Shown here: positions 1 through 64,000 of the stretch, piece after piece
How the letters are laid out: the number at the start of each line of letters is the position of its first letter
Numbering within the stretch: position 1 is the first letter of the stretch
From: an uncultured Bacteroidales bacterium
GTDB lineage: Bacteria > Bacteroidota > Bacteroidia > Bacteroidales > JAEINX01
Length of the DNA: 64,000 nucleotides
Assembly: GCA_964462015.1 (NCBI GenBank)
Contig: CAYWXI010000004.1
Location: 15,859-79,858 of the forward strand
Direction: 5' to 3'
Notes under the pieces: generated by a model
What the model was told of the DNA's origin: nothing
Databases searched by the model: none
The model's input: only the letters and a program-made list of their open reading frames with translations
Translations under genes and position numbers: made by a program

Positions 1-545
1 TTACCTAACGAAAGAGAAAATGAATCAATAATTGCCCAATATTCCTTTTTTGTTTTTATATAAGCTTCGATTGCTTTTGTATTTGATAAAAAAGCGAGTT
101 TTGGTATTTTTTTAATCGGAAAATATTTAACTGAAACAGCGTCGTCACCGGCTTCTAATATTCCGCCGGTTTGCTCTACTTCGAATGAAAGAAAAATCAG
201 GTCGCCATATAAATAATTTGTACATGAATCCGCATCAATAAAAGTTGTGATTTTTGCTTTCAAACCTGTCTCTTCTTCGAGTTCTCTAAGGGCTGCTTTC
301 TCGATGGTTTCGCCTGTTTCGGCAAAACCAGAGGGTAAGCACCACATTCCTTTGTATGGTTTATTCCCTCTTTTTACGAGCAATATCTTTCGATCCTTTT
401 CAAGAATTGTTGATACCACAGGTAAAGGATTATCATAGAAAAAGAGATTACATGACTGACAGTGTTCTCTTAATATGTCGTTTTCCAATTTCTTAGAAAT
501 TTTTTCACTGCAATAGGGACAAAAAATCCTGTTTTTCTTTTTCAT
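1..545 (-). CDS. NUDIX hydrolase with N-terminal zinc ribbon (C-terminus runs off the left window edge)
   Basis: Own translation of the minus strand from ATG (545-543): MKKKNRIFCPYCSEKISKKLENDILREHCQSCN (CxxC-N16-CxxC), then Nudix box GFAETGETIEKAALRELEEETG. The frame stays open to the window edge, so it is missing from the ORF track. Confidence 0.85.
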   Translation of the reverse strand, partial: MKKKNRIFCPYCSEKISKKLENDILREHCQSCNLFFYDNPLPVVSTILEKDRKILLVKRGNKPYKGMWCLPSGFAETGETIEKAALRELEEETGLKAKITTFIDADSCTNYLYGDLIFLSFEVEQTGGILEAGDDAVSVKYFPIKKIPKLAFLSNTKAIEAYIKTKKEYWAIIDSFSLSLG

Positions 546-630
546 AGTTCCTCGTTTTTCATATTCTAATTTTCAAAACAAAACCAATTTATTACTAATT
601 AAGCATTTCTTTTTCCAAAATTTCTAAATT

Positions 631-672
631 AAAAAACAAGGAACATTGAATAAGGAACAAGAAATCAGGAAT
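631..672. repeat. GAACAAG-word arm, left flank of the four-helix-bundle gene
   Basis: aaaaaacaaggaacattgaataaggaacaagaaatcaggaat. It is complementary in word content to 1067-1112 (654-665 pairs with 1067-1078 at 11/12). Confidence 0.6.
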
Positions 673-673
673 T

Positions 674-1027
674 TTACTGCTTAGCTGTTTCAATACTTTT
701 TAAATATATAGCTATCAATTCATTGTTTTCATTTATTATACTATCCATTTTATCAGGTTTTAATAATGGTTTTCTTTGGATGATTTTCAAGCAAATTCTT
801 GTTTCTCTTAGTTCTTTTAAAATAACTTTTAGTTTGTGTACAAAATCCTTTGTTGATTCAGCTGATTGGGCTTCGCCACAATTTAAAGCAGGGGAAGTTC
901 CACAACGGATTAATTGATTACCAATGTGGTTGCCCAACCTTGTATTTGGAAGAACCTCAACGATTTCACTAATTCGTATCGCAAAGTCGATTAATCTGTC
1001 TTCTAAGTCAAATTTTTTATTTGCCAT
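674..1027 (-). CDS. four-helix-bundle protein (23S rRNA intervening-sequence protein / Avd-like family)
   Basis: 117-aa ORF. Size and sequence (RLIDFAIRI...LPNTRLGNHIGNQLIRCGTSPALNCGEAQSAES..DFVHKL.I.LKELRET..CL) match the family as I remember it. Confidence 0.85.
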   Translation of the reverse strand: MANKKFDLEDRLIDFAIRISEIVEVLPNTRLGNHIGNQLIRCGTSPALNCGEAQSAESTKDFVHKLKVILKELRETRICLKIIQRKPLLKPDKMDSIINENNELIAIYLKSIETAKQ

Positions 1028-1066
1028 TTTAATTAAAGCTTTTTTAATTAATAATTATATGTTTGC

Positions 1067-1112
1067 ATTTCTTGTTTCTTGTTTCTTGTTTCTTGTTTTT
1101 GTTCCTAATTCG
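1067..1112. repeat. CTTGTTT-word arm, right flank of the four-helix-bundle gene (complement of the left arm words)
   Basis: atttcttgtttcttgtttcttgtttcttgtttttgttcctaattcg. Tandem ttcttgt units. Confidence 0.6.
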
Positions 1113-1182
1113 TTATTCATCATTTTACAGATACGAAGGTACATAAACCAATGAATTATTCCTTTTTTTAAAATATGATGTT

Positions 1183-1989
1183 TTAAGTTTTTGAACAAAT
1201 AAATATAATATCATCCTTATTGGTCTCAAAACTTTTCATGGTTTTTATATTTTGCTTTAAGCAATTAATCACTTTATCATGTAAACCTTTGTTATTCCGA
1301 ATGAAAAAGGGGCATTTATGTCGAAAATATTTAATGAAATCAGAAAAATCTTTTTTATCAAAAACCAAAGAATTTTTATAACCTAATACCTCTATTTTCT
1401 TAAACCATGGTGACAATAGTTGAAAGCCATTTTTGTCGGAAAAATTATTTAACAATTTTTCATATGGCAAATCCTTTTCCATAACAATGCTGTTTTCTTT
1501 GAGTATTCTTTTTACCAACAAGGTTAATTCATTGAGGTGTTGTTTTGTATGAGTTATAGTGATAAATAAATCATCTTTATTCATCATCTTCGAAATTTGA
1601 GGTATGACCTCAGGGAAAAAATATAAGGCATAGCTGCAAAGAATTAAATCAAATTTTTTATTAATAATTAAGTTTAATTCCGGCAGGTTGGAATTAAGAA
1701 ATTCCCCTTTAAAACCGGCTGTTTGGCAAATATTAAGAAAATCATTTTTATTGTTAATACAGTAGTCAATTCCGGTTAAATGAGCATTAGATTGAACTCT
1801 CCCTTTTAAAGCTTTTGTAAAAAAACCGGTTCCACATCCCAGGTCTAGAATTGATTTTACCGATTTAATATTAACAAAGTTTAGAACTATATCTCTAATA
1901 TCCTGCTTGTTTTTCGAGTGGATATTAATTATATCAGCAACAGTATTATTAATAACAACATCAGCAAAAGCCTCAACAAGATTATTCAT
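1183..1989 (-). CDS. class I SAM-dependent methyltransferase
   Basis: 268-aa ORF with motif I ILDLGCGTGFF and a post-I/II region (FDLILCSYALYFF). Confidence 0.8.
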   Translation of the reverse strand: MNNLVEAFADVVINNTVADIINIHSKNKQDIRDIVLNFVNIKSVKSILDLGCGTGFFTKALKGRVQSNAHLTGIDYCINNKNDFLNICQTAGFKGEFLNSNLPELNLIINKKFDLILCSYALYFFPEVIPQISKMMNKDDLFITITHTKQHLNELTLLVKRILKENSIVMEKDLPYEKLLNNFSDKNGFQLLSPWFKKIEVLGYKNSLVFDKKDFSDFIKYFRHKCPFFIRNNKGLHDKVINCLKQNIKTMKSFETNKDDIIFICSKT

Positions 1990-2171
1990 TTTTATTTAAA
2001 TAATTTACCTAGTTATATTTTTTACTAATTTAATAAAAAATTTAGAAAGTGAATTAGAAAGCAGATTAAAATTCATTACGGAATATATCAGTTACTCATA
2101 TTCGCCACAGATTCTCAGACAATAAGAAATAGAGTGTTTTTAATCAGAGAATCTTTGGCTTTCTTAATTCT

Positions 2172-2852
2172 TCACAACCGTAAATCACTTAGAACCAAAC
2201 TTAAAAAAGTCGGTTTAAAATTGAAAACCAATATATTTCTTGCCAGGTCAAATATTTTTACATTGGACTTGTCGATAACTACAGAATCGGAAGTAGCACA
2301 AATCCCTTTATTAAGGTTTATTAAGTTATAATCAGGAGAATGAACTGTTTTGGCAAAGCCGGAAATATTATTGTTTGCAAGAGTTTCATTTAGATAAGAG
2401 GATAATTCACCACTAAAACTTACCGGATTATCCAAATAAAATATGGTTTCTTTTGGATATAGAATTTTCAAATAATTAATAATTAACCCAATTGATTTTT
2501 GAAAAAAGTTATCGCGGAAAGCTTTTCCGTGAATCTCAGAAGCATCGCGCAAGAAATTATCATTCCCTACAAAAACTACATTTCCAAACAAGTAACTACT
2601 GATTGTTATTAAAACATTATAAGCATCTACATAAAGAGTATTGTTTTTTACATCTTCTATATCAATAATTTTTTTTTGTCTGTTTATTGCAATTTTCTGA
2701 GGTGCTATTCCTCTGAATAAAATTGTTCTTTCAACGGATGATAAAGAATATCTGTCGCAAATAATTTTTATTATTGCTTTTTGGGGGTATTTTTTGTCAA
2801 GCAAATACTGATAATCATTAATAGCATTTAGAAAATTTTCAGTAAAAGTCAT
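2172..2852 (-). CDS. conserved hypothetical protein, DUF434-like N-terminus
   Basis: 226-aa ORF. AINDYQYLLDKKYPQKAIIKIICDRYSLSSVERTILFRG resembles the DUF434 signature from memory. Function unknown. Confidence 0.6.
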   Translation of the reverse strand: MTFTENFLNAINDYQYLLDKKYPQKAIIKIICDRYSLSSVERTILFRGIAPQKIAINRQKKIIDIEDVKNNTLYVDAYNVLITISSYLFGNVVFVGNDNFLRDASEIHGKAFRDNFFQKSIGLIINYLKILYPKETIFYLDNPVSFSGELSSYLNETLANNNISGFAKTVHSPDYNLINLNKGICATSDSVVIDKSNVKIFDLARNILVFNFKPTFLSLVLSDLRL

Positions 2853-3028
2853 TTTATTTTCATTTAGTGGTCATTCAATGGTCATTTCCCCTTTTCCACT
2901 TATTTCATCTACTTCCCAATTAAAAAAAATTGTTTCATTGTTAATATAATACTGATTAGGCACAACATAAATTTTTCTGTATAAAGTTATAAAAAACATT
3001 AACTTTACACTCAAAAAAACTTCAAAAC

Positions 3029-3454
3029 TTGAAACTAATAATAATTAACGGACCAAATTTGAATTTGCTTGGAAAAAGAGAAACTTCGGTTTACGGTTCC
3101 ATCTCGTTTGAAGAATATTTAAGAAAACTGGAAAAACTCTTTCCGGATATTGAAATTGAGTATTTTCAAAGCAATATTGAAGGAGAAATAATTGATGCTT
3201 TACATAAAACGGGCTATTTGTTCGATGGAATTATTTTAAATGCAGGAGCTTATACCCACACATCTATTGCAATTGCCGATGCCGTAAAAGCTATCCCCGC
3301 TCCTGTTGTCGAAGTTCATATTTCAAATGTATTTTCAAGGGAAGATTTCAGGCATACTTCCTATCTTGCACCAAATTGCAAGGGTTCAATTATAGGATTT
3401 GGATTGGATTCATATAGATTGGCTATTGAAAGTTTTCTGATAGACACGAATTAG
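3029..3454 (+). CDS. aroQ: type II 3-dehydroquinate dehydratase
   Basis: 141 aa, TTG start. Has INGPNLNLLGKRE and HISNVFSRE motifs typical of type II dehydroquinase. Confidence 0.95.
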   Translation: MKLIIINGPNLNLLGKRETSVYGSISFEEYLRKLEKLFPDIEIEYFQSNIEGEIIDALHKTGYLFDGIILNAGAYTHTSIAIADAVKAIPAPVVEVHISNVFSREDFRHTSYLAPNCKGSIIGFGLDSYRLAIESFLIDTN

Positions 3455-3540
3455 TGTTCATCTATAAGCTTATAAAAAGACACGAATTTCACAAATTTAC
3501 ACGAATCTAAACTTTTTTGGCTTGTCCAGATTAGGAATGA

Positions 3541-3576
3541 GAAACAAAGAACAAAGAACAAGGAACAAAGAATGAG
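3541..3576. repeat. solo GAACAAA/GAACAAG word tract
   Basis: gaaacaaagaacaaagaacaaggaacaaagaatgag. Same word family as the arms flanking the 4HB gene 2.5 kb away. Confidence 0.6.
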
Positions 3577-3642
3577 TCTCCTATAGCCGCTTTTACCAAT
3601 CTGGAAAATCGTAACAGACTATGTTGTTCAAATGATGTTTTG

Positions 3643-3700
3643 TCATCGAATTACACTAATTGAACGAATTAAAATTCGTATAATTCGTTCAATTCGATGA
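3643..3700. repeat. ACGAATT-word hairpin (8 + 12 bp stem with a 9-nt bulge, 9-nt loop)
   Basis: tcatcgaa[ttacactaa]ttgaacgaatta-aaattcgta-taattcgttcaattcgatga. Base pairing checked by hand. Confidence 0.6.
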
Positions 3701-3752
3701 TAAATATTTCCGCTTGAAATTAGTGGGAAAAATCTTTTCCGGTTTGTTTGGT

Positions 3753-5015
3753 TTATGTTTTTTGTTTTTTCTTTTTTGCTGCCGGAAAAAGAATGTTATT
3801 TAAAATCAATCGATAGCCTGTTGAGTTTGGATGTAAATTCAAATCTGTCGGGGGATCACCGATAAAGTGATGATAATCTTCGGGATCGTGTCCGCCGTAG
3901 AATGTCCAGGTACCCTTACCAAATTCGCCATGAATATACCTCACCTCATTTGAAGCCTTATTTTCGCCCATTATCAAAGCATCGGATTTTAAATTATCAG
4001 CATTAAAAGCCGTTGTTTGTCCCATAAAACCTTTTACGACTGATTCATGATTTTGGCATAACATAGTTGGAACCGGATCCCATTTTGCAGAAAAATCAAA
4101 TAGTGTAAAAAAATCATTGTTTTGCCTTTGATTTTTTGGACGTGTTTGAGTTACATCAATTGAGGAAATCTCGTATTCATAGGGATTAGTGCTGATTGTA
4201 AAATTGGTAAAAGCAATGCATTTATTGAAATCCAATTTTTCCTGAGCATTCGGATCAGCTCCATCACCATCAAACATCACATCACAAATATCAATACCTT
4301 CGGCTGCCAATGCAACATCAAAACTATCTCCTGCCGAACACATTGCAAACAAATATCCTCCACCGGCAACAAACTCTTTTATTTTATTTGCTACGGCCAA
4401 TTTGCATTGCGATACTTTACTATACCCCAATTTATGAGCAATTTCTTCGGAAGCTTTTACATCCTCAATATACCATTGATTATTTTTATATCTTGACCAA
4501 AACTTTCCATATTGTCCTGTGAAATCTTCGTGGTGAAGGTGTAACCAATCGTATAAAGGTAGTACGCCACTAATAATTTCTTCATCATAAATTACATCAT
4601 AAGGAATTTCGGCATAAGTGAGAGCCATTGTAACAGCATCATCCCAGGGTTGTTTATTTTTGGGAGAATATATTGCAATTTTTGGTGCTTTATGCAATTT
4701 TACTTCATCCATATTTATTTCGGGGTAGGAAATCTCCTGCAAAATTGCAGTTGATTGAACATCGGCAATTACCTGATAAGTAACACCCCGAATAATACAT
4801 TCATCTTCAAATATCTGATTATATTTAAACATATAGCTTCCCCCTCTATAGTTTAGTAACCAACTAATTTCAATATCGTGTTGTAACACCCAGTATGCTA
4901 CTCCATAAGCTTTTAGGTGATCTTTTTGAGTGTCGTCCATTGGGATAAGCAAATATGCTCCCTGGCTAAAAAGTATTGAGAATAAAAATATTGAAAGTAA
5001 AAATATTCGTTTCAT
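3753..5015 (-). CDS. secreted conserved protein of unknown function
   Basis: 420-aa ORF with signal peptide MKRIFLLSIFLFSILFSQG. Homologs are, as I recall, often auto-annotated asparagine synthetase B, which I cannot support from motifs. Confidence 0.6.
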   Translation of the reverse strand: MKRIFLLSIFLFSILFSQGAYLLIPMDDTQKDHLKAYGVAYWVLQHDIEISWLLNYRGGSYMFKYNQIFEDECIIRGVTYQVIADVQSTAILQEISYPEINMDEVKLHKAPKIAIYSPKNKQPWDDAVTMALTYAEIPYDVIYDEEIISGVLPLYDWLHLHHEDFTGQYGKFWSRYKNNQWYIEDVKASEEIAHKLGYSKVSQCKLAVANKIKEFVAGGGYLFAMCSAGDSFDVALAAEGIDICDVMFDGDGADPNAQEKLDFNKCIAFTNFTISTNPYEYEISSIDVTQTRPKNQRQNNDFFTLFDFSAKWDPVPTMLCQNHESVVKGFMGQTTAFNADNLKSDALIMGENKASNEVRYIHGEFGKGTWTFYGGHDPEDYHHFIGDPPTDLNLHPNSTGYRLILNNILFPAAKKKKQKT

Positions 5016-5166
5016 GTGTTTGTTTTTTGTAGTTAATACATTTTTAGTTGGTGATATTTTTAAAACTCATATTGAAGAAATTGAAAATTAAAATTCATGA
5101 AAATTTTAGGATTCATTACATAATCATGCTCCTGTGTGTTCAATTTGCCTTGCAATATTTGTTTCA

Positions 5167-7038
5167 TCACTCATTATCAAGTTTTTCGAAAATAGAGTTT
5201 CGGCTAATATATTCAGGAATAATTTCCTTCATTTTTTTTACAATTTCAAATTGATCATGCGAACCATTCATTTTAATCAATTCATCAATTTGTTCCACAA
5301 TTTCCTTAGGATCATATTCTTTTACTTTCCCAATGAGAATTTGCGGATGATGGGTTGGAATTGTATTTTCCTGATTATTTAATAATTCTTCATATAATTT
5401 TTCACCGGGACGTAATCCTGTAAATTTAATCTTAATATCTTTTTCAAGGATTAAACCCGATAATCTGATCATTTTTTTTGCAAGATCAACAATTTTAACT
5501 GATTTCCCCATATCAAACACCAAAATCTCGCCACCTTTTCCCATTGTACATGCTTCAAGCACTAATTGGCATGCCTCCGGAATAGTCATAAAAAAGCGTG
5601 TTATATCGGGATGAGTTATCGTGATTGGGCCACCTTTTTCTATTTGTTTTCGAAACAATGGAATTACTGAACCATTTGAACCAAGGACATTGCCGAAGCG
5701 AGTTGTAATGAAACTCGTTTTTGCGTTATTTTGTAATGATTGGATATAAATTTCAGCAATACGTTTTGTGGCACCCATTACATTTGTCGGATTAACGGCC
5801 TTGTCAGTAGAAATTAAAACAAATTTTTTCACTTTAAATTCAATTGCGAGGTCGGATAAAACTTTTGATCCGTAAATATTGGTTTGGAGAGCTTCTAAGA
5901 TATTGTTTTCCATTACAGGTACATGTTTATATGCAGCGGCATGAAACACAATTTCGGGTGTAAATTTTCGGAAAATACTCTCAATACGGGATTTATTACA
6001 AATATCAGCTATAATAAACTCATAATTAACTTGTGGGAATTTCTCGTTACATTCCAGTTCGAGATGAAATAATGGGCTTTCTGCCTGATCTACTAAAATT
6101 ATTTGTTTACACGAAAAGCGAGAAACCTGCCGTACCAACTCACCTCCTATCGAACCTGAAGCTCCGGTTATCAAAACTATCTTTCCTTCCAGCTCCAGGC
6201 TAATTTTCTCCTCATTAAGTTTTATAACATTACGGCCAAGTAAATCCTCTATTTTTATTTTCTTAATTTGATTAAAACTTAATTCGCCATTAATCCAGGT
6301 GATTACAGGAGGTACACTTAATACCTTAACATTTTTTTGAAGGCATAATTCAATGATCTCTTTCTTTCTTTTTATATTTAAATTTTGAACAGAAATAATA
6401 AGTTGATCAATCTCTTTTTCAGCTAACAGGTATTTTAATTTATTAAATCCTGAAATTTTTACACCTTCAAGTTTTTTACCTGCTTTTTTTTGATCGTCAT
6501 CAATAAAAGCAAGTACTTTATATTTTGAGCCTGCATCTCTGTCCAGAACACGTTTTGAAATAATTCCTGCTTCACCGGCACCAAATATGATAATATTTAA
6601 TTTTTCCTTGGATGAATTTGAAAATTCAAGATAGGAAAGTTTCACAATTACTCTAAACGATGTCAAAACAAAAGAACTGGTTATGAAATCAATTATGATG
6701 ATTGAATACGGAATGAAATTAATTTTATTAATAAAATAAAATGTAATAATGTCAGTCAACACAAAAATAACACTCCCACATAATATCATAAGAAAAATCA
6801 TCACAACATCCTGACTATTCGTGTGTCGAACTATGCCCGCATAAGTTTTTGCAATAAAAAACCCAATTATTCTAACGACTAAAACAAAAAGTAAAACCTT
6901 AGGAAAGGCTTGCATTTCATTTTCAGGGATCGAAAAATTAAAACGCAGTAAATAAGCCAGGCTAACAGAAAAAATTATAATACAGACATCTATAAGAAAT
7001 ATTAACCAACGTGGTGTATTATTTTTTATTAAAATCAT
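5167..7038 (-). CDS. membrane-bound polysaccharide biosynthesis protein, CapD/PglF/WbpM-like nucleotide-sugar 4,6-dehydratase
   Basis: 623 aa. N-terminal TM helices, then Rossmann segments FGAGEAG and TGASGSIGGEL and the SDR catalytic region HAAAYKHVP. Confidence 0.9.
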   Translation of the reverse strand: MILIKNNTPRWLIFLIDVCIIIFSVSLAYLLRFNFSIPENEMQAFPKVLLFVLVVRIIGFFIAKTYAGIVRHTNSQDVVMIFLMILCGSVIFVLTDIITFYFINKINFIPYSIIIIDFITSSFVLTSFRVIVKLSYLEFSNSSKEKLNIIIFGAGEAGIISKRVLDRDAGSKYKVLAFIDDDQKKAGKKLEGVKISGFNKLKYLLAEKEIDQLIISVQNLNIKRKKEIIELCLQKNVKVLSVPPVITWINGELSFNQIKKIKIEDLLGRNVIKLNEEKISLELEGKIVLITGASGSIGGELVRQVSRFSCKQIILVDQAESPLFHLELECNEKFPQVNYEFIIADICNKSRIESIFRKFTPEIVFHAAAYKHVPVMENNILEALQTNIYGSKVLSDLAIEFKVKKFVLISTDKAVNPTNVMGATKRIAEIYIQSLQNNAKTSFITTRFGNVLGSNGSVIPLFRKQIEKGGPITITHPDITRFFMTIPEACQLVLEACTMGKGGEILVFDMGKSVKIVDLAKKMIRLSGLILEKDIKIKFTGLRPGEKLYEELLNNQENTIPTHHPQILIGKVKEYDPKEIVEQIDELIKMNGSHDQFEIVKKMKEIIPEYISRNSIFEKLDNE

Positions 7039-7201
7039 TTGTCCGATTTATCAAATATGATTTATTAAATATTTTTTTTGTAAAATTAACAAAATCAATA
7101 CTACAAACCTTTTAATAATTATTAATGTTTTAATATGCTTTTTAGTATTGAAAAATGAAAAAAAATATTAGCAAGTTCTATGTTTGTTCCACTCAAATTA
7201 A

Positions 7202-7209
7202 TACTTTTG
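7202..7209 (+). promoter_or_regulatory. candidate Bacteroidota -7 promoter box (TAnnTTTG) for gcvT
   Basis: TACTTTTG 42 nt upstream of the gcvT ATG. A TTTG lies at 7183-7186, though the spacing is shorter than the textbook value. Confidence 0.45.
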
Positions 7210-7250
7210 CCGCACATAAATTAATTTTGTACATATAAAATAATCTGAAC

Positions 7251-8339
7251 ATGAAAAATACAGCATTTATTGATTTTCATAAATCCTTGGGTGCAAAAAT
7301 CGTTGCTTTTGCCGGATATAATATGCCAATTCAGTTTGAAGGCATTAATATTGAACACGAAACAGTTAGAAAAAATGTTGGAGTTTTTGATGTTTCACAC
7401 ATGGGTGAATTTTGGGTAAAAGGCCCAAAAGCTTTTGAATTAGTGCAAAAACTCACCTCAAATGATGTAGCAAAATTAACAGAAGGGAAAATTCAATACA
7501 CTTGTTTTCCAAATGACAAAGGAGGAATTGTTGATGATTTGTTGGTTTATTGCATCGATAATGAGACATATTTGTTAGTTGTTAACGCCTCAAACATAGC
7601 AAAAGATTGGGATTGGGTCAATAGTAAAAATGATGTTGGTGCAGAATTAATCAATGCTTCTGATGAAATTTCTCAACTAGCAATTCAAGGCCCAAAAGCC
7701 TTGGAACTTATGCAAAAACTCACCTATACCGATCTTTCTGTTATTTCATATTATACTTTTAAGTATACTGAATTTGCGGGAGTTAAAAATGTTTTAATTT
7801 CCGCAACAGGATATACAGGTGCAGGTGGATTTGAAATTTATTTGGAAAATAAAGATGCCAAAAAAATATGGGATGCAATTTTTGAAGCCGGTAAGGAATT
7901 TGGTGTAAAACCCATTGGATTAGCTGCTCGTGATACTCTTCGTTTAGAAATGGGATTTTGCCTTTACGGAAACGATATCAATGAAACAACCTCCCCCATC
8001 GAAGCCGGGCTGGGTTGGATCACAAAATTTGTTGAAGGTAATAATTTCATTAATCGTGAAACGTTTCAAAAACAAAAAGAAGATGGTGTTAACAAGCGAT
8101 TAAAGGCCTTTGAAATGATTGATAACGGAATTCCGCGACAACATTATGAGATTTGTGATAATCTGGGAAACATTATTGGCGAAGTTACATCGGGAACTAT
8201 GTCACCTTCAATGAAAAAAGCTATCGGAATGGGATATGTTAGAACAGGTTTTACGAAACTTGATACTGAGATTTTTATTAAAATCAGAAATAAATTACGA
8301 AAAGCAAAAATTGTAAAACTTCCGTTTTATAAAGGATAG
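7251..8339 (+). CDS. gcvT: glycine cleavage system aminomethyltransferase (T protein)
   Basis: 362 aa. N-terminal [35 protein letters not shown] and a C-terminal barrel are typical of GcvT. Confidence 0.95.
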
Positions 8340-8391
8340 TGAAAAAATATAATCACAATCTCAGAAAATTCTTGTTAATATTGTTAAATTG

Positions 8392-8871
8392 TTATATTGT
8401 TGTAATATTCAACGTCTCTATTATCTCATTAATATACTTCATGGCATTGGGATCACCTTCCCCAGGTGCCCAACTTGCAAAGTTTTTATCTACTGTTGCA
8501 TCATAAGGCCCATCTTTAACTTCGTAGGCAACGCTGTTTTTTTCAAGGCTAATAATTGAATGCCACGTTCGGGGAGGAATTTCTGCACCAAAATTTCCAA
8601 CTAAAGGATTGAGAATAATATGATCACTAATATTTCCTTCATCATCAAACTCAACTACAAGTATCTTTCCTCTTAGCACAAAAAATGCTTCAACCTTGTC
8701 GGGATTTTCATGTTTATGTGGTTGAATGTAAGTACCAGGTTCAATTGCATTGAGCATTCTTTGCAAAGTTGCCGAAGGATCTTTATGGAAATTAAAATTC
8801 ATCCTGCGACGTTTTGAGGTTCTAGCTTTTACTGAGGTTATTTCAATAAATTCTTCATTAATTTTTATCAT
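8392..8871 (-). CDS. WbuC-family cupin fold metalloprotein
   Basis: 159 aa. Cupin core IQPHKHENPDKVEAFFVLRG...WHS, in a polysaccharide gene context. Confidence 0.7.
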   Translation of the reverse strand: MIKINEEFIEITSVKARTSKRRRMNFNFHKDPSATLQRMLNAIEPGTYIQPHKHENPDKVEAFFVLRGKILVVEFDDEGNISDHIILNPLVGNFGAEIPPRTWHSIISLEKNSVAYEVKDGPYDATVDKNFASWAPGEGDPNAMKYINEIIETLNITTI

Positions 8872-8943
8872 TTGATAGTAATTTAATTGTAATTTCCTTT
8901 ATTTCCCATATTCCCCATATACCTACTGTTCTCATTATCTCCC

Positions 8944-10107
8944 CTATTTCCAAATCATTAGTTTTTCAAGTTTGGCTGTTGCACTTTCCCAATTATAATT
9001 ATTAATTATATATTTATAACCATTTTTGGCTAATTTTTCGGCTTTTATTGGATTTTTTAATAAATCAATAATAAGTGAAGCATATTCATCAGGTGAAGAA
9101 CCTATTAAAATTTCTTTTTCCTGTTCTGCTCCTAATGCATTATTTGCCAGTTGCGAAGTTATTGAAGGTATTTGCATTGCCATTGCTTCCAATAATTTAT
9201 TTTGCAATCCGGTTCCAATTTGCATGGGTGCAATAAATATTTTCGCTTTAGCATAACTTTCACGCATATCGTCAACCCATCCGGCAACCTTTACATTTTT
9301 CGAATCAAGAGCTAAAACGCTTTTATCAGGATTAGCTCCTGCCAACAGCAAATTGACTTCAGGCATTGTTTTATGAACTAACGGAAGGATATTTTTAACA
9401 ATATAAACCGCAGCTTTTGCATTTGGCGGATATCCCATATTTCCCGTAAAAACAAGATCATATTCTTTTTTCATTTCAAAAGGATGAAAAAAATCCGTAT
9501 CAACGCCGTTAATAACTATTTCGATTTTATGATTTTCGGAATGTGAAATTAAATCACGATCAGGTATTGATATAATTGTTTTATTATCAAATAAATCAAA
9601 AACAATTCTTTCGTAGGCCAAAACACGATTATATTCAATCCTGAAAAATGGTTTTAAATAAAACGGCGCTGAGTGAATTCGCCTTTCAATCCCTTTCGAA
9701 AAAACATCCTGATAATCTATGGTTTTTGAAATTTCCTGATCTTTAACATATTCAGCTACCCTGATCAATTGACAATAAATGTGATCGGGTTTATGTTTTT
9801 TAATCAGGTCATTTATCTTTTTCTTTGCTTTTGAATTATAAAAATACCCTACCTGAAAAGGTTTCCCAAACAAAAAGGCTTTTAAAATATTAAAGATTAT
9901 CGAAAACCTGGAAATTGTGAAAAAATTTATCGATTTACAATATTTTTGTAAAGTTTTTCTTGCTTCTATATGAATTTTCGTGTCATTAATTGCACAAAGA
10001 ATTATTTCATTATTTTTCGATAAGCAACGGATTTGATGAAAAGCGCGCAACTTATCACCTTTTTCTAAAGGGTATGGTATTCGGGGAAGGATTACGAAAA
10101 TTTTCAT
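8944..10107 (-). CDS. glycosyltransferase family 4 (GT-B)
   Basis: 387 aa. C-terminal GT1/GT4 region FIAPMQIGTGLQNKLLEAMAMQIPSI. Confidence 0.85.
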   Translation of the reverse strand: MKIFVILPRIPYPLEKGDKLRAFHQIRCLSKNNEIILCAINDTKIHIEARKTLQKYCKSINFFTISRFSIIFNILKAFLFGKPFQVGYFYNSKAKKKINDLIKKHKPDHIYCQLIRVAEYVKDQEISKTIDYQDVFSKGIERRIHSAPFYLKPFFRIEYNRVLAYERIVFDLFDNKTIISIPDRDLISHSENHKIEIVINGVDTDFFHPFEMKKEYDLVFTGNMGYPPNAKAAVYIVKNILPLVHKTMPEVNLLLAGANPDKSVLALDSKNVKVAGWVDDMRESYAKAKIFIAPMQIGTGLQNKLLEAMAMQIPSITSQLANNALGAEQEKEILIGSSPDEYASLIIDLLKNPIKAEKLAKNGYKYIINNYNWESATAKLEKLMIWK

Positions 10108-10177
10108 CTGTTAATATTTTTGTAACTGGCGCATATTTAAAAATTTGCGATTTTATTAAAAATTTGGTCTTCCCCCA

Positions 10178-10197
10178 AATTTCCAATTTCTAATTTC
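10178..10197 (-). repeat. (AATTTCY)3 heptamer tract, identical 20-mer to 18421-18440
   Basis: aatttccaatttctaatttc ends 3 nt from the stop codon of the upstream minus-strand GT4 gene (10201-10203). A local 8-bp hairpin pairs aaatttgg with ccaaattt. Confidence 0.7.
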
Positions 10198-10200
10198 ATT

Positions 10201-11394
10201 TCAAATTTCTTCATAAAACTTAACTAATTTTTGAATAATTTTCTCATTATCATATTCTTCTTCAATTAATTTTCGTGCATTCAATCCAATGGTTTCGCAT
10301 AATTCTTTTAATTTTATACATTTTTCTATTTGATCAACAAATTCTTCCGGAGTATTTGCAATCAAAATATTTTTATTTTCTTCATAATGAATTCCTTCAG
10401 CACCTAATTTTGTCGAAATAATTGTTTTACCAAGTGCCATTCCTTCTATTATTTTAATTCGTATTCCGCTACCCGAAAATAAAGGTACTATCATAATAGC
10501 TTTGGAATTAATAAAATCCCGGGCACTTCCAACCTCGCCAACAACTTCAACATTAGTTTTTTTGTTGTTAATCAACCATTCGGGCATTTCTCTACCTGCA
10601 AGATAAAATTTCAGTTCAGGCATTTTTTTATTTATCAAATCCCAGGTTTTATTTAGAAACCAATCAATTCCTTCTTCATTTGGCATCCAGTTCATTGATC
10701 CTATGTGAAACAAAGAAGGAAATTCATATTCATCATTTGACAAATGAAATTTATTCAGATTAATTCCAAAAGGAATATCAGTAATTGGCGTTTTCGTGCC
10801 TGTTTTTTTAAAAAAAACGGCATCGGTTTTTGTAATTGCAGCTATTCCGTCATACTTTTCTAAAGCCTCAAGCTCATAATTTTTAAGAGTTTTGCTAAGA
10901 TGAGATAAATAAAATTTCTTAATCGGATTTTTAGTAGTTTGAGTAATTCTATCCCAAATTATATGCTCAATATTATGGGCACGCAAAACAATTTTTGCAT
11001 TTGAGTGTTTACGAATTGTTTCAATATAAGGAGTAACATAAAGCGTTTCTAATTGAATTATATCGTATGTATTATTGTTAAGAATCTCAATGATTTTTTC
11101 GTCAAATTCTTTAGAAATAAATCTTTGAACATGATAGGATTTGGAAGAAAAAAGATTTAAAAAAGCATCTAACGGTTTTATTCTTAGATCAAGAAAAACA
11201 CCTTCTATTTGTGTTTTTTCTTTATAGTCATCAGGAATAGAATTAATATCGACGGAATATTTATAAGAATTAACTGCAAGAACCTTTACTTTATGGCCCG
11301 AATCAACTAATCCCTCAACAATAGTGTTCATAGCAATCGGGCCTCCTTCTTTTGGAGGATATGGTGATTTATTACAAATCAAAAGAATATTCAT
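10201..11394 (-). CDS. glycosyltransferase family 4 (GT-B)
   Basis: 397 aa. C-terminal MIVPLFSGSGIRIKIIEGMALGKTIIST motif. Confidence 0.85.
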   Translation of the reverse strand: MNILLICNKSPYPPKEGGPIAMNTIVEGLVDSGHKVKVLAVNSYKYSVDINSIPDDYKEKTQIEGVFLDLRIKPLDAFLNLFSSKSYHVQRFISKEFDEKIIEILNNNTYDIIQLETLYVTPYIETIRKHSNAKIVLRAHNIEHIIWDRITQTTKNPIKKFYLSHLSKTLKNYELEALEKYDGIAAITKTDAVFFKKTGTKTPITDIPFGINLNKFHLSNDEYEFPSLFHIGSMNWMPNEEGIDWFLNKTWDLINKKMPELKFYLAGREMPEWLINNKKTNVEVVGEVGSARDFINSKAIMIVPLFSGSGIRIKIIEGMALGKTIISTKLGAEGIHYEENKNILIANTPEEFVDQIEKCIKLKELCETIGLNARKLIEEEYDNEKIIQKLVKFYEEI

Positions 11395-11405
11395 AAAATA
11401 GCAAT

Positions 11406-12827
11406 TTATGTTTTTTTGAAAATTTTAAAAAACACTTTTCTCCATGCATCAGAGTCTAATAATGGAGAATCGGTGGTTGCTTTATAAGTTAGAAAAATAC
11501 CAATCGGGAGCAATACTGCCGAGGCTAACCACATTCCGAGGTAAGGTTCCCAAATACCTGATTCGGAATATTTTTTTCCAATAATTGAGGTAATATGAAA
11601 AATCACAAAAAAGAAAACTGAAATCACAACCGGAAGCCCTAAACCGCCTTTACGGATGATTGCTCCAAGAGGGGCGCCAATAAAAAATAAAATAAAACAA
11701 GCAATTGAAAGTGTAAACTTTTCATTCCAGGCAATTTTGTGCTTTATAATAAATTCATCTCTGGCTTTAATATAGTTTATTTGATGTGAAATATTAGTAT
11801 TTATCCTGTCAACCGTAGTTATTGCTGCTTCAATGATAGATTCCTGTTCTTCAAATTCAAAATTTTCAATGAAATTCGTATTAAAAATATTTCCGGTATC
11901 AACAAAGTTTACATCGTTTGTATCAAGCTTTGAATAAAAATGATAATTACGGCTAAAATTATTGACAAAAGTTTTCTTTTTTTGTTGATTTAATCCTTCT
12001 AACGAATCAATTCCATAATCAAGCTGTTTTAGATTCAACATCATATAATGCGCTTTAAATAAACTTTCATCCGAGCGTTCCATATTAAAGTCCGTTAAAT
12101 CAAAACTCCTCGTTTCTTTGTCAAAACTTGTTCGCTGGAAAGGCCTTGTAATTCTATGTCCTTTCTTATCAATTTTTTCAGAATAATTACACCCATCGTA
12201 AAGTGTGAAAATAAGAAATTTGCTATCAGGAGTTGATTCCATTTTTCCGGATTTGGCTGCTGTTACGTTAATATTGCCTTTTCTGCCGGTATGATCATAA
12301 ATTAATATATCATATAAAGTTGAACCGTCATCATTCTTTTTCCCAACTCTAATCACATAGCCGTCAAGGCCATTATAAAAAACACCTTCTTTTATATTAA
12401 AAGCTAATTTATGTTTTCTTATATCATAAAGTAATGTACGAAACTTTAAATTTGCTTGTGGTAAAATATTATTTGAAAAATATAAAGCCAAAACACTAAT
12501 CAAAAATGATAAAATAATTAAGGGCATCATAATTTTTTTCAATGAAATTCCGGCAGCTTTCATTGCAATTAGTTCATAATGTTCACCCAAATTACCAAAG
12601 GTCATTAATGATGAAAGTAAAATAGCTAATGGTAAGGCAAGAGGAACGAATGTTGATGCAGCATAAAACATCAACTCTGTAACAGTGTACCACTCAAGCC
12701 CTTTCCCAACCAAATCATCAATATATTTCCATAAAAATTGCATCACCAAAATGAATAATGCAATAAAAAAAGTCATTACCAATGGACCCAAATACGACTT
12801 AATAACTAAAATATATATTTTTTTCAC
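11406..12827 (-). CDS. LptF/LptG family LPS export permease
   Basis: 473 aa. YjgP/YjgQ-type N-terminus (YILVIKSYLGPLVMTFFIALFILVMQF), a periplasmic middle domain and C-terminal TM helices. Confidence 0.85.
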   Translation of the reverse strand: MKKIYILVIKSYLGPLVMTFFIALFILVMQFLWKYIDDLVGKGLEWYTVTELMFYAASTFVPLALPLAILLSSLMTFGNLGEHYELIAMKAAGISLKKIMMPLIILSFLISVLALYFSNNILPQANLKFRTLLYDIRKHKLAFNIKEGVFYNGLDGYVIRVGKKNDDGSTLYDILIYDHTGRKGNINVTAAKSGKMESTPDSKFLIFTLYDGCNYSEKIDKKGHRITRPFQRTSFDKETRSFDLTDFNMERSDESLFKAHYMMLNLKQLDYGIDSLEGLNQQKKKTFVNNFSRNYHFYSKLDTNDVNFVDTGNIFNTNFIENFEFEEQESIIEAAITTVDRINTNISHQINYIKARDEFIIKHKIAWNEKFTLSIACFILFFIGAPLGAIIRKGGLGLPVVISVFFFVIFHITSIIGKKYSESGIWEPYLGMWLASAVLLPIGIFLTYKATTDSPLLDSDAWRKVFFKIFKKT

Positions 12828-12970
12828 AATCTTAGATCAAAACAACTTACGTTTTTGAAATTTTTCGATGCAAATATAAAATAAAAAGTTGGCAGTTGGT
12901 AGTCATTAGTCCACACCCGAAAGCATACAGCAGTTTTTTACGGATGATTAAATTATTTTAAAAAAATCCT

Positions 12971-12978
12971 TAGATTTG
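12971..12978 (+). promoter_or_regulatory. candidate -7 promoter box (TAnnTTTG)
   Basis: TAGATTTG 13 nt upstream of the ATG at 12992. Confidence 0.4.
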
Positions 12979-12991
12979 TAAGAAAAAATTA

Positions 12992-13876
12992 ATGAAAATC
13001 CTTTACAACGAAAAATTCCTTAAACATAATGTCAATAGCAGTGCCGAAGGTGCCTATCGAATTAAAGATTTTAAGGATATTGAAAATACTGAAGCTGATG
13101 GTGAGAAATATTTCTCGTTAATTCACGATGCAGATTATATAAAAATGATAAAAGAGGCATGCATGAATAACGATATGCTTGCCGAAGTCCAACTTACAAA
13201 ATCTTCTTATGATGCAGCACGAACAGCAGTCGGATTAGCAATACTTGCTTCTGAGCAAAACGATTTTGCAGTTATTAGGCCTCCTGGACATCATGCCGGA
13301 AGAAAAAGAGCTGCCGGATTTTGTTTCTTTAATAATCTTGCAATTGCCACACAAAAACTTGTTAATGAAGGCAAAAAGGTATTTATCCTTGATTTCGACG
13401 GCCATCATGGCGATGGAACTCAAGATATATTTTATGAAACCGACAATGTATTTTTCTGTTCTATACACCAATTATATGCTTACCCTTTTTCAGGCATGGA
13501 AAATGAAAAAGGAGAAGGGCCAGGCGATGGATTTACAATGAATATTCCTTTAGTTGCCGAAAGCGGGGATAAAGAATTTTTGGCTGCGGTGGATAAAGCA
13601 ATAATGATGGCTGTAGATTTTAATCCCGATGTTATTGCCGTATCAGCAGGTTTTGATGCCTATAAACTTGACAGATTGCTCAATTTGAATTATTCCCTTG
13701 ATGCATTTTTTCAATGCGGTTTAAAACTTCGTCGTTCATTCGGGAATATTTTTGCAGTTCTTGAAGGAGGCTATCATTACGATATCAGAAAATGTGTCGA
13801 TAGCTTTATTGAAGGTGTAAACAAAGGCAACAATCCTCCAAAAAGCAATTGGAATCACGAAATGTCGATGGGTTAG
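12992..13876 (+). CDS. histone deacetylase-family (acetoin utilization / acetylpolyamine amidohydrolase-like) protein
   Basis: 294 aa. Motifs RPPGHHA, DFDGHHGDGTQ, EGGY. Confidence 0.9.
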   Translation: MKILYNEKFLKHNVNSSAEGAYRIKDFKDIENTEADGEKYFSLIHDADYIKMIKEACMNNDMLAEVQLTKSSYDAARTAVGLAILASEQNDFAVIRPPGHHAGRKRAAGFCFFNNLAIATQKLVNEGKKVFILDFDGHHGDGTQDIFYETDNVFFCSIHQLYAYPFSGMENEKGEGPGDGFTMNIPLVAESGDKEFLAAVDKAIMMAVDFNPDVIAVSAGFDAYKLDRLLNLNYSLDAFFQCGLKLRRSFGNIFAVLEGGYHYDIRKCVDSFIEGVNKGNNPPKSNWNHEMSMG

Positions 13877-14064
13877 GAAGAAAGTTTCGGGTTTCGGGTT
13901 TCGGGTTACGCCGTCTCTTCGTCTCTTTGTTTCGCAGTCTCTCCTTTCAGGTTTTCCTTCTCCGCTAAAGCTACAGCGGACAGGCAGGTTTCAGGTTACT
14001 TTTGACCTCCATCATTCCAAAACTCCACTATTCCATCACTCCATCTCCCCGTCTCTCCTTTCAG
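13877..14064. repeat. convergent intergenic region composed almost entirely of word repeats
   Basis: (gtttcgg)x3 at 13884-13904. gtctctcctttcag occurs twice (13937-13950, 14051-14064). ccatcattccaaaactccactattccatcactccatctcccc abuts the stop of the minus-strand gene. Confidence 0.75.
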
Positions 14065-15627
14065 CTAATTACCCAAAATCATTTTTCGCTTTACGTTTTG
14101 TTTTTCAGTTGATAGTGAAAAATAATAAATACCGGGGGCAAGATTATATTTTTGTGCATTAAACTGTTTTTCATATTTTCCGGCAGGCAAAAATTCATTA
14201 TTGATAATTGATGTAATTTTTCTTCCAAACATATCAAAAACCGATAAACTTACAACAGAGTGCTCTCTTAACTTAAATTTGAACCATGTATTATCAGAAA
14301 ATGGATTTGGATAATTTTGTTCTAAAGCAAAAGGAACAGACTCGAAATTATCAATTCCAACCCATTCGGAGTCAACTATTGCTGCCCAGACACTTCTTAC
14401 ACTATTTTCCATTCTTATCCAAACAGGCCGAATTACATTATTGTGTACTACAATGTTATTGTAGTCGCCGAAAAAGAGATTGGAATTTGGGATAAATGGC
14501 GACTCGCTGATTTTGAAATTTACAAATGTTTCTCCTCCATCTTTTGAAACAGCCATATAAACATCAGTAGAAGGATCATCATATTCACGTCTATCATAAT
14601 AAACAAAATAAATATAGCCTGTAATTTGGTCAACTGTCATCCATGTAAAAAATTGTTGCTTTCCGGCAGGATCATCATTTACCCGTTTTACATCACCCCA
14701 GGTTTCACCTCCGTCGGTGGATTTGATAAACCAAACGTCGGTGTCATCTATACCATTTCTTTGATCCGACCAATTTATATAGATGTTTCCATGAAATTCA
14801 CCATTACTTAAATCACAAACTGTTACAGGCAATCCATTGCAGCGGTAAATACCCGGGATTTCATAGGCCCATCCGTCAGGAATATCCGTTACAAAAATAT
14901 CGTCATCTAACCAGGTTTCTCCCTGATCAAGTGATTTATCGAAGACAAGGCCCAAAGGCCCGGCCCAGGAAACATATATTTCGCCGTTTGGCCCGACAGC
15001 CGGAACTGCACCCTCAACAGTATTATCATCATCAATGCAATCACCTGAAACCTGATTAATTTGCATGGCATCACTCCATGTTTCACCGGCATCTGTTGAT
15101 TTGGAAAACATTATATTGCTTTTATCCAAAGGATTTGGACTACCGTAATCATCAAACTGTGTCCAGGTAACATATATGTTGTTATTTGTTCGATCGACAA
15201 TTGCCCATTCTTTATCCTGGGCCTTAGTTCCATTCAAACCCATATAAGTCCCATTATTCCAAACTCCTCCGGGTTCATCAACTTTTTGGCAAACAATTCT
15301 GTCTATCCAGCTTCCCGATTGTGGATTCGATAAATGGAAAAAATAGAAACTTCCGGTAGTATCAGTAATGATGCAAGGATCTCCCCAAACACCATATTCA
15401 GGGGAAACTAAAGTTCCGGCAATCCAGTTATATCCACCATCTGTCGAATAAAAATATTTATTAGTATTGGCCCCTACTATCATTTGATCAGTGTTTTTTA
15501 AGTTTAAATAAATAGAAGGTTCATTTGGCCCATTGACATCACTTATCATTATATTTAAATGATATTGAGCTTGTGTGCTAATTACATAACATAAACTCAT
15601 TAAAATAAAAAGATATAGTTTTTTCAT
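14065..15627 (-). CDS. secreted BNR/Asp-box repeat (sialidase-like beta-propeller) protein with T9SS C-terminal sorting domain
   Basis: 520 aa. Signal peptide, Asp-boxes STDAGETWS, SLDQGETWL, STDGGETWG, SKDGGETF, and a C-terminal NYPNPF...YYFSL...KMIL sorting domain. Confidence 0.85.
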   Translation of the reverse strand: MKKLYLFILMSLCYVISTQAQYHLNIMISDVNGPNEPSIYLNLKNTDQMIVGANTNKYFYSTDGGYNWIAGTLVSPEYGVWGDPCIITDTTGSFYFFHLSNPQSGSWIDRIVCQKVDEPGGVWNNGTYMGLNGTKAQDKEWAIVDRTNNNIYVTWTQFDDYGSPNPLDKSNIMFSKSTDAGETWSDAMQINQVSGDCIDDDNTVEGAVPAVGPNGEIYVSWAGPLGLVFDKSLDQGETWLDDDIFVTDIPDGWAYEIPGIYRCNGLPVTVCDLSNGEFHGNIYINWSDQRNGIDDTDVWFIKSTDGGETWGDVKRVNDDPAGKQQFFTWMTVDQITGYIYFVYYDRREYDDPSTDVYMAVSKDGGETFVNFKISESPFIPNSNLFFGDYNNIVVHNNVIRPVWIRMENSVRSVWAAIVDSEWVGIDNFESVPFALEQNYPNPFSDNTWFKFKLREHSVVSLSVFDMFGRKITSIINNEFLPAGKYEKQFNAQKYNLAPGIYYFSLSTEKQNVKRKMILGN

Positions 15628-15811
15628 ATTTGTTTTTATTTATGAGACAAAAAAGCAATCTTTTAAGTTGCCTAAATTCTGTCTTTTTTAACAAAAGTAC
15701 AATTAAATAATAAATATTGAATGATGATAGAATGATTTTTCATAATTTTTCTAATTTTAAGGGCTTGAAATGATGTGAAAAATGAATATAGTTTTAATTT
15801 GATATATTTTT

Positions 15812-15819
15812 TACTTTTG
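15812..15819 (+). promoter_or_regulatory. candidate -7 promoter box (TAnnTTTG), unusually close to the start codon
   Basis: TACTTTTG ends 8 nt before the ATG at 15828. This implies a near-leaderless mRNA or use of another promoter. Confidence 0.3.
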
Positions 15820-15827
15820 CTATAAAT

Positions 15828-17495
15828 ATGAATGAAAATAATTTATCAGAACCCGGCAATTCCCGCTTAGTAAAATCTTCGTCTGGGAAAGGAAAAAAGA
15901 AACGACCCGGTATTCTTTTTTGGATCATTATTGCCATTATTCTGGGGACTTTGACAGGAGGATGGTTTCCTGAATTTGCTTTAAACTTTTCTATATTGGG
16001 AGAGGTATTCCTCAATTCACTGATGATGCTGGTTGTTCCTGTTGTAATGTTGTCACTTATTGTCGGTATCACCCGTCTGGGAAATATTCGTAATCTTGGA
16101 TCAGTAGGTGGCCGTACTATTGCTTATTATCTTATAACAAGTGGTATAGCAGTGATTGTAGGCATTATTCTTGTTAATATTATCAATCCCGGAAAAGGAA
16201 TACAACCGGGGGAAACTCATCCTGATTTCCATTATACAGTGGGAGGGAAAAACAACCGCACTGTATTTCTTTCAAATGAAAAATGGGAAAAAACCCGGTA
16301 CTCTGACAAATATAATATTGCGCTTATAGATCAGGCAGTACAAGGTGTTATTGAGTCATTTTCTGACACTTCAGTAACAGTAAAACTCTGGGAGAGCACT
16401 CATGCTGAAGAACAGTTTTATATCATTGCAGAAGATGGAACACAATTACAATTCAGCCGTATTGAACGGCAACTGGTTTCTACAGAACCGGAAATTACAT
16501 CATATGGAACCGGTTTAGAAATTAAATTTTCTATTACAAGCAAATTGAAAGGAGAAGAAACGGGAAACGTCGGTAAAACGCTAAAACAAATATTAACAGG
16601 TGATGAAGAAACCGGGAAACAGGGATTAATTCCAAGTAATATTTTTTCGGCAATGACCAATATGGATATTCTTCCGCTAATAGTTTTTGCGCTTTTACTT
16701 GGAGCAGCACTTTCGGTATTGGGGGAAAAAGCAAATTCTGCAATCAGTTTTATATCAACATTGAATGATGCTGTAATGAAACTTGTGCATTGGATAATGA
16801 TTGTCTCGCCGATTGGCATTTTCGGTTTAATCACTGCACGAATTGGCGTGGCCGGAGGTTTTAAAGATTTTCTCCCGGAATTAATATCACTCGGCAAATA
16901 TAGTATGACTGTAATGATTGGGCTGTTTATTCACGGATTTATAATTTTACCTCTAATTCTTAAAGTTCTAGGCAATAAAAGACCGGCTCCTTACGCTAAA
17001 GGTGTTGGTGCAGCCCTTTTAAATGCCTTCTCTACAGCATCAAGTACAGCCACCCTGCCATTAACTATTGAAGGTGTTGTGGAAGAAAATAAAGTATCCA
17101 ACAAAACAGCAAGCTTTATACTCCCTCTTGGAGCTACAATAAACATGGATGGAACAGCTCTTTATGAAGCTGTTGCCGCAATTTTCATTGCTCAGGTTTA
17201 TGGAATCCATCTTGAACCTGCCATGATGGGAGTTGTTTTCCTAACAGCAACACTTGCTGCTATTGGTGCCGCAGGAATACCTGAGGCAGGCCTTGTAACC
17301 ATGGTTATTGTTTTGAAAGCTGTTGGCCTACCTATTGAAGGTATCGGACTTCTGTTATCAATAGACTGGATGCTCGACAGATTCAGAACAACTGTCAATG
17401 TTTGGGGTGATAGTGTTGGGGCTGCTGTGATTGATAGTTTGGAAGAAAGGAAAAAGAGTAATATTAAAAAGTCAAACAACCATAAAGGATTTTAA
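15828..17495 (+). CDS. dicarboxylate/amino acid:cation symporter (DAACS/GltP family) with a large soluble insertion
   Basis: 555 aa. Family motifs (SSTATLP, NMDGTALYEAVAAIFIAQ, DRFRTTVNVWGD). About 140 extra residues lie between early TM segments. Confidence 0.9.
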   Translation: MNENNLSEPGNSRLVKSSSGKGKKKRPGILFWIIIAIILGTLTGGWFPEFALNFSILGEVFLNSLMMLVVPVVMLSLIVGITRLGNIRNLGSVGGRTIAYYLITSGIAVIVGIILVNIINPGKGIQPGETHPDFHYTVGGKNNRTVFLSNEKWEKTRYSDKYNIALIDQAVQGVIESFSDTSVTVKLWESTHAEEQFYIIAEDGTQLQFSRIERQLVSTEPEITSYGTGLEIKFSITSKLKGEETGNVGKTLKQILTGDEETGKQGLIPSNIFSAMTNMDILPLIVFALLLGAALSVLGEKANSAISFISTLNDAVMKLVHWIMIVSPIGIFGLITARIGVAGGFKDFLPELISLGKYSMTVMIGLFIHGFIILPLILKVLGNKRPAPYAKGVGAALLNAFSTASSTATLPLTIEGVVEENKVSNKTASFILPLGATINMDGTALYEAVAAIFIAQVYGIHLEPAMMGVVFLTATLAAIGAAGIPEAGLVTMVIVLKAVGLPIEGIGLLLSIDWMLDRFRTTVNVWGDSVGAAVIDSLEERKKSNIKKSNNHKGF

Positions 17496-17606
17496 TCCTC
17501 AATCTTGTTTATCGAATTGTTAATTAGTTGTTCCATAATAATTGCCTTTTACATAAGGCAAAAACTATAAAAAATTGCATTATGCAAAAGGCAATTTAAC
17601 GATATT

Positions 17607-18374
17607 TTATTTCTCCAACCACGCCTTAAAACTCTTCACTTTTTCGCGACTTACAATAATATCTTCATCGTTTTTTACTTTTAATTCAATTTTCAGGCGG
17701 CTGTTTGAATAGCTGATTATGTCGGAAATTGCTTTTAAATTAATAATATATTTTCTGTTTACTCTGAAAAATTCATCGGGATTTATAAGGCTTTCAATTT
17801 GTTCTAAAGAATAATCCAAAACATAATTATTGTTTTCACTTGTTTTTAAAAAACTTGCTTTTTCTAAGGAATAAAAACAACTGATGTCTTCAACCTGAAT
17901 AGATTTTATATGCTCGCCAACTTTTATCACAAAACGGCTTTTATATTCTTTTGTCAAAAGTTGCAAAACCTTATCGAAGGTTAAGTTTTTTGATGAAATA
18001 TTTTCAGGTTTCTTCTCAAAATATATTTTTTTAAACTTTTCGATAGCAGTTGAAAGTTCATCAAAATCAATAGGTTTTAAAAGATAATCTATGCTGTTAA
18101 CCTTAAATGCTTTTATTGCATATTGGTCGTAGGCAGTTGTAAAAATTATCGGGCTGGTGATTAGTGTTTTCTCGAAAATTTCGAAACTTAAACCATCGGC
18201 CAACTGAATATCCATAAAAACCAGGTCGGGAGGTGGGTTTGAATTAAACCATTTAACACTTTTTTCAACAGTATCGAATTTACCGAGAATTTCTACTTCA
18301 GGATCGTATTTAAAGATAAGTTCGAGTAAACGTTTGACAGCCAGTTGTTCGTCTTCGATTATAATTATTTTCAT
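17607..18374 (-). CDS. LytTR-family response regulator
   Basis: 255 aa. REC domain (DLVFMDIQLADG), C-terminal LytTR DNA-binding domain (FFRVNRKYIINL). Confidence 0.9.
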   Translation of the reverse strand: MKIIIIEDEQLAVKRLLELIFKYDPEVEILGKFDTVEKSVKWFNSNPPPDLVFMDIQLADGLSFEIFEKTLITSPIIFTTAYDQYAIKAFKVNSIDYLLKPIDFDELSTAIEKFKKIYFEKKPENISSKNLTFDKVLQLLTKEYKSRFVIKVGEHIKSIQVEDISCFYSLEKASFLKTSENNNYVLDYSLEQIESLINPDEFFRVNRKYIINLKAISDIISYSNSRLKIELKVKNDEDIIVSREKVKSFKAWLEK

Positions 18375-18388
18375 CTGTTTGTTTTTTG

Positions 18389-18440
18389 GAAATTAGAAAT
18401 TGGAAATTCAAGAGAGTCCAAATTTCCAATTTCTAATTTC
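18389..18440 (-). repeat. perfect 20-bp stem / 12-nt loop hairpin in the kinase-regulator intercistronic gap
   Basis: gaaattagaaattggaaatt (18389-18408) and aatttccaatttctaatttc (18421-18440) are exact reverse complements. The loop is caagagagtcca. Confidence 0.9.
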
Positions 18441-18445
18441 AAGTT

Positions 18446-19528
18446 TCATTTTTTCAATATTAAAGGAATTTTCACAACGAATTCTTTTGGCTCCGACCCT
18501 ACATTTTCGGTTTCCGGTTGTTCTACAACAACTTCCTCTTTTGAAAGATATTTATACCTTAATTTAATATTTTCCAATCCAACATGGTTATCCCTTTTTT
18601 CATCATTCTTGTTTTCCTTGATGGTTTTCTTGATCTGCAAATTATTCTTAACAATAATGTGTTTATTATCCTTGAATATATCAATAGTCAAAGGTTTTTC
18701 TTTAGTAATGATATTATGCTTAATAGCATTTTCAACCAACAACTGAATCGACAACGGAATCACCATTATGTTTCCGGAATTGTTTAAATTGATATTTATT
18801 CTAAGGTTTTCACTGAACCGGATTTTTTGAAGAAAACAGTAATTATTAACAAAATCTATTTCGGTTTTAAGCGGCACAAGTTCAACATCTTTGACTTCTA
18901 ACACATAGCGATATACTTCCGACAATTGTTTAATAAACTCAACTGCTCTATCCTGATCGACATAAACTAATGATGACAAAGTATTCAAACTATTAAATAA
19001 AAAATGTGGATTCACCTGGTTTTTCAATGATTCGTATTCTAAAGACAATTTTTCGCGTTTTAAAATTTCTTCGTTAGTAACAGATATTCGCCATTGTTTG
19101 AAAAATTCGATTGAATAAAGAACAAAAATAATAATGATTGTAATCATCATTTGGATTACAAAAATCCAGTACCCGCCATGCTTGAAAATAAAATCATAAA
19201 AATTGTCTCCATGATAAAGCCCAAACCACAAATAATTTACTATAATTATTGTAATTGACGAAAATACAAGCATTATAATGATATGAACAAATATTCGTTT
19301 CTTTGGATTATCTTCCCATTTAACTATACGATCAATAAAGAGTTCAGGAAGTGTATTTGCTTCTAAAAGTGAAAAACCTATTATAAATGAGTAAAGTAAA
19401 TTGTTGGTAAAAAATTCAATAGTAAGATTTGATAAATTGGAAAAAAACAAAGAAAAACATAAACCAATTAAAGTTACTATAATTGTTACTCGTATATGCT
19501 TGTAAACGACCTGTTTAGTAATTTTCAT
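18446..19528 (-). CDS. LytS/YehU-type sensor histidine kinase
   Basis: 360 aa. Multiple TM helices, His_kinase region NPHFLFNSLN, C-terminal ATPase region (NAIKHN...GLENI). Confidence 0.85.
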   Translation of the reverse strand: MKITKQVVYKHIRVTIIVTLIGLCFSLFFSNLSNLTIEFFTNNLLYSFIIGFSLLEANTLPELFIDRIVKWEDNPKKRIFVHIIIMLVFSSITIIIVNYLWFGLYHGDNFYDFIFKHGGYWIFVIQMMITIIIIFVLYSIEFFKQWRISVTNEEILKREKLSLEYESLKNQVNPHFLFNSLNTLSSLVYVDQDRAVEFIKQLSEVYRYVLEVKDVELVPLKTEIDFVNNYCFLQKIRFSENLRININLNNSGNIMVIPLSIQLLVENAIKHNIITKEKPLTIDIFKDNKHIIVKNNLQIKKTIKENKNDEKRDNHVGLENIKLRYKYLSKEEVVVEQPETENVGSEPKEFVVKIPLILKK

Positions 19529-19587
19529 CTTTCATGATTATTGGGTGATAAATTTATAAAAATTTGTTAATATTGAATTTATAAAAC

Positions 19588-19694
19588 CTGAAGTCTTCAG
19601 TCGTCAGTCTGCAATCCTCAATCCACATACCGCCAACTGTTGATTGTTGACCGGACTGCCAACTGAAGACTGATGACTGCCGACTTCCAACTTC
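19588..19694. repeat. GAAGTC/CAGTC word inverted-repeat region abutting a stop codon
   Basis: agtcttcagt (19592-19601) pairs with actgaagact (19662-19671). The surrounding words are gtcagtc, gactgcc, gacttcc. The tract ends at the base before the stop of 19695..20330. Confidence 0.7.
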
Positions 19695-20330
19695 CTACAT
19701 GCTACAATTTTTAATCAATTCTTTTGTATGTTTCATGCCCCAGTTTGGCGAAATTTCGCTTTCGGGTTTAAAAGATTTATATTTTTCAAGAGCAATTGTA
19801 AGTATCGGGCATGCAATAGCCATTCCACCTCCAAATTGTACAGGAGTATGTAAAAGATTTTGTCCCAATAAATAATATGGCCTTGGGTTGTCAGGATTTA
19901 GGGCTTTTGCTTTCTCTAAGCAGGCTGTAGCTTTCTGTGAAAAAGTCATTCCTCTTGTTTGTGGATCGACCATTATTCTGCCCTGACATAAAAATCCTTG
20001 CAGAGTTTCAATTTCTGAATTATTAGGGCTTAAGCGATTTGCTTCATCAATCATTTTTTGGGCTTCATCTAAGTATTGATCACATTTTTCTTTTGCAGAA
20101 AAGCTCATGTTAATTGTGCAAAATGCCGAATAATAATAAGGTAACCATTTTTCTTTTTCGGCTTTTGCAATTCTTTCGAATTTGTTTGCAAGCTCCTGAA
20201 AATCATTAGATGATTTTGCTTTTTCAATACAATTGATGTTCTTTTCCATTTCTTCTCTATAAGTTTCTTCATTTGCGAAAACAGTCAGGCTGAAGATAGC
20301 CATTACGATAATTAATACATTTTTTTTCAT
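19695..20330 (-). CDS. secreted helical (TPR-like) hypothetical protein
   Basis: 211-aa ORF with a signal peptide (MKKNVLIIVMAIFSLTVFA). Helical repeat character, no catalytic motif recognised. Confidence 0.6.
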   Translation of the reverse strand: MKKNVLIIVMAIFSLTVFANEETYREEMEKNINCIEKAKSSNDFQELANKFERIAKAEKEKWLPYYYSAFCTINMSFSAKEKCDQYLDEAQKMIDEANRLSPNNSEIETLQGFLCQGRIMVDPQTRGMTFSQKATACLEKAKALNPDNPRPYYLLGQNLLHTPVQFGGGMAIACPILTIALEKYKSFKPESEISPNWGMKHTKELIKNCSM

Positions 20331-20504
20331 TTTTTATAAATTTTAAATTAATAACATTGAATTATTGTTTGTTTGATTTCATTTTTACTGAAATTGTTCG
20401 TGTGTTTATAATTTGTTTCTCGCTGATTTCGCTGTTTGCTTTCTGCGATTATCTGCGCAATCTGCGGGAAATATATTTGTTTTACAATCATTCTCTTATA
20501 TGTT

Positions 20505-22646
20505 TTATATCGAAATAAACACCCCAAGAAATACAAATCGCTTTGCCCCGGATTTAACAGGAAATGATTTATATACTCCTTCGTTATTTGGTTTTGAGCT
20601 ATAATGATAGCCATAGATATTATCAATCCCGAATATATTTCCAACTGAAAAATATATAATTGTAAATTTCTTAAAGATATTTGTCAAATAACTTACATTC
20701 AGGCTTAAATTATTGTAAGAACCGGTTTTATCACTCAAAAAATCCGGGTTGTTCGGGTTGAAATATGTTCGTCCGCTACTAAAAGAATAAGTAGCTCCAA
20801 ATTGAGTGTACAAAATTGGAACATACCATTTTACTACAGTTGACAGATTATGAGTTGAAACAAATGTAGGTGTAGCAGATACCGGATAATCAAGATAATT
20901 TCTTTCCGTATCGATAAATGAATATGACACCCAATATTCAACATTATCAATAGTTTTATTATCCCTCCAAAAAAAATCAATTCCTTTTGCATATCCATTT
21001 CCGGTATTGTTATACGAATCGGGATTTGATGAGTGAAGACTGTCGTATTTTACTAATCTGTGATATTTTTTATAATAAGCTTCTATTCTGAAAACCCTGT
21101 CGTTTTTTATCATCTGATAATTAAAAATGAAATGATTTGCTGATTCAAAATCAAGATCATTATTAAAAACAAGATAGTTGTTTTGTGGATTTTGAAAAAA
21201 CTTCCCATAAGCAAACGATACCTGACTTTTCTTTCCCGTTTTATATGCAAGTGAAATTCGGGGTGCAAGATTTATTTTCGAAAGCAATGAGGAAAATTCA
21301 AAACGGCTACCTGCCCTGCCAGCAAATTTGGTTCCGAGTGCAATTTCGGTTTCTGCAAAAACAGAACTGATATTATCACTAAATAAAGATTTATAGTTTT
21401 CGTTTTTATTGTTATCAAAATATTTTTGCGAATAATTTCTATTAACAAAGTCACTTCCAAACTTTAGTTTTATTTCTTCGCTAAGCAGATGAGTCAGCGT
21501 ATATTTTCCTTGAAAAGAATAATTGTTTTCCGTAAAATTATCAAGATCAATATCAGTATTATCATTATTATATGAAAATGAAACTCCGGCTTTAGAAATC
21601 CATTTTTCAGATAAAATATCACTGTAAGTTAAATTTAAATATGAGTTGTCATTAATTAGTCCGATATTATTTTTATTACCAATATCATCGAAATCAGGAT
21701 AAGATAGTTGTGATTTGCCATGCGAAAATGAGCCAAAGAACTTAATTAGACCGTTTTTGCCTGTTTTTTTTCTTGCAATCACATTTCCTCCAATTCCCAT
21801 TGGGGGAGTTTTCCAATCAAAGTCCTGATTTATGAGATTATAATAAGGTGCTAAATTTGTATAACTTACCTCAGCTGACACTGATGAGCGATCCCATCGT
21901 TTTGTATGTGAAAATCCTGCACCAACCGACATCAGCGAGATACTTGAAACACTTCTTGGAGGCAGATCATTGGTGTTTAATACTAATGCTGAAGACAATG
22001 CCTGTCCGAATTCAGCTGAATAACCTCCTGTGCTGAACATTGTTCCGCTAAAAAGAAATGGCGAAAAGCGGCCTCTCACAGGAACATCCGGCATTTTCGA
22101 GGTATATGGATTTTCGACCAACATTCCGTCAATGAAAGTTTTTGTTTCGTAGCCATCACCACCACGAACAAAAATACGTCCATCCTCACCAACTGTCTGA
22201 GTCCCGGGAAGTGTGTTCAAAGCTCCGTAAATATCACCAAGTCCTCCGGCGGTTGTAACAATATCGAGAGGTTTTAAAACGACGGCTTTTTTCTCATCTC
22301 CGGCTTCAAATGAACCTGCCGAAATCACCACAGCATCCAATTGATTATTGCTTTCTTTCAAAATTATATTTAATTCAATATCTTTTTCTTCAAGAATGAT
22401 TTCTTTGGAAAAATTTTTATAACCCAAAAAACTAACTATAAGTGTTTGTTTTCCTTTAAGTTTTGTCATAAAATTATAAGCCCCGAAGTTGTCGGAGGAA
22501 GTTCCATCGTAAGAATCAAGAAAATAAATATTTGCTCCGGGCAGCGTTTCACCCTTTTTATCGCTTACAATTCCTGATATTTTTGTTTGACCGATGGTGT
22601 TTGTTGCTGCTATTAGAATAATTATTGAAACGAGTAATTTTTTCAT
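20505..22646 (-). CDS. TonB-dependent outer-membrane receptor with N-terminal carboxypeptidase-regulatory-like domain
   Basis: 713 aa. Signal peptide, ISGIVSDKKGETLPGANIY (CarboxypepD_reg-like), a plug region, and long beta-barrel-type alternating sequence. Confidence 0.85.
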   Translation of the reverse strand: MKKLLVSIIILIAATNTIGQTKISGIVSDKKGETLPGANIYFLDSYDGTSSDNFGAYNFMTKLKGKQTLIVSFLGYKNFSKEIILEEKDIELNIILKESNNQLDAVVISAGSFEAGDEKKAVVLKPLDIVTTAGGLGDIYGALNTLPGTQTVGEDGRIFVRGGDGYETKTFIDGMLVENPYTSKMPDVPVRGRFSPFLFSGTMFSTGGYSAEFGQALSSALVLNTNDLPPRSVSSISLMSVGAGFSHTKRWDRSSVSAEVSYTNLAPYYNLINQDFDWKTPPMGIGGNVIARKKTGKNGLIKFFGSFSHGKSQLSYPDFDDIGNKNNIGLINDNSYLNLTYSDILSEKWISKAGVSFSYNNDNTDIDLDNFTENNYSFQGKYTLTHLLSEEIKLKFGSDFVNRNYSQKYFDNNKNENYKSLFSDNISSVFAETEIALGTKFAGRAGSRFEFSSLLSKINLAPRISLAYKTGKKSQVSFAYGKFFQNPQNNYLVFNNDLDFESANHFIFNYQMIKNDRVFRIEAYYKKYHRLVKYDSLHSSNPDSYNNTGNGYAKGIDFFWRDNKTIDNVEYWVSYSFIDTERNYLDYPVSATPTFVSTHNLSTVVKWYVPILYTQFGATYSFSSGRTYFNPNNPDFLSDKTGSYNNLSLNVSYLTNIFKKFTIIYFSVGNIFGIDNIYGYHYSSKPNNEGVYKSFPVKSGAKRFVFLGVFISI

Positions 22647-22901
22647 TGTTTATTAATTTTGCTGCAAAGATTAACTCAGGAAAGCGATTTCTAAAATTTA
22701 ACTTACCGAATTGTCGAATTCTTAGGATGAATTGTGATGTTTTCAAATATATAAACCGCTAAAGCCGCAAAAAAACGCAAAAAAATTTATCACTTTTTGT
22801 AACATTTTCTATTCTTTAGGAGTCTTTTTATATTAAACAATGTATTTTTTAAAATATAGGATTGTTGTATAAATTAAAAAAACTCAAATAGTAAATTATT
22901 T

Positions 22902-25535
22902 ATGAAAAACTTCCTGCTTTTCTTTTTTATAACTATGACAATATTAGGATATTCACAAGATCCTATTCAGAAGAAATCTTATCAGACTAAAAAATTAACC
23001 AACGGGCCAATAATTATTGACGGAATTATGGATGATGAATCCTGGAATTTGGTTGAATGGGGAGGTAATTTTATTCAACAAAGGCCTTATGAAGGCAAAC
23101 AGCCCTCGCAACCAACATATTTCAAAATCCTTTATGATGATGATAATTTGTATGTCGGTGTGCTTAATTATGATAGTGTTCCCAGTGAAATTGACAGGCG
23201 AATGTGTCGTCGTGATGATTTCGAAGGTGACTTCATTGAAATAAATATCGACAGTTATAATGATCAGATGACAGCTTTTTCGTTTACCTTAAATGCAGCA
23301 GGTGTACGTGGTGATGAAGCAATTACTGAAGACGGTGATGAATGGGATGAGACATGGGACCCGATTTGGTATGGCAAAACCACAATGGTTGATTCGGGCT
23401 GGGTAGCCGAAATTAAAATTCCTTTTACACAATTACGTTTCGGGAAGAAAGCAAATCATAGTTGGGGTATGCAGTTCACACGAAGAATATACAGAAATGA
23501 AGAGCGCTCGCTTTGGCAGTTTACTCCGAGAGATGCAAACGGATGGGTTCATCATTTCGGTACTTTGGAGGGAATTAATAACATTAGCCCAAAGCGTCAG
23601 ATCGATGTATTTCCTTATGTTGTTGCAAAGCAGGAATATCTCGAAAAAGAAGAAGGTAATCCTTATGCAACCGGAAAAAAATCCACTTTATCGGGGGGTA
23701 TTGACGGAAAAGTAGGAATAACAAACGACCTCACACTTGATTTCACAATAAATCCTGATTTTGGACAGGTTGAAGCCGACCCCTCGGAAGTAAATTTAAC
23801 TGCCTTTGAATCATATTTCGATGAGAAACGTCCATTTTTCATAGAAGGAAATAATATTTTGAATTTCCAAATTAACGGTGGCGGGAATTCTATGGCTCGC
23901 GATAATTTATTTTATTCAAGAAGAATAGGCCGTTTACCGCATTATTATCCCAATCTTAATGATGGTGAATATGCCGATTTCCCTGAATATACCACAATTC
24001 TCGGTGCTTTCAAACTTACCGGAAAAACCAAAAACGGCTGGTCAATAGGAGTAATGGAAAGTATTACACCCAGAGAAAATGCAGAAATCGACTTAAAGGG
24101 TGAGAAACGTAAAGAGGAAGTCGAACCATTCACAAATTATTTTGTTGGACGTGTTCAAAAAGATATAAACAAAGGTAATACGGTTATAGGTGGAATTTTT
24201 ACTTCAACAAACAGAAAGATCACAAATGGGGAAATTGATTTTTTGCCAAGATCGGCATATACGGGAGGTATTGATTTTACACAATTTTGGAAAAACAAAG
24301 CATATTACATTAGGTTAAAAGCTGTTGTGAGTAAAGTAAATGCTGATTCAATAGCTATGACAAACATACAACGCTCATCGGTTCATTATTTTCAAAGACC
24401 CGATGCCGATTATATTCATGTTGATTCCTCTCGCACTTCTTTAACCGGACAAGGTGGAACAGTCCAATTTGGAAAAGCCGGTGAAGGACATATCAGATAT
24501 GTTGCATGGGTAACCTGGCGATCACCCGGCCTCGAATTAAATGATGTCGGATTTTTGCGTTCGGGCGATGAAGTTTTTCAGGTATTTTGGATGCAATATG
24601 GAATTTGGGAACCGTTTTCAATTTTCAGAGAAATGCGAATTAATTATAATCAATGGACTACATGGGACTTTGGTGGCAGGAATAATTCTTTTGGTACTAA
24701 TGTTAATATGAATATGGATTTCAAAAACCATTGGTCATTTAATTGTGGTGTAAATTATAATGGGGAGTATTTGTCGAAAAGTTTTTTACGTGGAGGCCCA
24801 TCAATGAAAAAGCCGGCAGACTGGAATACATGGGGCTGGCTTGGTACAGACAGAAGAAAGAAGATCAGATTAAGTTTTAATTATTCTATCAATAAAAATT
24901 TCCACAATGCAGGTGAGTTTAATTTTTATAATGCTCATGTAACATACCGGCCTAATGACGCTATTAAAATAACAGCAGGCCCGTTTTACAGTGATATAAC
25001 ACCAACTTTACAATATGTTACTGATACATGTGATTATAATAATGAACAAAGATATATTATCAGTCGCATGCATCAATCAACTTTTGGCCTTTCGATGCGG
25101 CTGGAATATTATATTACACCCGACCTGAGCGTTCAATATTACGGACAACCATTTATTTCGGCGGGGAATTATACAGAATTTAAACGGATTACAAATCCTG
25201 TTGCCGATGACTTTTTCGATAGGTATCATCAATTTACAGATGAAGAAATTTCTTATGATGCAGAAAACGACACTTATGAAATTGATGAAAACCATGATCA
25301 TACAACCGATTATTCTTTTAGTAATCCAAACTTTAATTTCATGCAATTTAGGTCGAACCTGGTTGTGAGATGGGAATATTTACCCGGCTCGACTGCATAT
25401 TTTGTTTGGTCGCAAGGGCGTACAATGTCAAATGATGAAGGAGATTTTTCTTTTAACAATAATATGGAGGATCTTTTCGACACCCGACCTCATAATATTT
25501 TTCTATTAAAGGTTTCTTATCGTTTGCAATTGTAA
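22902..25535 (+). CDS. CBM9-like / DUF5916 family outer-membrane protein
   Basis: 877 aa. Signal peptide, N-terminal IIDGIMDDESWNLVEW...FKILYDDDNLYVG (CBM9/DOMON-like), and a long C-terminal barrel-like region. Family recalled from memory. Confidence 0.75.
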   Translation: MKNFLLFFFITMTILGYSQDPIQKKSYQTKKLTNGPIIIDGIMDDESWNLVEWGGNFIQQRPYEGKQPSQPTYFKILYDDDNLYVGVLNYDSVPSEIDRRMCRRDDFEGDFIEINIDSYNDQMTAFSFTLNAAGVRGDEAITEDGDEWDETWDPIWYGKTTMVDSGWVAEIKIPFTQLRFGKKANHSWGMQFTRRIYRNEERSLWQFTPRDANGWVHHFGTLEGINNISPKRQIDVFPYVVAKQEYLEKEEGNPYATGKKSTLSGGIDGKVGITNDLTLDFTINPDFGQVEADPSEVNLTAFESYFDEKRPFFIEGNNILNFQINGGGNSMARDNLFYSRRIGRLPHYYPNLNDGEYADFPEYTTILGAFKLTGKTKNGWSIGVMESITPRENAEIDLKGEKRKEEVEPFTNYFVGRVQKDINKGNTVIGGIFTSTNRKITNGEIDFLPRSAYTGGIDFTQFWKNKAYYIRLKAVVSKVNADSIAMTNIQRSSVHYFQRPDADYIHVDSSRTSLTGQGGTVQFGKAGEGHIRYVAWVTWRSPGLELNDVGFLRSGDEVFQVFWMQYGIWEPFSIFREMRINYNQWTTWDFGGRNNSFGTNVNMNMDFKNHWSFNCGVNYNGEYLSKSFLRGGPSMKKPADWNTWGWLGTDRRKKIRLSFNYSINKNFHNAGEFNFYNAHVTYRPNDAIKITAGPFYSDITPTLQYVTDTCDYNNEQRYIISRMHQSTFGLSMRLEYYITPDLSVQYYGQPFISAGNYTEFKRITNPVADDFFDRYHQFTDEEISYDAENDTYEIDENHDHTTDYSFSNPNFNFMQFRSNLVVRWEYLPGSTAYFVWSQGRTMSNDEGDFSFNNNMEDLFDTRPHNIFLLKVSYRLQL

Positions 25536-25709
25536 ACGGAATTGCCGTGAGTAACTTGATTTTGGAGCATTAAAAATGTTTGCCTATTCCGAAATAGTTT
25601 TATACAGGATTGTTCATATAATTTCCCTGCTATTTTAATAATTCATACGATTACTTGGATGGAGTATTTTTTATTTCAGAATCTATTGCTTTTTCTAATA
25701 TTAATTCAG

Positions 25710-25717
25710 TAATTTTG
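25710..25717 (+). promoter_or_regulatory. candidate -7 promoter box (TAnnTTTG)
   Basis: TAATTTTG 46 nt upstream of the ATG at 25764. Confidence 0.4.
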
Positions 25718-25763
25718 GGTCTGATATATAACCAAATTATTGAATATAAATATTCTTTCTATT

Positions 25764-28700
25764 ATGAAAAACCTTTTCACTTTCTTCGTTTTGCTTATAA
25801 GCATCAATATTCTTTTTGCTGATAATAATCCTTTATGGCTAAGATATCCGTCAATTTCTCCCGATGGTAAAACAATAGTATTTTCATATCAGGGAGATCT
25901 TTTCACTGTTGCTGCCACAGGCGGAGAGGCAAAACATTTAACAATTCATAAGGCTTATGATTTTATGCCGGTTTGGTCGCCCGATGGTAAATACATTGCA
26001 TTTGCATCCGACCGTCATGGTAATTTCGATGTTTTTATCATTCCGGCAAAAGGGGGCAAAGCCAAAAGATTAACTTTTAATTCAACGGGCGAATTCCCTA
26101 ATAGTTTCACACCTGATGCAAGCAAAATAGTTTTTTCGGCGACAATTAAAGATTTGAAAGATAATGTTCAGTTTCCTTCGGGAGTTTTATCGGAATTGTA
26201 CAGCGTGCCTGCCGAAGGAGGAAAAGTCAAACAAATTTTATCGACACCGGCAAAAATGGCTCACTACGATAAAGCACAAAAACGGATAATTTATCATGAT
26301 CGTAAGGGATATGAAAATAAATGGCGAAAACATCATACATCCGCGGTTGCCAGAGATGTATGGATTTACGATACCGAAACCGGTAAACATACAAAGTTGA
26401 CGGAGTTTGCAGGTGAGGACCGTAATCCTGTTTTTAGTCCCGATGAATCTGAAATTTATTATCTGAGCGAGAAAAACACTTCTTTCAATATTTGCAAATT
26501 CCCTGTCGATGATCCTCAAAATATTACGCAAATTACAGTTTACGAAGATCATCCTGTAAGATTTTTAAGTATCTCCGACAATGGAATTCTTTGTTATAGT
26601 TATGATGGTGAGATTTATACTTTAAAATCCGGAGAAATTCCTCAAAAAGTTTCAATAGAAATTTTAAATGATGATAAGGAAAATCAAGAGGAATTTTTAA
26701 CTCTGACATCGGGGGCAACGGAAATGGAACTTTCACCCAATGGAAAAGAAATTGTATTTATTGTGAGAGGCGAAGTTTTTGTTACTTCGGTGGATTTTGC
26801 AACAACTAAAAGGATCACCAACACACCTGAGCAGGAAAGGTCGGTAAGTTTTAGCCCCGACGGCAAATCAATTTTATATGCTTCGGAGCGAAACGGAAGC
26901 TGGAATATTTATCAAACAAAGATTACCCGTGAAAACGAAGATTTGTTTTCTCTTGCTACTATTTTAAAAGAAGAGCCTGTTCTGGAAATTAAAGAGGAAA
27001 CATATCAACCTCGTTTTTCGCCCGATGGAAAGGAAGTTGCATATTTGGAAGAAAGAGAAACACTGAAAGTTATTAATCTTAATTCAAAAAAATCAAGAAC
27101 AATCCTGGATGGAAAATATAATTATTCATATTCCGACGGCGATCAATGGTACGAATGGTCGCCCGACGGAAAATGGTTTATGGTGGAATACTCTCCAAAT
27201 GCGGTGTTTTTAAATGATGTAGCCTTAGTTGATGCAAAAGGAGGAAGCGAGCCCGTGAATTTAACCATGAGCGGTTATAGTGACAATCATCCTCGATGGA
27301 TGATGAAAGGAAATGTAATGATATGGTATTCTGATCGTAATGGAATGCGAAGCCACGGAAGCTGGGGTTCGCAGGACGATGTTTGGGCAATGTTTTTAAA
27401 TCAGAAGGCTTATGATAATTTTAAAATGACCAAAGAAGAATATAAATTAATAAAAGAAAAAAAAGAAAAAGAAAAAAAGAAAAAAAATAAAGGTGAGGAA
27501 AATGATGAGGAAGAGGAAATAATTGAAGATATAAATATTGATCTAAAAAATATTGAAGACCGTAAAGAAAGACTTACGATAAATTCATCTTCACTCGCTG
27601 ATGCAATTCTCAGTCCTGACGGTGAAAAATTATATTATCTAAGCAAATTTGAAGACGGTTACGATTTATGGGTTAATAAACTTAAAGATAAAGAAACCAA
27701 ATTACTTGTTAAATTGAAGGGAGGAGCGGGAGCTTTGCAAATGGATAAAAAGGGAGAAAATTTGTATTTGTTTTCCAATAAGCAAATAATTAAAATTAAG
27801 GTTGATGGCAAACCCGAAAAAAAAGCTGTAAGCTACAAAGCTGAGTTTAATCTCGATAAAAGACTTGAACGTGAATATATGTTTGAACATGCATGGCGAC
27901 AAGTGCAAAAAAAATTCTATAATCCCGATCTTCATAATGTTGACTGGGATTATTTCAAGAAAGAGTATAAAAAGTTTTTACCTTACATAAATAATAATTA
28001 CGACTTTGCTGAAATGTTAAGCGAAATGCTTGGCGAATTAAATGCCTCGCATACCGGTTCGGGCTATCGGTCTTCTTCAAAAAACGGGGACAGGACTGCA
28101 AAACTCGGAGCATTCTTCGATGAAACTTATGAAGGTACAGGTATTAAAATTATTGAAATTATTGATAAGAGCCCTCTGTTGCAGGCTGATTCAAAAATAA
28201 AATTTGGAGATATTATTGAAAAAATTGATGGAGTGACGATCTCACCTGATATGAATTATTATCAATTACTTAATCATAAAGCAGGAAAAAACACATTATT
28301 GTCGATTTATGATCCACGATCAAAGAAACGCTGGGAAGAAATAATAAAACCCATTTCGGCAGGAGCAGAAAGTCAATTATTATACAAGCGATGGGTGAAA
28401 AATCGCCGGGAAGAAACCGATAGATTATCCAATGGAAGAATAGGCTATGTGCATGTAAGAAGCATGAACAGTTCAAGCTTCCGTGAATTTTACTCAGAAG
28501 TTTTAGGCAGAAGCTGGGATAAGGAAGCTTTGATAGTCGATACTCGCTTTAATGGCGGAGGCTGGTTGCACGATGACCTGGCAACTATGCTTGCCGGTAA
28601 AAAGTATGCCGATTTTTACCCAAGAGGAGTTCATTACGGTCACGAACCAATGAATAAATGGATCAAGCCTTCAATCGTACTTATCAGCGAAAGTAATTAT

Positions 28701-28991
28701 TCCGATGCTCATGGTTTCCCGTATGCTTACAAAACTCTTGAGATCGGTGAACTTGTGGGAATGCCGGTCCCCGGAACTATGACAGCGGTTTGGTGGGAAA
28801 CTCTTCAGGACAGGTCTTTATATTTTGGTATTCCCCAGGTTGGTGCTAAAGACATGCAGGGAAATTATCTTGAAAACAAACAACTCGAACCAGATCATAA
28901 AATCAGGCAGGATTATGATATTGTGATACAGGGACGCGACCAGCAATTAGAGAAAGCGATTGAAGTATTGTTGGAAGGTTTGGATGAATAA
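25764..28991 (+). CDS. tricorn-like protease (TolB-like beta-propellers + PDZ + S41 peptidase)
   Basis: Start moved to ATG 25764 (MKNLFTFFVLLISINILFA signal peptide). Repeated SPDGK propeller motifs, a PDZ-like region, and a C-terminal S41 core (VDTRFNGGG...ISESNYSDAH). Confidence 0.9.
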   Translation: MKNLFTFFVLLISINILFADNNPLWLRYPSISPDGKTIVFSYQGDLFTVAATGGEAKHLTIHKAYDFMPVWSPDGKYIAFASDRHGNFDVFIIPAKGGKAKRLTFNSTGEFPNSFTPDASKIVFSATIKDLKDNVQFPSGVLSELYSVPAEGGKVKQILSTPAKMAHYDKAQKRIIYHDRKGYENKWRKHHTSAVARDVWIYDTETGKHTKLTEFAGEDRNPVFSPDESEIYYLSEKNTSFNICKFPVDDPQNITQITVYEDHPVRFLSISDNGILCYSYDGEIYTLKSGEIPQKVSIEILNDDKENQEEFLTLTSGATEMELSPNGKEIVFIVRGEVFVTSVDFATTKRITNTPEQERSVSFSPDGKSILYASERNGSWNIYQTKITRENEDLFSLATILKEEPVLEIKEETYQPRFSPDGKEVAYLEERETLKVINLNSKKSRTILDGKYNYSYSDGDQWYEWSPDGKWFMVEYSPNAVFLNDVALVDAKGGSEPVNLTMSGYSDNHPRWMMKGNVMIWYSDRNGMRSHGSWGSQDDVWAMFLNQKAYDNFKMTKEEYKLIKEKKEKEKKKKNKGEENDEEEEIIEDINIDLKNIEDRKERLTINSSSLADAILSPDGEKLYYLSKFEDGYDLWVNKLKDKETKLLVKLKGGAGALQMDKKGENLYLFSNKQIIKIKVDGKPEKKAVSYKAEFNLDKRLEREYMFEHAWRQVQKKFYNPDLHNVDWDYFKKEYKKFLPYINNNYDFAEMLSEMLGELNASHTGSGYRSSSKNGDRTAKLGAFFDETYEGTGIKIIEIIDKSPLLQADSKIKFGDIIEKIDGVTISPDMNYYQLLNHKAGKNTLLSIYDPRSKKRWEEIIKPISAGAESQLLYKRWVKNRREETDRLSNGRIGYVHVRSMNSSSFREFYSEVLGRSWDKEALIVDTRFNGGGWLHDDLATMLAGKKYADFYPRGVHYGHEPMNKWIKPSIVLISESNYSDAHGFPYAYKTLEIGELVGMPVPGTMTAVWWETLQDRSLYFGIPQVGAKDMQGNYLENKQLEPDHKIRQDYDIVIQGRDQQLEKAIEVLLEGLDE

Positions 28992-29149
28992 GTGCTTGCC
29001 AGAAAACGCCAATTTCTTTCCCGAAAAGTCGGGACAGGCTGTTATGCTCGTGCAGAAAATCAGCCATCTACAATAGTAAACTCTTGATTTTCTGCATTTC
29101 GCATTCCGATAGCTATCGGAACAAACTTGACGTTTTCTGTCTAAGCACT
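28991..29149. other. 159-nt multibranch palindromic element (outer 7+9 bp stem enclosing three hairpins), MITE-like or structured 3' element
   Basis: Outer arms agtgcttgccagaaaacg and cgttttctgtctaagcact. Inner hairpins at 29019-29034 (tcccga-aaag-tcggga), 29051-29096 (12-bp stem) and 29104-29121 (ttccgatagctatcggaa). It starts at the last base of the tricorn stop codon. Confidence 0.65.
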
Positions 29150-29218
29150 CCAAAATATTGAGTTTTCACTTTTGGTTATCATGCTGCTTTTTTCCCAATT
29201 TTCATTGTCGAATCCTTT

Positions 29219-29417
29219 CAGGATTCTGTAATGTGATTTTTTACTTTTTGACCACAGGTTTCACCTGTGGCTATTCACGTTTAACCACTTCGTGGTTTGC
29301 TAATGCATGAGATTTTTTAAACAATCCTGAAAGGATTGAATATGAATAGCCCTGTACGAAGTGCAGGGAAAACAAAACAGTATTTAAAAAAGAACCCTGA
29401 AAGGGTTCAACAAATTG
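29219..29417. repeat. hairpin-cassette cluster (six short hairpins, two hairpin-linker-hairpin modules)
   Basis: 29219-29235, 29261-29279 + ctattcacgttt + 29292-29306, 29332-29346 + gaatatgaatag + 29359-29377, and 29401-29417. Loops are TTTCA/TTC in the first half and TGAAA/GAA in the second. Confidence 0.8.
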
Positions 29418-29541
29418 AGACTAAATATTTTTCCTTCCGTTTTTTATTACATGCTCATTGAAATTTTAATTGTTGAAATAATTTGATCATTAAGATTCCT
29501 GAGACCATTTTGAGTTTAATTTCCATCTCTCCATCTCTCCA

Positions 29542-31296
29542 TCATTCCAATTCTTTCATTATCTTCAATTTCAATTCATCCAATTGTTCTTCGGAAATTG
29601 ATGAAGGCGAGTCAATCATCACATCTCTTCCCGAATTGTTTTTCGGGAAAGCAATAAATTCACGGATTGAATCCTGTCCGCCAAATAATGCAACCAAACG
29701 ATCGAAACCAAGAGCAATACCACCATGAGGGGGTGCCCCGAATTCAAAAGCATTCATTAAAAAACCAAATTGATCCTGGGCTTCTTCGTCGGTGAAACCA
29801 AGATGTTTAAACATTAGTTTTTGAAGATCACGATCATGAATACGAATCGAACCTCCACCAATTTCAACACCATTAATAACCATATCATAAGCATTTGCAC
29901 GAACATTTCCGGGAGCGGTTTCCAGCAATTCTATATCCTCTGCTTTTGGTGACGTGAAAGGATGGTGCATTGCGTGATAACGTTTAGTGTCTTCATCCCA
30001 TTCGAGTAACGGAAAATCTACAACCCAAAGAGGGCAATAGCTCAACGGATCGCGAAGTTCAAGGCGATTGCCCATTTCGAGACGTAATTCACAAAGGGCT
30101 TTTCGAGTGTGATCAGTCTCACCTGCAAGAACGAGTAAAAGGTCACCGGGTTTTGCACTAAATTTCTCAGCCCAGAGTTTCAATGCTTCCTGATCAAAAA
30201 ACTTATCTACAGATGATTTAAAACTTCCGTCTTCATTACATTTTACATATACCAAACCATTTGCACCAATCTGGGGCTTTTTAACAAAATTAGTTAATTT
30301 ATCTATTTGTTTTCTTGAGTATGTTCCGCAATTTTTCGCACAAATACCAACAATCAATTCAGCATCATCGAAAACTTTAAAATTCTTTCCTTTAGCAACA
30401 TCGTTTAATTCTGCAAATTTCATCCCGAAACGAATATCAGGTTTATCCGAGCCATAATATTTCATTGCTTCAGAATAAGACATCACCGGAAATTTTTCAA
30501 CTTCAATTCCTTTGACTTCTCTAAAAAGATATTTTGCAAGTCCTTCGAAAGTTTCCAAAACATCATTCTGATCAACAAATGACATTTCGCAGTCGATTTG
30601 AGTGAATTCCGGTTGGCGGTCAGCTCTCAGGTCCTCATCACGAAAACATTTTACAATCTGATAATAACGATCATAGCCGGCGATCATTAATAATTGCTTA
30701 AATGTTTGAGGTGATTGAGGTAAAGCATAAAATTCTCCTTCATTCATACGAGAAGGTACAACAAAATCTCTGGCACCTTCAGGTGTTGATTTAATTAAAT
30801 AAGGAGTTTCGATTTCAAAAAATCCTATTGAATCAAGGTATTTTCTCGTTTCAATCGACATGCGATGCCTGAGTTCCATGTTTTTTTTCAAGGGATTTCG
30901 ACGTAAGTCTAGATAACGATATTTCATCCTTAGTTCTTCACCGCCATCGGTATTATCCTCAATAGTAAAAGGAGGTAGTTTTGATTTATTTAAAACTTCG
31001 AGTTTTTCAACAATTATCTCAATTTCTCCTGTAGGGATTTTCAGGTTTTTATTGCTACGTTCTTCAATTTCACCACTTACACAAATAACAAATTCTCGTC
31101 CGAGTTTCCGGGCTTCTTCGCATAAAGCTGAATTTTTTTCCATATTAAAAACCAATTGGGTAATTCCATATCGGTCGCGAAGATCAATAAAAGTCATTCC
31201 ACCCAAATCTCTCGATTTCTGTATCCATCCGCATAAAGTTGTTTTCTGTCCTACATTTTTTTTACTTAATTCTCCGCAATTATGTGATCGTAACAT
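29542..31296 (-). CDS. aspS: aspartate--tRNA ligase
   Basis: 584 aa. OB-fold N-terminus and class II motifs ([34 protein letters not shown]). Confidence 0.97.
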
Positions 31297-31547
31297 ATAT
31301 TTTGTATTTCTTAATTTTCAATTAATTTCGACTGCGAAAATAAAAAATTTGTTTTGAAGTGCTTACTGAATTGGAAATATATAATTTTTTGATCATTCGA
31401 AAGCCTTTCGATGGTTATGGTGGCCATTCAATTGTACTAGATCAAAAGCTTATTTCCCCTGTTTCCATTATCCCCCTAGATTTTTCTCTAAATAAAAATA
31501 TCTACTAGGAAATTTTCAATGCCTCCTGATTAGCAATAAATTGCCCG

Positions 31548-31646
31548 TTATGCATCACTTGGCATAATTGTATAGTAAACATAAATAGCAAGAAGAATGC
31601 TAAGAATAATGATAATAATTTGTTCTTTCGGTGATAATTTTTTCAT
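31548..31646 (-). CDS. possible small single-pass membrane protein (32 aa)
   Basis: Own translation: MKKLSPKEQIIIIILSILLAIYVYYTIMPSDA. ATG start and a hydrophobic core, but no other support. Confidence 0.25.
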   Translation of the reverse strand: MKKLSPKEQIIIIILSILLAIYVYYTIMPSDA

Positions 31647-32078
31647 TACTGATAAAAATTGGTATTACAAAAATAGTAAATTATAGTTTAATGAAACTTG
31701 AGATTAGAAATTAGTCCTGAGCATTCAGCAATTTTCAATTGGTAATTGATTATTGTCTATTGCCTGCCCATCTGAAATATAATGAAGGCGGGATTATTAA
31801 AAAATTGTTATTCAGTATGATAAATGAATTATGGTGATAATTTTACTTTTTGTGTATTTTGAGTCTTAGAGCCTTAGTGGCTAATTTTTCTCTAATTGCC
31901 ACAAAGACACCGAGGCACTAAGGTTCATAAAGAAAACATCAAAAAAACAACCATCATATTTTATATTGGTATTTACGTTTTTAATAGTTTGATTATTTAT
32001 TCATTACCATATTTTTTGCTAATTATCTTATCTATAAAAAATCACTGAGTATTCGGGAAGAAATTCAGAAAAAATCCA

Positions 32079-32105
32079 AATTTCTAATTTCTAATTTCCA
32101 ATTTC
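32079..32105 (-). repeat. (AATTTCY)4 heptamer tract directly abutting a stop codon
   Basis: aatttctaatttctaatttccaatttc ends at the base before the ClC gene stop (32106-32108). Same word family as 10178-10197 and 18389-18440. Confidence 0.7.
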
Positions 32106-33881
32106 TTAGTCATCAGAGAACTCTTTAAGGATTTTCCTATAGCTTGAAAAAACATTTGCTCTGGAAATAAATCCAAGATATTTTCCATCTTTCACAACTG
32201 CCAGATTATATTTTCCCGAGTGCTGAAATCTTTTAGCTACCTGATCCATCGACTCTTCAGGATCGACAATCGAAGAAGGAACTATCATAAGGTTTTGAAC
32301 AAAAGTAATATCGTATAAATCAGGGTTAAACATAATATTCCTGATGTCGTCGAGGCGGATAATCCCGAAAAAGTTATTGTCTTTATCAACAACAGGATAA
32401 ATATTTCTTTTTGAATTGGAAATTATTTTTACCAGGTCACCAAGCGTTGCCTGCGGAGAAACCGAAGTAAAATTCCTTTCAATCAACTTAGTTACTTTCA
32501 TCCGCGACAGAGCTGCTTTATCTTTATGATGCGTTATTAATTCGCCGCGTTTTGCCAATTGATGCGTATAAACCGAATTAGTTACAAATAATTTTATTGT
32601 TGCGTAAGAAATTGTTGAGGTAATCATTAAAGGAACAAAAAGCTTATATCCGCCTGTGATCTCAGCAATAAGGAAAATTGCCGTTAGCGGGGCATGCAAA
32701 ACTCCAGCAATTAATCCTCCCATCCCGACAAGGGCAAAATTTCCGGTTGAAATATCTCCAAAATTCAGATGATTAACTAAGCTTGCAAACAGGAGTCCGG
32801 TAAAAGCACCCATAAAAAGTGTAGGAGCGAAAATACCACCAATTCCGCCGGCACCGAAAGTTATGGATGTTGCTATAACTTTGAAAAAAATTATCAAAAA
32901 CAATAGAAGAAAGACGATATAAATATTATCTCTAAATGAATAAAAAATACTATTGTTAAATAATGGATCAAAATTACCATGCAATGAAGCGTTTATAGCT
33001 TCATAACCTTCACCGTAAAGCGATGGAAAGAAAAATATCAGTATTCCGAGACAAAGCCCGCCAAAAATCACTTTTGAATACCATTTTTTAATTTTAAAAA
33101 AATTAAATTCGATAAACATATACATTCTTGTAAAGTAAACGGAAATTAATCCGGCAAGAATTCCTAAAACTATGAAATAGGGTGAATCTTTTAGAAGAAA
33201 TTCTTCGGTTATTTCATAAGGATACAAAACTGCTTGTCCGAGAAAGAAATATGAAGTTAACACGGCAGTAGCTGACGCAATTAACAAAGGAATAACCGAT
33301 GCTGCTGTTAAGTCGATCATAATAACTTCAACAGCAAAAACTACCGCAGCAATTGGCGATTTAAAAATTGCAGCCATAGCCGCAGCACTTGCAAGCCCCA
33401 ACAACAAAGTGATTTGCTTATAACTAAGACGAAACATTTGCCCAATATTTGAACCTATTGCAGCTCCTGTTGCAACAGTCGGGCCCTCAAGTCCTACCGA
33501 TCCACCAAAACCAACTGTTAATGTACTTGTAATTATCGACGAAAAAATATTGTGCCGTTTAATTATTCCGTGATTTTTCGAAATGGCAAACAAAACACTT
33601 GGTATCCCGTGGCCAACATGCTGACGAACGATGAATTTTATATAAATAACTGCAATTAAAATGCCTATTGCCGGATATGCGAAATATAAATAATTATGAT
33701 AATTGGCAGCAAAACTACTTGTCAGCAGTTCCTTAATGAGGTGAACTGAATTTTTAATAATTACTGCTCCCAGACCGGCAAGAATTCCGATAACAACACT
33801 AAGAATCATAATAAAATTCTTAATGCTAATATGCTTAACTCTCCAAATCAAAAATCGCCCTAATAAACTCTGTTTTTTCAT
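32106..33881 (-). CDS. ClC-family chloride channel/antiporter with C-terminal CBS pair
   Basis: 591 aa. GLEGPTV and GGIFAPTLFMG selectivity motifs, with two CBS-like segments at the C-terminus. Confidence 0.9.
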   Translation of the reverse strand: MKKQSLLGRFLIWRVKHISIKNFIMILSVVIGILAGLGAVIIKNSVHLIKELLTSSFAANYHNYLYFAYPAIGILIAVIYIKFIVRQHVGHGIPSVLFAISKNHGIIKRHNIFSSIITSTLTVGFGGSVGLEGPTVATGAAIGSNIGQMFRLSYKQITLLLGLASAAAMAAIFKSPIAAVVFAVEVIMIDLTAASVIPLLIASATAVLTSYFFLGQAVLYPYEITEEFLLKDSPYFIVLGILAGLISVYFTRMYMFIEFNFFKIKKWYSKVIFGGLCLGILIFFFPSLYGEGYEAINASLHGNFDPLFNNSIFYSFRDNIYIVFLLLFLIIFFKVIATSITFGAGGIGGIFAPTLFMGAFTGLLFASLVNHLNFGDISTGNFALVGMGGLIAGVLHAPLTAIFLIAEITGGYKLFVPLMITSTISYATIKLFVTNSVYTHQLAKRGELITHHKDKAALSRMKVTKLIERNFTSVSPQATLGDLVKIISNSKRNIYPVVDKDNNFFGIIRLDDIRNIMFNPDLYDITFVQNLMIVPSSIVDPEESMDQVAKRFQHSGKYNLAVVKDGKYLGFISRANVFSSYRKILKEFSDD

Positions 33882-33990
33882 TCAGTTGTGGTTGATTACA
33901 AAATTAAGCGTTTTTTATTCAAACTATATATTCTTATTACCACAAAAACCCAATAAATATTTGTCTATAAAGTTTTCACATTTTTTGTTA

Positions 33991-34092
33991 AAACCGTTAA
34001 AACGGGTAATGGTTTCACATTTCATTGGTAGCCCACGACTTAAGTCGTGGGTTGCTAAATACATGTGGTCTCGAAAACCATTTTAATGGTTT
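33991..34092. repeat. palindrome cluster, possible third member of the hairpin-cassette family
   Basis: Perfect 20-nt palindrome cccacgacttaagtcgtggg (34032-34051) and aaaccattttaatggttt (34075-34092). On the minus strand it reads hairpin-ctaccaatgaaa-hairpin, loosely like the CTATTCA linker. Confidence 0.45.
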
Positions 34093-34277
34093 ATTAATAA
34101 CATTATAAAAAAACACTAATTAATATTAATTGGCGAAAATAATTAATTTTGGCTCTTAGTTGGATACTGTGGATATTTTTATTCAAAAAAACAGTATTTC
34201 ATTAATGAATGATAGAATGATTAATATGTTGCATCCATTTTTTCTTATATGACTTATATGGTTAAATTTTTAAAAAC

Positions 34278-35042
34278 ATGAAGATAATTTCTTACAACGT
34301 AAATGGAATTCGGGCAGCTATACAAAAAGGCCTGATTGATTGGATTAAGATTATTGATCCTGATGTAATTTGTATTCAGGAAACTAAAGCCCAACCACAT
34401 CAAATACCAATTTTCGATTTTGAAGAAGCCGGATATATGGGATATTGGTTTTCGGCTCAGAAAAAAGGATATAGCGGAGTTGGTATTTTGACAAAGAAAA
34501 AGCCCGACAATATTGTTTATGGTATGAATATCGAAAAATATGATAACGAAGGCAGGTTCCTCAGGATTGATTATGGTGATATTTCAATAGTAAGCGTTTA
34601 TCATCCGTCAGGATCGAGCGGAGATGGACGTCAGGCTTTTAAAATGATATGGTTAGATGATTTTCAGAATTATATTAATGAATTGAAAAAATCCCGACCG
34701 AATCTTATTCTTTCGGGCGATTATAATATCTGCCATGAAGCTATTGATATTCATGATCCGATTAGAAATGCAAAAAGTTCAGGATTTTTACCCGAAGAAC
34801 GTCAATGGATGAGCGATTTTTTAAATTCCGGATTTATTGATACTTTCAGGCATATTAACAAAGAACCCGATAATTATACATGGTGGAGTTACAGGGCAAA
34901 TGCACGTGCAAGAAATCTTGGTTGGCGTATTGACTACCACATGATTTCCGATTCACTTGAAGAAAAACTAAAGAGAGCTTTAATACTTCCTGATGCCAAG
35001 CATTCCGATCATTGTCCGATAGTAGTGGAGATGGATTTGTAG
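34278..35042 (+). CDS. xth: exodeoxyribonuclease III (AP endonuclease)
   Basis: 254 aa. [16 protein letters not shown] and SDHCP motifs of the ExoIII/EEP family. Confidence 0.95.
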
Positions 35043-35091
35043 TTTTTTGTTAAATTGATTTTAAAAAAAAATTAAACTTATTTGAAAACTA

Positions 35092-36468
35092 ATGATATTT
35101 AATACTGAATTTCTTAATTGGGCCTTAGTTAGTATTTCAGGAATTTTATTCTTGATTTTTGTTTATGCTGCTGTGGTGTCTATTATAGAAAAAGAATATC
35201 CTGCTGCAAGACGATTTTTTTTTATTTCATTCTTCATACCAGTAATATTTCTACTAATTGCATATTTTGATTTTAACCAAAAAGAATATTTTGTTTCGAT
35301 ATTTTTGTTTTTATTGTTTTTAGCATTAGTTGTTATTTTTATTCCATTCGGCCATAAAAAACAGAAATCAAATGGATTACTAGCAGAAAAAATAGATGAA
35401 CGAGACATTATGTTTTCGAGAAAGGATTTGCAGAAAAGCACAGAGAATTATAAAGAATATTACAAGAATAATCCTGAAAAAAGAGAAGGAGATGATTTTA
35501 TTAGAAGTTTACCGGGATTGTGTTCTACAAAATCAACTCTGTTTAATCCGTTTTCTTTTTTTGCGTCTGATGCAAACTTTTTTGCTATTGATCAACTTAA
35601 GAATGCAATTGATGGAGAAGTCTCAACAATAAAAATTGAAGCTGAACCATTGGATGTTACGGTTTTTATTAACAAATGGCTTAAAAAACTCGGAGCATTA
35701 AACTCAGGTATATGTGAATTGAAACCCTATCATCAATATAGTAACCGTGGAAGGTTGCATAATTACGGTGAAAAAGTGACCTTGAATCATAAGTTAGCAA
35801 TTGCTTTCACGGTTGAGATGGATAAGGACTTTACTGCCTGTGCTCCTGCAGGGCCAACAATTATGGAATCAGCTCAGCAGTATTTTTCGGCCGGATCAAT
35901 TGCTATCAGACTTGCTGCATTTATTAGGAATTTAGGTTATCCTGCCAAGGCTCATATTGATGGAAATTACGAAGTAGTTTGTCCACTGGTTGCCCGTGAT
36001 GCAGGCCTTGGTGAAATTGGCCGGATGGGATTATTAATGACACCAAAACTAGGCCCAAGAGTTAGAATCGCAGTAGTTACGACAGATTTACCCTTGATAT
36101 GCAATGAATACAAATTTGATTATTCTGTGATTGATTTTTGCAGGATTTGTAAAAAGTGTGTTGAGAACTGCCCTGCAAATGCAATTTCCAATGATGACAG
36201 AAAAATAATTAACGGCGTTAAAAGATGGCAGATAGAACAGGAAAAATGCTTTGAATTTTGGTGCAAAACAGGTACTGATTGTGGAAGATGCCTGAGTGTT
36301 TGCCCTTACTCACATCCCGATAATTTATTACATAATTTCATTAGGTTTGGAATTCGCAACTCTTCAATCTTTCGAAAAATTGCTTTATCGTTAGACGACG
36401 TTTTTTATGGACGAAAACCGGCAAGCCATAAAGTTCCAAAATGGATTATAAGTAAATTTGAACATTGA
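35092..36468 (+). CDS. membrane-anchored 2x[4Fe-4S] protein of the reductive dehalogenase / QueG-like superfamily
   Basis: 458 aa. Two or three N-terminal TM helices, and C-terminal CRICKKCVENCP and CGRCLSVCPYSHP ferredoxin motifs. Superfamily assignment from memory. Confidence 0.55.
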   Translation: MIFNTEFLNWALVSISGILFLIFVYAAVVSIIEKEYPAARRFFFISFFIPVIFLLIAYFDFNQKEYFVSIFLFLLFLALVVIFIPFGHKKQKSNGLLAEKIDERDIMFSRKDLQKSTENYKEYYKNNPEKREGDDFIRSLPGLCSTKSTLFNPFSFFASDANFFAIDQLKNAIDGEVSTIKIEAEPLDVTVFINKWLKKLGALNSGICELKPYHQYSNRGRLHNYGEKVTLNHKLAIAFTVEMDKDFTACAPAGPTIMESAQQYFSAGSIAIRLAAFIRNLGYPAKAHIDGNYEVVCPLVARDAGLGEIGRMGLLMTPKLGPRVRIAVVTTDLPLICNEYKFDYSVIDFCRICKKCVENCPANAISNDDRKIINGVKRWQIEQEKCFEFWCKTGTDCGRCLSVCPYSHPDNLLHNFIRFGIRNSSIFRKIALSLDDVFYGRKPASHKVPKWIISKFEH

Positions 36469-36616
36469 TTAGTATGATTAACTTTCATATTTACATATAT
36501 TTTTTACACCATTATACTTCTATAGCTCTATGCACATAGCAAATAGAATTTGATGATAAAAAATATTTTATATGATAAAAAATATTTACTTTTATCGAAT
36601 AATTAAAAGCAAATTA

Positions 36617-38134
36617 ATGAAGAAATTCTCCATAATTATAATATTTGTTCTTTTTGGATGCTCTCAATTGTTTTCGCAAAGCCGAATACAATCGCGTATT
36701 TTGCATTCATTAAGCGATGATGAATCTATTATTTATCATAAAATGCAAAGTTTGATTGTTGATGATTCTCAGGTTCATTCCCTTTTATTTACTGAAAAAA
36801 AAACTTCATCAGGCACAAAACAATTTGCAATATTAAATGGAGAAATCTATGGCCCTTACGAAAATATTTTCTTTAGTAAAGAAACAGCTTTTATAAACGA
36901 CAGCACTTATACTTACAACTTTTTTCAAAACGGTGAAACTTTCATAAATGTTAACGGAGATATTTTTGGCCCTTATAATTTAATTGATGTTAATATTATA
37001 TTTTTTGATAACGGAAAGTTTTATTTTAATTATCAAAAAGATTTTCTCTGGTATTCAAATTTTGATGGTGAAGAATACGGGCCATTCCCGGAGGCTCCTG
37101 TTTTTTCTCAAAATGCAGCTTATTATTATTCGTTTGATCGCTATGGAATTAATTTCGTGAATGTTAATGGTGCAGAATACGGGCCCTTCGATAATTTTTC
37201 CGACTTTAATGTTAATGACAATGGAAGTTTCTATTATAGGTTTTCAAAGGAAACTATTTCTTATATAAATATTAACGGCGAAACGTATGGACCTTACGAA
37301 GATGTTAATAATATAGTAGTTATTGACAGTGTGAATTTTGGTTTTGAAATCAAACAAGGAAATAATTGGTTTGTTAATGTCAAAGGGAAAATTTTTGGTC
37401 CTTTTGAAAAGGTAAACGGCCTAACAATCAATCCTAATGGTGATTATTATTTCAATCTAATACAAAAAGGAAAAGAGTTTACAAAAATTAATCAATTGAT
37501 TTTTGGCCCTTACGATAATATTAGCAATCAGATATTAACTGATAGTAGTTATTATTGTTTTATTTATATTAAAGAACGACAAAACTATATAGTTATTAAC
37601 GGAGAGATGTTTGGCCCATATTTGAATATTGATGAATTAATGGTCAAAAACTCCGGTAAATATAGGTATAGCTATACGCAAGACGATATGTATTATGCAA
37701 ATATCAACGGAGAAGTTCTTGGCCCATTTGAACAAATTATTAGTATGGCGATGGGTGAAAATGGTGATTATAGAATTTATTTCAAACAAAACGGAAATTA
37801 TTATGCCCTTGTTTCACAAATAATTTTCGGCCCTTTTGATTATAACTTTTCTTCCTTTAGAATTTCACCTTTGAATCATGAAGATTATTGTTTTAAATAT
37901 CATGAGGGTGTAAATATTAATGGAAAAGAATATTTATCGAATCCTAATGTTATTTGGAGTTATGATTGCCTTCACTTTTTCAGTTACGATAATTTCAGCC
38001 TTGACTTAATAATTGATGGAATATTTTATTATAATTCGGGTGGTTTTAGGTATGTTTATGTACCAGTTCAAAATAATGTTAAATGGCTATCATTAAATGG
38101 CCGGAAAGTATTATTAAATAGTTGTGATTTTTAA
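36617..38134 (+). CDS. lipoprotein with about 11 copies of an NGxxYGP[YF] repeat (unassigned repeat family)
   Basis: Start moved to ATG 36617 (MKKFSIIIIFVLFGC lipobox). Repeats include INGEIYGPY, VNGDIFGPY, FDGEEYGPF, VNGAEYGPF, INGETYGPY, VKGKIFGPF, spaced about 36-42 aa. Confidence 0.7.
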   Translation: MKKFSIIIIFVLFGCSQLFSQSRIQSRILHSLSDDESIIYHKMQSLIVDDSQVHSLLFTEKKTSSGTKQFAILNGEIYGPYENIFFSKETAFINDSTYTYNFFQNGETFINVNGDIFGPYNLIDVNIIFFDNGKFYFNYQKDFLWYSNFDGEEYGPFPEAPVFSQNAAYYYSFDRYGINFVNVNGAEYGPFDNFSDFNVNDNGSFYYRFSKETISYININGETYGPYEDVNNIVVIDSVNFGFEIKQGNNWFVNVKGKIFGPFEKVNGLTINPNGDYYFNLIQKGKEFTKINQLIFGPYDNISNQILTDSSYYCFIYIKERQNYIVINGEMFGPYLNIDELMVKNSGKYRYSYTQDDMYYANINGEVLGPFEQIISMAMGENGDYRIYFKQNGNYYALVSQIIFGPFDYNFSSFRISPLNHEDYCFKYHEGVNINGKEYLSNPNVIWSYDCLHFFSYDNFSLDLIIDGIFYYNSGGFRYVYVPVQNNVKWLSLNGRKVLLNSCDF

Positions 38135-38293
38135 TATTCAATGGTAATATGATAGAAACACGATGGTATTACGATTGAAATACAATAGAAATTCAATGGT
38201 GATTAATGGCGTTTTACGCAATTTAACCAATTAACATTAACTAAAGTTTGCAATTTAACATACAATACTTTAGCTAATGTGAGTTCGAGAGTT

Positions 38294-39985
38294 TTATTTT
38301 AGTCCCACAACTTTTGGCCCTTGTTTAAAAACAATATCCACCGGGATATTTGCATCTTTCAATCTATCGAGGTCAGCTTGTAATTGAGGCATTATAACAC
38401 CATCTTTTTTAACCCAATCATAGGCTTTATTATAATCGCCATCACCCTGAATATGAAGGATGTTTTGCATCAGGCTGACCATTGCTTCTTTCATTTTCTC
38501 AAAATTGACGGTGTAAGTTCCATCCTCATTTCGGGTAAAAGCTTCTTTTTCCTGGAAATAATTAAAACGCATCATATTTGCTTTACCATGTGAACTCGCA
38601 GCACCAAAGCGACTTGAGCGGAAAATACCTGCAAAAAAAGTAACAAAGTTATCCATTACTTCACCTTCGGTCAATTCTCCTGCTTCATATAATTTGCTTA
38701 CTAAATAAAGTCCCATAATGTCAGCTTTTCCCTCTTCTATGGCTGAATATTGCTCTTTTAAGGCACCCCGAACAGTTCCTTTTCCGTCGAGAGTATTTTT
38801 AATACCCATTGCATGGCCAACTTCATGAAACATCGTATTTTCAAAAAATGCATTAAAAGTGATATATTTTCTTTGTGAAGTGTCGATTAAGAGCTCCGAA
38901 ATCGGAATAAGAATTTTATCGAACTTTGCTTTCATAGCATTTTTTAATTGTAATTTTCGTGAACCTATTTTCAGGTGAACCTCTTCATCGTTTGGTAGAT
39001 TTATAGCAATTGTTTTACTTCCTGCATTACAATCACCGGCGTAATAAATTACATCATAAGCATTCATATCGGCTTTTGAGCCCGGAACTTCTTTTTTATA
39101 ATCATTTTCGATAGGTAGTCCTGCTTGCAAACCGGGTAGAAGTGCTGCAAATTTTTCAAGTTTTTTACTCCACTCAATATCTTTAAGAAGAATGAATGAT
39201 TCGTTCGCCGCCTTATAACCATAGAGTGCATCTTCGTAGTTTTCAATTGGCCCGACAACAAAATCAATATTTGAATTACGCATATCCATCCATGCAAAAT
39301 CGCTTTCCTGATATTTATCTGTTAGCAATGCTTCGGCACGCAGATTCAAATATTTTTTAAACCCGGGGTCCTCAGCAAGTAGAGCAGCTTGTTTTATGAG
39401 CTCAGCAGCTCGTTGTACTTCTGTGGCATAAGCATCATGATACCAAACAACTTTTAATGAATCATTGTCTTTTCGCCTGATTAAAGTGTAAAGACTTGTT
39501 TTGTCAGGATCATCAAAAGCTTCAAATTCTTCTTTTGTCATGTTTTTAGGATAAAAATTTGCCCCGGGTGGTTTTACACCAATACTGGAAATAAAAGGTA
39601 TATTATTATTTAGTCTATCCCAGGGACCGTAATTTATAATAGCAAATTCTTTTGTTACTTTACCGGGAATACGTTTTAAGAAATTCTCTTTATTACCAAT
39701 TGCCTGTTGCCAGAAAATATCATCCATAATTCCTGCAACTTCAAATAATAATGGCAACATTTGTTTTTCTTTCTCCGAAAGATGACTTATATCGGCAGTT
39801 AATGTAAATGGAGCATAGATTTCCAATCTTTCTTTTACTGCTGCTTCCGAAAAAGGAGATAACGGCATATGGGGAGGGATAATTCCTTGTCGCTCTTCTT
39901 CGCACTGTTCTACAGTAGAGCTACACGAAGAAAATAATACAATAATCGCCAAAACAACGATTGACGAACCTACTTTTTTTATCAT
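38294..39985 (-). CDS. M49 (dipeptidyl-peptidase III)-like zinc metallopeptidase lipoprotein
   Basis: 563 aa. Lipobox LFSSC, HEVGH zinc motif followed by EEGKADIMGLY. Family recalled from memory. Confidence 0.6.
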   Translation of the reverse strand: MIKKVGSSIVVLAIIVLFSSCSSTVEQCEEERQGIIPPHMPLSPFSEAAVKERLEIYAPFTLTADISHLSEKEKQMLPLLFEVAGIMDDIFWQQAIGNKENFLKRIPGKVTKEFAIINYGPWDRLNNNIPFISSIGVKPPGANFYPKNMTKEEFEAFDDPDKTSLYTLIRRKDNDSLKVVWYHDAYATEVQRAAELIKQAALLAEDPGFKKYLNLRAEALLTDKYQESDFAWMDMRNSNIDFVVGPIENYEDALYGYKAANESFILLKDIEWSKKLEKFAALLPGLQAGLPIENDYKKEVPGSKADMNAYDVIYYAGDCNAGSKTIAINLPNDEEVHLKIGSRKLQLKNAMKAKFDKILIPISELLIDTSQRKYITFNAFFENTMFHEVGHAMGIKNTLDGKGTVRGALKEQYSAIEEGKADIMGLYLVSKLYEAGELTEGEVMDNFVTFFAGIFRSSRFGAASSHGKANMMRFNYFQEKEAFTRNEDGTYTVNFEKMKEAMVSLMQNILHIQGDGDYNKAYDWVKKDGVIMPQLQADLDRLKDANIPVDIVFKQGPKVVGLK

Positions 39986-40154
39986 AGCAAATTTTTTTAA
40001 GATTTAATATTTAGTGTACAAAATTAGGTAAAGTTTTTGAATTTATGATTTAATTTATTGGAAAGTAGGATAAAATAAAAAATCCGCACAACTAAAAATT
40101 TAGTTATACGGATCAAAAAAAATCTAATAATTCTTTACGAATGAAAAGATTATG

Positions 40155-41534
40155 CTAAGATTTTATTTTTGTCTTTGATTTTACTTTCTCCTTTGAAAGC
40201 GAAAATTTTATTGGTAAGTTAAATTGCACTCTGACATTTTTTCCTCTTTGGGTTCCGGGTTCCCACTTCGGCATAAGTTTGACAACCCTGATAGCTTCTT
40301 CGTCGCAACCACCTCCTATTCCACGCAATATTTTAATATTGGTAACCGAGCCGTCAGGTTCAACAACAAATGAAACATATACTTTTCCCTGAATACCATT
40401 TTCTTTTGCTTGTTTGGGATATTTCAGGTTGTCAGCGAAGAATTTTAGTCTTGCAGGTTCTCCTCCGGGATATTTTGGTGGTACTTCTACAACTCTAAAA
40501 ACTGTGTCTTTTTTTTGATCATCCTCAATTATAATTCTTGTGAGATGAGGTTTTTCCTTTTTTTCTTTTTGATCTTTCTCAATTTCTTTAATTGTTTTAA
40601 GAGATTTCTCCTTTTTTTCTTGTTTAACATTCTTCTCTTTTGAATTTTTGCTTTGTGCCGTAATTGATTTACTTGCCGTTACCGAAAATGCAAAAATTAA
40701 CATAATAGTAAGAGGCAATACAAGTAGCAACTTTAATTTAGCTCTGTGAGCCGATTTGGATTTTGTCATCATAATGAATCTTTTTTTAATTAATGAATGA
40801 TTGAAATTATTTGTTATCTCATTTAGCCTCATGCCTGTTATTAAAACAAACAAAAGGTTTTGATAATTTATTTTACTATATCCCTGGCCAAGAACACCAT
40901 CATCGGCAAGATATTCGTGGATTTCTTTTATTGAATGTTTATAAAACCAAACAAATGGATTGAACCATTGAAATATGCATAGGATCTCTAAAAATACTAC
41001 ATCAATAGAATGCCTTTGGCGAATATGGATATTTTCATGTGCAATGATTTTATCCATTTTTTCATCTGAAATGTTTTCATTATTTATAAAAATTATATTG
41101 AAAAATGAAAATGTGGAATACTTTTTTCTGATGTAAACTACTTTTGTTCCTTTGTAAAGAGAGACCCCATATTTTATTATAAAATATCTTATTTGAAAAA
41201 TCTGAAAAACAAAGCGAATCAAAAAAACAATTGCACCCGTAAAATATATTATTGAAATGTAATTTATAGTCGGAACCGAATTATTTATTGTCCGGCTGAT
41301 ACTTTGGCCGGAATAAGTAACTGTTTCTAGCATTGCAGTATAAATCGGGCTTGTTTGCGTACTATCAAATGAAATCTTAAAAAGCGGTATTAAAACAGAT
41401 AATATAACTGAACTAATTAAATAAATACGATTTAATACGAAAAACGTTTCTTTTCGAAGAAGAAACCAATATAATGAATATAAGCAGCCTAAGCAAATCA
41501 AACTTTGAATCAGGTATTCGAAATAATTAGTCAT
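40155..41534 (-). CDS. BlaR1-like M56 peptidase fused to a TonB C-terminal domain
   Basis: 459 aa. TM region with HENIHIRQRH (HExxH), a K/E-rich linker, and a C-terminal TonB_C region (PKYPGGEPARLKFF...GIQGKVYVSFVVEPDGSV). Confidence 0.85.
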   Translation of the reverse strand: MTNYFEYLIQSLICLGCLYSLYWFLLRKETFFVLNRIYLISSVILSVLIPLFKISFDSTQTSPIYTAMLETVTYSGQSISRTINNSVPTINYISIIYFTGAIVFLIRFVFQIFQIRYFIIKYGVSLYKGTKVVYIRKKYSTFSFFNIIFINNENISDEKMDKIIAHENIHIRQRHSIDVVFLEILCIFQWFNPFVWFYKHSIKEIHEYLADDGVLGQGYSKINYQNLLFVLITGMRLNEITNNFNHSLIKKRFIMMTKSKSAHRAKLKLLLVLPLTIMLIFAFSVTASKSITAQSKNSKEKNVKQEKKEKSLKTIKEIEKDQKEKKEKPHLTRIIIEDDQKKDTVFRVVEVPPKYPGGEPARLKFFADNLKYPKQAKENGIQGKVYVSFVVEPDGSVTNIKILRGIGGGCDEEAIRVVKLMPKWEPGTQRGKNVRVQFNLPIKFSLSKEKVKSKTKIKS

Positions 41535-41913
41535 TTTTCGTTGATTTTTGTTTTTCTATCTCATTTTCCATCATTTTTTTTATTTCCTCCATATCGCTTA
41601 GGCTTAAATTTTCATCTTTAGCAAAAAATGAAGCAAGAGCCGGATAAGAGTTTTCAAAGTAATTATTTATAAAACTCTTGAAATAAGTACGCGTATATTC
41701 TTTTTTTGAAACCAGTGGATAATATTGGTGTGTTTTTCCATAAGCAGTGTAACTGACAAATTTCTTTTTTTCTAAAATCCTTACAATCGTTGAAATAGTG
41801 TTATATGCCGGTTTAGGTTCCGGGAATTTATCTAAAATATCGTGAACAAAGCCTTTTCCTAATTTCCATAGGATTTGCATGATTTGTTCTTCTGCCTTTG
41901 TTAACTCCTTCAT
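41527..41913 (-). CDS. BlaI/MecI/CopY-family transcriptional repressor
   Basis: Start moved to ATG 41913 (MKELTKAEEQIMQILW...). Winged-helix Penicillinase_R type. Overlaps the downstream blaR1-like gene by 8 nt. Confidence 0.9.
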   Translation of the reverse strand: MKELTKAEEQIMQILWKLGKGFVHDILDKFPEPKPAYNTISTIVRILEKKKFVSYTAYGKTHQYYPLVSKKEYTRTYFKSFINNYFENSYPALASFFAKDENLSLSDMEEIKKMMENEIEKQKSTKND

Positions 41914-41938
41914 AGTATTTATTTTTTTACAAACATAC

Positions 41939-41974
41939 AACTAAATAATTAGTTATACAACTATTGTTTTAGTT
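41939..41974. promoter_or_regulatory. candidate BlaI operator: two AACTA-N6-TAGTT dyads 20 bp apart
   Basis: aactaaataattagtt (41939-41954) and aactattgttttagtt (41959-41974), each preceded by ATACAACTA. They lie 26-61 nt upstream of the repressor ATG. Confidence 0.45.
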
Positions 41975-42074
41975 TTTTATTGTAATATTTCGATTTTTTT
42001 ATATTCTTTGAACACATTTCATTACTCCATGCCTAATTAATAAGCATGTATGAAATTCGGAATTTAATAATTGA

Positions 42075-42240
42075 GCCTACTCCGAAAAAGTGTTTTTAAG
42101 CCATTAAACTTGTCCGTATGGAAGCACAAAAACACTAAATATCACTAAAATTAATCATTTGATAATCTTTATTTTGTGGGTTTTTGTGTCTTAGTGTTTT
42201 AGTGGCATTTTTTATATTTTAGCTTTTCGGTGTGGGCACA
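42075..42240. repeat. long imperfect inverted word region (CACTAAA / CACAAAAA words)
   Basis: Complementary word pairs: cacaaaaa/tttttgtg (42125-32/42181-88), cactaa/ttagtg (42133-38/42191-96), cactaaaa/ttttagtg (42143-50/42197-204), ccgaaaa/ttttcgg (42082-88/42224-30). Confidence 0.6.
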
Positions 42241-42243
42241 AAA

Positions 42244-42453
42244 TCAATTTGTAAAAAAGTCAAGAATATTTCCTAACTTATTACTTGGAACTGCATAAAA
42301 CTCGGTGTATTTACATTGGGAGCAAATAATAGTTGTAAATTTTTTGTTTTGAATATTAAAAAGTTTGTGTGCAAAACTACCGGTTGCACGTATTTCACTT
42401 GTCTCGAAATACTTGTTTCCACATTTCAGGCATTGGTATTTTTTCTGGCTCAT
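42244..42453 (-). CDS. zinc-ribbon domain protein
   Basis: Start moved to ATG 42453 (MSQKKYQCLKCGN...CSQCKYTEFY). Two CxxC pairs. Confidence 0.65.
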   Translation of the reverse strand: MSQKKYQCLKCGNKYFETSEIRATGSFAHKLFNIQNKKFTTIICSQCKYTEFYAVPSNKLGNILDFFTN

Positions 42454-42705
42454 TTTTTTGATTTGTAAATTAATCAATGAATTTTCAGTTCACTAAAATA
42501 ATAAATAATCTATAACTAATGAGTATTATCTTAAGAATGTATTTTAGAAATAAAGGGATTGATATTTATTTTTTAAATTATATCCCGGAACTTCAGGATT
42601 GATTGGCTGATTAGTTACAAGATTTCTAATATCGAAACAGTATAATTTTTTGGATTTTTTCGAAAAATATTGTTCCTTTACAATGATTTATTAAAAGGAA
42701 AAGAA

Positions 42706-43776
42706 ATGAATAAAATATACCAAAAGCTTGCAGAACAACTTGATAAGATACCAAATGGTTTCCCTAAAACAAAGAGCGGTGTTGAGATAAAAATACTTAA
42801 AAAGCTTTTTAGCCCGGAAGAAGCTAAGCTTGCTTCTACTCTAAGTCTTGAATTACAATCAATAAAAACCATTGCCAAGAATAACAATGCAGATGAATCT
42901 GAGGTTAAAGCTTTATTAATAAGAATGGTTAAGAAGGGTTTGATTGATTTGAAAAGAGAAGAAGGCAAAGGGCTTGTATTTTGTCTGATCCCTTTTGTTG
43001 TTGGTTTTTACGAACGTCAGAATGCAAAAATTGATAAGGAATTTGCTGAGCTCTTTGAGTCTTATTATAATGAAGGTTTTCACAAAGTAATGACTGCTGA
43101 TCCTTCTGTACACAGGGTTATCCCGATTGAAAAAAGCATTCCTGTAAATATTGATGTTATGCCTTATGAAAAAGCCTCAACCTATCTTGATAATGCAAAA
43201 TCATGGGGTGTATTGCCTTGTATTTGCAGGGTGCAGAAAAAATTAATCGGGCAGGCTTGTGAACATAGCCTCGAAAATTGTATTGTATTTTCAGGTAAGG
43301 AAAATGCTTTTGATAGGACGGATGATATCAGGACGATCTCAAAAAAAGAAGCCCTGGAAATTTTGGTTCAGTCTGATAAAGAAGGATTAGTACATTCAAC
43401 AAACAATGCCCGGCAAGATGTAAGTTATATTTGCAATTGCTGCACCTGCTCATGTGGTGTACTTCAGGGAATAGCAAAATATGGCAACCTTAATTCGGTT
43501 GCCCGCTCCGATTTTTATGCAGTTGTTGATAAGGATACATGTATTGGATGCGAAATATGTATTGAAAGATGTCAATTCGATGCTTTAATAATGATTGATA
43601 ATATTTGTTCGGTAAATAAGACTTTTTGTTTTGGCTGCGGCCTTTGTGTTACATCATGTACTTCAGGAGCTCTTTTGCTTCAACAAAAGAATTCGGAAGA
43701 GCTTTGCCCTCCCCCATTAACTGAAGAAGACTGGAGAGTAAAAAGAGAAAAGTCAATGAAAAAATTGCAGGAATAA
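42706..43776 (+). CDS. cysteine-rich 4Fe-4S dicluster protein
   Basis: Start moved to ATG 42706 (MNKIYQKLAEQLDKIPNGFP). CIGCEICIERC and CFGCGLCVTSC ferredoxin motifs, plus an additional Cys cluster CNCCTCSCG. Confidence 0.7.
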   Translation: MNKIYQKLAEQLDKIPNGFPKTKSGVEIKILKKLFSPEEAKLASTLSLELQSIKTIAKNNNADESEVKALLIRMVKKGLIDLKREEGKGLVFCLIPFVVGFYERQNAKIDKEFAELFESYYNEGFHKVMTADPSVHRVIPIEKSIPVNIDVMPYEKASTYLDNAKSWGVLPCICRVQKKLIGQACEHSLENCIVFSGKENAFDRTDDIRTISKKEALEILVQSDKEGLVHSTNNARQDVSYICNCCTCSCGVLQGIAKYGNLNSVARSDFYAVVDKDTCIGCEICIERCQFDALIMIDNICSVNKTFCFGCGLCVTSCTSGALLLQQKNSEELCPPPLTEEDWRVKREKSMKKLQE

Positions 43777-43788
43777 ATATTTCTGCAA

Positions 43789-45201
43789 TTAATCTTTCAT
43801 CTCAAAAATCAGCAAGGGATACTTTTTTCTTATCATTTTTCTTTCCTCATAAGTACGTAGCATATTATATTTTCTTGAGTATTCACTTATTGAATACACA
43901 TCCCTTAACTCATGAACAACTGTTAATAGATCAGATAAAACTTTAATGTAAGCCGAAAAATCTAAGTTTTTATTATGATAAAATTTCACAATATTATTTG
44001 GATTTTCGATCATCCGATTTTTATACTCTTTTTTCAAATCTTTGGCCTCAATTAAAGTTTCATTAAAAAGGCAAAATCCTGATTCAAGGGGTTTGATTTC
44101 AATCACATCTCCATTTTCACAAAATCTATTAACAATTTCCTTAAAATCTGATGAATCAGAATGAAATCGTGGTAAACTTAACTGTAATCCTATATCTTTA
44201 TAATACCTGAAATCAAATTCAGGATTACATGGTGTAACGGCGTAGCTTACCTTCCTAAAACCAATATCATATAATTGATTTCTTACTTTATTAATGAAGC
44301 TCATTTTAATATCTCTATGAATATGCATATTGAAAATAATGTATTTTGCATCATCCTTATCTCTTGATGATTGAATTTCTTTAATTTTATCAGGCAAGTC
44401 CGATAAAGAGATTTCATTATTATCAATTACAATAACAGGTTTTAAACTATTAGGACTTCCTTTTGGAGTAACAATAAAGATATCCTCAACTAGCGATCTT
44501 TTCTCATTTCTTTGATATAAATCAGATTCCGGCAATTCAAGATTATAATTATAAAAAATATTCTTTTGTAGAATTCCATTTTTCAATTTATTAAAGTCAA
44601 TTAAATTGATCTTTGACAATCCGTAAGATGTAGCTGTAAGTACTATCATTGAAACCAAAAGCCACTTTATGCTTCGACCTTTAAACACCTGTCTGATGGT
44701 TTTCCATGTTTGAAAATACAAAACTATAATTATGAGAATAAAAAGGTAGTTGTAATCAGGATAAAAGCTAAAAGCATAATAACCAACATGCAATGTAGGA
44801 CCGAAGAAAATCCCAAAACATACAGCCAGTTTTGAAAACCACCATAAAAAATACCAGTTAAGAACTCTTTGATCATTTACAATCGTTGTTCTTCTCAAAT
44901 TGGTCTTTCTAAAGACTTTTTTCGGCCTGTCAATCCAAAAAGTAAAACATAATGATTGGCCAAGAATCACAGAAATAAAGGCAAAAAACAAATTGTAGAA
45001 ATTTTCCTCAGAACCTGATAATTCCCATATATCGTAATACTCAGAGACTGATAACAAAGTAAAACCTTCTCTGACTACAATAACAAAAGAATAAAACACA
45101 AAAGAGTATAACAATCCAATAATAATTCCGGCGACAAATCTGAATCTTGATATTTCAAGTGATTTTGTGTCGGGATGGAGGAAATTCTTTTTTAATGTCA
45201 T
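43789..45201 (-). CDS. polytopic membrane protein with ExbD/TolR-like soluble region(s), function unknown
   Basis: 470-aa ORF. About 6 TM helices, then IVIDNNEISLSDLPDKIKE...YIIFNMHIHRDIKMSFINKVRNQLYDIGFRKVSYAV, which resembles ExbD. ATGA overlap with the upstream ORF. Confidence 0.55.
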   Translation of the reverse strand: MTLKKNFLHPDTKSLEISRFRFVAGIIIGLLYSFVFYSFVIVVREGFTLLSVSEYYDIWELSGSEENFYNLFFAFISVILGQSLCFTFWIDRPKKVFRKTNLRRTTIVNDQRVLNWYFLWWFSKLAVCFGIFFGPTLHVGYYAFSFYPDYNYLFILIIIVLYFQTWKTIRQVFKGRSIKWLLVSMIVLTATSYGLSKINLIDFNKLKNGILQKNIFYNYNLELPESDLYQRNEKRSLVEDIFIVTPKGSPNSLKPVIVIDNNEISLSDLPDKIKEIQSSRDKDDAKYIIFNMHIHRDIKMSFINKVRNQLYDIGFRKVSYAVTPCNPEFDFRYYKDIGLQLSLPRFHSDSSDFKEIVNRFCENGDVIEIKPLESGFCLFNETLIEAKDLKKEYKNRMIENPNNIVKFYHNKNLDFSAYIKVLSDLLTVVHELRDVYSISEYSRKYNMLRTYEERKMIRKKYPLLIFEMKD

Positions 45202-45710
45202 TGTTGTTCAACTAATTTATATTCATTGTTTTCAAAGGAAACAGAATCGAATGGTTTCCACTCACTTTCGTAATAACCTGATGGCTTGTTTTTAGAAGAA
45301 TTAGTTTTTAAAAACTTTTTAAAATTAAATTTATTAACAACACTTTTTCTCCGCAACAAACCACTTTTTTTATTAGTTCTAATACATCTCCAACTTTTCA
45401 ATTCCCAATCAATATATGATTGACAAATAATGTAATCGTCCTCTTCATTTTGATTTATATAAAAATAAACATCCGTATAATTTGTAATAAAACCTGGTGA
45501 AACAAAAGATATCATAAACCAAATTATGGTTAACCATAATAATATAAATGATGAAAGCCCATATTTACCGGTTTTTACTACTTTCTTATTCTCTTTTTTT
45601 ATGTTCATTATTAGCCAAACAATAATAAGAGCCTCAATTGACAAAACAGAAATACCACATTTTAAAAAATAGTTAAGAAAGGCATTAGTCACTTCAATAT
45701 TAAAAAACAC
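45198..45710 (-). CDS. small membrane protein, function unknown
   Basis: 170-aa ORF with a GTG start (alternative ATG at 45608), 2-3 TM helices, and translational coupling (ATGA) to 43789..45201. Confidence 0.45.
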   Translation of the reverse strand: MFFNIEVTNAFLNYFLKCGISVLSIEALIIVWLIMNIKKENKKVVKTGKYGLSSFILLWLTIIWFMISFVSPGFITNYTDVYFYINQNEEDDYIICQSYIDWELKSWRCIRTNKKSGLLRRKSVVNKFNFKKFLKTNSSKNKPSGYYESEWKPFDSVSFENNEYKLVEQQ

Positions 45711-45764
45711 TAAAGCAAACCATACAACGATCTTTCTTCTCCAACCCAGTTAATTGCCGGTGGT

Positions 45765-48700
45765 GTGGATGATGAAATATCTGGTTTAACCAATATAGGT
45801 TTTACATTTTCTTATAACGGTATTGATTATACACAATTTAAGGCAAGTTCAAATGGTTTTGTGAACTTAGGAGGAGCGCTTTCAGATTCTTATTGGTCCA
45901 ACGATCTGGAAAGCAGTACTAAAAAAGAAATATTGGCACCCCTCTGGGATGATCTTGAAACTAATACCGCTGGAAGTATCGGATATGAATTAAGCGGGTC
46001 ATCAGGAAGCTATATTTTGAAAATTGAGTTCAAAAATTTAGACTTCAATGGAGATTATGGAACAAATATGTATTTCCAGGTTTGGCTTTATGAAGCAACC
46101 TACGAAGTTGAATTCCGGTATGGAGCAATGGGTACGTGGACGGGGCAAAGTGCAAGTATCGGCCTAAATGATGAAACTGATGATCGTTTTATGAGTATTA
46201 CCCCTGCTGAGACACCTACATATAATACTGAAACAGTGAACAATTCAATAGCTACAAATGATTATCTCACAAACGGACTTAGATACAGTTTTAATAAAGG
46301 AAGCGATTGGTATTGTTGGAAAGGAGCAAGCAACACCGATTGGGCAACAGAAGCTAATTGGTATGGGGGTGCGTTTCCAACTACCTCACAACATGTTACA
46401 ATATCAAAGGGGAAGTCCTATGATCCCATTATAGATGAGACCGCTGCATGCAATGACTTGGGTATTGGAGATGGCACTAAAGTAACGGTGAATACTGGTA
46501 CTGATCTTACAGTTAATGATGATATTTGGGTATGTAGCGGTGGTGAGTTTGAATTGAATGGAGGTACGGTGACAGTTAGTGATGGTTTTAGATCAGTAGC
46601 TAATAGCACTGTTGACATTAATGGAGGCACATTAAATATCGGAGGCGACTGGGAGCTAAATTCTAGTGACGAATCAGCAAAGGGAACAATAGAATTATCA
46701 GGAGGAACTATTAATATTACTGATGATTGCTGTTTTTCCTCGAGTGATGTGACCGGCTCAATGACAGGTGATTTTCAAATGACAATAGGGGATGATTTTA
46801 AGATTAGTTCCAACACATGGAGTGATCCTACTGGAGGTACAATTATATTAACTGCATCAAAAGATGGTAGTATGTATTTATTCTCGAACAATGCTTCGTC
46901 TGATGTCATTGCCTATAACCTTACGATCAACGGATCAGGTAATAACTTTTATATGGCATCTACCGGTGATCTCGTTGATCAGGGCATACATATTTTTAAC
47001 AACTTCACGCTTACTACCGGTACTGTTGAAACAAAAGATGCCGATGGACATACTGATAAATTGGATGTTAATGGAACTTTTAGTATGGGAAGCGGCTCTC
47101 ATTTTAAAGATGCCATAGAATCTACTGATACGTATAGTGTGGGTAGTTTTAGTTTTGATGCAGCCAGTACATATGAGTTTTACGGTACTGCTCAAAATAT
47201 TCCAGCAACTACCTTTGGACATCTCAATGTTAGTGCGGCCGGGACAAAGTCAATAACAGGAAATACAACTGCTGCAGGAAACCTCTCAATAACAGCAGGT
47301 GTGTTAAGTGCTACTGAGACCAATGGATTTACTATAACAGGAACCACTACCAACAGTGTGGGAGCAGCAGGTTTAGTTGTAGAGTCAGACGCCTCCGGTA
47401 CCGGTTCAGTTATTTTTGGTGGTACTGTAACAGGAGATGTTACAGTTGAACGCTTTCTCACCCACGACAGATGGCATTACATAGCAGGCCAAAGCAATAT
47501 TTCAGGAAATTTCAGCACATTGAGTATGGGATTGACAGGAGGAGTAAATAACGACCAGTTTTACCGCTGGGATGAAAGCCTGGATTGGGGAGGAAATGTC
47601 GGGAACTGGGTTGATATCCTAAACGGCCCTAATGGTAATGACCCAACAATGGCAACTGAAGGTTTTTTGGCATGTAAAGGATATGCTATCAATTATATTA
47701 CCACCGATAAAACTTTAAGCCTAAGCGGAGCACCTTATACTGTCGATAAGAGTATCAACCTTACAAAAACTACAGGAAGCTTAAATGAAGGTTGTAACCT
47801 TGTTGGCAATCCTTTTACTTCCACTCTTGCAGTAAATACAGATGCCGAGACTACCAACAACTTTCTTACACAGAATACAGATGTCCTTGATGCATCTTAT
47901 GTAGCTGTTTATTTGTGGAACGAACAGGCTGGCTGGACCTATCCGGACAATAATGATTATGTTACCATTAATAATTCAAGCGGAGCAACATATATTCAAG
48001 CGGGACAGGCCTTTATGGTAGTAGCAAAAACCAATGGTGCATCTTTATCTTTTCCGGCAGCAATCAGAAAGCATGGATCAGCCTCTTTCTATAAAAATCA
48101 GGTTAACGATGAAGTTTCAAGGTTTGAACTCGGTGTATTTAACCCTGAAGGACAAACCAACTCAGTACTTATTGCTTTTATCCCCGAAATGACAAACGGC
48201 CTTGATCCTTCGTATGATGCCGGAAAAATGAGCGGCAATGCCAGTCTTTCACTCTACACAAAACTTGTTGAAGATAACGGCCATAATTTTGCAATCCAGG
48301 CCCTGCCACCATTAGATGGTACTACTTCTGTGAAATTAGGTTTAAGGGCAGAACTCACCGGAACGTATAAGTTTGAACCTGTTAATGTTGAAAACTTTAA
48401 TGAGAGTGTTTCCATTAAACTGGAAGATAAACAAACCGGTGCAATGATTGATTTAACAACCATTCCTGAATATTCATTTGGGATAAATGAAGCCGGAACC
48501 TTTGATGACAGGTTTGTGCTGCACTTTAAAGGGGCTGTCGGTATTGAGGAAGTGCTGGAAAGCAATAAAATACGTTTTTATGTTTACGACAATAAACTTT
48601 ATATTATTGATAAAGAACTGAAAAACGCAACAATTCAGTTATTCAATATGCTTGGGCAACCGGTGATGAAAAAACAATATTCACAAGCAGTAAATGTCAT

Positions 48701-48785
48701 TGATTTAAATCTATCGAAGGGATATTATATTGTTAGAATTATTACGAATAAGATGTCAGTAAAGGGGAAAATATATGTTGAGTAG
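45765..48785 (+). CDS. T9SS-sorted surface protein paralog 1 (NIDO-like N-terminal region, beta-helix-like repeats, T9SS CTD); probably 5'-truncated
   Basis: 1006-aa ORF with only a GTG start, no signal peptide, and a frame open back to 45714 without an ATG. The C-terminal 70 aa is a type A T9SS sorting domain. Confidence 0.6.
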   Translation: MDDEISGLTNIGFTFSYNGIDYTQFKASSNGFVNLGGALSDSYWSNDLESSTKKEILAPLWDDLETNTAGSIGYELSGSSGSYILKIEFKNLDFNGDYGTNMYFQVWLYEATYEVEFRYGAMGTWTGQSASIGLNDETDDRFMSITPAETPTYNTETVNNSIATNDYLTNGLRYSFNKGSDWYCWKGASNTDWATEANWYGGAFPTTSQHVTISKGKSYDPIIDETAACNDLGIGDGTKVTVNTGTDLTVNDDIWVCSGGEFELNGGTVTVSDGFRSVANSTVDINGGTLNIGGDWELNSSDESAKGTIELSGGTINITDDCCFSSSDVTGSMTGDFQMTIGDDFKISSNTWSDPTGGTIILTASKDGSMYLFSNNASSDVIAYNLTINGSGNNFYMASTGDLVDQGIHIFNNFTLTTGTVETKDADGHTDKLDVNGTFSMGSGSHFKDAIESTDTYSVGSFSFDAASTYEFYGTAQNIPATTFGHLNVSAAGTKSITGNTTAAGNLSITAGVLSATETNGFTITGTTTNSVGAAGLVVESDASGTGSVIFGGTVTGDVTVERFLTHDRWHYIAGQSNISGNFSTLSMGLTGGVNNDQFYRWDESLDWGGNVGNWVDILNGPNGNDPTMATEGFLACKGYAINYITTDKTLSLSGAPYTVDKSINLTKTTGSLNEGCNLVGNPFTSTLAVNTDAETTNNFLTQNTDVLDASYVAVYLWNEQAGWTYPDNNDYVTINNSSGATYIQAGQAFMVVAKTNGASLSFPAAIRKHGSASFYKNQVNDEVSRFELGVFNPEGQTNSVLIAFIPEMTNGLDPSYDAGKMSGNASLSLYTKLVEDNGHNFAIQALPPLDGTTSVKLGLRAELTGTYKFEPVNVENFNESVSIKLEDKQTGAMIDLTTIPEYSFGINEAGTFDDRFVLHFKGAVGIEEVLESNKIRFYVYDNKLYIIDKELKNATIQLFNMLGQPVMKKQYSQAVNVIDLNLSKGYYIVRIITNKMSVKGKIYVE

Positions 48786-48800
48786 GAATAGGATGCAGGA
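47392..48800 (+). repeat. 1.4-kb direct repeat, copy 1 (shared 3' region of the T9SS paralogs)
   Basis: Aligns with 49748-51156 at a constant offset of 2356 nt with no indels. The translated copies differ at only 5 of the last 430 aa. Confidence 0.9.
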
Positions 48801-48999
48801 TACAGGATACAAGTTACAGGATACAAGATACTTGAAACCCGAAACTATAAATTTTATCAAAAAAAGAGAAGAATTTATAATAAGTAAGATAAATATTTTT
48901 TCATGCGTTTGCCCTGATAATACCACTTTTTATAATATATCTAAATTAAGGAAAGTTTATTGCAATTCAAAAAAAAATTTGTATATTAGCACAAATGTT

Positions 49000-51141
49000 A
49001 TGCTTTTGATTATGAAATCATTTATAATATTTTTTGCAATGATATTGCTTCCAGGTTTGATGCAATCCCAAACCATAGCCGGAGGCAATCCCGGTTTTGA
49101 ATCTGACTTTAGTGGATGGACACGGTTGATAAATTGGGGGGCAGGGACTACACATATTTCTATTTCTACTTCAAACCCTCAGAGTGGTTCGAAAGCAGCT
49201 TTTTTTGATGCAGGACCTACTTATTATGAACAACTTTATGCAGACATAACCGGCTTAACTATATCAACAAAATATACATTGTCTTTTTATGCTGCAGGAG
49301 AAGAAGCTGATTTTTATGTTGGCCCAACCTCTAACGTATATGAAGGGACTTATTATTATGTAGATTGTGGCAGTTCAGGACTAACCTACTATTTACAAGT
49401 TGTGGGCTTTACAGCTACCGCAACTACAATGAGAATCTGGTTTGATTTTTACCCCGCTATGGATATGTATGTTGATAATTTTGTAATAACTGAAACGCCT
49501 GTATGGGAAGGAACTACCAACACTGATTGGGCAACCGGAACAAATTGGAGTACTGGAACTGAGCCCGGCTCATCTGATTATATTGTTTCGGTACCAAATA
49601 CTACAAATGATCCTATTATTTCAACAACTGTTTCTGTATATGAAATTAGTATTGAGAGCGGGGCAGATTTTACTATTGCTTATAATGGCAATTTAACATC
49701 ATTAAATAGTTTTACGAACGCTGGAACTTTCACTATTAAATCAACATCTTCCGGAACCGGTTCCGTTATAATAGAAGGGAGTGCTACAGGAGATGTTACC
49801 GTAGAGCGCTTTCTTACCCACGACAGATGGCATTACATAGCAGGCCAAAGCAATATTTCTGGAAATTTCAGCACATTGAGTATGGGGCTGACAGGTGGAG
49901 TAAATAACGACCAGTTTTATCGCTGGGATGAAAGTCTGGATTGGGGAGGAAATATCGGGAACTGGGTTGATATCCTAAACGGCCCTAATGGTAATGACCC
50001 AACAATGGCAACTGAAGGTTTTTTGGCATGTAAAGGATATGCTATCAATTATATTACCACCGATAAAACTTTAAGCCTAAGCGGAGCACCTTATACTGTC
50101 GATAAGAGTATCAACCTTACAAAAACTACAGGAAGCTTAAATGAAGGTTGTAACCTTGTTGGCAATCCTTTTACTTCCACTCTTGCAGTAAATACAGATG
50201 CCGAGACTACCAACAACTTTCTTACACAGAATACAGATGTCCTTGATGCATCTTATGTAGCTGTTTATTTGTGGAACGAACAGGCTGGCTGGACCTATCC
50301 GGACAATAATGATTATGTTACCATTAATAATTCAAGCGGAGCAACATATATTCAAGCGGGACAGGCCTTTATGGTAGTAGCAAAAACCAATGGTGCATCT
50401 TTATCTTTTCCGGCAGCAATCAGAAAGCATGGATCAGCCTCTTTCTATAAAAATCAGGTTAACGATGAAGTTTCAAGGTTTGAACTCGGTGTATTTAACC
50501 CTGAAGGACAAACCAACTCAGTACTTATTGCTTTTATCCCCGAAATGACAAACGGCCTTGATCCTTCGTATGATGCCGGAAAAATGAGCGGCAATGCCAG
50601 TCTTTCACTCTACACAAAACTTGTTGAAGATAACGGCCATAATTTTGCAATCCAGGCCCTGCCACCATTAGATGGTACTACTTCTGTGAAATTAGGTTTA
50701 AGGGCAGAACTCACCGGAACGTATAAGTTTGAACCTGTTAATGTTGAAAACTTTAATGAGAGTGTTTCCATTAAACTGGAAGATAAACAAACCGGTGCAA
50801 TGATTGATTTAACAACCATTCCTGAATATTCATTTGGGATAAATGAAGCCGGAACCTTTGATGACAGGTTTGTGCTGCACTTTAAAGGGGCTGTCGGTAT
50901 TGAGGAAGTGCTGGAAAGCAATAAAATACGTTTTTATGTTTACGACAATAAACTTTATATTATTGATAAAGAACTGAAAAACGCAACAATTCAGTTATTC
51001 AATATGCTTGGGCAACCGGTGATGAAAAAACAATATTCACAAGCAGTAAATGCCATTGATTTAAATCTATCGAAGGGATATTATATTGTAAGAATAATTA
51101 CGGATAAGATGTATGTAAGTGGGAAAATATATGTTGAGTAG
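49000..51141 (+). CDS. T9SS-sorted surface protein paralog 2 (CBM4/9-like N-terminal domain, shared C-terminal region, T9SS CTD)
   Basis: Start moved to ATG 49000/49012 (MLLIMKSFIIFFAMILLPGLMQSQ signal peptide). GNPGFESDFSGW...MYVDNFVITE is a CBM-like domain. The C-terminus is near-identical to paralog 1. Confidence 0.8.
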   Translation: MLLIMKSFIIFFAMILLPGLMQSQTIAGGNPGFESDFSGWTRLINWGAGTTHISISTSNPQSGSKAAFFDAGPTYYEQLYADITGLTISTKYTLSFYAAGEEADFYVGPTSNVYEGTYYYVDCGSSGLTYYLQVVGFTATATTMRIWFDFYPAMDMYVDNFVITETPVWEGTTNTDWATGTNWSTGTEPGSSDYIVSVPNTTNDPIISTTVSVYEISIESGADFTIAYNGNLTSLNSFTNAGTFTIKSTSSGTGSVIIEGSATGDVTVERFLTHDRWHYIAGQSNISGNFSTLSMGLTGGVNNDQFYRWDESLDWGGNIGNWVDILNGPNGNDPTMATEGFLACKGYAINYITTDKTLSLSGAPYTVDKSINLTKTTGSLNEGCNLVGNPFTSTLAVNTDAETTNNFLTQNTDVLDASYVAVYLWNEQAGWTYPDNNDYVTINNSSGATYIQAGQAFMVVAKTNGASLSFPAAIRKHGSASFYKNQVNDEVSRFELGVFNPEGQTNSVLIAFIPEMTNGLDPSYDAGKMSGNASLSLYTKLVEDNGHNFAIQALPPLDGTTSVKLGLRAELTGTYKFEPVNVENFNESVSIKLEDKQTGAMIDLTTIPEYSFGINEAGTFDDRFVLHFKGAVGIEEVLESNKIRFYVYDNKLYIIDKELKNATIQLFNMLGQPVMKKQYSQAVNAIDLNLSKGYYIVRIITDKMYVSGKIYVE

Positions 51142-51156
51142 GAACTGGATGCTGGA
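49748..51156 (+). repeat. 1.4-kb direct repeat, copy 2
   Basis: See copy 1. The antisense ORFs at 48254..48565 and 50610..50921 translate identically, confirming DNA identity there. Confidence 0.9.
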
Positions 51157-51345
51157 TACAAGATACAGGATGCAGGATAATGAACACTATAGCCTGTATA
51201 TTAATCGAAAACTACCCATTCTATTAATCGAAAAGTATCCACTTTTTAAAAGACCAGCCTGATTATTGCAAATAATCGGCGTAAATCAATGGATAAAAGG
51301 GATCAATGTGAAAAGTTGGAGGGTATTTAAAAAAAAACAGGGGCA

Positions 51346-51507
51346 ATCTTCTGCTGCAGATAGGGCTTCTCGATGTCAAGAAAAACTATCTGTTGCTGCG
51401 TATAGGGCTTCTCAATGTCAAGAAAGGCTATCTGTTGCTGCGAAGCTTCTCAATGTCAAGAAAGTTGATCTGCTGTTGCAGATAGGATACCTCGGAGTCA
51501 GGAAATT
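51346..51507 (+). repeat. 4-unit tandem array, 42-nt period (one 38-nt unit)
   Basis: Units start at 51346, 51388, 51430 and 51468. Consensus atctgttgctgcgtatagggcttctcaatgtcaagaaaggct. Shares period, orientation and the core GCTGC..ATAG..CTTCTC with the 53.7-kb array. Confidence 0.8.
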
Positions 51508-51661
51508 AAAGCTTATAGTCAAAAAAGGTTCTATCAGAATTAGTAAGCTAATCAACTAAGTAATATAATCAGAATAATTTCAATAATTCAAGAAAATATA
51601 TGATAACGAAAGAAGAATATGGAGGAGTAGAGTGCTTTTATCATTCCTCAAAATGTGCCTG

Positions 51662-52075
51662 CTAATTTGTTAGTATTGCTGTTGCTTCAATTTCTATAAG
51701 ACACCCAAAATGTAATTCCCTTGTCGGAATAATGCTTCTTACTGGTTTATGGTCTTCGAAAAAAGAACTGTATCTTTCGTTTACTTTATCCCAAAGAGCA
51801 ATATTTGATATATAAACACGCATCTGAAGCACCTGGTTTTTTGAACTACCTGCCTCATTCAAAATTAATTCAACATTTTTTAATGCCTGATCGGCCTGCT
51901 CTTCAATAGTTTTTGGAATAGATTTAGTAATCGGGTCAATTGGAAGTTGCCCTGATAAGTACAAAATTCCATTATGATGAATGCATTGTGAATAATGGCC
52001 ATTACTCTTTGGCATTTTTGAGGTTTCTATAATTTCCATTTTATTAATATTTTTCGATAACTCATTTTTAATCAA
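51662..52075 (-). CDS. ridA: RidA/YjgF-family reactive-intermediate deaminase
   Basis: 137-aa ORF (likely true start ATG 52039, MEIIETSKMPKSNGHYSQ). YLSGQLP...RVYI...R..IPTRELHFGCLIEIEA is typical of the family. Confidence 0.85.
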   Translation of the reverse strand: MIKNELSKNINKMEIIETSKMPKSNGHYSQCIHHNGILYLSGQLPIDPITKSIPKTIEEQADQALKNVELILNEAGSSKNQVLQMRVYISNIALWDKVNERYSSFFEDHKPVRSIIPTRELHFGCLIEIEATAILTN

Positions 52076-52349
52076 AATATATGTTTTTCTTTGTGAAACT
52101 TTGAGTTTTCTTCGTGATTCTTTGCCGCAATAACTATTTCAAAGAAGTATCAAAGAAAATACATCGTTACACAAAAGTATGATAAAAAACGATTTATTAT
52201 AATATTCTGAACATAAAAATATTTCGTTATTTTATATAAATAATGAACACAGAAAAAGGAACATCGAATAATGAATTTTTATCAGCATTCATCATTCCTT
52301 GTTCAATATTCGATATTTTTTAAAAACAAATTCAAACCTTGAAATTTCA

Positions 52350-52597
52350 AACCACAAAGTGGTTAAACGTGAATAGCCTCAGGTTTACCCCGTGGAATAA
52401 TAGCTTTGCTATTCAACGGGGTGAACCTGTGGATATAAAGCAGAAAGACACATCAATAACCCCAAAGGGGGTTTAATAAATCAATATAAGTACTCGCTTG
52501 TTGTTAACATTAAACCCTTTCAGGGTTTTTTGCTGATTATATTTTATTACCCTGCACTTCGTACAGGGCTATTCATATTTAATCCGCTTTGCGGATT
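52350..52597. repeat. hairpin-cassette cluster, inverted copies of the 29.2-kb modules
   Basis: aaccacaaagtggtt + aaacgtgaatag + a nested 56-nt hairpin (52377-52432). Then 52458-52473, 52512-52528, and ccctgcacttcgtacaggg + ctattcatattt + aatccgctttgcggatt (52550-52597). Confidence 0.8.
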
Positions 52598-52629
52598 GTC
52601 TGTCCTTCTTTCTATTTTTTCCAATTATT

Positions 52630-53589
52630 TCAAACAATCAAAATCTCAATTTCTCCCACCACCTCAGTATTCTTATTTGTTATTAAAATATAGTCATTCC
52701 CAGCATCACCGAGTTCGCTTGCAAGGCACGACTTTTCGTTGTCGGCCTCAATGACTATTGCATTTTCGGGACAAGAAGCATCGGGAGTAGCTGCCGAAAA
52801 AGCATATAATGTAACATTACCGAAATTATTAAACCTGAAAACATCATTTTCATCAAACTCAATTCCAGCATCGGTTGTGGAATCAGGTTCAATGCTTATT
52901 ACATGAGGTTCGGGGCCTGATTTCTTCTCATGCGCGCGAATATTTTCCAATTCAAAAAATTCCTCAACAGTTTCGGGGTTTTGATAATATAAGTTCATCA
53001 GGTATCCGAGATTTGCATACATAATTTCACCGGCTGCAATACGCGCCTGGTCCAATTCTCCCGAAGTGGAAGCCGTAAGCTGCTCTTTTTGTTGCTGAAC
53101 ATCACGAGCTGCCAACAACTCCTTATAACAAGCATCAACCTCACTTTGTGCAGTTGCCAGCAATTCGTAATTTAAAAGTGTTTCGGCCAATGCTCCCACC
53201 TTTGCAATTCGTGTTTCGAAATTACCAATCCTGAATGTCGTACGTCCATCGGGGAAAATAATTTTAAAATCAGCCGACCTTTCAGGATACTCAATTCTTA
53301 CCATTGCTTCCCATCGTGGTATTTTTACGGCACTTAATTCATTCATTAAATTATTGAATCGCAATGTTTCGCCTTCACGAATACCTTTTGCCGACTTCCA
53401 TGAATTAAATTTAGCCGATAGCTCATTTTTTGCCGTAGTTGTCCGCTCAATTATTGGCTGAATTTCTACATCCGATTCTTTTGCCTTTAGTTTTGATTCA
53501 TGATCGGTGATAATGCTAAGCATTTTAACATAGCTACCTTTAGTAACGTTTACAAAAACATTAACTAAATAATTCCAGGTTCTTTTCAT
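52630..53589 (-). CDS. orphan hypothetical protein (helical N-terminal two-thirds, small beta-rich C-terminal domain)
   Basis: 319-aa ORF with an ATG start and clean coding-like composition. No motif I recognise, no signal peptide or TM helix. Confidence 0.6.
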   Translation of the reverse strand: MKRTWNYLVNVFVNVTKGSYVKMLSIITDHESKLKAKESDVEIQPIIERTTTAKNELSAKFNSWKSAKGIREGETLRFNNLMNELSAVKIPRWEAMVRIEYPERSADFKIIFPDGRTTFRIGNFETRIAKVGALAETLLNYELLATAQSEVDACYKELLAARDVQQQKEQLTASTSGELDQARIAAGEIMYANLGYLMNLYYQNPETVEEFFELENIRAHEKKSGPEPHVISIEPDSTTDAGIEFDENDVFRFNNFGNVTLYAFSAATPDASCPENAIVIEADNEKSCLASELGDAGNDYILITNKNTEVVGEIEILIV

Positions 53590-53695
53590 TTTTTTAAAAT
53601 TTTAATTAATAAATAATTTTATAATTAGTTGATATTGCAACTTTTTCAAATATGTTTGCTTTATTGGAACCTTTTTCTTTGTTGTTGAAAACAAT

Positions 53696-54157
53696 ATTCT
53701 GCAGCACCAGATAGTTTCCCAAAACATTTTGTGACGCATTCTGTAGTAAGAAATAGCTTCTCCAAACATTTAGTGACGCATTCTGTGGCAAGGGATAGCC
53801 TCCCCAAACGTTTAGTGACGCATTCTGTAGCAAGAGATAGCTTCTCCAAACATTTAGTGACGCATTCTGTGGCAAGGGATAGCCTCCCCAAACGTTTAGT
53901 GACGCATTCTGTAGCAAGAGATAGCTTCTCCAAACATTTAGTGACGTATTCTGCTTCAAAAGATAGCCTCCCCAAACGTTTAGTGACGCATTCTGTAGAA
54001 AGGGATAGCTTTCCCAAACGTTTAGTGAGGCTTTCTGCTGCAAGAGATAGCTTCTCCAAACGTTTAGTGACGCATTCTGTAACTGCAGATAGCTTCTCCA
54101 AATATTTAATGATGCATTCTGCTGCAAGAGATAAACTCTATAAATGTCTGATAACTC
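53696..54157 (+). repeat. 11-unit tandem array, exact 42-nt period, alternating A/B unit types
   Basis: Units start at 53696 + 42n. A = attctgtagcaagagatagcttctccaaacatttagtgacgc. B = attctgtggcaagggatagcctccccaaacgtttagtgacgc. The terminal units are degenerate. Confidence 0.95.
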
Positions 54158-54437
54158 ATTTTTCCTCAGCAGATTACATTTCTCAAAAAGAAAAACACCC
54201 TTCAGTAGCACTTTACAATCAGTTTTTAGCTTAAGATAATTTCTTAAAAATGTTCAATTAATGTTATCAAAAACAAAGAAACCGTTAATGTTTAAACAAT
54301 ATTTTTAGAAAAAACTTTATATCGATTTTTTGTTTTCGATTTTGCGTAGCAATATTACAAAAAAATAATTAATAAAACAAAAACCGGAAAAAAAAATTTT
54401 TGTTCTACTACCATTTTAGTGGGTAAGGAATATAAAG

Positions 54438-54573
54438 AGACCGAAGTCAGAAGACTGAAGTCGGAAGAAAATTACTGTTGGTTATTAGTTTATTATCCTT
54501 TTAATGATACTTAATATATTAATGCTCCAAATATTTTGGTGTGTTAACTTCTGACTTCGGTCTTCCGACTTCG
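54438..54573. repeat. GAAGTC-word inverted repeats flanking an 80-nt AT-rich spacer
   Basis: 54438-54453 pairs perfectly (16 bp) with 54548-54563. 54457-54467 pairs perfectly (11 bp) with 54562-54572. The two helices are in the same order on both sides. Confidence 0.8.
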
Positions 54574-54735
54574 TACCAAATACAATCTCATTTTACACAT
54601 AACATTATTTGTTTCCAATTAAATTCGCAGTAGAACCTTTTTTATATAGATAATATTTTTAGTGAAAAGGCGGAAATAATGTTTATTACTATGTTTATAA
54701 TCTAAACTTTACGAGCTTTGCGATTCGACTGCGTT

Positions 54736-54749
54736 CAGATAATTATCTG
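54736..54749. promoter_or_regulatory. perfect 14-bp palindrome CAGATAATTATCTG
   Basis: Read directly from the sequence. It lies about 350 nt upstream of the GAF/PAS gene in an 860-nt ORF-free region. Confidence 0.3.
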
Positions 54750-55098
54750 CTTTGCGTGAACCATTTTCAGCTCTTTTATATCGGATTCATTATTACATTC
54801 AGCACTCTGGAAAAAAAATCAATTTTTTTTTAAATATTAATAAAAAATGCTATATTTGCGTATACTTTAATAGAATAATGATTTCAATATTTTTACAGGA
54901 ATGATTATTAAATTATTGGCAAAAGTGAAAGAGGCATTTATTATAAATAAAAAAGAAATTTATCGGCAGGCTTAATCGTCATTACTATTTCTTAATTCGA
55001 TCATAGGGATGATAATTTTCAATGCCGAATGAAATACTAAGTAGTTTGTACTTAGCGAAACAAAAATCAATAAATTAATTTTATTAATAATCTGACAT

Positions 55099-57408
55099 AT
55101 GGATCCTCCAAAACCATCTATACCAAATGATATCAAAAAGAATTGGCAACGAATTGTAAACCTGATAGCTAAGCAAACAAAAACTTGTGCCTGCCTGATC
55201 ATGAAGATTCAAACAGAGGAAATTGAGGTTTTTCTTTCAAGTGAAACTACAAATAATCCTTATAAAAAAGGTGATAGGGAAAATTTAAAAACCGGGCTGT
55301 ATTGCGAAACAGTAATTGATACGAACAAACCTTTGCTTGTTCCTGAAGCTTTAAAAGACCCTCAATGGAAAAACAATCCGGATATTAAATTGGGAATGAC
55401 ATATTACTTTGGATATCCTTTGAAATGGCCTGATGGAGAAGCTTTTGGTACATTATGTATTCTCGATAGCAAAAACAACCCCAATGCTTCATTACAATCT
55501 GACCTGATTTTTGAGTTTCAACAAATCATTGAAAAAGATTTGAAAATAATTTATCAGGAAAATCAAGTCATGGAAGTAAATGAAATGATAAGGAAAAATG
55601 AACAAAGGCATTCACTTTATGTTGAGAATACTCCTTTAGCCGTAATAGAATGGAATACAGATTTTCGGGTAATCAAATGGAATCCTGCTGCTGAAGAAAT
55701 ATTTGGTTATTCGGTTGATGAAGCCATTGGGCAACATGCCGGATTATTTGTACCTGACAAGTATAAGGCTCATGTTAATCAGGTTTGGAATGACCTTTTA
55801 ACACAAAAAGGAGGCAAAAGAAGTACCAACGAGAATGTTACAAAAGAAGGTAAGGCCATTTTTTGCGAATGGTACAATACACCGCTTACTACTGCCGGAG
55901 GAGAAACCTTAGGGGTTACTTCTCTTGTGTTGGATATTACAGATCGTATGTTGATCGAAAAAGCCTTAAATGATAGTGAGGCCAAATACAGAAACCTTTT
56001 TGAGAATGCAGTGCTTGGCATATACCGAACTTCACCGGATGGTAAAATATTGATGACTAACAAAGCTTTATTAACTATGCTGGGTTATTCAACTTTTGAG
56101 GAATTAAAGGATCGTAATTTGGATAAAGAAGGATTTGAAACTCAATCAGAACGTTCGGTTTTTAAAAACAAGATTGATAATAAAGGAAAGGTTTCTGGAA
56201 TGGAATCGACATGGTTGAAAGCAAACGGTGAGAAAATTTATGTCAGGGAAAGCTCGATAGCAATTTATGATTCTGATAACAAGGTTCAGTATTATGAAGG
56301 TATTGTTGAAGATATAACACAGCAACGGAAAGACAAGGAAGCTTTACTTGAAAAAGATAGAAATTACGAGGATATTATTGAAAAATCCAAAATCGGAATA
56401 TCAATCGATGATATTGATGGTAATTTAACCTATTGCAATATGAGATATGCGGAGTTATTTGGTTATACTCTTGAGGAAATAAAATCGTTACCTTTATCAG
56501 CCTTTGTTCATCCGGAGGATTTAAAAAGAGTAGAGAAAATTCATAATGACAGGGTTAAAGGGAAAGATGTCGTATCCAGGTATGAATGCCGGGCTGTAAC
56601 AAAAGATTCCAAAGTAATTCATGTTGAAATTGATGTAATTCCAATAATTGAAAACAATAAGATAGTTGGTACCAGGTCGTATGTTTGGGATATTACCGAA
56701 CGAAAAAAAATTGAAAAGGATATTCAATGGAAGGCACGTATTGACAAAGCTTTAGCAGCTCTATACACCCCCCTTATCTCTCCTTCTTCAAACATGATGG
56801 ATATTGCTTTAATGATAAAAAAACAGGCTCAGAATCTTACAGAAAGTACACAATGTTATGTTGGCACTATTGATTTGGAAAACGGTGATCTTGTATCTCA
56901 TACTCTGACGGAGATGATGGAGAACGGACAATGCGCTATCCTTCAGGAGAACAATCAACGTATTGCATTTCCTATGGGTAAAAATGGCAAATATGGCAGG
57001 CTGTGGGGGTACTCACTCAATACAAAGGAAGCTTTTTATACGAATGATGTGGAAAATCATTTTGCCTCAAAGGGAATACCGGAGGGACATATTAAGATTG
57101 AGAAATTTCTCAGCTTACCGGTTATGCTCGAACAGGAACTGGTTGGACAAATTGCTTTAGCCAACCCTGTAAGGGCTTACACTGATAAAGATTTGATTGC
57201 GATAAAAAGTATGGCAGATTTCTTCGCCCTTGCCATTCAGAAACTCCGATTTGAGGAAGACTTAAAAAAACGTACCGAAGAACTGGAAACTTTTAATAAA
57301 TCAATGATTGATCGCGAAATGAGGATCATAGAGTTGAAAGAAGAAATCAACAAACAATGTGAAGAATTGAACAGGCCTGTCAGGTTTCCGGCTGTTTGGG
57401 ATTATTAA
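55099..57408 (+). CDS. GAF-PAS-PAS-PAS-GAF sensory protein with C-terminal coiled coil and no recognisable output domain
   Basis: 769 aa. N-terminal and C-terminal GAF-like regions, three PAS/PAC segments (e.g. PLAVIEWN...NPAAEEIFGYS), and terminal heptad-rich EEDLKKRTEELETFNKSMIDREMRIIELKEEIN. Confidence 0.85.
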   Translation: MDPPKPSIPNDIKKNWQRIVNLIAKQTKTCACLIMKIQTEEIEVFLSSETTNNPYKKGDRENLKTGLYCETVIDTNKPLLVPEALKDPQWKNNPDIKLGMTYYFGYPLKWPDGEAFGTLCILDSKNNPNASLQSDLIFEFQQIIEKDLKIIYQENQVMEVNEMIRKNEQRHSLYVENTPLAVIEWNTDFRVIKWNPAAEEIFGYSVDEAIGQHAGLFVPDKYKAHVNQVWNDLLTQKGGKRSTNENVTKEGKAIFCEWYNTPLTTAGGETLGVTSLVLDITDRMLIEKALNDSEAKYRNLFENAVLGIYRTSPDGKILMTNKALLTMLGYSTFEELKDRNLDKEGFETQSERSVFKNKIDNKGKVSGMESTWLKANGEKIYVRESSIAIYDSDNKVQYYEGIVEDITQQRKDKEALLEKDRNYEDIIEKSKIGISIDDIDGNLTYCNMRYAELFGYTLEEIKSLPLSAFVHPEDLKRVEKIHNDRVKGKDVVSRYECRAVTKDSKVIHVEIDVIPIIENNKIVGTRSYVWDITERKKIEKDIQWKARIDKALAALYTPLISPSSNMMDIALMIKKQAQNLTESTQCYVGTIDLENGDLVSHTLTEMMENGQCAILQENNQRIAFPMGKNGKYGRLWGYSLNTKEAFYTNDVENHFASKGIPEGHIKIEKFLSLPVMLEQELVGQIALANPVRAYTDKDLIAIKSMADFFALAIQKLRFEEDLKKRTEELETFNKSMIDREMRIIELKEEINKQCEELNRPVRFPAVWDY

Positions 57409-57430
57409 ATAATTGATCATTTTATACGCA

Positions 57431-60400
57431 ATGAATTATACATCTATGAAAAGGAAAAACTCACTCAATATAAAAGAACTGAAAACAAAAAGAATAAGCA
57501 CCAAATTGCTGTTCTGGTTTCTTTGTATTTCCATCATTCCACTTATTATTTTCAGTTTTTTCTTTAGTTCTTACATGGAAAAAGCTCTTGAGGTTAACGA
57601 ACTTAAGAATTTTTCTCTGATAGCAGAGAACAAAAACAAGCAAATTGTAAATTATTTTATGGAGCAGGAAAGAGATATTTCTGCCATAGCTCAATCACCT
57701 GCAATTATAGAAGCCCTACAGGCTTATGAAAGTGCAATAAAAAACTTTGGGGCCAAATCAGATCAATACCTTGCTGTAGAAAAAAAATACAATGATTACC
57801 TTAATTTTTATGCCAGGGAGTTTGATTATTATGATTTGTTTCTAATTAATGCAAAGGGAGATATTGTTTTTACAAATGAAAGAGAAGATGATTTTGGAAC
57901 AAATCTAACAAATGGGAAGTACGCTGACACTGAACTTGCTCATGCATTTGATCAAACTTATAAAACAAAAAATATCATTATTTCAAAATACAAATACTAT
58001 CTGCCTTCTGATGAACCTGCTTCATTTCTTACTGCTCCAATCATCCAAAACGATCAATTGGTTGGAGTCCTGGCAGTCCAATTACCAGTTGATGTAATTT
58101 TCAGTATTATTCAGGATTATTCGGAATTGGGAGAAACCGGAGAAGTCTTGATTGGGCAAAAAATGGGTAATGAAGCTGTTTTTATTAACCCGTTACGTTT
58201 TGATCAGAATGCTGCTTTTAACCGAAAAGTACCATTTGGATCTGATCTGGCATTGTCGTTACAAGATGCAGTTCAAAAAAAGGAAGGCTCAGGAATTTCT
58301 ATTGACTACCGGGGAATCCCAATTATTGCTGTTTGGAAATATATTCCCGGGCCTAATTGGGGAATTGTTGTAAAAGCGGATAAAGATGAGATATTTCATT
58401 CGGTTAATAAAATGAGAAAACGGTTTATAATAACCGGACTTATCTTCATTCTGTTAGCAATAAGCATAGCAATATACCTATCCCGTTCAATTTCAAATCC
58501 TATAAAAAGACTACAGTCAGGCTTTCAAAAGGTGGGCAGAGGGGATTTAAAATACAAAGTGGGCAATGATGATCCCGATGAGATAGGGCAGTTGTCAAGG
58601 TCGTTTGATGAAATGACATCCCGCCTGGAAACCATTACTGCCTGGAGGGATGATCTCAACCAAGAAATTAAGCAACGCAAGGAGGCCAATCAGGAGATAC
58701 AATTCCTTTCCAAAGCGCTTGAAGAAAGTCCTTCAATGGTTATTATAACCGATAAAGATGGAGTAATTACCTATGTAAACCAAAAATTCATTACTGAAAC
58801 CGGATATTCTCGTGAAGAAGCAATCGGGCAAAAACCAAGGATAATAAAAAGTGAAACGCAACCCAACTCCTATTATAAGAAACTCTGGTCCGTCATCACA
58901 CAGGGAAAAGAATGGAACGAAGAAATTCAAAACAAAAGAAAGAATGGTGAACTATTCTGGCAATCCATATCTATTTCGCCCATTATTAATGATTCCGATG
59001 AAATCACACATTTTGTTTCCAATCAGATGAATATAACCGAAAGGAAAGAGTTGAACGAAGAATTAAAAAACAAAACCGAAAACCTGGAAAAATCAAGGAG
59101 GGCCGCTTTAAATATAATGCAGGATGCACAAGAACAACGCAAAAAAAGCGAGGCAACCCTGAAAAAACTGGAAGATTCCTACGATGAAATTAAAAAATTG
59201 TCTCAAGCCATTGAGCAAAGCCCCGTGACAGTTGGAATCACTGATATTAAAGGAAACCTGGAATATGTTAACCAAACATTTAACAAAGTTACCGGATATA
59301 CTGCAGAAGAAGTGATTGGGAAAAATCCCAGGATTTTCAAATCAGGACTCCATCCCAGGTCTTTCTATAAGAATCTTTGGGATACAATTCTATCAGGAAA
59401 AACCTGGAAAGGGGAGTTTATAAACAAAATTAAAAACGGGAATTTGATATGGGAATCAGCAACAGTTTCACCATTAAAAAACGATGAGGGTGAAATCATT
59501 CATTTCATTGCCATCAAAGAAGATATAACGGAAAGAAAAAAAGCTGAGGAAGCACTTCAAAGGAGCGAAGACCAAATACGACTCTTGCTAAACAGTACAG
59601 CAGAAGCAATTTATGGAATTGATTTAAATGGAAAATGTACTTTCTGTAACAAGGCTTGCCTAAATATTCTCGGTTATGATAATACTTATGATTTGATTGG
59701 AAAAAATATGCATGATCAAATACACTCAAAATATGAGGATGGAACACTATTCCCAGCGGAAAAATGCAGAATCTTTCAGGCTTTTCGAATTGGTAAAGGC
59801 TCACATGTTGACGATGAAGTACTATGGAAGGCCAATGGAACAAGCTTTCCTGCCGAATACTGGTCATATCCTCAAAAACGTGATGGGAAAATAATTGGAG
59901 CCGTGGTGACATTCATTGATATTACTGAAAGGAAAATCATAGAGAAACAGTTGAAAAAAGCAAAAGAATCTGCTGAAGAAGCGGCAAGGGCTAAAAGTAT
60001 ATTTTTAACAAATATGAGTCATGAGATCCGTACCCCTATGAATGCCATTCTTGGATTTTCGGAAATCCTGTCGCGAATGGTAAAGGACAATACTTTAAAA
60101 GATTATGTTTCTTCCATACAGTCAAGTGGTAAAACATTACTGAGCCTGATCAATAATATTCTTGATCTGTCGAAAATAGATGCCGGAAAACTTGAACTTA
60201 AGCTAAATGCTGTTGATATAAGGTTGTTTACTGAAGAAATTACGGATATTTTCAGGCAAAGCATTGAAAATAAAGGCCTGCAGTTAATAACTGAAATAGC
60301 GAATGATTTACCGGTTTCTATGCTGCTTGATGAATTGAGGTTAAAACAGGTGTTTATTAACCTGATAAGCAATGCAATAAAATTCACCGACAAGGGATTG

Positions 60401-61423
60401 ATAAAAATCTCAATAGCAAACAAACGGATCAGTAGTAAGACAGTTGATTTATTGATTAATATTGAAGATAGCGGGATCGGAATTAAAAAAACTCACCAAC
60501 AAAAGATATTTGATTCCTTTGTTCAGAAAGAAGACCAGGACAGCCGGAAATATGGAGGCACGGGATTAGGGCTTGCTATTACAAAACAACTGATTGAGCT
60601 TATGAATGGTGAAGTATCACTCGAAAGTGAACCCAATAAAGGAAGTAAATTCACTATTAGCTTAAACAATGTTGCAGTCTCAAATGAGGCAGTAATTAAG
60701 GATCAAAACTTACAAGTTGATTTCGATTCCATACATTTCCGAAAATCTCTGGTATTAAATGTTGACGATATCAAGGAAAACCTTGCAGTCCTTGAAGGGC
60801 TTATGGGGCCTTTCGATTTTGAATTCCTGAGGGCAGTTTGTGGCAAAGAGGCGTTACAATTGCTAAAAGTAAAGAAACCGGATATCATTTTTATGGACTT
60901 GATCATGCCTGAAATGAGTGGATATGATACACTTAAAAAAATCAGGGAAAATCCGGAATGGGTAAAAATACCTGTTATTGCGGTAACTGCCTCTGCATTT
61001 AAGGAAGAAAAAGAAAAAGCACTTTCCTGTGGATTTGATGGTTATATCCGGAAACCAATCAATCCACAATTTTTATTAAAATACCTGAAAGATCATCTTG
61101 AATATTCAATTGATGATAAGCAGATTGACAAAGAAATCAGGCTTATGCCTAAAAACATTAAAGTGACACCTCAGGTATTGCAGGAAATTAATCAGGAGGT
61201 TATCCCGTTGTTAGATGAACTTCAAAAAATAAGGCCCAAGAAAAAGGTTGAAAAACTTGCAAATTTAATATCCGGTATCGGAAAAAAATACAGGATACCA
61301 TCTTTTGAAAAACATGGCAAGGAATTAAAACTGGCTTCCGAATCATTCAATATTGAAAAGGAAAAGAACCTGATCAATCAATTGCCCGGCATTATTGCCA
61401 GGTTAAAAGAAATAAGTACATAA
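57431..61423 (+). CDS. hybrid sensor histidine kinase (dCache-HAMP-3xPAS-HisKA-HATPase-REC + C-terminal helical, possibly HPt-like, region)
   Basis: About 1330 aa. Two TM helices flank a Cache-like periplasmic domain. HisKA H-box SHEIRTPMNAI, G-boxes DSGIGI/GGTGLGL, and REC (DLIMPEMSGYD...K). Confidence 0.9.
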   Translation: MNYTSMKRKNSLNIKELKTKRISTKLLFWFLCISIIPLIIFSFFFSSYMEKALEVNELKNFSLIAENKNKQIVNYFMEQERDISAIAQSPAIIEALQAYESAIKNFGAKSDQYLAVEKKYNDYLNFYAREFDYYDLFLINAKGDIVFTNEREDDFGTNLTNGKYADTELAHAFDQTYKTKNIIISKYKYYLPSDEPASFLTAPIIQNDQLVGVLAVQLPVDVIFSIIQDYSELGETGEVLIGQKMGNEAVFINPLRFDQNAAFNRKVPFGSDLALSLQDAVQKKEGSGISIDYRGIPIIAVWKYIPGPNWGIVVKADKDEIFHSVNKMRKRFIITGLIFILLAISIAIYLSRSISNPIKRLQSGFQKVGRGDLKYKVGNDDPDEIGQLSRSFDEMTSRLETITAWRDDLNQEIKQRKEANQEIQFLSKALEESPSMVIITDKDGVITYVNQKFITETGYSREEAIGQKPRIIKSETQPNSYYKKLWSVITQGKEWNEEIQNKRKNGELFWQSISISPIINDSDEITHFVSNQMNITERKELNEELKNKTENLEKSRRAALNIMQDAQEQRKKSEATLKKLEDSYDEIKKLSQAIEQSPVTVGITDIKGNLEYVNQTFNKVTGYTAEEVIGKNPRIFKSGLHPRSFYKNLWDTILSGKTWKGEFINKIKNGNLIWESATVSPLKNDEGEIIHFIAIKEDITERKKAEEALQRSEDQIRLLLNSTAEAIYGIDLNGKCTFCNKACLNILGYDNTYDLIGKNMHDQIHSKYEDGTLFPAEKCRIFQAFRIGKGSHVDDEVLWKANGTSFPAEYWSYPQKRDGKIIGAVVTFIDITERKIIEKQLKKAKESAEEAARAKSIFLTNMSHEIRTPMNAILGFSEILSRMVKDNTLKDYVSSIQSSGKTLLSLINNILDLSKIDAGKLELKLNAVDIRLFTEEITDIFRQSIENKGLQLITEIANDLPVSMLLDELRLKQVFINLISNAIKFTDKGLIKISIANKRISSKTVDLLINIEDSGIGIKKTHQQKIFDSFVQKEDQDSRKYGGTGLGLAITKQLIELMNGEVSLESEPNKGSKFTISLNNVAVSNEAVIKDQNLQVDFDSIHFRKSLVLNVDDIKENLAVLEGLMGPFDFEFLRAVCGKEALQLLKVKKPDIIFMDLIMPEMSGYDTLKKIRENPEWVKIPVIAVTASAFKEEKEKALSCGFDGYIRKPINPQFLLKYLKDHLEYSIDDKQIDKEIRLMPKNIKVTPQVLQEINQEVIPLLDELQKIRPKKKVEKLANLISGIGKKYRIPSFEKHGKELKLASESFNIEKEKNLINQLPGIIARLKEIST

Positions 61424-61476
61424 TTAATTAATAATTAAAGACAATGCTATGCCTTGTCTAAAAAAAATTCAGACTA

Positions 61477-62655
61477 ATGAAAAATACTGACCGAAAAATC
61501 CTTATTGTTGATGATAATCCAAAGAATATTCAGGTATTGGCTAAACTTTTGAGTGACAACGACTATAATATTGAAACTGCTATATCGGGGGCAGAAGCAT
61601 TACATTGGATTGATGAAGATGAATTCGATCTCATACTGCTTGATATAATGATGCCCGAGATGGATGGTTTTGAAGTTTGTGAAAAGATAAAGCAGCAAAA
61701 GAAGAACAAAGACTTACCAATAATTTTTCTTACTGCCAAAACAGATGTGGAAAGCGTAACAAAAGCTTTTTTGAAGGGAGGATATGATTATTTAACTAAA
61801 CCTTTTAATAGCGATGAATTACTGGCCAGGGTTAAAACGCATGTGGAACTTAGGAAAAGTAAAGAACAATTAAAAAAGGTGAACCAATGGCTGGAGGAAA
61901 AGGTTACCGAAAGAACAAGAGAATTAAAAGAATCAAATGAAGAACTGGCAAAAGCTAAAGAAGAACTCGAGGAATTGGATTTGGCAAAGAACGAATTTCT
62001 AAGGCTTATTAATCATGAAATCAGAACTCCTTTAAACGGGATTCTTGGTGGACTAATGATCATAAAAGACTACGAACTTCCCGGGGAAATCAATGATTTT
62101 ATTGAAATGCTTGATCTCTCCACCCAACGATTGGAGCGGTTTTCGTACAAAGCCCTGGATATTTCGGCCCTGCGAACAATAGGGAAGGAAGGATTAGGTT
62201 TGAAATCCTGCAACCTTTACGGAATGCTAAATGATATTAAAAATGACCTCACCGGACAGTTGGCAGCAAAGAATATTAACCTGATAATGAATAACAGTTT
62301 AAAAGATATTAAAATTTTTGTAAACAGGGAATTGGTTATGAACTCACTGGAATATATCATAGAAAATGCCATTAGATTTTCGGATCAGGATTCGGGAATA
62401 GAAATTAATTCCACAGAACATGACAATACGGTTATTATTGACATTAAAGATGAAGGGGCCGGTTTTTCTGAATATGCCTTAAAGAATCTTTTTAAACCAT
62501 TCAGCAATACTAAGCACCATACCGATGAAAATATGGGTCTGAGTTTATATTATGCAAAACTAGTAATGGATGCTCATGAAGGTAGCATATCAATTGAACC
62601 GAATCAACCTAAAGGAAGCATTGTAAAATTATCAGTCCTCAGCGCTACACAATAA
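61477..62655 (+). CDS. response-regulator / histidine-kinase hybrid (REC-coiled coil-HisKA-HATPase)
   Basis: 392 aa. REC (ILIVDDNP...[13 protein letters not shown]...TAK), H-box [12 protein letters not shown]-terminal ATPase (DEGAGF...GLSL). Confidence 0.9.
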
Positions 62656-62661
62656 ATTTTA

Positions 62662-62669
62662 TACTTTTG
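62662..62669 (+). promoter_or_regulatory. candidate -7 promoter box (TAnnTTTG)
   Basis: TACTTTTG 15 nt upstream of ATG 62685. It overlaps the TTG that the ORF track used as a start, which supports the downstream ATG. Confidence 0.45.
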
Positions 62670-62684
62670 CAAAAACCAAAAAAA

Positions 62685-63290
62685 ATGGATTTAGTTTTTG
62701 CAACAAATAACCTACACAAAATAAGCGAAATAAAAAACCTGCTAAAACAGCATTTACATAATGATAATAATTTATATAAAATTTTAAGTTTAAAAGACAT
62801 AAATTGCTTTGAAGATATTCCGGAGACCAGCAAAACACTTGAAGGAAATGCTTCTGAGAAATCAATGTTTGTTTATAAGAATTTTCATATTAATTGTTTT
62901 GCCGATGATACCGGCCTTGAAATTGAAGCTTTAGATGGAAAACCCGGAGTTTATTCAGCCAGATATTCCGGTGAAGAAAGGAGCTTTGAAAAAAACATGA
63001 ATAAAGTTCTGAGTAAATTGGAAGGAAAAATAAACCGAAAAGCAAGATTCAGAACCGTGATCTCACTAATAATTGATGGTGAGGAAAAGCTCTTTGAAGG
63101 AATTGTAAATGGAATAATCCTTGAGCAAAAAAGAGGGAAAGAAGGTTTTGGATATGATCCGATTTTTCAAGCTGAGGGATATAATATTTCTTTTGCCGAG
63201 ATGACGCTTGAAGAAAAGAACAAAATTAGTCATCGTGCCATTGCAACAAGAAAACTAATTGATTATCTTAAAGATATTTCAAAGCAATAG
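62685..63290 (+). CDS. rdgB: RdgB/HAM1-family non-canonical purine NTP pyrophosphatase
   Basis: Start moved to ATG 62685 ([16 protein letters not shown]). [39 protein letters not shown] and SHR motifs. Confidence 0.9.
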
Positions 63291-63431
63291 ACAAAAAAAC
63301 CTGGGCAATAAATATCCGAAAATGAAAAAAATTAAAATCTCTTAATTCTTTGATAGTTATATTTTTATTGGAAACAATGTTATTCCAAAATCGAGAATAA
63401 ATACAGTTTAAAGAATAATTTTGTTTTTGGG

Positions 63432-64000
63432 TTACATGTTTTCTAAGATCATTGAAAATAATTCTTTCAATGATAAACCGAATTCATTAATCATTTTCGG
63501 AACTATACTTTCTTCGGTAAGCCCGGGAATAGAATTAACTTCTAAAAACACCAATTCATTATTTTCTGATAAAATATAATCAAAACGAACTATTCCTTTA
63601 CAATTAAGCTTATTGAACAGTAAAGCAGAAATCCCTTTACATTCAATTTCTATGCTTTCAGGTATCTGTGCAGGAACAATTTCATTAACCAGTGTTTCAT
63701 TATATTTTGCTTCAAAATCAAAAAATCTATTTTTGCTAATAATTTCTGCAAGAGGCAATACGATTATTTTTTCACCGGTTTTGAAAACACCACATGTTAG
63801 TTCTCTTCCTTTTATATAGTTTTCAATTAATACGCCATCATCTTCTTTAAAGGCTTTATTAATTGCTTTTTCTAAATCTTCAATCTTTTCAACCATCGAC
63901 ATACCAATACTTGAGCCTCCATTATTGGGTTTTACAAAACAAGGCAGGGAAATTTCAGCATTGATTTTTTCAATTGAATATTTTTCATTTTTACTAAGAA
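63432..64000 (-). CDS. ddl: D-alanine--D-alanine ligase (N-terminus beyond the right window edge)
   Basis: The frame continues upstream of the listed Met to the window end (..LPCFVKPNNGGSSIGMSMV..). C-terminal ATP-grasp motifs RFDYIL...FLEVNSIPGLTEESI. Confidence 0.9.
   Translation of the reverse strand, partial: LSKNEKYSIEKINAEISLPCFVKPNNGGSSIGMSMVEKIEDLEKAINKAFKEDDGVLIENYIKGRELTCGVFKTGEKIIVLPLAEIISKNRFFDFEAKYNETLVNEIVPAQIPESIEIECKGISALLFNKLNCKGIVRFDYILSENNELVFLEVNSIPGLTEESIVPKMINEFGLSLKELFSMILENM

Follow-up and report, generated by a model that had tools for sequence, protein, structure and literature searches.

The spacer at 13877-14064 lies in a window of 64 kb (by the window we mean throughout the whole stretch of DNA that was analysed, 64,000 nt). 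It separates the 3' ends of two convergent genes, one of the deacetylase family (12992..13876) and one coding for a BNR / T9SS-sorted protein (14065..15627), and contains the following features.

13877..13907, + strand: array GAAGAAAG(TTTCGGG)3, beginning right behind the TAG of 12992..13876 (TRF period 7, 3.4 copies, 100% match); G 10, C 3 in the sense of the gene
13908..13950, unstranded: pyrimidine-rich words, with CGTCTCTT twice and the end ...GTCTCTCCTTTCAG; older copy of an internal duplication of ~110 nt
13945..13991, unstranded: core of a dispersed element, with a small hairpin CCGCT-N8-AGCGG and then ACAGGCAGG
14007..14064, - strand: octamer array (TGGAR + 3 nt)n abutting the TAG of 14065..15627 (TRF period 8, 4.9 copies)

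The octamer array is unstructured, and on the + strand 14007-14064 holds 26 C and 2 G in its 58 nt. The duplication of ~110 nt is nested inside the spacer: GTCTCTCCTTTCAG, a 14-nt direct repeat there, is part of it, and the direct-repeat families D1 and D3 of 13908..13950 match 14038-14064 at 79-89%. The core at 13945..13991 is 89% identical over 47 nt (E 2e-8) to positions 8314-8360 of the locus L115, where the copy sits in a non-orthologous convergent spacer, again beside a stop-abutting heptamer tract. The spacer measures 188 nt against ~34 nt in the nearest relative, L005, and both flanking C-termini are conserved to the last residue; the spacer has expanded between fixed protein C-termini. 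A conserved structure in this spacer was rejected (z +0.7 on one strand, -0.5 on the other).

The initial annotation had listed low-complexity word tracts at a number of gene ends, and all of them are present. The tracts of the rest of the window are these.

640..673, - strand: (AAYAAGG)-type heptamers abutting the stop of 674..1027; 3' arm of an inverted pair enclosing this gene
1068..1103, - strand: (CAAGAAA)5 array preceding the start codon of 674..1027 by 40 nt; 5' arm of the inverted pair (TRF period 7, 5.3 copies)
2853..2900, - strand: (GGTCATT)-type tract immediately preceding the start codon of 2172..2852
3530..3575, + strand: (AACAAAG)4.3 array, 88 nt past the stop of 3029..3454 in a spacer between convergent genes (TRF)
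8881..8943, - strand: G-rich, purine-rich tract (GGTATA / GGGAAATA / AAGGAAAT) after 8944..10107, filling the spacer to the next gene
10150..10200, - strand: (GAAATTR)n array overlapping the TGA of 10201..11394; its last unit forms a 13-bp hairpin followed by UUUUUAAUAAAAU (TRF)
18389..18445, - strand: palindrome of (GAAATTR)3, loop CAAGAGAGTCC and inverted array, between the genes of a histidine kinase and a LytTR response regulator
19585..19694, - strand: long imperfect palindrome of (NNNCAGT / GGAAGTC)-type heptamers, starting at the TAG of 19695..20330
20412..20470, - strand: CGCAGAT / AGCGAAAT word tract, 35 nt past the stop of 20505..22646
29515..29541, - strand: (TGGAGAGA)2.8 array after aspS, the stop-containing unit TGGAATGA being in register with it (TRF)
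32060..32105, - strand: (GAAATTR)4 array, degenerate loop and one inverted unit, at the TAA of a CLC channel gene (TRF)
38135..38210, + strand: word tract of ~11-nt period (ATTCAATGGT ...) after 36572..38134 (TRF period 11)
48786..48831, + strand: (AGGATAC)6 array, its first unit including the TAG of 45765..48785 (TRF)
51142..51180, + strand: paralogous (GGATACA)3.7 array after 48775..51141 (TRF)
54438..54573, unstranded: (GAAGTCR / AGACCGA) heptamer arrays forming an inverted pair, with 80 nt between them, midway in a divergent spacer of 1.5 kb

Some details of the earlier description had to be amended. The word AUUCAAUGGU lies at 38136-38145, 38191-38200 and 2873-2882, the starts 38142, 38197 and 2871 being wrong, and the gene given as 36617..38134 has 36572..38134 as its longest open reading frame. 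A word said to be common to the aspS tract and to 14007-14064 occurs in its exact form, GGAGAGAUGG, after aspS only; 14007-14064 has GGAGAGAcGG and GGGAGAUGGAG. The right boundary of a 1.43-kb paralog duplication falls within the 48786..48831 tract, and the 640..673 tract is the one exception to the strand polarity described below. As the 2853..2900 tract lies upstream of a start codon, the tracts are not confined to 3' ends.

Calling arrays of period 5-20 with TRF, we found 26 in the intergenic DNA of the window against 6.3 +/- 2.2 in shuffles, and 29 in its coding DNA against 18.2; the density is 2.9 per kb in intergenic DNA vs 0.53 per kb in coding DNA. This is an about 4-fold excess of short-period arrays in the intergenic DNA of the window, most of them with a period of 7 or 8 nt. 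The period is 7 or 8 in 14 of the 26 intergenic arrays, and head-to-tail units of these periods are found in 2.8-6 copies at 13884, 14007, 29522, 32079, 48790 and other sites. The related Bacteroidales loci have a similar intergenic excess; periods 7, 8 and 14 amount to 40-43% of the arrays of the window and of these relatives vs 17% in outgroup loci. Units are also reused: GAAATTNGAAATT has 9 matches at 3 loci of the window where 0.17 are expected in 64 kb of this genome, with only 2, a chance-like number, in 84 other loci, and L012, L014 and L018 each reuse a unit of their own. By their units of 5-11 nt in about three or more copies, their intergenic excess, the dominance of heptamers and the reuse of units, the arrays are of the long SSR / STRR type. 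They are densest in convergent spacers (4.0 per kb vs 1.7-1.9 per kb), and are present also in divergent spacers and beside start codons.

About a third of the genes of the window (about 12 of 40) carry an array 0-3 nt after the stop codon. Random placement of the arrays of the window within their own spacers would put 2.5 of them at 5 nt or less from a stop, and 6 are found there (P=0.013). In a pooled set, made of the window and 21 related Bacteroidales loci and holding 88 intergenic arrays, 25 abut a stop codon when 11.3 +/- 2.4 are expected, a number which 0 of 4000 permutations reached, while the 10 arrays abutting a start codon are no excess over the 8.6 expected. The tracts of the initial annotation are real. 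Measured from the last base of the stop codon, array starts have a median offset of -1 nt (range -9 to +7); arrays overlap the stop codon, and it is usually in register with them. The triplet one period past the stop is at most one substitution away from that stop in 12 of 22 arrays vs 23% in controls (P=0.001), and the stop-containing unit is 51% identical to the next unit vs 35% for a control unit (P=0.013). Since most arrays are made of locus-specific units in register with the local stop, growth in place is indicated.

The arrays are also oriented. In the sense of the upstream gene, G exceeds C in 20 of the 23 stop-abutting arrays of the pooled set (20 vs 3, P=0.0005), with a ratio of 15:1 in co-directional spacers and of 5:2 at convergent ends; the same holds for 6 of 7 in independent congener loci. 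The composition of a rut site (unstructured RNA of about 60-80 nt with C far above G) is missing in the sense of the upstream gene; the opposite strand has it, as in 14007-14064, given above. The G-C skew is +0.26 at array-bearing ends vs -0.03 at array-free ends (P=1e-5), so that the general composition of 3' flanks was rejected as the source of the polarity, as was a replication-strand bias, since, within 100 nt of the focal spacer, the polarity reverses along with the orientation of the genes. Seen along the G-rich strand, the open reading frame on the 5' side is the closer one (median 35 nt vs 96 nt, 58 against 20). The tracts had initially been described as frequently purine-rich. This holds at 13 hand-picked ends of the window (purine fraction 0.61 vs 0.50, P=0.0016) but is not significant in the objectively called pooled arrays (16 vs 8, P=0.15), in which G>C does hold; purine-richness is a weaker descriptor than the orientation. 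The unit GAAATTN, when it follows stops in unrelated metagenome contigs, is about evenly oriented (10 sense vs 8 antisense, hand count).

Structurally, the tracts fall into two classes: single arrays without structure, and long palindromes made of inverted arrays, the latter being only 4-5 of roughly 20 tracts. Stable extragenic palindromes of this subset are found at 18375-18448 (z -7.4; the 18389..18445 tract has a 23-bp stem, dG -24.8), 19585-19697 (z -7.8, dG -54.7), 54430-54579 (z -6.6, dG -51.9) and 10150-10203 (z -4.5; hairpin of dG -11.9), and no stable palindrome was found in the focal spacer, 8872-8946, 29490-29544 or 48783-48860. Most single arrays are unstructured (z >= 0), and the 8881..8943 tract folds worse than its shuffles (z +1.5). 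The duplex of 640..673 with 1068-1103 (dG -41) ranks in the top 1.5% of flank pairs. The idea that tracts are the halves of stems enclosing whole genes was rejected, as cognate 5'/3' flank pairs do no better than non-cognate ones (P=0.25), with the PF05635 gene as the sole exception. A conserved core with a variable spacer inside the units, such as a binding protein would leave, was not supported either: 3 of 20 arrays gave P<0.05 (Fisher combined P=0.07), and core positions are no more conserved than higher-order slippage would make them. The arrays lack the minimum of four G-runs, each at least three G long, that a G-quadruplex takes; as read from the units, most (GAAATTR, GGATACA, TGGAGAGA) have GG runs only. 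Searching Rfam with the window gave no match at gathering scores and, at E <= 1, two chance-level matches, neither of them in a tract; no tRNA or tmRNA was found.

It had been noted that hairpin plus U-run terminators are not evident at the tract ends. This is correct, and they are equally missing at most other gene ends of the window. The first 20 kb contain 12 such sites vs 11.6 expected, which is no enrichment, and the 13 tract-bearing ends yielded 3 weak terminator-like matches, one of which is the heptamer palindrome itself. A U-run follows one tract only, in the form of a U-rich tail behind the 10150-10203 hairpin. This genome does have clear canonical terminators, for instance after 40155..41534 (dG -18.2, then a T-run) and at 17540-17600. 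At least 7 of the 13 tract-bearing ends are in short co-directional spacers of likely operons, such as those leading from a histidine kinase to a response regulator or from one glycosyltransferase to another.

Comparison with relatives shows that the tracts turn over: the orthologous ends of aspS, the CLC gene and the 520-aa gene (36572..38134) are occupied by different word families in congeners, and the same families are found at other loci. After aspS, the congeners L207 and L209 carry a G-rich family different from that of the window; theirs, which also stands at the end of their tricorn-protease gene, is the family of the 8881..8943 tract. In both congeners these two ends are convergent and bear mirror-oriented tracts. 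A true hairpin formed by the L209 tracts was rejected (z -0.7, not significant); they are mirror-oriented arrays and no palindrome. At the CLC gene end, the L209 ortholog has the same element with arms of 1 and 3 units vs 4 and 1 in the window, and at the end of the 520-aa gene it carries (GTCATTN)n instead. Upstream of the DUF434 gene, the tract of ~50 nt at 2853..2900 has an orthologous tract of 119 nt in L115. Tracts are absent at the orthologous ends in L005 and L210.

Copies are also dispersed. The 18389..18445 palindrome is 91% identical over 55 nt to a non-syntenic locus in L100, and the 20412..20470 tract has related copies at other loci in L100 and L209, the latter copy being an inverted pair. 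The window has a PF05635 gene cassette between inverted arrays, which the orthologous spacer of L115 lacks, and in L209 an element carrying the terminal inverted repeats GACGCTGATT...AATCAGCGTC has its start precisely at a gene's TAG. No gene for a transposase, Y1 transposase, RAYT or reverse transcriptase was found in the 64-kb window, and no target-site duplication was recognised around the elements, the PF05635 cassette included. No variation in copy number was seen among independent assemblies from five sequencing runs of the strain or between L207 and L208. Behaviour as a hypervariable microsatellite was rejected on these identities, and, as the assemblies of the strain show no copy-number polymorphism, high slippage rates are not demonstrated.

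We conclude that the arrays are a further case of an intergenic simple repeat already known from other bacteria. The reading which we prefer, and which we hold with middling confidence, is that they are tolerated, spreading repeat DNA rather than transcription terminators, forming lineage-specific long SSR families with 7-8-nt units (the STRR / LSSR class). We infer slippage as their generator and two causes for their orientation. An array would originate by slipped-strand or tandem duplication, often of a segment holding the stop codon, and could spread between spacers as a short element, in some cases as the palindrome of two inverted arrays. It would persist flush against the stop, on the side of the spacer without promoter or leader, where selection allows it, and in one orientation only, with the G-rich, C-poor strand in the transcript of the upstream gene. 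The first cause of this orientation may be seeding by the stop triplets, which contain no C, and the second a filter at the RNA level, most plausibly the avoidance of C-rich, G-poor, unstructured RNA, which would load Rho directly after the ribosome leaves. The tracts would then be transcribed passengers of 3' UTRs and intercistronic regions, and no terminators. A slippage or insertion process at gene ends was among the proposals of the initial annotation, and it fits the stop register, the expansion of the focal spacer, the turnover of families and the recurrence at non-orthologous loci.

Some observations go against so passive a view. Different families at the same congener ends could reflect selection for the presence of some tract rather than tolerance. 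The polarity exists at convergent ends too, where a filter acting only in operons would not act. The orientation of GAAATTN is about even in the unrelated metagenome contigs, no copy-number polymorphism was seen among the assemblies of the strain, and the window has no transposase or reverse transcriptase by which the tracts might be dispersed.

It is possible, but unlikely, that the tracts are platforms for Rho. A polymerase approaching a gene tail-first, as in antisense transcription or in read-through from a convergent neighbour, would turn the array into unstructured RNA, rich in C, poor in G and with a pyrimidine-C step every 7-8 nt. This RNA would load Rho, so that the gene would be shielded from antisense transcription and, in convergent spacers, the tract of each gene would serve as the Rho-dependent terminator of the other. 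The 20:3 polarity, being specific to the arrays, speaks in favour of this, as do their highest density in convergent spacers, the C 26 and G 2 that the convergent transcript of the deacetylase gene would carry in 14007-14064, the mirror-oriented tracts at the convergent ends of L207 and L209, and the scarcity of canonical terminators in the window; a signal of composition would explain why position and polarity last while words turn over. On the other hand, AT-rich units such as YAATTTC offer just 1-2 C in 7 nt, the strong structure of the palindromic class would prevent it from loading Rho, release tens to hundreds of nt past the loading site would fall inside the gene to be protected, and the closest relative manages without the focal tracts. 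A sharper form of this proposal makes the arrays orientation-locked insulators defined by composition only, for which any 7-8-nt unit would serve if its strand transcribed towards the tail of the gene is C-rich and G-poor; we find this quite doubtful. Equally doubtful is its corollary that Rho would halt antisense and convergent polymerases while the gene's own G-rich, Rho-proof transcript continues into the operon.

The tracts could also have a function as RNA elements in 3' UTRs and between cistrons, where the G-rich arrays would bind an RNA-binding protein or block or guide ribonucleases, the palindromes being RNase III sites or exonuclease barriers; this too we regard as rather unlikely. 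That they set the stability or processing of the upstream message, with palindromes comparable to the REP elements of E. coli, is an improbable suggestion as well. The orientation tied to the upstream gene, the place immediately beside the stop, the persistence of tracts at the orthologous ends of congeners and four very stable palindromes (z -4.5 to -7.8) would be expected of such elements. Their families share no motif, though, and their units no conserved core; no tract matches Rfam even at E <= 1, single arrays are without structure, L005 and L210 are without tracts at the orthologous ends, and arrays are found in divergent spacers too.

Mobility of the MITE or REP type, where non-autonomous elements are moved by an enzyme encoded elsewhere (for example a RAYT or an IS200/IS605-like Y1 transposase), seems to us a decidedly weak candidate. 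Insertion would occur at stop codons or a T-A-rich target, and the view that the tandem words are secondary to it is no more probable. It would account for the near-identical copies at non-orthologous loci (55 nt at 91%, 47 nt at 89%), the several palindromic architectures, the PF05635 cassette with inverted arrays that L115 lacks and the L209 element with its terminal inverted repeats at a TAG. Neither a transposase in the window nor target-site duplications were found, however, and locus-specific units in stop register point to growth in place.

Finally, it is highly improbable that the tracts replace intrinsic terminators in this lineage: hairpin plus U-run sites are indeed unenriched and 10150-10203 has a hairpin and a U-rich tail, but canonical terminators exist, most tract ends lie inside likely operons, and the single arrays cannot fold and have no U-runs behind them. 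The proposal of the initial annotation that the tracts are termination signals of the lineage finds no support, given the operon spacers, the unstructured arrays, the single U-run and the arrays in divergent or start-adjacent positions; tracts in operon spacers, mostly lacking hairpins and U-runs, are unlikely terminators.

If the arrays nevertheless were insulators of the kind described, simple-sequence repeats would be a selected, rapidly renewable class of terminators in a lineage with few hairpin terminators, which would also explain the stop-proximal, strand-biased heptamers of Xanthomonas and Nostoc; the prediction is that of orientation-dependent effects of Rho. In practice, the arrays break short-read assemblies at gene ends and make the non-coding spacers of metagenome-assembled genomes look longer than they are.

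Reports of gene-adjacent heptamer arrays go back decades; they come from cyanobacteria, xanthomonads, Beggiatoaceae and a few Bacteroidetes, and no function has been accepted. The STRRs of cyanobacteria are intergenic tandem heptamers with genome-specific families of units; the array (ATTGGTC)n of L012 is a cyclic permutation of TTGGTCA, which we take to be STRR2. The REP and BIME sequences of enterobacteria are short imperfect palindromes, dispersed after stops and between convergent genes, which enter the transcript of the upstream gene; for REPs, each genome has a single conserved consensus, and RAYT transposases are associated with them. The palindromic subset described here resembles them in being dispersed and imperfect and in lying past stops, but tandem words of many families make up its arms, and no RAYT was seen in the 64 kb.

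The initial annotation knew of no formal description of such tracts. This was wrong, since stop-proximal strand-biased heptamers are described in PMC4692102 and heptamer arrays of Bacteroidetes in PMC4679880. In the latter, MacGregor 2015 reported arrays of TAACTGA and accompanying heptamers in Beggiatoaceae, Cyanobacteria and five Bacteroidetes, the closest relatives of the Bacteroidetes having shorter, repeat-free spacers. Our arrays are likewise intergenic direct heptamers; several-heptamer assemblages in some Bacteroidetes, contig breaks inside arrays and arrays overlapping stops are further points in common. TAACTGA is not the unit here, the NNNCAGT heptamers of the window sharing its ACTG/CAGT core, and most sets of Beggiatoaceae stand just upstream of start codons in one orientation, whereas here the excess is at stops. 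The slippage hypothesis for long simple sequence repeats with 5-11-nt units is that of Mrazek 2007, as cited in PMC4679880. As cited there, its long SSRs share with STRRs and with our arrays the heptamer as the commonest class, the intergenic location, genome-specific families and replication slippage as the proposed origin; the descriptions of both deal with abundance and typing and are not known to include stop-codon register or transcript-sense polarity.

The same pattern of position and strand is found in the heptamer repeats GGGAATC / GGGGA(C/T)T of Xanthomonas and Nostoc (Rehm et al. 2015, PMC4692102). These are intergenic and of few units, with a strong bias to lie 0-50 nt from a stop or to overlap it, the coding strand being the G-rich one; they are rarer between divergent genes, their inverted pairs can form stem-loops, and their position is conserved between related species while length and sequence vary (PMC4692102). 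Our arrays share with them the proximity to stops, the G-rich coding strand, the nearer open reading frame on the 5' side of that strand, the inverted pairs, the under-representation between divergent genes and a position kept among relatives with variable length and sequence. The difference is that in Xanthomonas and Nostoc one G-quadruplex-capable unit dominates a genome, whereas here many unrelated units coexist (GAAATTR, GGATACA, TTTCGGG, TGGAGAGA, NNNCAGT and others), mostly without runs of three or more G, and that the host is an AT-rich uncultured Bacteroidales. The same rules, flush with the stop, in register and with a G-rich sense strand, are thus followed by many units in an unrelated clade. 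Such agreement points to a general cause, be it mutational or tied to transcription, and not to a property of one sequence.

The tracts adjacent to stop codons are real, oriented and statistically solid. Tandem arrays of period 5-20 were called with Tandem Repeats Finder and compared with a null in which each spacer was shuffled. The window has a G+C content of 33% and a coding fraction of 86%; its 9 kb of intergenic DNA hold 26 arrays, 14 of them of period 7 or 8, against 6.3 +/- 2.2 in the shuffles, and its coding DNA holds 29 against 18.2. All the tracts listed in the initial annotation are found in the sequence, mostly at the coordinates it gave, with a few shifted by 2-6 nt; the word GGAGAGAUGG, which it took to be shared between two tracts, is exact after aspS and nowhere else. 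By eye, a tract begins 0-3 nt past the stop codon in 12 of the 40 genes of the window, and six objectively called arrays lie at most 5 nt from a stop, against 2.5 when arrays are placed at random in their own spacers (P=0.013). Since the window alone gives little power, we ran the same pipeline on an independent sample of 21 related Bacteroidales loci (L005-L025, 365 kb, genes being longest-ORF calls). In the pooled set (window and 21 loci), 25 of the 88 intergenic arrays abut a stop, i.e. lie within 8 nt of it, against 11.3 +/- 2.4 expected, a number reached by 0 of 4000 permutations, and 10 abut a start (8.6 expected). Array density is highest in convergent spacers (4.0 per kb; co-directional 1.9, divergent 1.7).

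The arrays are moreover in register with the stop codon. They start at a median of 1 nt inside it (range -9 to +7) and overlap it in 13 of 22 cases. The triplet one period past the stop differs from that stop codon by at most one substitution in 12 of the 22 arrays; at control ends the figure is 23% (P=0.001). The unit-length segment ending in the stop matches the following unit at 51% identity, and a control segment lying one unit farther upstream reaches 35% (P=0.013). Together with the examples seen after aspS (ttggaaTGA/TGGAGAGA/TGGAGAGA) and after the secreted-protein paralogs (gagTAGGAAT/AGGATGC/AGGATAC), this shows that arrays commonly have the stop codon as their first unit, in degenerate form.

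The tracts had been described as frequently purine-rich in the sense of the upstream mRNA. This holds for hand-picked ends of the window (0.61 vs 0.50, P=0.0016) and is not significant for the called arrays of the pooled set (16 vs 8). The robust property is an excess of G over C as read along the upstream gene, seen in 20 pooled arrays vs 3 (P=0.0005), at a ratio of 15:1 in co-directional spacers, and in 6 of 7 arrays of four additional congener loci. The mean G-C skew of the first 60 nt is +0.26 at array-bearing ends vs -0.03 at 205 others (P=1e-5). With each array oriented by its G-rich strand, the closer ORF is the one on the 5' side in 58 arrays vs 20 (P=2e-5; medians 35 nt vs 96 nt). Polarity tracks the gene, not the chromosome strand, as can be seen in the region 13877-14064, which is the entire 188-nt spacer of a convergent gene pair:

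12992..13876, + strand, deacetylase-family gene, left flank
Part 1, after the stop of the + gene, GAAGAAAG(TTTCGGG)3TTAC
Part 2, pyrimidine-rich words, terminating in GTCTCTCCTTTCAG
Part 3, core with a small hairpin CCGCT-N8-AGCGG, then ACAGGCAGG
Part 4, GTTTCAGGTTAC, between core and octamer array
Part 5, octamer array, again terminating in GTCTCTCCTTTCAG, at the second stop
14065..15627, - strand, BNR-repeat protein with a type IX secretion sorting domain, right flank

Polarity flips here within 100 nt, from (TTTCGGG)3 after the + gene to a C-rich + strand (C 26, G 2) in the tract adjoining the - gene. The halves of this spacer are a diverged duplication of ~110 nt, folding of either strand is no better than that of shuffles (z +0.7 and -0.5), and the sequence is identical across four independent Logan assemblies. 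The nearest species representatives in the genome collection have 84-85% identity in the deacetylase-family protein. In L005, the nearest relative at this locus, the flanking orthologs are 84% and 82% identical with their last residues unchanged, and the spacer measures ~34 nt and has no tract; hence the spacer expanded in the window lineage between fixed stop codons. A copy of its 47-nt core, 89% identical, is present in the congener locus L115, at a different convergent spacer, where it adjoins a pyrimidine-rich heptamer tract overlapping a stop codon.

Turnover of tracts at orthologous gene ends, a comparison proposed initially, was observed. A protein search yielded congeners with 92-94% identical AspS. 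Two of them, L207 and L209 (93-94%), carry directly 3' of aspS a G-rich tract of the family AGGTATA / GGGAAATA / AAGGAAAT, different from that after aspS in the window, where this family follows a glycosyltransferase gene (8881-8943); a third, L210 (92%), has no tract at its aspS end. At the end of the CLC channel gene, both compared genomes have a (GAAATTN) element with different unit numbers, and at that of a 520-aa gene the family itself differs between the two. An element in the non-syntenic contig L100 matches the window's kinase-regulator palindrome at 91% identity over 55 nt. Position thus persists, words turn over and families move among loci. The window contains GAAATTNGAAATT 9 times (0.17 expected), and the word is essentially absent from the other Bacteroidales loci; three-unit arrays of it are present in metagenome contigs of 25-64% G+C, with an about even post-stop orientation (10 vs 8, our own count).

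By predicted folding, the tracts fall into two structural classes, structureless single arrays (8872-8946, z +1.5; 29490-29544; 48783-48860; the spacer 13877-14064) and strong palindromes of inverted arrays:

18375-18448, dG -24.8, z -7.4
19585-19697, dG -54.7, z -7.8
54430-54579, z -6.6
10150-10203, z -4.5

Small G+C-rich stem-loops (CCCTGTACGAAGTGCAGGG, AATCCTGAAAGGATT and CCACAGGTTTCACCTGTGG are examples) form clusters of 5-7 in the 3' spacers 29180-29420, 52340-52620 and 33990-34090. The first two clusters belong to a single dispersed element, present in opposite orientations (83-88% identity over 48-92 nt); the clusters have no Rfam match, one hairpin giving a sub-threshold hit to Acido-Lenti-1 (E 0.19).

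A 1430-nt segment common to two adjacent large secreted-protein-type genes (47394-48823 and 49750-51179, 97.4% identical) ends 38 nt beyond each stop, within the (AGGATAC)n tract, whose copies are only ~80% identical; this array thus sits at a tandem-duplication junction. After the second paralog comes a 42-nt unit in 2.8 copies (51352-51463), and a different 42-nt unit in 10.4 copies (53696-54133, 81% match, 84-nt higher-order period) occupies a 1.5-kb divergent spacer; the ORFs spanning them, 51266..51559 and 53606..54211, are probably spurious. The small gene 674..1027 (PF05635, 23S rRNA intervening-sequence protein, four-helix bundle) is flanked by inverted heptamer arrays, (AACAAGR)n at 640-673 and (TTTCTTG)5 at 1068-1103 (flank duplex dG -41). 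The four remaining homologs in the compared loci (sites at L007 ~4270-4804, L014 ~17875-18900 and L087 ~2200-2900) also all sit between inverted arrays, built from different units (dG -56 to -117), and the orthologous spacer of L115 is without the cassette, which has the look of a stem-enclosed, IVS-like and possibly mobile gene cassette outside rRNA. In L209, two neighbouring genes have GACGCTGATTA(A/T)TAT directly after each TAG stop (4941-5242 and 6611-6767), the first spacer terminating in the inverted copy AATCAGCGTC, an arrangement suggestive of a MITE-like element of ~300 nt inserted precisely at the stop codon, the orthologous window spacers being short and without it. Independent short-read assemblies of the window strain are 100% identical to it, and their contigs L212, L205 and L206 end at 1069 and 18419, exactly at a heptamer array or heptamer-palindrome loop; these repeats thus cause breaks in metagenome assemblies at gene ends. 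In more distant Bacteroidales (45-54% G+C), arrays are much longer: in L025, (GCCGTTA)5 and (AACCCTGG)16 occupy the whole of a convergent spacer between its two stops (13512-13671), and (AGCATCAA) is repeated ~26-33 times in a divergent one (17103-17366). L012 has (GACCAAT)10 at 19177-19262, which we take to be a cyclic permutation, in reverse complement, of the cyanobacterial STRR2, TTGGTCA.

The reading that fares best, to which we give an even chance, is passive: the tracts would be long simple-sequence repeats tolerated next to stop codons. Arrays would be born by tandem duplication, presumably through slippage, often of a segment containing the stop codon, and some families additionally spread as short elements. 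They would persist directly against the stop since on that side the spacer has no function to disturb, and in a single orientation because stop triplets have no C and because a C-rich, G-poor, unstructured tract after a stop would probably load Rho and cause polarity. Of these steps, the data show the excess of arrays, their position, register and polarity, and their expansion, turnover and dispersal; slippage as the generator and the filter on orientation are inferred. Against tolerance alone, however, different families occur repeatedly at the same gene ends, polarity is also seen at convergent ends, and no copy-number polymorphism was seen among independent assemblies of the strain. It is rather improbable that the tracts are Rho platforms with a positive role against antisense and convergent transcription, and we are equally doubtful that they are elements of RNA stability or processing; that they are MITE- or REP-like elements driven by a transposase seems slightly less probable still.

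That they substitute for intrinsic terminators, or are the termination signals of this lineage, one of the options first proposed, is very unlikely, and we rejected it. Terminator hits in the window are alike at tract-bearing and tract-free ends, and a general terminator role is unlikely since seven or more of the tract-bearing ends fall within probable operons, in short co-directional spacers (among them those of two glycosyltransferase genes, of a histidine kinase/response regulator pair and of the paralog pair). Sites with a hairpin and a U-run are not enriched in the first 20 kb (12 vs 11.6 expected). The scan of gene ends gave a few weaker sites beside a clear one after 40155..41534, a canonical, bidirectional-looking terminator at ~40080-40115 (15-bp stem, dG -18.2, flanking A/T runs); a second clear one, at 17540-17600, is a hairpin pair between the convergent genes 15828..17495 and 17607..18374.

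Nor do the tracts form a new class; they are a fresh example of an already known, still unexplained kind of bacterial repeat. In Xanthomonas and Nostoc, intergenic heptamer repeats lie very near a stop codon or overlap it, have their G-rich strand on the coding strand, are closer to the ORF on their 5' side, seldom lie between divergent genes and sometimes form inverted pairs; their position is conserved and their length variable across species, with no function assigned (Rehm et al. 2015, PMC4692102). Arrays of TAACTGA and other heptamers were described in Beggiatoaceae, cyanobacteria and five Bacteroidetes, with shorter, repeat-free spacers in close relatives (MacGregor 2015, PMC4679880). 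According to Mrazek et al. 2007, as cited there, heptamers are the commonest long simple-sequence repeats, and polymerase slippage is their proposed cause. In those genomes contigs terminate within heptamer arrays (PMC4679880), just as Logan contigs of the window strain end at 1069 and 18419.

Follow-up and report, generated by a model that had tools for sequence, protein, structure and literature searches.

A perfect hairpin between a histidine kinase gene and a LytTR regulator gene in an uncultured Bacteroidales bacterium: a likely gene-less member of an IVS-like family of inverted heptamer repeats

The kinase–regulator junction

The window, a stretch of 64,000 nucleotides from an uncultured Bacteroidales bacterium, contains a co-directional two-gene unit in which a sensor histidine kinase gene is followed by a response regulator gene (Table 1). 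The 71-nt gap between the two ORFs holds two 20-nt arms, GAAATTAGAAATTGGAAATT and AATTTCCAATTTCTAATTTC, which match perfectly as reverse complements across a 12-nt spacer; arms, spacer, and ORF layout all agree with the preliminary description of this DNA. A scan of the window reported 79 short-range inverted repeats, and the 25 longest of them include no second perfect arm pair above 14 nt. The minus-strand RNA of the hairpin folds at -24.8 kcal/mol (z = -7.7), and none of 200 shuffled sequences is equally stable. The stem consists of 20 perfect pairs, only four of which are G-C, and is thus AU-rich; it extends to 23 bp once G-U pairs are counted, which can reduce the loop to 6 nt. The regulator start codon lies 14 nt downstream of the hairpin, and the A-rich leader CAAAAAACAAACAG, from the stem to the regulator AUG, remains unpaired in the fold.

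The arms are built from at least three tandem heptamers in intergenic DNA, and TRF rows at 18389-18408 and 18419-48 both have a period of 7. On the mRNA strand, the array includes a fourth unit, and its first unit starts inside the kinase stop codon (T-GAAACTT). The units within an arm are not identical, with A/G in one arm mirrored by T/C in the other, and yet the arms are perfectly complementary, which implies that either pairing is under selection or one arm is corrected against the other at the DNA level.

The sequence 3' of the stem is CAAAAAAC. Because no U-tract follows the hairpin, transcriptional read-through with possible processing is plausible. A terminator scan made no call at the hairpin, its sole call in the region being at 17561-17542, and an intrinsic terminator, which would have a G+C-rich stem and a U-tract, is rejected. 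Rfam returned nothing at gathering score across the whole window, and at the hairpin it gave only sub-threshold matches to generic, miRNA-like hairpins. No sequence feature for a transcript effect was found at the hairpin, and cleavage of the 20-23 bp stem by RNase III would be a guess by analogy.

Table 1. Coordinates of the junction hairpin, its host genes, and related features in the window
Feature	Position	Strand	Description
Upstream host gene, LytS/YesM-type sensor histidine kinase	18446..19528	-	PF06580
Downstream host gene, LytTR response regulator	17607..18374	-	PF00072 + PF04397
Left arm of palindrome	18389..18408	.	+ strand: GAAATTA-GAAATTG-GAAATT
Spacer/loop, 12 nt	18409..18420	.	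+ strand CAAGAGAGTCCA; mRNA UGGACUCUCUUG
Right arm	18421..18440	.	+ strand AATTTCC-AATTTCT-AATTTC; minus strand GAAATTA-GAAATTG-GAAATT
GAA-phased tract with fourth unit, mRNA strand	18424..18447	-	GAAACTT-GAAATTA-GAAATTG-GAA
Second copy, between two GT4 genes	10160..10197	-	23-nt arm (10175-10197) common with the hairpin
Third copy, (GAAATTR)4 on mRNA strand	32079..32105	-	abuts ClC stop codon (32106-32108)
Inverted partner of 32.1-kb arm	~31692..31714	+	GAAACTTGAGATTAGAAATTAG; 19/22 matched
5' arm of gene-carrying cassette	1067..1118	-	GAATAAC-GAATTAG-GAACAAA-AACAAGA x4
Four-helix-bundle / 23S rRNA intervening-sequence protein gene	674..1027	-	PF05635 E 7.5e-13; TIGR02436 E 2e-20; PDB 2RLD E 8e-15
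3' arm of the 674..1027 cassette	631..666	-	complementary to 5' arm, with local alignment score 38 against a shuffle mean of 20 and maximum of 30
Inward-facing GAA-phased pair 1	641-657/1069-1118		encloses the PF05635 gene
Inward-facing GAA-phased pair 2	18389-18405(+)/18424-18447(-)		junction hairpin; reverse-complement arms of at least 3 units
Inward-facing GAA-phased pair 3	52245-52275/52288-52311
Inward-facing GAA-phased pair 4	54443-54466/54549-54572
Gene-less GAA-phased palindrome, 12-nt loop	52245..52311	.	units GAACATC, GAATAAT, GAACAAG
GAA-phased inverted pair, GAAGTCR units	54443..54572	.	26-nt arms, 82-nt spacer, -51.9 kcal/mol

Related tracts and palindromes in the window

The right arm recurs at two other places in the window, and at all three sites it stands next to a stop codon (kinase, GT4, and ClC), as had been described. 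The copy that begins 3 nt past the GT4 stop is identical over 23 nt (10175-10197 = 18418-18440), somewhat more than had been noted, and the copy at the ClC gene directly adjoins its stop. These two copies had been taken for half-sites that lack a partner, but both have one. At 10.2 kb, the partner is decayed (AAATTTGG at 10160-10167 versus CCAAATTT at 10175-10182, with the loop GGGAAGA), and the copy folds into a 13-bp stem; at 32.1 kb, the arm and its partner enclose 365 nt. Inverted partners accompany both of the other copies, which weakens the proposal that the tract can spread without the hairpin.

With at most one mismatch, AATTTCYAATTTC occurs 11 times in the window against 2.4 expected, and none of 100 shuffles reaches 11. 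GAA-phased tracts, defined as heptamers GAANNNN with a period of 7, number 14, compared with 1.33 +/- 1.17 in shuffles (maximum 5), and are mostly arranged as inward-facing pairs. One of these pairs encloses a four-helix-bundle gene, and the gene-less palindrome at 52245..52311 is composed of unit types that flank such genes in metagenomes.

Stable hairpins are not a general property of gene ends here. The 3' flanks of 40 window genes have a median folding energy of -8.05, no stronger than that of intragenic controls (-9.15), so the notion that hairpins normally follow every stop is rejected; strong 3' hairpins are uncommon (5/40 beyond the control 5th percentile), and the two most stable follow the kinase (-24.8) and the regulator (-25.5).

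Gene-carrying cassettes

Relatives of the four-helix-bundle gene are abundant: at least 8000 candidates were found, nearly all of them significant and many on short contigs. The metagenome profile search was built from 41 sequences; an iterative HMM for the gene family gave 4 matches, its profile being too narrow. A metagenome sample of 80 loci with relatives of the gene was chosen by protein motifs alone. At least three phased GAA units stand upstream of the gene in 37 of 78 of these loci, and phased TTC stands downstream in 35 of 78, compared in each case with 2 of 613 control windows. The flanks form inverted repeats whose complementarity exceeds that of all 20 shuffles in 61/76 loci (median score 40 versus 15), and both flanks exhibit a period-7 autocorrelation peak (0.42 and 0.45, versus 0.235 within the gene). 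The upstream neighbour of the cassette is co-oriented in 50/61 loci, and the first phased-GAA tract starts between -2 and 74 nt past the stop of that gene. The junction hairpin shares this placement, as its phased tract begins in the stop codon of the co-oriented kinase gene.

Inverted GAAATTR arms, the type seen at the junction hairpin, surround intact genes in a Sulfurovum locus (L023) and a Bacteroidetes locus (L088), as well as truncated, frameshifted gene copies at three further loci (L048, L061, and L098), and the frameshift-corrected translations of L048 and L061 match PF05635 (E 5e-10). The taxa in which such arms flank four-helix-bundle genes include Thermodesulfobacteriota and other Bacteroidota, and 6 of 7 four-helix-bundle-like genes in 829 kb adjoin GAAATTR tracts. 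Gene-less GAAATTR hairpins, with 10-52 nt between the arm cores, account for 20 tract occurrences in several phyla; with each arm scored separately, these amount to roughly a dozen different hairpins. Outside the window, 31 of 130 tracts have an inverted partner. A direct Pfam scan of the ORFs beside the tract in genome loci recognised only 2/78 as intact PF05635 genes, and the link between tract and gene family surfaced only once the frameshifted remnants were read.

The occurrence of the tract across phyla proves nothing by itself, because permuted heptamers are as common in viral contigs. A genome scan for the tract matched many phyla, but viral contigs contain 68 stretches of (AATTTCY)3 and 62, 77, and 96 stretches of three composition-matched permuted heptamer tracts, so the tract was rejected as a cross-phylum signature.

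Occupancy of the junction in relatives

Of 6 close relatives, 5 have a strong stem-loop at the kinase–regulator junction (z -5.8 to -8.4), formed by varying sequences. The palindrome is of the GAAATTR type in the window, L215, and L128, octamer-armed in L125, and of the CCCGCAGATT type in L127 and L131; three unrelated palindrome families thus occupy the junction in relatives with regulators that are 86-89% identical. Loops of 12 nt occur in the window, L215, L127, and L131, and in L215 a G>A change is matched by C>T, so that pairing stays perfect. The L128 hairpin has decayed (z -1.9). Among distant orthologues, L212 has a toxin-antitoxin pair at the junction, and the L213 junction lacks a significant hairpin.

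Turnover of the same kind is seen at the methyltransferase–NUDIX junction, which holds a gene cassette in the window, is empty in L216 and L217, and carries a gene-less AATTTC-type hairpin in L219. The L219 element, a hairpin with a distinctive tail, reappears at the kinase junction of L128. In addition, both the window and three relatives have a (GAAGTYR)n tract directly at the stop codon of the gene that precedes the kinase. As a separate observation, the same repeats fall at contig ends in three public assemblies; inversion of the loop was rejected as the source of contig breaks at the hairpin, since the break point, after ...GGAAATTTG and before G, is incompatible with a flipped spacer.

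These comparisons bear on the idea that selection maintains the hairpin as a cis-regulatory element of the two-component operon, where it would set the relative expression of kinase and regulator through partial termination, processing, or mRNA stabilisation. Such a device would leave the junction sequence swappable, because any palindrome would do, and it would account for the persistence of a stem-loop directly past the kinase stop, for the four 12-nt loops, for the compensatory change in L215, and for the exceptional stability of the two 3' folds of this operon. However, the same arm stands behind a GT4 and a ClC gene, related palindromes occur in unrelated spacers, the junction palindromes belong to dispersed repeat families with members elsewhere (the L128 element in L219), one copy has decayed, distant orthologues have an insertion or no significant hairpin, neither a U-tract nor a terminator call accompanies the stem, and DNA-level correction of the palindrome could equally yield the compensatory change. 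The preliminary suggestion of an operon device stands as regards the real hairpin, the co-directional unit, and the stem-loop in most close relatives, but not as regards specificity for this operon, and we regard the regulatory explanation as unlikely. A selected role at the junction retains some weight, since 5/6 close relatives keep a hairpin and strong 3' hairpins are uncommon.

Composition of the arms

The composition of the arms suggests a further explanation, in which they are phased arrays, with GAA every 7 nt, that offer putative sites for a multimeric single-strand nucleic-acid-binding protein, the hairpin itself being secondary; the candidate binder would be the pentameric four-helix-bundle protein. 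Between adjacent arm units, GAA is kept and the other four bases differ in 85/100 pairs from 37 arms, unlike plain slippage, although part of this constancy of GAA follows from the search pattern. Most arms consist of 3-6 units. Tandem 7-8-mers, mostly purine-rich in the sense strand, begin 0-13 nt past seven stop codons in the window, where a tandem-repeat detector finds tracts in 9/40 3' flanks, 1/40 5' flanks, and 0/846 intragenic windows, and the (GAAGTYR)n tract upstream of the kinase likewise adjoins a stop. PDB 2RLD has 5 chains, and relatives of the protein form homopentameric toroids according to the part of PMC4990558 that cites Lin 2006. Against this, some metagenome loci have arms of other families (CAANNNN, GATTNNN, and octamers), and the arms nearly always come with a complement, which would give a duplex rather than a single-strand site. 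A binding array as the primary function is quite unlikely on balance.

Plain replication slippage, with a heptamer microsatellite as its product and the hairpin as a chance meeting of two tracts, would explain the frequency of permuted heptamers in viral contigs and the long pure arrays at two loci (14 units in L049 and 9 in L119), but it is distinctly improbable in view of the perfect 20-nt complementarity of arms made from non-identical units, with no shuffle folding as well, and of inverted pairs found four times in the window, in most of the independent gene loci, and at many tracts elsewhere. That the arms are a putative operator of the LytTR regulator, through which it would regulate itself and a small set of other genes, GT4 and ClC among them, is suggested by the position of the tract 14 nt upstream of the regulator start codon and by the length of three heptamers (21 bp, about two helical turns, like LytTR direct-repeat sites), but is largely refuted and hardly credible, since the sequence is not conserved along with regulators that are 86-89% identical, the same arms border four-helix-bundle genes from Sulfurovum, Thermodesulfobacteriota, and other Bacteroidota, and the sites follow stop codons rather than lie in promoter regions.

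A probable gene-less member of an IVS-like family

The reading that best accommodates these findings, to which we assign a probability of about 0.6, is that the 52-nt palindrome belongs, as a gene-less ("solo") representative, to an IVS-like family of inverted tandem heptamers. The hairpin was probably not made for the kinase–regulator operon, because palindromes of the same family elsewhere enclose a four-helix-bundle gene. Full-length members consist of a 5' arm (GAANNNN)n, a PF05635/TIGR02436 ORF, and a 3' arm (NNNNTTC)n, a layout that equals that of an rRNA intervening sequence, placed instead a few bases past the stop of a co-oriented protein gene. Such elements would be quickly gained, lost, truncated, and replaced, and the kinase–regulator junction would be one landing spot. 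In the operon mRNA, 20-23 bp would pair perfectly into an AU-rich helix, and since no U-tract follows it, read-through is predicted to be most likely. By analogy with the stems of intervening sequences, the helix would be long enough to serve as an RNase III substrate, and cleavage could therefore separate the kinase and regulator cistrons; the helix may equally be a tolerated passenger.

No four-helix-bundle remnant was detected inside the junction hairpin or between the 31.7/32.1-kb arms. Since the hairpin holds no gene remnant, the case for its origin in a gene-carrying cassette comes from shared architecture and from intermediate forms seen in other genomes rather than from the junction copy itself, and the reverse history, in which genes inserted into the loops of pre-existing hairpins, fits equally well. 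Set against a MITE or transposon-derived palindrome, the family has inverted arms in more than one copy. Neither a target-site duplication nor a terminal signature came to light, nor any mobility machinery among the genes scanned, and the bases flanking the junction arms (AAACTT / CAAAAA) contain no evident direct repeat; the label "mobile" therefore refers to patterns of presence and absence.

A wider proposal, tentative and possible rather than probable, is that the four-helix-bundle genes (S23p/Avd-like, PF05635) of many phyla are the cargo of an undescribed class of IVS-like cassettes, which have GAA-phased heptamer stems, are sited past the stops of co-oriented genes, and decay to gene-less perfect hairpins, with a pentameric protein that would recognise the arms and RNase III-processed stems that would reshape operon transcripts. 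Settling downstream of co-oriented stops, the cassettes would depend on read-through transcription. In the literature searched, no paper connects heptamer repeats with the PF05635 gene family. If true, the proposal would tie the short heptamer repeats that abound in many bacterial genomes to a very large "four helix bundle protein" family of unknown function and would bear on how rRNA intervening sequences arose, as these would become the rRNA-resident branch of a wider group of palindromic cassettes in mRNA spacers. For annotation, perfect hairpins in operons of these Bacteroidales are likely to be members of repeat families rather than bespoke regulators, although they may still cut or stabilise transcripts.

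Comparison with known systems

The junction hairpin resembles an intrinsic terminator or attenuator in being a stable stem-loop right after a stop codon, but differs in its AU-rich stem, in having CAAAAAACAAAC and no U-tract after that stem, and in the next gene lying 14 nt downstream.

REP/BIME elements, Neisseria Correia elements, and MITE-like repeats are small intergenic palindromes transcribed together with their neighbouring genes. RNase III is reported to cut Correia hairpins, and REP/RAYT systems combine a short imperfect palindrome and a conserved 5' tetranucleotide with a cognate RAYT gene. Like REP/BIME and Correia elements, the palindromes described here are dispersed in 3' and intercistronic spacers, and their site occupancy varies among related strains. 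In contrast, their arms are internally repetitive heptamers, and the associated gene encodes a four-helix-bundle protein rather than a transposase; no RAYT or transposase partner was found among the roughly one quarter of window genes scanned against Pfam.

Cyanobacterial STRR heptamers, reportedly described by Mazel in 1990, and TAACTGA repeats share with the present arrays an intergenic position near gene ends, short arrays (2-6 or more heptamers), and a patchy distribution that includes Bacteroidetes. TAACTGA heptamer repeats are found in Beggiatoaceae, Cyanobacteria, and Bacteroidetes, stand just upstream of start codons, occur in 169 direct sets versus one indirect set, and are suspected to engage an RNA-binding protein (MacGregor 2015, PMC4679880); that paper mentions four-helix-bundle genes 0 times. 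Unlike TAACTGA repeats, the GAA-phased arrays have a different unit and form inverted pairs after stop codons.

rRNA intervening sequences (IVSs) include gene-less short forms. The junction hairpin shares with the 23S rRNA IVSs of Coxiella burnetii and Leptospira a long stem made by terminal inverted repeats; the Coxiella IVS has a near-perfect 28-bp stem, and its excision by RNase III is documented (PMC4990558). Full-length rRNA IVSs carry in their loop a PF05635-family ORF that tends to decay, and their sporadic phyletic distribution suggests horizontal transfer (PMC4990558). Rfam shows no rRNA in the window, and the junction hairpin lies between protein genes past a stop codon rather than in helix 9, 25, or 45 of 23S rRNA. 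Its arms are tandem heptamers with a constant GAA, and its 12-nt loop lacks the PF05635 ORF that is present at 631-1118, L023, and L088. The stem–ORF–stem layout of rRNA IVSs is nonetheless common to the window cassette at 631-1118 and to most of the 80 metagenome loci.

The palindrome between the histidine kinase and LytTR regulator genes belongs to a family of inverted heptamer repeats that is dispersed and turns over fast; its members typically wrap a four-helix-bundle gene and sit just past stop codons.

The Hairpin and Its Copies in the Window

The 71-nt gap between the kinase and regulator genes contains two 20-nt arms separated by 12 nt, and the preliminary description of a perfect 20-bp hairpin at this junction holds for both coordinates and pairing. 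The window has a G+C content of 30–37%, and its proteins have their nearest relatives in Bacteroidales MAGs. Within the 25 longest of its 79 listed short-range inverted repeats, this hairpin alone has perfectly matched arms of more than 14 nt. The minus-strand RNA gives a 20-bp stem (23 bp counting G–U pairs) that folds at −24.8 kcal/mol (z = −7.7), a stability that none of 200 shuffles reached. Directly 3′ of the regulator stop, between the regulator and the SDF transporter gene convergent with it, lies another hairpin of high stability (−25.5 kcal/mol); no other site in the region was called as terminator-like. Several hairpins with arms of unrelated sequence families have the same loop or spacer length, exactly 12 nt. 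In the Logan assemblies SRR24302413, SRR8146442, SRR24302423, and SRR8146443 (loci L001–L005), the contigs of all four runs break at one left-arm position, between ...GGAAATTTG and the following G, pointing to another copy or variant in those samples that shares approximately 30 nt; the L004 contig begins within a CCCGCAGATT-type repeat.

The first arm unit, GAAACTT, overlaps the kinase stop codon. The recurrence of the arm after two other stop codons was likewise borne out, as an identical 23-mer (10175–10197) lies 3 nt past the GT4 stop and (AATTTCY)4 (32079–32105) adjoins the ClC stop; in the whole window, AATTTCYAATTTC occurs 11 times at one mismatch or fewer, against 2.4 expected. These two copies had been described as half-sites, but neither is one: the 10.2-kb copy keeps a decayed partner (AAATTTGG-GGGAAGA-CCAAATTT in mRNA sense, a 13-bp stem on folding), and the 32.1-kb arm has an inverted partner, GAAACTTGAGATTAGAAATTAG (~31692–31714), 365 nt off and matched at 19 of 22 positions. 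The partners show that the arm consensus takes in a GAACTT-like first heptamer (GAAACTT). The 365 nt enclosed by the 31.7- and 32.1-kb arms hold a palindrome (GCCACTAAGG... / ...CTTAGTG..GTGGC), and in L080, a locus from outside the window, a similar palindrome has a GAAATTR arm (the reverse complement of the AATTTCY tract) in its loop, which suggests nested insertions.

Coordinates of the features, and contents of the kinase–regulator junction in other loci (L handles; percentages are kinase identity to the window)
Feature	Position	Strand	Remark
Left arm GAAATTAGAAATTGGAAATT	18389–18408		Perfect reverse complement of right arm
Right arm AATTTCCAATTTCTAATTTC	18421–18440		Perfect reverse complement of left arm
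PF06580 histidine kinase	18446..19528	minus	Upstream of hairpin
Response_reg+LytTR regulator	17607..18374	minus	Downstream of hairpin
Second hairpin	17540–17596		Arms AATTGCCTTTTACATAAGGCAA / TTGCATTATGCAAAAGGCAATT
12-nt loops/spacers	18409–18420, 52276–52287		Also kinase–regulator spacers of L215, L127, L131
Inverted pair	641–657 / 1069–1118		Encloses 117-aa gene, 674..1027
Inverted pair	18389–18405 / 18424–18447		12-nt loop; kinase–regulator hairpin
Inverted pair	52245–52275 / 52288–52311		12-nt loop
Inverted pair	54443–54466 / 54549–54572		82-nt spacer
Palindrome	31860–31930		
Similar palindrome	L080 4350–4460		
42-nt repeats	53696–54133; 51352–51463		10.4 and 2.8 units, respectively
(GAAGTYR)n tract	19530–19694	minus	
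(GAAGTYR)n in relatives	L125 9875–9905; L127 9906–9922; L128 9843–9859		
Genes with tandem repeats in 3′ flank	10201..11394, 14065..15627, 18446..19528, 29542..31296, 32106..33881, 45765..48785, 48775..51141, others		
(AGGATAC)n-type tracts	48790–48831; 51154–51179		
Box-bracketed GAAATTR hairpins	L084 1640–1760; L113 4420–4520		Whole set: Thermodesulfobacteriota and unclassified MAGs
In-frame (AATTTCC)n	L015 3852–3871; L104 817–843		Patescibacteria
Junction, L215			78%; perfect GAAATTA-GAAATTA-GAAATT / 12 nt / AATTTCT-AATTTCT-AATTTC; z −7.5
Junction, L128–130			86%; decayed copy of GAAATTR-type hairpin; z −1.9
Junction, L125			91%; octamer-armed palindrome; z −5.8
Junction, L127			86%; unrelated CCCGCAGATT...AATCTGCGGG palindrome; z −6.7
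Junction, L131			82%; palindrome of L127 type; z −8.4
Junction, L212	3221–3789		47%; PemK toxin–antitoxin pair inserted; z −1.7 (140 nt 3′ of kinase)
Junction, L213			46%; 36-nt spacer; no significant fold

Inverted Heptamer Arms around Four-Helix-Bundle Genes

When tracts were defined as GAA at a 7-nt phase in at least three units, with 100 dinucleotide shuffles as the control, the window held 14 tracts against 1.33 ± 1.17 in shuffles (maximum 5), and eight of the 14 form four inward-facing inverted pairs. The product of the gene enclosed by one pair belongs to PF05635 (E 7.5e-13) and TIGR02436, “four helix bundle protein” (E 2e-20), and is akin to PDB 2RLD; the flanks of the gene are complementary to each other (score 38; shuffles averaged 20 and peaked at 30). 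Two tandem repeats with different 42-nt units also occur in the window; the longer (81% match) can be read in units of 84 nt too and overlaps mechanical ORFs of either strand, and the shorter lies approximately 2 kb away.

For this protein, 41 relatives were aligned and 80 metagenome loci were chosen by two peptide motifs within the protein only, so that the flanks had no role in choosing loci. At least three phased GAA units lie upstream in sense in 37 of 78 gene loci (control windows, 2 of 613), at least three phased TTC units lie downstream in 35 of 78 (control windows, 2 of 613), and the two occur together in 26 of 76. Flank complementarity exceeded all 20 shuffles in 61 of 76 loci, with a median score of 40 against 15, and period-7 autocorrelation was 0.42 and 0.45 in the flanks vs. 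0.235 inside the gene; where GAA arms are absent, the loci have arms of other period-7 types, among them CAANNNN and GATTNNN. In 50 of 61 loci, the upstream neighbor runs in the same direction as the gene, and the first tract starts −2 to 74 nt past the neighbor’s stop. Adjacent arm units keep GAA, which the search pattern imposes, but in 85 of 100 cases the remaining four bases are not the same, a pattern unlike simple slippage. The relatives P0165 and P0122 (72–81% identical to the window protein) are labelled Methylococcaceae MAG and Mangrovibacterium MAG, and most listed relatives reside on contigs shorter than 2 kb, which would fit both horizontal spread and assemblies breaking off at the repeats on either side.

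A scan for (AATTTCY)3 with one genome per species returned at least 119 loci from many phyla. Many occurrences are single arms, and in viral contigs the tract (68 stretches) is not commoner than three composition-matched permuted heptamers (62, 77, and 96), so its wide occurrence alone carries no weight. Intact PF05635 genes lie between inverted GAAATTR arms in L023 (Sulfurovum) and L088 (Bacteroidetes), and truncated, frameshifted copies do so in L048, L061, and L098, whose N-terminal motif is shared by L114; the frameshift-corrected translations of L048 and L061 match PF05635 (E 5e-10), passing the curated cut-off. Approximately 12 loci carry gene-less hairpins, the loops of which retain an apparent ribosome-binding site and start codon (ATG) from the lost gene. 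Within the 829 kb examined, six of seven family-like genes adjoin a tract, near-tract DNA being 14% of bases; of the 78 intact ORFs next to tracts, only two belong to PF05635.

Many Patescibacteria tracts lie within long ORFs, some as in-frame (AATTTCC)n that gives NFQFPISNFQ-like low-complexity insertions; two similar ORFs have it in an identical position, following a ...V(I/V)YEG... motif. Inverted CCGTGAACGG-containing boxes (GTAGCCGTTCACGGCTT ... AAGCCGTGAACGGCTAC) bracket GAAATTR hairpins in L084, L113, L111, L029, L061, L098, and L114, several of them on contigs of one MAG with a reported coverage of 226–946x.

Turnover at Orthologous Junctions

The L215 arms differ from those of the window by compensatory G>A and C>T changes, and this, together with the perfect match of non-identical units, points either to selection for pairing or to arm-to-arm correction. 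In L212, where gene order is as in the window, a 75-aa protein and a PemK toxin gene lie between kinase and regulator, indicating that the junction takes other selfish modules too. The window four-helix-bundle cassette itself occupies a 637-nt spacer between methyltransferase and NUDIX genes; this junction is empty in L216 (37-nt spacer) and L217 (23-nt spacer), and in L219 it carries a hairpin of AATTTC type, without a gene, and then the tail TAATTAAAAATGCATTAACTAC. The same composite is found at the L128 kinase junction, and its presence at two non-homologous sites marks it as a dispersed element.

Possible Roles of the Hairpin

That the hairpin is instead a selected operon feature keeps some support, as five of six close relatives have a strong hairpin at the junction, and few 3′ flanks in the window (5 of 40) have a strong hairpin, the two strongest flanking the kinase–regulator operon. 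A phased protein-binding array is suggested by the constant GAA of the arm units, by tandem 7–8-mers, mostly purine-rich in the upstream gene’s sense, which lie in 9 of 40 3′ flanks and 1 of 40 5′ flanks but in none of 846 intragenic windows, and by (GAAGTYR)n adjoining, in the window and three relatives, the stop codon of the gene that precedes the kinase. The arms as a LytTR operator are disfavored, because close-clade regulators are 86–89% identical and yet junction content differs between relatives. Pure slippage is disfavored by the inverted pairs in the window and the flank test on metagenome gene loci.

The tandem repeats start 0–13 nt past stop codons, with units including GAGATGGA, GGAGTGAT, AGGATAC, and GAAGTCG. 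The (GAAGTYR)n tract lies directly at the stop of a 211-aa TPR-like gene, its position kept and its copy number varying in relatives. ORFs 45765..48785 and 48775..51141, which are adjacent, large, near-identical at their 3′ ends, and probably paralogues, are each directly followed by an (AGGATAC)n-type tract, and the annotated start of the second overlaps the tract of the first.

As for a mechanism, the stem would form in the operon transcript, and transcription would be expected to run on into the regulator gene because the stem is AU-rich, without a U-tract, and received no call in a terminator scan; the A-rich leader of the regulator would remain unpaired. A perfect helix of 20–23 bp has the length needed in an RNase III substrate, as do intervening-sequence stems, which makes cleavage parting the kinase and regulator cistrons the best guess for any effect. 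The main alternative is that the hairpin is a neutral passenger.

Comparison with Known Systems

The hairpin itself is an ordinary repeat-family member; the interest lies in the family and its tie to four-helix-bundle genes. A literature search, thin on subscription journals, returned no link of heptamer repeats to PF05635 genes, and an earlier description is possible. The closest known things are bacterial heptamer repeats and 23S rRNA intervening sequences. TAACTGA repeats have the same period, form arrays of like size, and are likewise patchily distributed, Bacteroidetes included, but are direct repeats situated before start codons, and the paper describing them does not mention the four-helix-bundle family (PMC4679880). 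The intervening sequences encode the PF05635-type family; in Coxiella, the ORF lies within a 28-bp terminal-inverted-repeat stem that RNase III cleaves, and a crystallized Xanthomonas relative of the protein is a homopentameric toroid (PMC4990558). They have the stem–ORF–stem design and the gene family in common with the heptamer-repeat family, but differ from it in location.

Follow-up and report, generated by a model that had tools for sequence, protein, structure and literature searches.

A cloverleaf-like palindrome at a tricorn-like peptidase stop codon as a probable truncated copy of a MITE family in uncultured Bacteroidales

The window, by which we mean the whole 64-kb stretch of DNA analysed here, carries a gene for a tricorn-like S41 peptidase of 1075 amino acids at 25764–28991 on the + strand, recognised from the list of open reading frames and its translation. 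An identical protein has Pfam matches to Tricorn_N, Tricorn_2nd, PD40, Tricorn_C1 and Peptidase_S41. The neighbouring gene, convergent on the − strand at 29542–31296, encodes aspartyl-tRNA synthetase (aspS; from the ORF list, with Pfam tRNA_anti-codon, tRNA-synt_2 and GAD). The spacer between these convergent genes measures 550 nt and houses a palindromic element. The peptidase stop codon, TAA, occupies 28989–28991, and the element begins with the final A of this codon. The sole ORFs that overlap the element are two mechanical calls in antisense, of 54 and 68 amino acids. An identical element, with an identical peptidase, was found on contigs of two sequencing runs.

An earlier reading, made from the letters alone and referred to here as the sequence-only reading, had described a 159-nt palindromic element starting at the tricorn stop codon, with outer arms pairing over 7 + 9 bp around three hairpins. 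The coordinates were confirmed (28991–29149), as were those of the hairpins (29019–29034, 29051–29096 and 29104–29121). The outer arms, at 28991–29008 and 29131–29149, do pair with each other, over 8 + 9 bp rather than 7 + 9 bp in our fold, with a small bulge between the two blocks. The 159-mer folds well beyond chance, with an MFE of −59.7 kcal/mol on the + strand (200 shuffles: mean −31.6, z −6.75, none as good) and of −68.6 kcal/mol on the − strand (z −8.27).

The left terminal inverted repeat (IRL), AGTGCTTGCCAGAAAACG (28991–29008, + strand), supplies the 5' half of the outer stem and is nearly invariant among 41 aligned copies of the family described below. The 3' half is an internal inverted copy of this repeat, cgttttctgtctaagcact (29131–29149, − strand). 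Hairpin 1, tcccga-AAAG-tcggga (29019–29034, + strand), is a module that only part of the family has; it is absent from the modal core of ~125 nt, and it is found with changed stems at L064, L109, L069, L033 and L108. The central hairpin (29049–29098, + strand) folds as a 14-pair stem with a small apical hairpin, within which 29051–29062 and 29085–29096 form a perfect 12-bp stem, and it is the covarying part of the family. Hairpin 3 (29104–29121, + strand) is the 18-nt palindrome ttccgatagctatcggaa, which eight other copies share at columns 134–151 of the alignment; in the subfamily of the window copy it stands in place of the AGCCT of the basic form. Because the outer arms share similarity over ~32 nt and hairpin 1 resembles hairpin 3, the element as a whole amounts to a single long, imperfect palindrome.

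We obtained orthologous loci via homologues of the peptidase. At L004, where the peptidase is 93% identical and aspS is likewise the neighbour, the spacer is 157 nt long, unrelated in sequence and without the element. The element is also missing at L005 (peptidase 89% identical, a different neighbour 41 nt away) and at L006 (peptidase 80% identical, spacer of 78 nt). A structured RNA at the 3' end of the tricorn transcript, one of the two explanations offered earlier, is not supported as a conserved feature specific to this locus, since the intergenic DNA at the closest orthologous loci is unrelated and shorter. Absence from these three loci, together with the identical element beside an identical peptidase, points to a lineage-specific addition at the peptidase locus.

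The other explanation was a MITE-like insertion, for which further copies, empty sites, target-site duplications and covariation had been named as checks. The two arms share the motif AGTGCTT-(2–3 nt)-CAGAAAACG-Y-CAA, and the family was sought with the pattern AGTGCTTN{2,3}CAGAAAACGYCAA in a collection that holds one genome per species and does not include the source genome of the window. This arm-motif scan returned 81 loci, compared with a rough chance estimate of 2–4. The loci are distributed over ~25 MAGs of uncultured Bacteroidales, Bacteroidota and Lentimicrobiaceae, with two hits in MAGs labelled 'Chlorobiota', and the expected further copies thus exist. Multiple dispersed copies occur within single MAGs, with 17 loci in JAUXFX and 18 in JAOZKO (exact 20-nt seed only). 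Many loci have two motif matches on opposite strands, ~100–160 nt apart. With a family profile built from aligned copies, these loci yielded 85 copies or fragments. Identity between copies is 91–93% inside a genome and ~80% between the two richest genomes, and the genes that adjoin the family sequence in the ~25 other genomes are unrelated. L083 is an exception among the 81 loci, a coding sequence matched by chance and without a hit to the family profile.

Forty non-identical full copies align end to end, from AGTGC to ..GAC. Full copies are 148–174 nt long, mostly 152–153 nt, and variants span 48–312 nt; MITEs measure about 50–1000 bp. The family has no coding capacity: its length variants are not multiples of three, and no ORF is conserved. 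The consensus of the left terminal repeat is AGTGCTTGCCAGAAAAC. Beyond the internal arm, conservation in the 40 full copies runs for another ~28 nt and is followed by the flank duplication; the consensus of this segment is a 12-nt spacer, CCAAAATATTGA, and then the right terminal repeat, GTTTTCGTGCAAAGAC(T). The first 17 nt recur, inverted and diverged, as the last 17 nt, so that the family has terminal inverted repeats: by eye, AGTGCTTGCCAGAAAAC agrees with AGTCTTTGCACGAAAAC, the right end in reverse complement, at ~13 of 17 positions. The order in a full element is left repeat, hairpin-rich core, internal inverted left repeat, spacer and right repeat. The end motif is present three times: at the left end, at the true right end, and internally in the inverted copy by which the cloverleaf is closed.

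Both flanks read TANNT, with an invariant A after each, which makes TANNTA, a palindrome, the target. Of 46 copies, 31 have the same 5 nt on both sides, and six more show a single mismatch. The variable NN are identical in 35 of the 46, compared with 6.5 expected from random re-pairing of flanks (5000 trials, maximum 15). Duplication is provable for the NN only, which makes staggers of 2, 4 and 6 nt equally compatible with the data. An empty site was also recovered, in a repeated segment of one MAG, where L046 reads TAAAT-element-TAAAT and L048 has a single TAAAG. The flank counts and this filled/empty pair together establish target-site duplication for the family. We had also considered a TA-only duplication of the IS630/Tc1-like kind, an idea prompted by the family end, which we took to resemble a Tc1 end; it was ruled out, the empty site at L048 being 4 nt too short. 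Length variation takes several forms. Internal-deletion derivatives of 48–93 nt keep both ends, a mini copy (L074) and a full copy (L106) share one site in two genomes, and the copies of 311–312 nt have additional internal hairpins.

The family profile finds exactly one copy within the 64-kb window, in agreement with self-BLAST. The match extends over 28991–29167 on the + strand and covers profile positions 1–143 of ~153 (nhmmer, E 1.1e-36), so that similarity to relatives runs 18 nt beyond 29149. This tail (29150–29167, + strand) consists of the spacer CCAAAATATTGA and GTTTTC, the first 6 nt of the right terminal repeat, after which the family consensus continues with GTGCAAAGAC. The nearest copy is L076, with 93% identity over 155 aligned nt. 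In the alignment, the window copy is identical to L076, L038 and L057 through GAGTTTTC and divergent thereafter. The arm at 29131–29149, which the sequence-only reading had treated as a terminal repeat, is thus internal, the consensus terminus lying ~28 nt further on. A MITE-like nature was borne out at the level of the family, by its many copies in many genomes, its terminal inverted repeats, its target-site duplications and the filled/empty pair; the terminal role given to 29131–29149 was not.

The window copy is truncated. It retains the left repeat and only 6 nt of the right repeat, and is without the last ~10 nt of the latter and without a duplication in the right flank. Its left flank is GAATA, not TANNT, and the copy has no canonical target duplication. 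Up to the internal repeat it measures 159 nt, versus a modal ~125 nt, and the excess consists of hairpins 1 and 3. The copy is probably immobile, because it has no intact right terminal repeat. Most likely it is a relic, fixed and no longer mobile, that the lineage gained after it had split from the closest sampled relative; that it arose by transposition we infer from the family. Fuzzy arm matches at 3194, 16817 and 56010 were tried as further copies in the window and received no support from the family profile.

A second candidate for the right end lies downstream. GA[GC]ACTANNTA occurs once on the two strands of the 64-kb window, as GAGAC+TAAATA at 29417–29427 (+ strand). This sequence could represent a displaced right terminus and its target duplication, in which case the hairpin-cassette cluster at 29168–29416 would lie inside the element. 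This reading needs a loss of 3 nt at the left junction (GAATA vs TAAAT), and the bases at 29417–29427 are also the pair partner of a 12-nt inverted repeat with 29152–29163. The two clues conflict, and the case for a nesting of the cassette cluster in the right end of the element is weak. Cassettes are present at 29206–29410 and also at 52348–52585.

We assessed conservation of the structure by mapping the window fold onto the 41-sequence alignment and comparing it with shuffles and with slid partners. Paired cells amount to 88.8%, versus 83.1% in shuffled alignments and 31–42% with partners slid. Double changes occur in 19 pairs, and none of 500 shuffles matched the observed figures. In the outer stem there is no covariation, and conservation is at the sequence level, as expected for transposase-binding repeats. 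The central hairpin, which occurs in several stem versions, has compensatory double changes between subfamilies in 8 of 12 stem pairs and in 3 of 3 apical pairs, counts that are inflated by shared descent inside subfamilies. Another possible source of apparent compensation is template switching from one arm of a palindrome to the other. The complementary strand folds better in 41 of 41 copies (consensus −64.7 vs −43.4 kcal/mol), a difference in stability that rests on only five versus three G–U pairs in the consensus folds and therefore does not allow the functional strand to be assigned.

Copies are unevenly oriented with respect to stop codons. The left end lies within 12 nt of a stop codon (ORFs of at least 100 amino acids) in 30 of 68 copies, and the right end in 5 of 51 (Fisher p 4e-5 vs the left end). 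Flank T and element AG together form the stop codon in 15 copies. Neither coding constraints nor the target explain this bias, because both orientations regenerate TAG and the target is palindromic. The favoured orientation is that of the window copy. The bias suggests that orientation matters for the upstream transcript, and it is the single feature that goes beyond a routine MITE. Within the element, no stem on the + strand is followed by a U-tract and no terminator-like call was made there, and sigma-70-type promoter or terminator signals did not rise above shuffles. The sole terminator-like site, at 29392–29408 on the − strand, is outside the element.

The autonomous partner of such a family would be bounded by (T)AGTGCTTGCC... 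and ...GCAAAGAC(TA), with the duplicated TANNT(A) outside. Transposase-like repeated ORFs were not found among the 81 loci, and long-range pairing of ends within loci gave no long element bounded by two family ends. A metagenome scan with the left end and MITE-excluding bases returned only chance hits in coding sequence and a few diverged MITEs, and no partner was found in the plasmid and phage collections. MAG binning commonly drops IS copies, and for this reason the absence of the partner is weak evidence. A possible affiliation comes from the right end. Its reverse complement, AGTCTTTGCACGAAAAC, agrees by eye at ~12 of 15 positions with GAGACCTTTGCAAAA, listed as an IS5-family repeat of Porphyromonas and Neisseria (PMC4596501, Table 2), and the IS5 link of the family is only a lead from this short motif. 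An IS5-derived family would be expected to have a DDE_Tnp_1-type partner, and none was identified.

The kind of element is well known, and the family itself appears to be undescribed. At gathering thresholds Rfam gave nothing in the whole window, and at E up to 10 (28800–29700) it gave no match overlapping 28991–29167. BLAST returned no match, either for the 159-mer in the phage collection or for the family consensus in the plasmid collection. In viral contigs, the arm motif minus its last four bases had 23 single, unpaired hits that lacked similarity to the 159-mer beyond the seed and are attributable to chance. In the literature searched, the terminal-repeat strings occur in no paper, and the sole paper with TANNTA is unrelated.

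Bacterial MITEs that fold into long RNA hairpins include the Correia elements of Neisseria, ERIC/IRU of enterobacteria and RUP of pneumococcus. These resemble the present family in being non-coding and 100–200 nt long, in their terminal inverted repeats and imperfect-palindrome body, and in having TA-containing targets, intergenic positions, co-transcription with neighbours, and deletion and insertion variants. They have no detectable sequence similarity to it (Rfam, plasmid and phage searches). Unlike them, the present family has three copies of the end motif, a TANNTA target with a provable NN duplication, and a bias of the left end towards stop codons. In the same phylum, and of the same element class, are the Porphyromonas gingivalis MITEs BrickBuilt, MITEPgRS/MITE464 and MITE239, which have IS5-family partners (PMC4596501). 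These differ from the present family in sequence, length and architecture, BrickBuilt having a 23-nt minisatellite, and their duplications are variable or absent, whereas those of the present family are regular (PMC4596501). The REP/BIME systems (PMC3733652) are likewise short palindromic units clustered intergenically, and the neighbouring cassettes and the nested YCCCGA..TCGGGR hairpins are REP-like; the 153-nt family differs from REP/BIME in its terminal inverted repeats and target duplications. No GTAG/CGTC head tetranucleotide was seen by eye in the family alignment, and no RAYT gene was seen in the loci examined.

Given these observations, we consider it highly probable that the window element is the folded core of a decayed copy of a non-coding MITE family with many copies in uncultured Bacteroidales. 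A putative cut-and-join transposase acting in trans would have inserted the copies at TANNTA, duplicating the target upon insertion. Many copies, including that of the window, would directly abut gene ends because TANNTA often contains or adjoins a TAA or TAG stop. Once in the 3' UTR of the peptidase gene, the element would give a very stable multi-branched RNA; its co-transcription and folding there are possible, and such an RNA could conceivably impede 3' exonucleases or act as a barrier to read-through into the convergent aspS. The family has unusual regularities, namely its TANNTA target, its stop-codon-adjacent orientation bias, its covarying hairpin and its modular hairpins. Several points argue against this explanation. 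The covarying hairpin and the orientation bias exceed the needs of a purely selfish element; the window copy itself has neither a TANNT duplication nor the right terminus; the 64-kb window holds one copy only; and the autonomous partner was not found in the 81 loci, the metagenome scan, the plasmids or the phages.

In a different account, the element is a functional RNA module (a 3'-UTR stabiliser, a processing site or a terminator-like structure) that transposition disseminates and selection maintains, with the window copy serving the peptidase transcript or insulating the convergent genes. The maintenance of the central hairpin through compensatory changes in several stem versions would fit this account, as would the bias of left over right ends at stop codons, which a palindromic target leaves unexplained. 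The window copy, moreover, sits at a stop codon in the favoured orientation and has been retained though its transposition end is lost. We nevertheless regard a selected module of this kind as unlikely. The + strand has neither a U-tract after its stems nor a terminator-like call, and the greater stability of the complementary strand in all 41 copies is opposite to what the favoured orientation predicts. The closest relatives manage without the element at the peptidase locus, and the covariation is subject both to inflation by shared descent and to mimicry by template switching. Slightly more doubtful still is an extended version, a transposon-borne 3'-UTR module with a selected folded RNA, to which the covarying central hairpin and a roughly five-fold preference for the left end at the stop codon would point; the YCCCGA..TCGGGR hairpins may, in addition, be an independent, ultra-small mobile palindrome that nests in MITEs. 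These hairpins, 18–22 nt long, are located at at least four different positions inside different copies.

Two further accounts fare much worse. A palindromic element of REP/BIME type or derived from IS200/IS605 (PATE), with a Y1 transposase (RAYT/TnpA) moving it in single-stranded form, would share the hairpin-rich palindromic architecture, and small REP-like hairpins do accompany the element (YCCCGA..TCGGGR; cassette cluster at 29206–29410). Elements mobilised by Y1 enzymes, however, are not known to duplicate their target or to have terminal inverted repeats. The duplicated TANNT(A), the filled/empty pair and the inverted termini place the present family outside that group, and we judge such an origin to be very improbable. 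We attach slightly less credence again to a conserved cis-regulatory RNA or an independent small RNA specific to the tricorn/aspS locus. Its appeal lies in the exceptional folding energy on both strands and in the position exactly at the stop codon; on the other side, L004, L005 and L006 lack the element, Rfam has no match even at E up to 10, and the same sequence stands beside unrelated genes in ~25 other genomes.

If the MITE reading is adopted, annotation of this locus should label the 'cloverleaf' as a truncated MITE copy and not as a tricorn regulatory RNA. Dozens of similar structures in Bacteroidales MAGs, whose assemblies such repeats also break, can be masked with the family profile, and the family would mark a further transposase. 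It is also a clean data set for the question of whether selection acts on MITE hairpins as RNA in Bacteroidota, in which 3'-end formation is poorly studied. Should the 3'-UTR module be real, transposition would distribute ready-made mRNA 3'-end structures across Bacteroidales. As a separate observation, hairpins of the YCCCGA..TCGGGR type, like hairpin 3, were seen at other positions in other copies and also outside the MITEs.

The MITE family includes recurrent internal-deletion derivatives as well as expanded forms with additional hairpins. Among the database loci that carry family copies, the shortest forms, of 48 nt, occur at L034, L043, L060, L074, L087 and L096 (41 nt in the last), and in the 48-nt form the deletion fuses the two CGTGCA motifs. 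Forms of 86–93 nt are found at L046, L051, L067 and L063, and expanded forms of 311–312 nt at L052 and L093. One site represented in two MAGs holds a mini copy in one (L074) and a full copy in the other (L106), indicating that at least some internal deletions arose in place. Two family matches, L092 and L084, come from MAGs that carry the label Chlorobiota; the first appears to be a genuine short MITE copy and the second a partial one. Either the family has a broader host range or Bacteroidota contigs were misbinned.

Small hairpins with the pattern YCCCGA-(4–8 nt)-TCGGGR occupy at least four distinct positions across different MITE copies, namely 3' of CTTC, in place of AGCCT, within the central stem's 3' strand and within the apical loop. 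The window has them at 29019–29034 (hairpin 1) and 29104–29121 (hairpin 3), and database loci at L071 (4084 and 4225), L072 (688), L086 (7350), L098 (21), L068 (709) and L079 (4013); they are also found alone, outside MITEs. One possibility is that this hairpin is an ultra-small palindromic repeat in its own right, nesting in the MITE; another is that hairpin 1 is ancestral in the family, a reading favored by its presence, with altered stems, in the most diverged MITE copies.

Directly 3' of the window's MITE copy lies the hairpin-cassette cluster (29206–29410), built of units of about 36 nt, each consisting of a hairpin and a CTATTCAYRTTTAA linker. At 52348–52585, another of the window's intergenic regions carries the units again at 95–97% identity, in a changed order and on the other strand. 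Short-read contigs from this organism terminate or begin inside the cluster, near 29270–29283, which is the behavior expected of a genome-wide repeat. The only match in the 64-kb window to the right terminus followed by TANNTA is GAGACTAAATA at 29417–29431, which is found on the correct strand, 250 nt 3' of the truncated MITE tail, and pairs with 29152–29163 as a 12-nt inverted repeat. Judging from this match, the cluster could have inserted within the right end of the MITE. The sole canonical terminator-like site in the spacer between the peptidase gene and aspS, GAACCCTTTCAGGGTTC followed by TTTTTTAAAT (29392–29408, minus strand), is on the aspS strand, 134 nt downstream of its stop codon; from this placement, one “cassette” hairpin is probably the terminator of aspS.

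In the closest relative, whose peptidase is 93% identical, the orthologous spacer (L004, 3680–3836) is unrelated in sequence to that of the window. The peptidase/aspS spacer seems to gather different palindromic DNA, lineage by lineage. By eye, the L004 spacer resembles a long imperfect palindrome (aaagggtataaggaaatagggaaaataaaggg... / ...cctttataccattatacctttatttccc).

Elsewhere in the window, a gene-poor stretch of 1.5 kb contains a 42-nt tandem repeat (51352–51463; 2.8 copies, 88% matches, consensus TGCTGCGATAGGGCTTCTCAATGTCAAGAAAAACTATCTGT). The same stretch holds a small minus-strand ORF at approximately 51620–52040, recognized by eye, whose translation looks, also by eye, RidA/YjgF-like.

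Follow-up and report, generated by a model that had tools for sequence, protein, structure and literature searches.

Hairpin clusters in a Bacteroidales genome that probably derive from the ends of IS200-like Y1 transposase elements

The TnpA proteins of IS608 and ISDra2 as well as TnpA-REP from E. coli bind hairpins in single-stranded DNA and cut at a short sequence that is set relative to the hairpin foot. In the REP/REPIN-RAYT systems of E. coli, Pseudomonas, and Stenotrophomonas, also called REPtrons, a small Y1/HUH gene lies between inverted hairpin repeats, and gene-less copies, doublets, and arrays of these repeats are dispersed in intergenic DNA. The hairpin of these repeats is strand-specific and carries the conserved sequence GT[AG]G at its 5' foot, REP families are usually lineage-specific, and RAYT proteins belong to class 2 (Y-x3-NP). 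Canonical IS200/IS605 elements also have subterminal hairpins as ends, which lie on the same (top) strand and form no terminal inverted repeats; they insert 3' of a specific tetra- or pentanucleotide and leave the target unduplicated. For one group of related proteins, TnpA-Y1 subclass 1.2, Quentin, Siguier, Chandler, and Fichant (2018, PMC6006769) give "no REP". According to the same study, the signature of this subclass is the Y motif Y-x3-Q-x2-HH (Table 1 of PMC6006769), its mean copy number is 1.7, and it lacks IS properties; the automatic REP search in that study needed GT[AG]G.

The repeat described here is linked to a protein that resembles subclass 1.2 in its length of ∼148 aa, its HuH motif (DHxH), WQ, its Y motif (Y[IV]KNQxxHH), a conserved C-terminal tail, and its occurrence in Bacteroidetes (PMC6006769). 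In contrast to the published subclass, most of the genes found here are flanked by a conserved double-hairpin module, and the hosts also include Beggiatoaceae, Balneolaceae, Chlorobiota, and others. The likeness to REP/REPIN-RAYT systems comprises the small Y1/HUH gene between inverted hairpin repeats, the intergenic gene-less copies, doublets, and arrays, the conserved short sequence at the 5' foot, and the strand specificity of the hairpin. Unlike REPs, the module has ATAG or ATAA at its foot, is bipartite with two hairpins and a conserved 12-nt linker, and has short, perfect stems with G-N-A triloops; its protein is class 1 (Y-x3-Q-x2-HH), and its linker is common to several phyla. With such a foot, the module would escape the GT[AG]G-based search of PMC6006769. 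IS200/IS605 elements provide the nearest transposase, with HUH and catalytic Tyr motifs, and likewise use subterminal hairpins as ends; they differ in that the module ends are inverted, no tnpB is present here, and the published gene copy number is low. The family works like a REP/REPIN-RAYT or PATE system, yet without the GT[AG]G foot, the class 2 protein, or the same-strand ends.

The module was not found described in the open-access literature on REP, RAYT, and MITE elements and on Beggiatoaceae genomes. The table of manually found REPs in PMC6006769 holds nothing that resembles it, papers on REP, RAYT, MITE, and Beggiatoaceae repeats (PMC3733652, PMC12306157, PMC11602168, PMC4853749) contain no ATAG/GAATAG double hairpin, and a literature search by raw module sequence returned primers only. 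Rfam gave no match at gathering score in the window (the whole 64-kb stretch of DNA that was analysed), and no module match at E ≤ 1 in four module-rich loci. The look-up of the linker motif in Rfam and in the open-access literature, which the initial annotation had proposed, points to no described family. The same annotation had stated that a match to a known REP or MITE family would count against it. Half of this came true: the behaviour is of the REP/MITE type, whereas this particular family was not found described. A repeat family for this transposase subclass thus seems to be previously undescribed. We consider it probable that the two hairpin clusters in the window are non-autonomous, gene-less copies of the ends of IS200-like Y1/HUH elements, comparable to single-stranded DNA elements of the REP/REPIN or PATE kind.

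A double-hairpin module in two intergenic spacers

Locus 1 (29210–29408) is located between a gene for a tricorn-type protease (25740–28991, + strand) and aspS (29542–31296, −), which converge on it as originally annotated. Locus 2 (52350–52597, with coordinates that had been given exactly) is located between the 3' end of a hypothetical gene (52630–53589, −) and the start of a RidA-family gene (51662–52075, −). By plain enumeration, perfect G+C-containing hairpins in the window are concentrated in these two spacers, and folding of the spacers as single-stranded DNA gives z = −7.3 and −7.6 relative to shuffled sequence. The two longest inverted repeats of the window are the two similarities between the loci (29252–29299 with 52348–52395, 88%; 29333–29376 with 52542–52585, 91%). 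The motif highlighted in the initial annotation, CTATTCAYRTTY, has four exact matches (29271 +, 29338 −, 52365 −, and 52569 +) where 0.16 are expected, and none of 100 shuffles of the window contained four or more copies. Two further hairpins directly 3' of the tricorn stop codon (29019–29034 and 29104–29121) fall outside the module family. A T9SS sorting domain and AspS homologues that are labelled Bacteroidales (81–82% identical) place the organism, whose GC content is low (33%), in the Bacteroidales.

A pattern that covers the linker and the stem edges, GRTTRAAYRTGAATAGCC, was run against 185,579 species-representative genomes and matched in at least 119 genome stretches. Module copies from other genomes served to train a covariance model (CM R1), which is usable for annotating module arrays. 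With filters off, this model finds four full modules in the window with scores of 52–69 bits (29319–29372 +, 29248–29301 −, 52346–52399 +, and 52546–52601 −), and three partial matches that correspond to lone copies of one of the two hairpins, termed B; the rest of the 64 kb gave no convincing match. The hairpin list and alignment to intact elements revealed another lone B hairpin, the fourth (52458–52473). In total, the window has four full modules plus four lone copies of hairpin B, none of them outside the two spacers. The initial annotation had proposed a modular hairpin–linker–hairpin family in both orientations and a genome scan for further copies; this description is confirmed by the four modules in the window and by the at least 119 stretches elsewhere, and the interpretation that came with it is partly supported.

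On the strand opposite to the one first read, the module consists of 46 nt that comprise hairpin B, the 12-nt linker RAAYRTGAATAG, and hairpin A. Hairpin B has a 6-bp stem (AAYCNN/NNGRTT) and a GAA loop; hairpin A has an 8-bp stem that starts with CC and ends with GG and a G-N-A loop. The matches listed comprise 166 instances of the pattern, and hairpin B was present at the exact expected offset in 145 and hairpin A in 134 of them. The commonest geometry is 6 bp with 3 nt for B and 8 bp with 3 nt for A. The loop of hairpin B is GAA in 70 of 145 cases, and that of hairpin A is GAA in 56, GCA in 28, and GGA in 10; the loop counts agree with the original assignment of GAA-type loops to the strand opposite to the one then read. 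The loop-closing pair of hairpin A is T-A in many copies, and the sequence 3' of hairpin A is A-rich. Triloops of the G-N-A type, often closed by C-G, reportedly form unusually stable DNA mini-hairpins (studied by Hirao and by Yoshizawa), and this property fits a structure at the DNA level. The likeness to model mini-hairpins such as d(GCGAAGC) lies in these G-N-A loops, often C-G-closed (cGAAg); those molecules are biophysical model oligonucleotides, whereas the motif of the module sits in a genomic repeat.

Both stems co-vary strongly across 150 copies from other genomes, and the evidence for this is overwhelming. In the 150-copy alignment (A1), 83% of the pair cells hold standard pairs, as opposed to 31–51% if the partners are slid by 1–3 columns. 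Double-change cells number 330 compared to 103.5 in shuffles (0 of 500 reached this value), and they affect 9 of the 14 pairs. The proposal that the stems vary while pairing is kept is hence borne out on the copies from other genomes, the four copies in the window being too few to judge. Where an otherwise intact helix contains a single non-Watson–Crick pair, this pair is G-T on the GAATAG strand in 37 cases and A-C, i.e., G-T on the other strand, in 8 cases. This excess of wobbles identifies the GAATAG strand as the folding strand.

The invariance of the linker in A1 is partly by construction, since the scan pattern fixed the linker. In a set of loci selected by protein instead (see below), the linker reads R-A-A-Y-N-T-G/A-A-A-T-A-G/A with 82–100% agreement per position in 132 matches, which came from the model trained on A1. 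The foot of hairpin A in these matches is ATAG in 91 and ATAA in 36 of 132.

Linkage of the module to a Y1 transposase gene

One module array, at locus L004, begins 33 nt past an open reading frame of 148 codons that contains an HUH motif (DHLH) and a Tyr motif (YVKNQEEHH). The encoded protein matches Pfam Y1_Tnp (PF01797, E 5e-21) and NCBIfam transpos_IS200 (59.7 bits with a cut-off of 55, E 3e-16). In the PDB, it matches a transposase from Deinococcus radiodurans (2fyx, ISDra2-type) and TnpA of ISHp608 with E about 1e-4, and E. coli TnpA-REP is absent from the matches at E ≤ 1. The homologues share the Y motif Y[VI]KNQExHH and thus the signature of subclass 1.2. The group to which this protein belongs comprises at least 3770 clusters at 90% identity, and the protein is publicly annotated as "IS200/IS605 family transposase" or generically as "REP element-mobilizing transposase RayT".

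The linkage between module and gene holds in both directions. Starting from the module, 10 of the 119 module-selected blocks listed (8 kb each) contain homologues of the protein (61–79% identical), which adjoin modules every time. For the reciprocal sample, 80 metagenome loci were picked by protein alone. CM R1 gave 304 matches (E ≤ 0.01) in at least 77 of these loci, and a strict structural scan, independent of the model, found 141 full modules compared to 1 in shuffled sequence. A sequence-only profile (nhmmer) detected modules in 50 of the 80 loci; this less sensitive approach was replaced by the covariance model and the strict scan.

The linkage is also tight and oriented. In the 150 nt 5' of the Y1 start codon, a module in + orientation is present in 40 of 72 loci and a − module alone in 2; in the 150 nt 3' of the stop codon, a module in − orientation is present in 33 of 72 and a + module alone in 4. 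Both ends were detected in 20 loci by the strict scan. The distances between module and gene peak at 45–60 nt, and the intervening sequence contains a lone B hairpin directly 5' of the ATG and another directly 3' of the stop codon. The intact element can therefore be written as [B-linker-A][B] – 148-aa Y1 gene – [B'][A'-linker'-B']; it measures ∼680 bp, and its ends are inverted copies of each other.

The two clusters as probable gene-less derivatives

A Y1 transposase gene is absent from the 64-kb window except for one short remnant, which lies in locus 2. On the − strand, this locus (about 52343–52609) can be aligned over its full length with L136, L150, and L130, which are intact elements. 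In window coordinates, its order is module (+), lone B (+), ∼40 nt, lone B (−), module (−), and this symmetry, like that of locus 1, is explained by the inverted left and right ends (LE, RE) of a Y1 transposase element. In the alignment, the left end consists of a Y-type module, a lone B, and a 17-nt leader, and 11 nt past the start codon follow. The module (Y2, 52550–52597, −) comprises hairpin A (52550–52568), the linker (52569–52580, reverse complement of AAATATGAATAG), and hairpin B (52581–52597) with a 7-bp stem. It scores 51.9 bits (E 3e-13) and is 80–86% identical to the left end of L136 and L150. The lone hairpin B of this end (52512–52528, −; alignment A4) has a partial match to the model (52502–52531 −, 18.2 bits, E 0.0013), and its counterpart in intact elements lies ∼17 nt 5' of the Y1 start codon.

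The remnant of the reading frame (52481–52497, −; alignments A4 and A5 against L136, L150, and L130) has GCG in place of ATG, and its first 11 nt past the start are GAGTACTTATA (52495–52485). Directly thereafter come the last bases of the reading frame with the stop codon (TTGA; stop at 52483–52481) and the right end with a lone B' and an X-type module. Locus 2 has thus kept both ends of the element, whereas its Y1 gene is reduced to the stop codon and the first 11 nt. The junction at 52484/52485 lies between short TTAT repeats, so it looks like an internal deletion. Judged by these alignments, locus 2 is shown to be a Y1 element that has apparently lost its gene between the TTAT repeats, which makes it a PATE-like derivative with both ends preserved. 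The lone hairpin B of the right end (52458–52473, +; aacccc-AAAG-ggggtt, perfect 6-bp stem) aligns with the hairpin after the Y1 stop codon. The RE-type module (X2, 52350–52434, +; CM 54.4 bits) contains hairpin B (52350–52364), the linker AAACGTGAATAG (52365–52376), and an unusually built hairpin A (52377–52434). The initial annotation had noted a different stem in this copy. It does differ, but what was taken for a changed stem is in fact a 58-nt hairpin that results from a 37-nt palindromic insertion in the loop (alignment A5 against L136/L150/L130). The same long variant of hairpin A is also present in L018, another MAG. We rejected the idea that locus 2 is orthologous to the L136/L150/L130 locus, since the flanking proteins give no match.

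Locus 1 presents the reverse arrangement, with a right end, 24 nt, and a left end, or lone B (−), module (−), 24 nt, module (+), lone B (+). The description of three hairpins facing one way and three the other is correct; the positions first reported were shifted by +9, the true modules being 29252–29297 and 29323–29368. The gene-proximal lone hairpin B of the right end (29210–29226, −) has a perfect 7-bp stem (gaatcc-TTTCA-ggattc on the + strand) and a partial match to CM R1 (29199–29229 −, 12.9 bits); it aligns with the hairpin just 3' of the Y1 stop codon in L150 and L136. The adjacent RE-type module (X1, −) consists of hairpin A (29252–29270), the linker (29271–29282, reverse complement of AAACGTGAATAG), and hairpin B (29283–29297). 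This module scores 66.5 bits (E 2e-17), was detected by the strict structural scan, and shares 85% identity with the right end of L150. The LE-type module of locus 1 (listed as module Y1, +) consists of hairpin B (29323–29337), the linker GAATATGAATAG (29338–29349), and hairpin A (29350–29368) with one T-G wobble; it scores 68.7 bits (E 4.5e-18) and was also detected by the strict scan. The cluster ends with the lone hairpin B of the left end (29392–29408, +; partial match 29389–29412 +). Since the two linkers are mutually complementary, a branched quasi-palindrome that takes in all 200 nt can form. Locus 1 is a junction doublet of a right end and a left end, comparable to a REPIN.

The same composite occurs in L018, from another Bacteroidales MAG, with 91% identity over 152 nt, spacers included. 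There it lies between a gene for a 2-oxoacid:ferredoxin oxidoreductase and a queD-like/proS pair, a context unlike that in the window. Locus 1 also shows presence/absence polymorphism. In the closest available relatives, with AspS proteins that are 93–94% identical and with the tricorn–aspS synteny kept, the spacer contains no module by CM R1 with filters off and measures 263 and 157 nt as opposed to 550 nt in the window. These module-free orthologous spacers mark the cluster as a lineage-specific gain or loss; they are too diverged from the window's spacer to place insertion boundaries or a target site. In L201, TTAATAG with gtatttaaaaaa behind it looks like a remnant, but we considered this evidence too weak to be used.

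The observations on both loci could also be read as the history of an ordinary autonomous IS200-type insertion sequence that transposes as a whole LE–gene–RE unit, with the copies in the window being decayed PATE or MITE relics and no domesticated relation of the REP-RAYT kind. That the protein is closest to IS200/IS605 TnpA by sequence is consistent with this explanation, as is the fact that locus 2 keeps both ends of a discrete unit and shares 80–86% identity with intact copies that have other neighbouring genes. Full and mini elements in tandem at L056 and the copy in L150, which looks intact yet is a pseudogene, point in the same direction. On the other hand, the ends are inverted and not on the same strand, the published mean copy number of 1.7 belongs to a subclass without IS properties (PMC6006769), and gene-less modules and arrays far outnumber genes, with 10 genes in the 119 module-selected blocks listed. 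In addition, L136, L150, and L130 have common flanks and therefore represent one orthologous locus rather than independent insertions. Taken together, this explanation agrees in part with the observations, but we find it rather doubtful and prefer to read both clusters as gene-less element ends of a REP- or PATE-like system.

Alternative roles, a possible mechanism, and distribution

An RNA-level function of the modules as terminators, attenuators, or stabilizers of mRNA 3' ends, kept by selection on RNA structure, appears unlikely. Strand-specific wobbles (37 to 8) are in keeping with such a function, and 152 of 165 module copies lie outside predicted reading frames, the rest being in spurious reading frames that span arrays, except for a chance match in L076. 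Tabulation against flanking genes, another proposal of the initial annotation, gave 77 copies in the same and 41 in the opposite orientation to the upstream gene, a moderate bias that a role in RNA could also yield; in 21 cases, copies lie between divergent genes. These contexts were assigned by a crude heuristic for reading frames, and tandem copies are not independent. The sequence after the hairpin just past the Y1 stop codon is T-rich. In the window, the lone hairpin at 29392–29408 is followed directly by TTTTTT on the − strand and resembles a terminator for aspS; it may have been recruited as such. This is the only terminator-like site in the tricorn–aspS spacer, and among all hairpins of both spacers, a G+C-rich hairpin with a T run occurs at this one site only (29408–29392, −).

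The idea that the cluster forms a bidirectional series of terminators is not sustained: only this one T6 hairpin fits, and the sequence following hairpin A of full modules is A-rich instead of T-rich. The presence of both orientations within one spacer and of copies between divergent genes also speaks against a function in RNA. Furthermore, up to five modules can follow one another as direct tandem repeats with near-identical spacers (L096, L059), and modules frame a transposase gene as inverted ends. G-N-A triloops are typical of stable DNA mini-hairpins, in contrast to RNA motifs of the tetraloop type, and the Rfam searches mentioned above returned no family for the window or the four module-rich loci.

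E. coli REP/BIME elements bind IHF, gyrase, and Pol I. Double-stranded binding palindromes for a host protein (a regulator, a nucleoid protein, or gyrase as for BIMEs), to which the Y1 linkage would be incidental, agree with the conserved linker and the palindromic arrangement, but they would show neither the asymmetry of G-T versus A-C pairs between strands nor stems that co-vary freely while the loop class is fixed. Moreover, the Y1 gene and the module are linked very strongly in both directions, with specific position and orientation, which makes this explanation highly improbable.

How might gene-less ends of a Y1 element spread? By analogy to the systems outlined above, we surmise that the module is bound and cleaved by the Y1 protein and mobilized in trans. 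In single-stranded DNA, the GAATAG strand would fold into two small hairpins with stable GNA triloops. A Y1 dimer may then recognize the shape of the hairpins together with the linker RAAYRTGAATAG on the folded GAATAG strand. The ATAG of the linker at the 5' foot of hairpin A occupies the position of GTAG in REPs and could serve recognition or cleavage. The protein would cut and rejoin nearby, and modules or doublets would be moved or copied in trans. Recognition of shape plus linker would allow the stems to drift freely as long as they remain paired and would keep the linker nearly fixed across phyla. Unlike in IS200/IS605 elements with their same-strand ends, the ends here are inverted, an arrangement that does not imply simple "peel and paste" of the element as a whole. 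Since one strand carries only one "active" end, the Y1 gene itself may be immobile, as with RAYTs; this possible immobility agrees with the low copy number published for subclass 1.2.

On balance, we slightly favour the broader proposal that the double-hairpin module is the unrecognized cognate DNA partner of TnpA-Y1 subclass 1.2. The two would then form a system similar to REPIN-RAYT that originated among class 1 (IS200-like) proteins, independently of the class 2 RAYTs, and has spread across at least five to six phyla with one 12-nt linker and free stems. If true, an orphan group of HUH/Y1 proteins would gain a concrete substrate with a defined sequence, strand, two hairpins, and a candidate foot or cleavage region. 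It would also suggest more than one origin of REP-like domestication or parasitism in the Y1 superfamily, and it would account for intergenic hairpin arrays in Bacteroidota and in the giant sulfur bacteria of the Beggiatoaceae that number in the thousands and have had no explanation. A recognition rule that combines sequence and shape across phyla may interest developers of HUH-tags and other single-stranded DNA tools.

Among the matches listed, and judged by the names of MAG records, the carriers of the pattern within Bacteroidota belong to many orders and include Saprospiraceae, Prolixibacteraceae, Chitinophagaceae, and Bacteroidales. The pattern also matched Gaoshiqia sediminis A06 and Carboxylicivirga sp. 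M1479, which are in culture. Outside Bacteroidota, the matches listed include Ca. Parabeggiatoa, Halobeggiatoa, Marithrix, Thioploca, Balneolaceae, Chlorobiota, and Marinimicrobia, as well as Thermoanaerobaculia, a Pedosphaera MAG (Verrucomicrobiota), and a Hyphomicrobiales MAG. A handful of pattern matches, among them those in Calothrix, Amphritea, Sphingobacterium, and Rhizobiaceae, lack hairpins and were dismissed as chance. Carriage by phages was considered as a route across phyla and rejected, as viral contigs gave four pattern matches only and no Y1 homologue.

Within individual assemblies of Parabeggiatoa or Halobeggiatoa, the pattern matched many different contigs, and the window itself has its four full modules in 64 kb. 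The direct tandem arrays comprise five copies with a period of 66 nt in L096 and four copies in L059. A CRISPR-like reading of the periodic arrays (65–115 nt; L096, L059, and L004) was discarded, because their spacers are near-identical copies of each other instead of unique sequences; these arrays are tandem duplications. Many of the matches are found at contig ends, and such hairpin arrays also break MAG assemblies.

Copies of the Y1 transposase gene in other genomes

In intact elements, the gene for the 148-aa Y1/HUH transposase is flanked by inverted modules. The copy in the L150 stretch (3001–3447) is a pseudogene because its reading frame is interrupted by an in-frame stop (KNK*CHLY). 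The ends flanking this gene are the most similar to the window's copies, and the near-identical Y1 copy in the L136 stretch is intact. The L004 stretch has, in addition to its intact gene, a piece of a second Y1 copy (4935–5117). This piece, located ~800 nt further upstream, comprises 19 aa and matches the N-terminus with 95% identity. Modules in − and + orientation alternate with a period of 449 nt around a single Y1 gene in a Balneolaceae stretch (L056, 600–2260). This arrangement can be read as a gene-less mini-element followed in tandem by a full element and then by the beginning of a further one.

Features adjoining Y1 elements and module arrays

In a Tangfeifania MAG (L020), a DUF805b RNA (Rfam RF02914) at 4642–4676 scores 39.2 bits, above the gathering score; the Y1 element follows about 600 nt downstream. 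In two Parabeggiatoa MAG stretches the module array adjoins short tandem oligonucleotide repeats, namely (TTAATTG)n at about 1775–1800 of L046 and repeated tagtacaacgaattcttt at 420–480 of L059. Both resemble the TAACTGA direct repeats reported for marine Beggiatoaceae (PMC4679880).

Repeats within genes of the window

Two neighbouring large genes (45765–48785 and 48775–51141) have in common a 300-nt segment (47394–47693 and 49750–50049). Since the two copies are 93% identical, their sequences suggest that these genes are recent paralogues or have undergone gene conversion. The second gene encodes a Por_Secre_tail (T9SS) domain. Directly downstream of this gene, a small ORF (51266–51559, + strand) contains a 42-nt tandem repeat (51352–51463, 2.8 copies, 88%). 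An unrelated 42-nt tandem repeat (53696–54133, 10.4 copies, 81% match) with a super-period of 84 nt (87%) is located inside a 201-aa ORF on the − strand (53606–54211); at the protein level it would correspond to a repeat of 14 residues. Pfam searches with either ORF returned no match.

Hairpins and AT-rich repeats in spacers of the window

Two hairpins with perfect stems, tcccga-AAAG-tcggga (29019–29034) and ttccgat-AGCT-atcggaa (29104–29121), occur shortly 3′ of the stop codon of the tricorn-type protease gene. Neither matches the module family, and a search for T runs at these hairpins found none. The AT-rich repeat TCCAAATTTCCAATTTCTAATTTC occurs at 10174–10204, 18417–18447 and 32075–32105, with copies that are 81–90% identical and that sit in short spacers directly beyond the 3′ ends of − strand genes.
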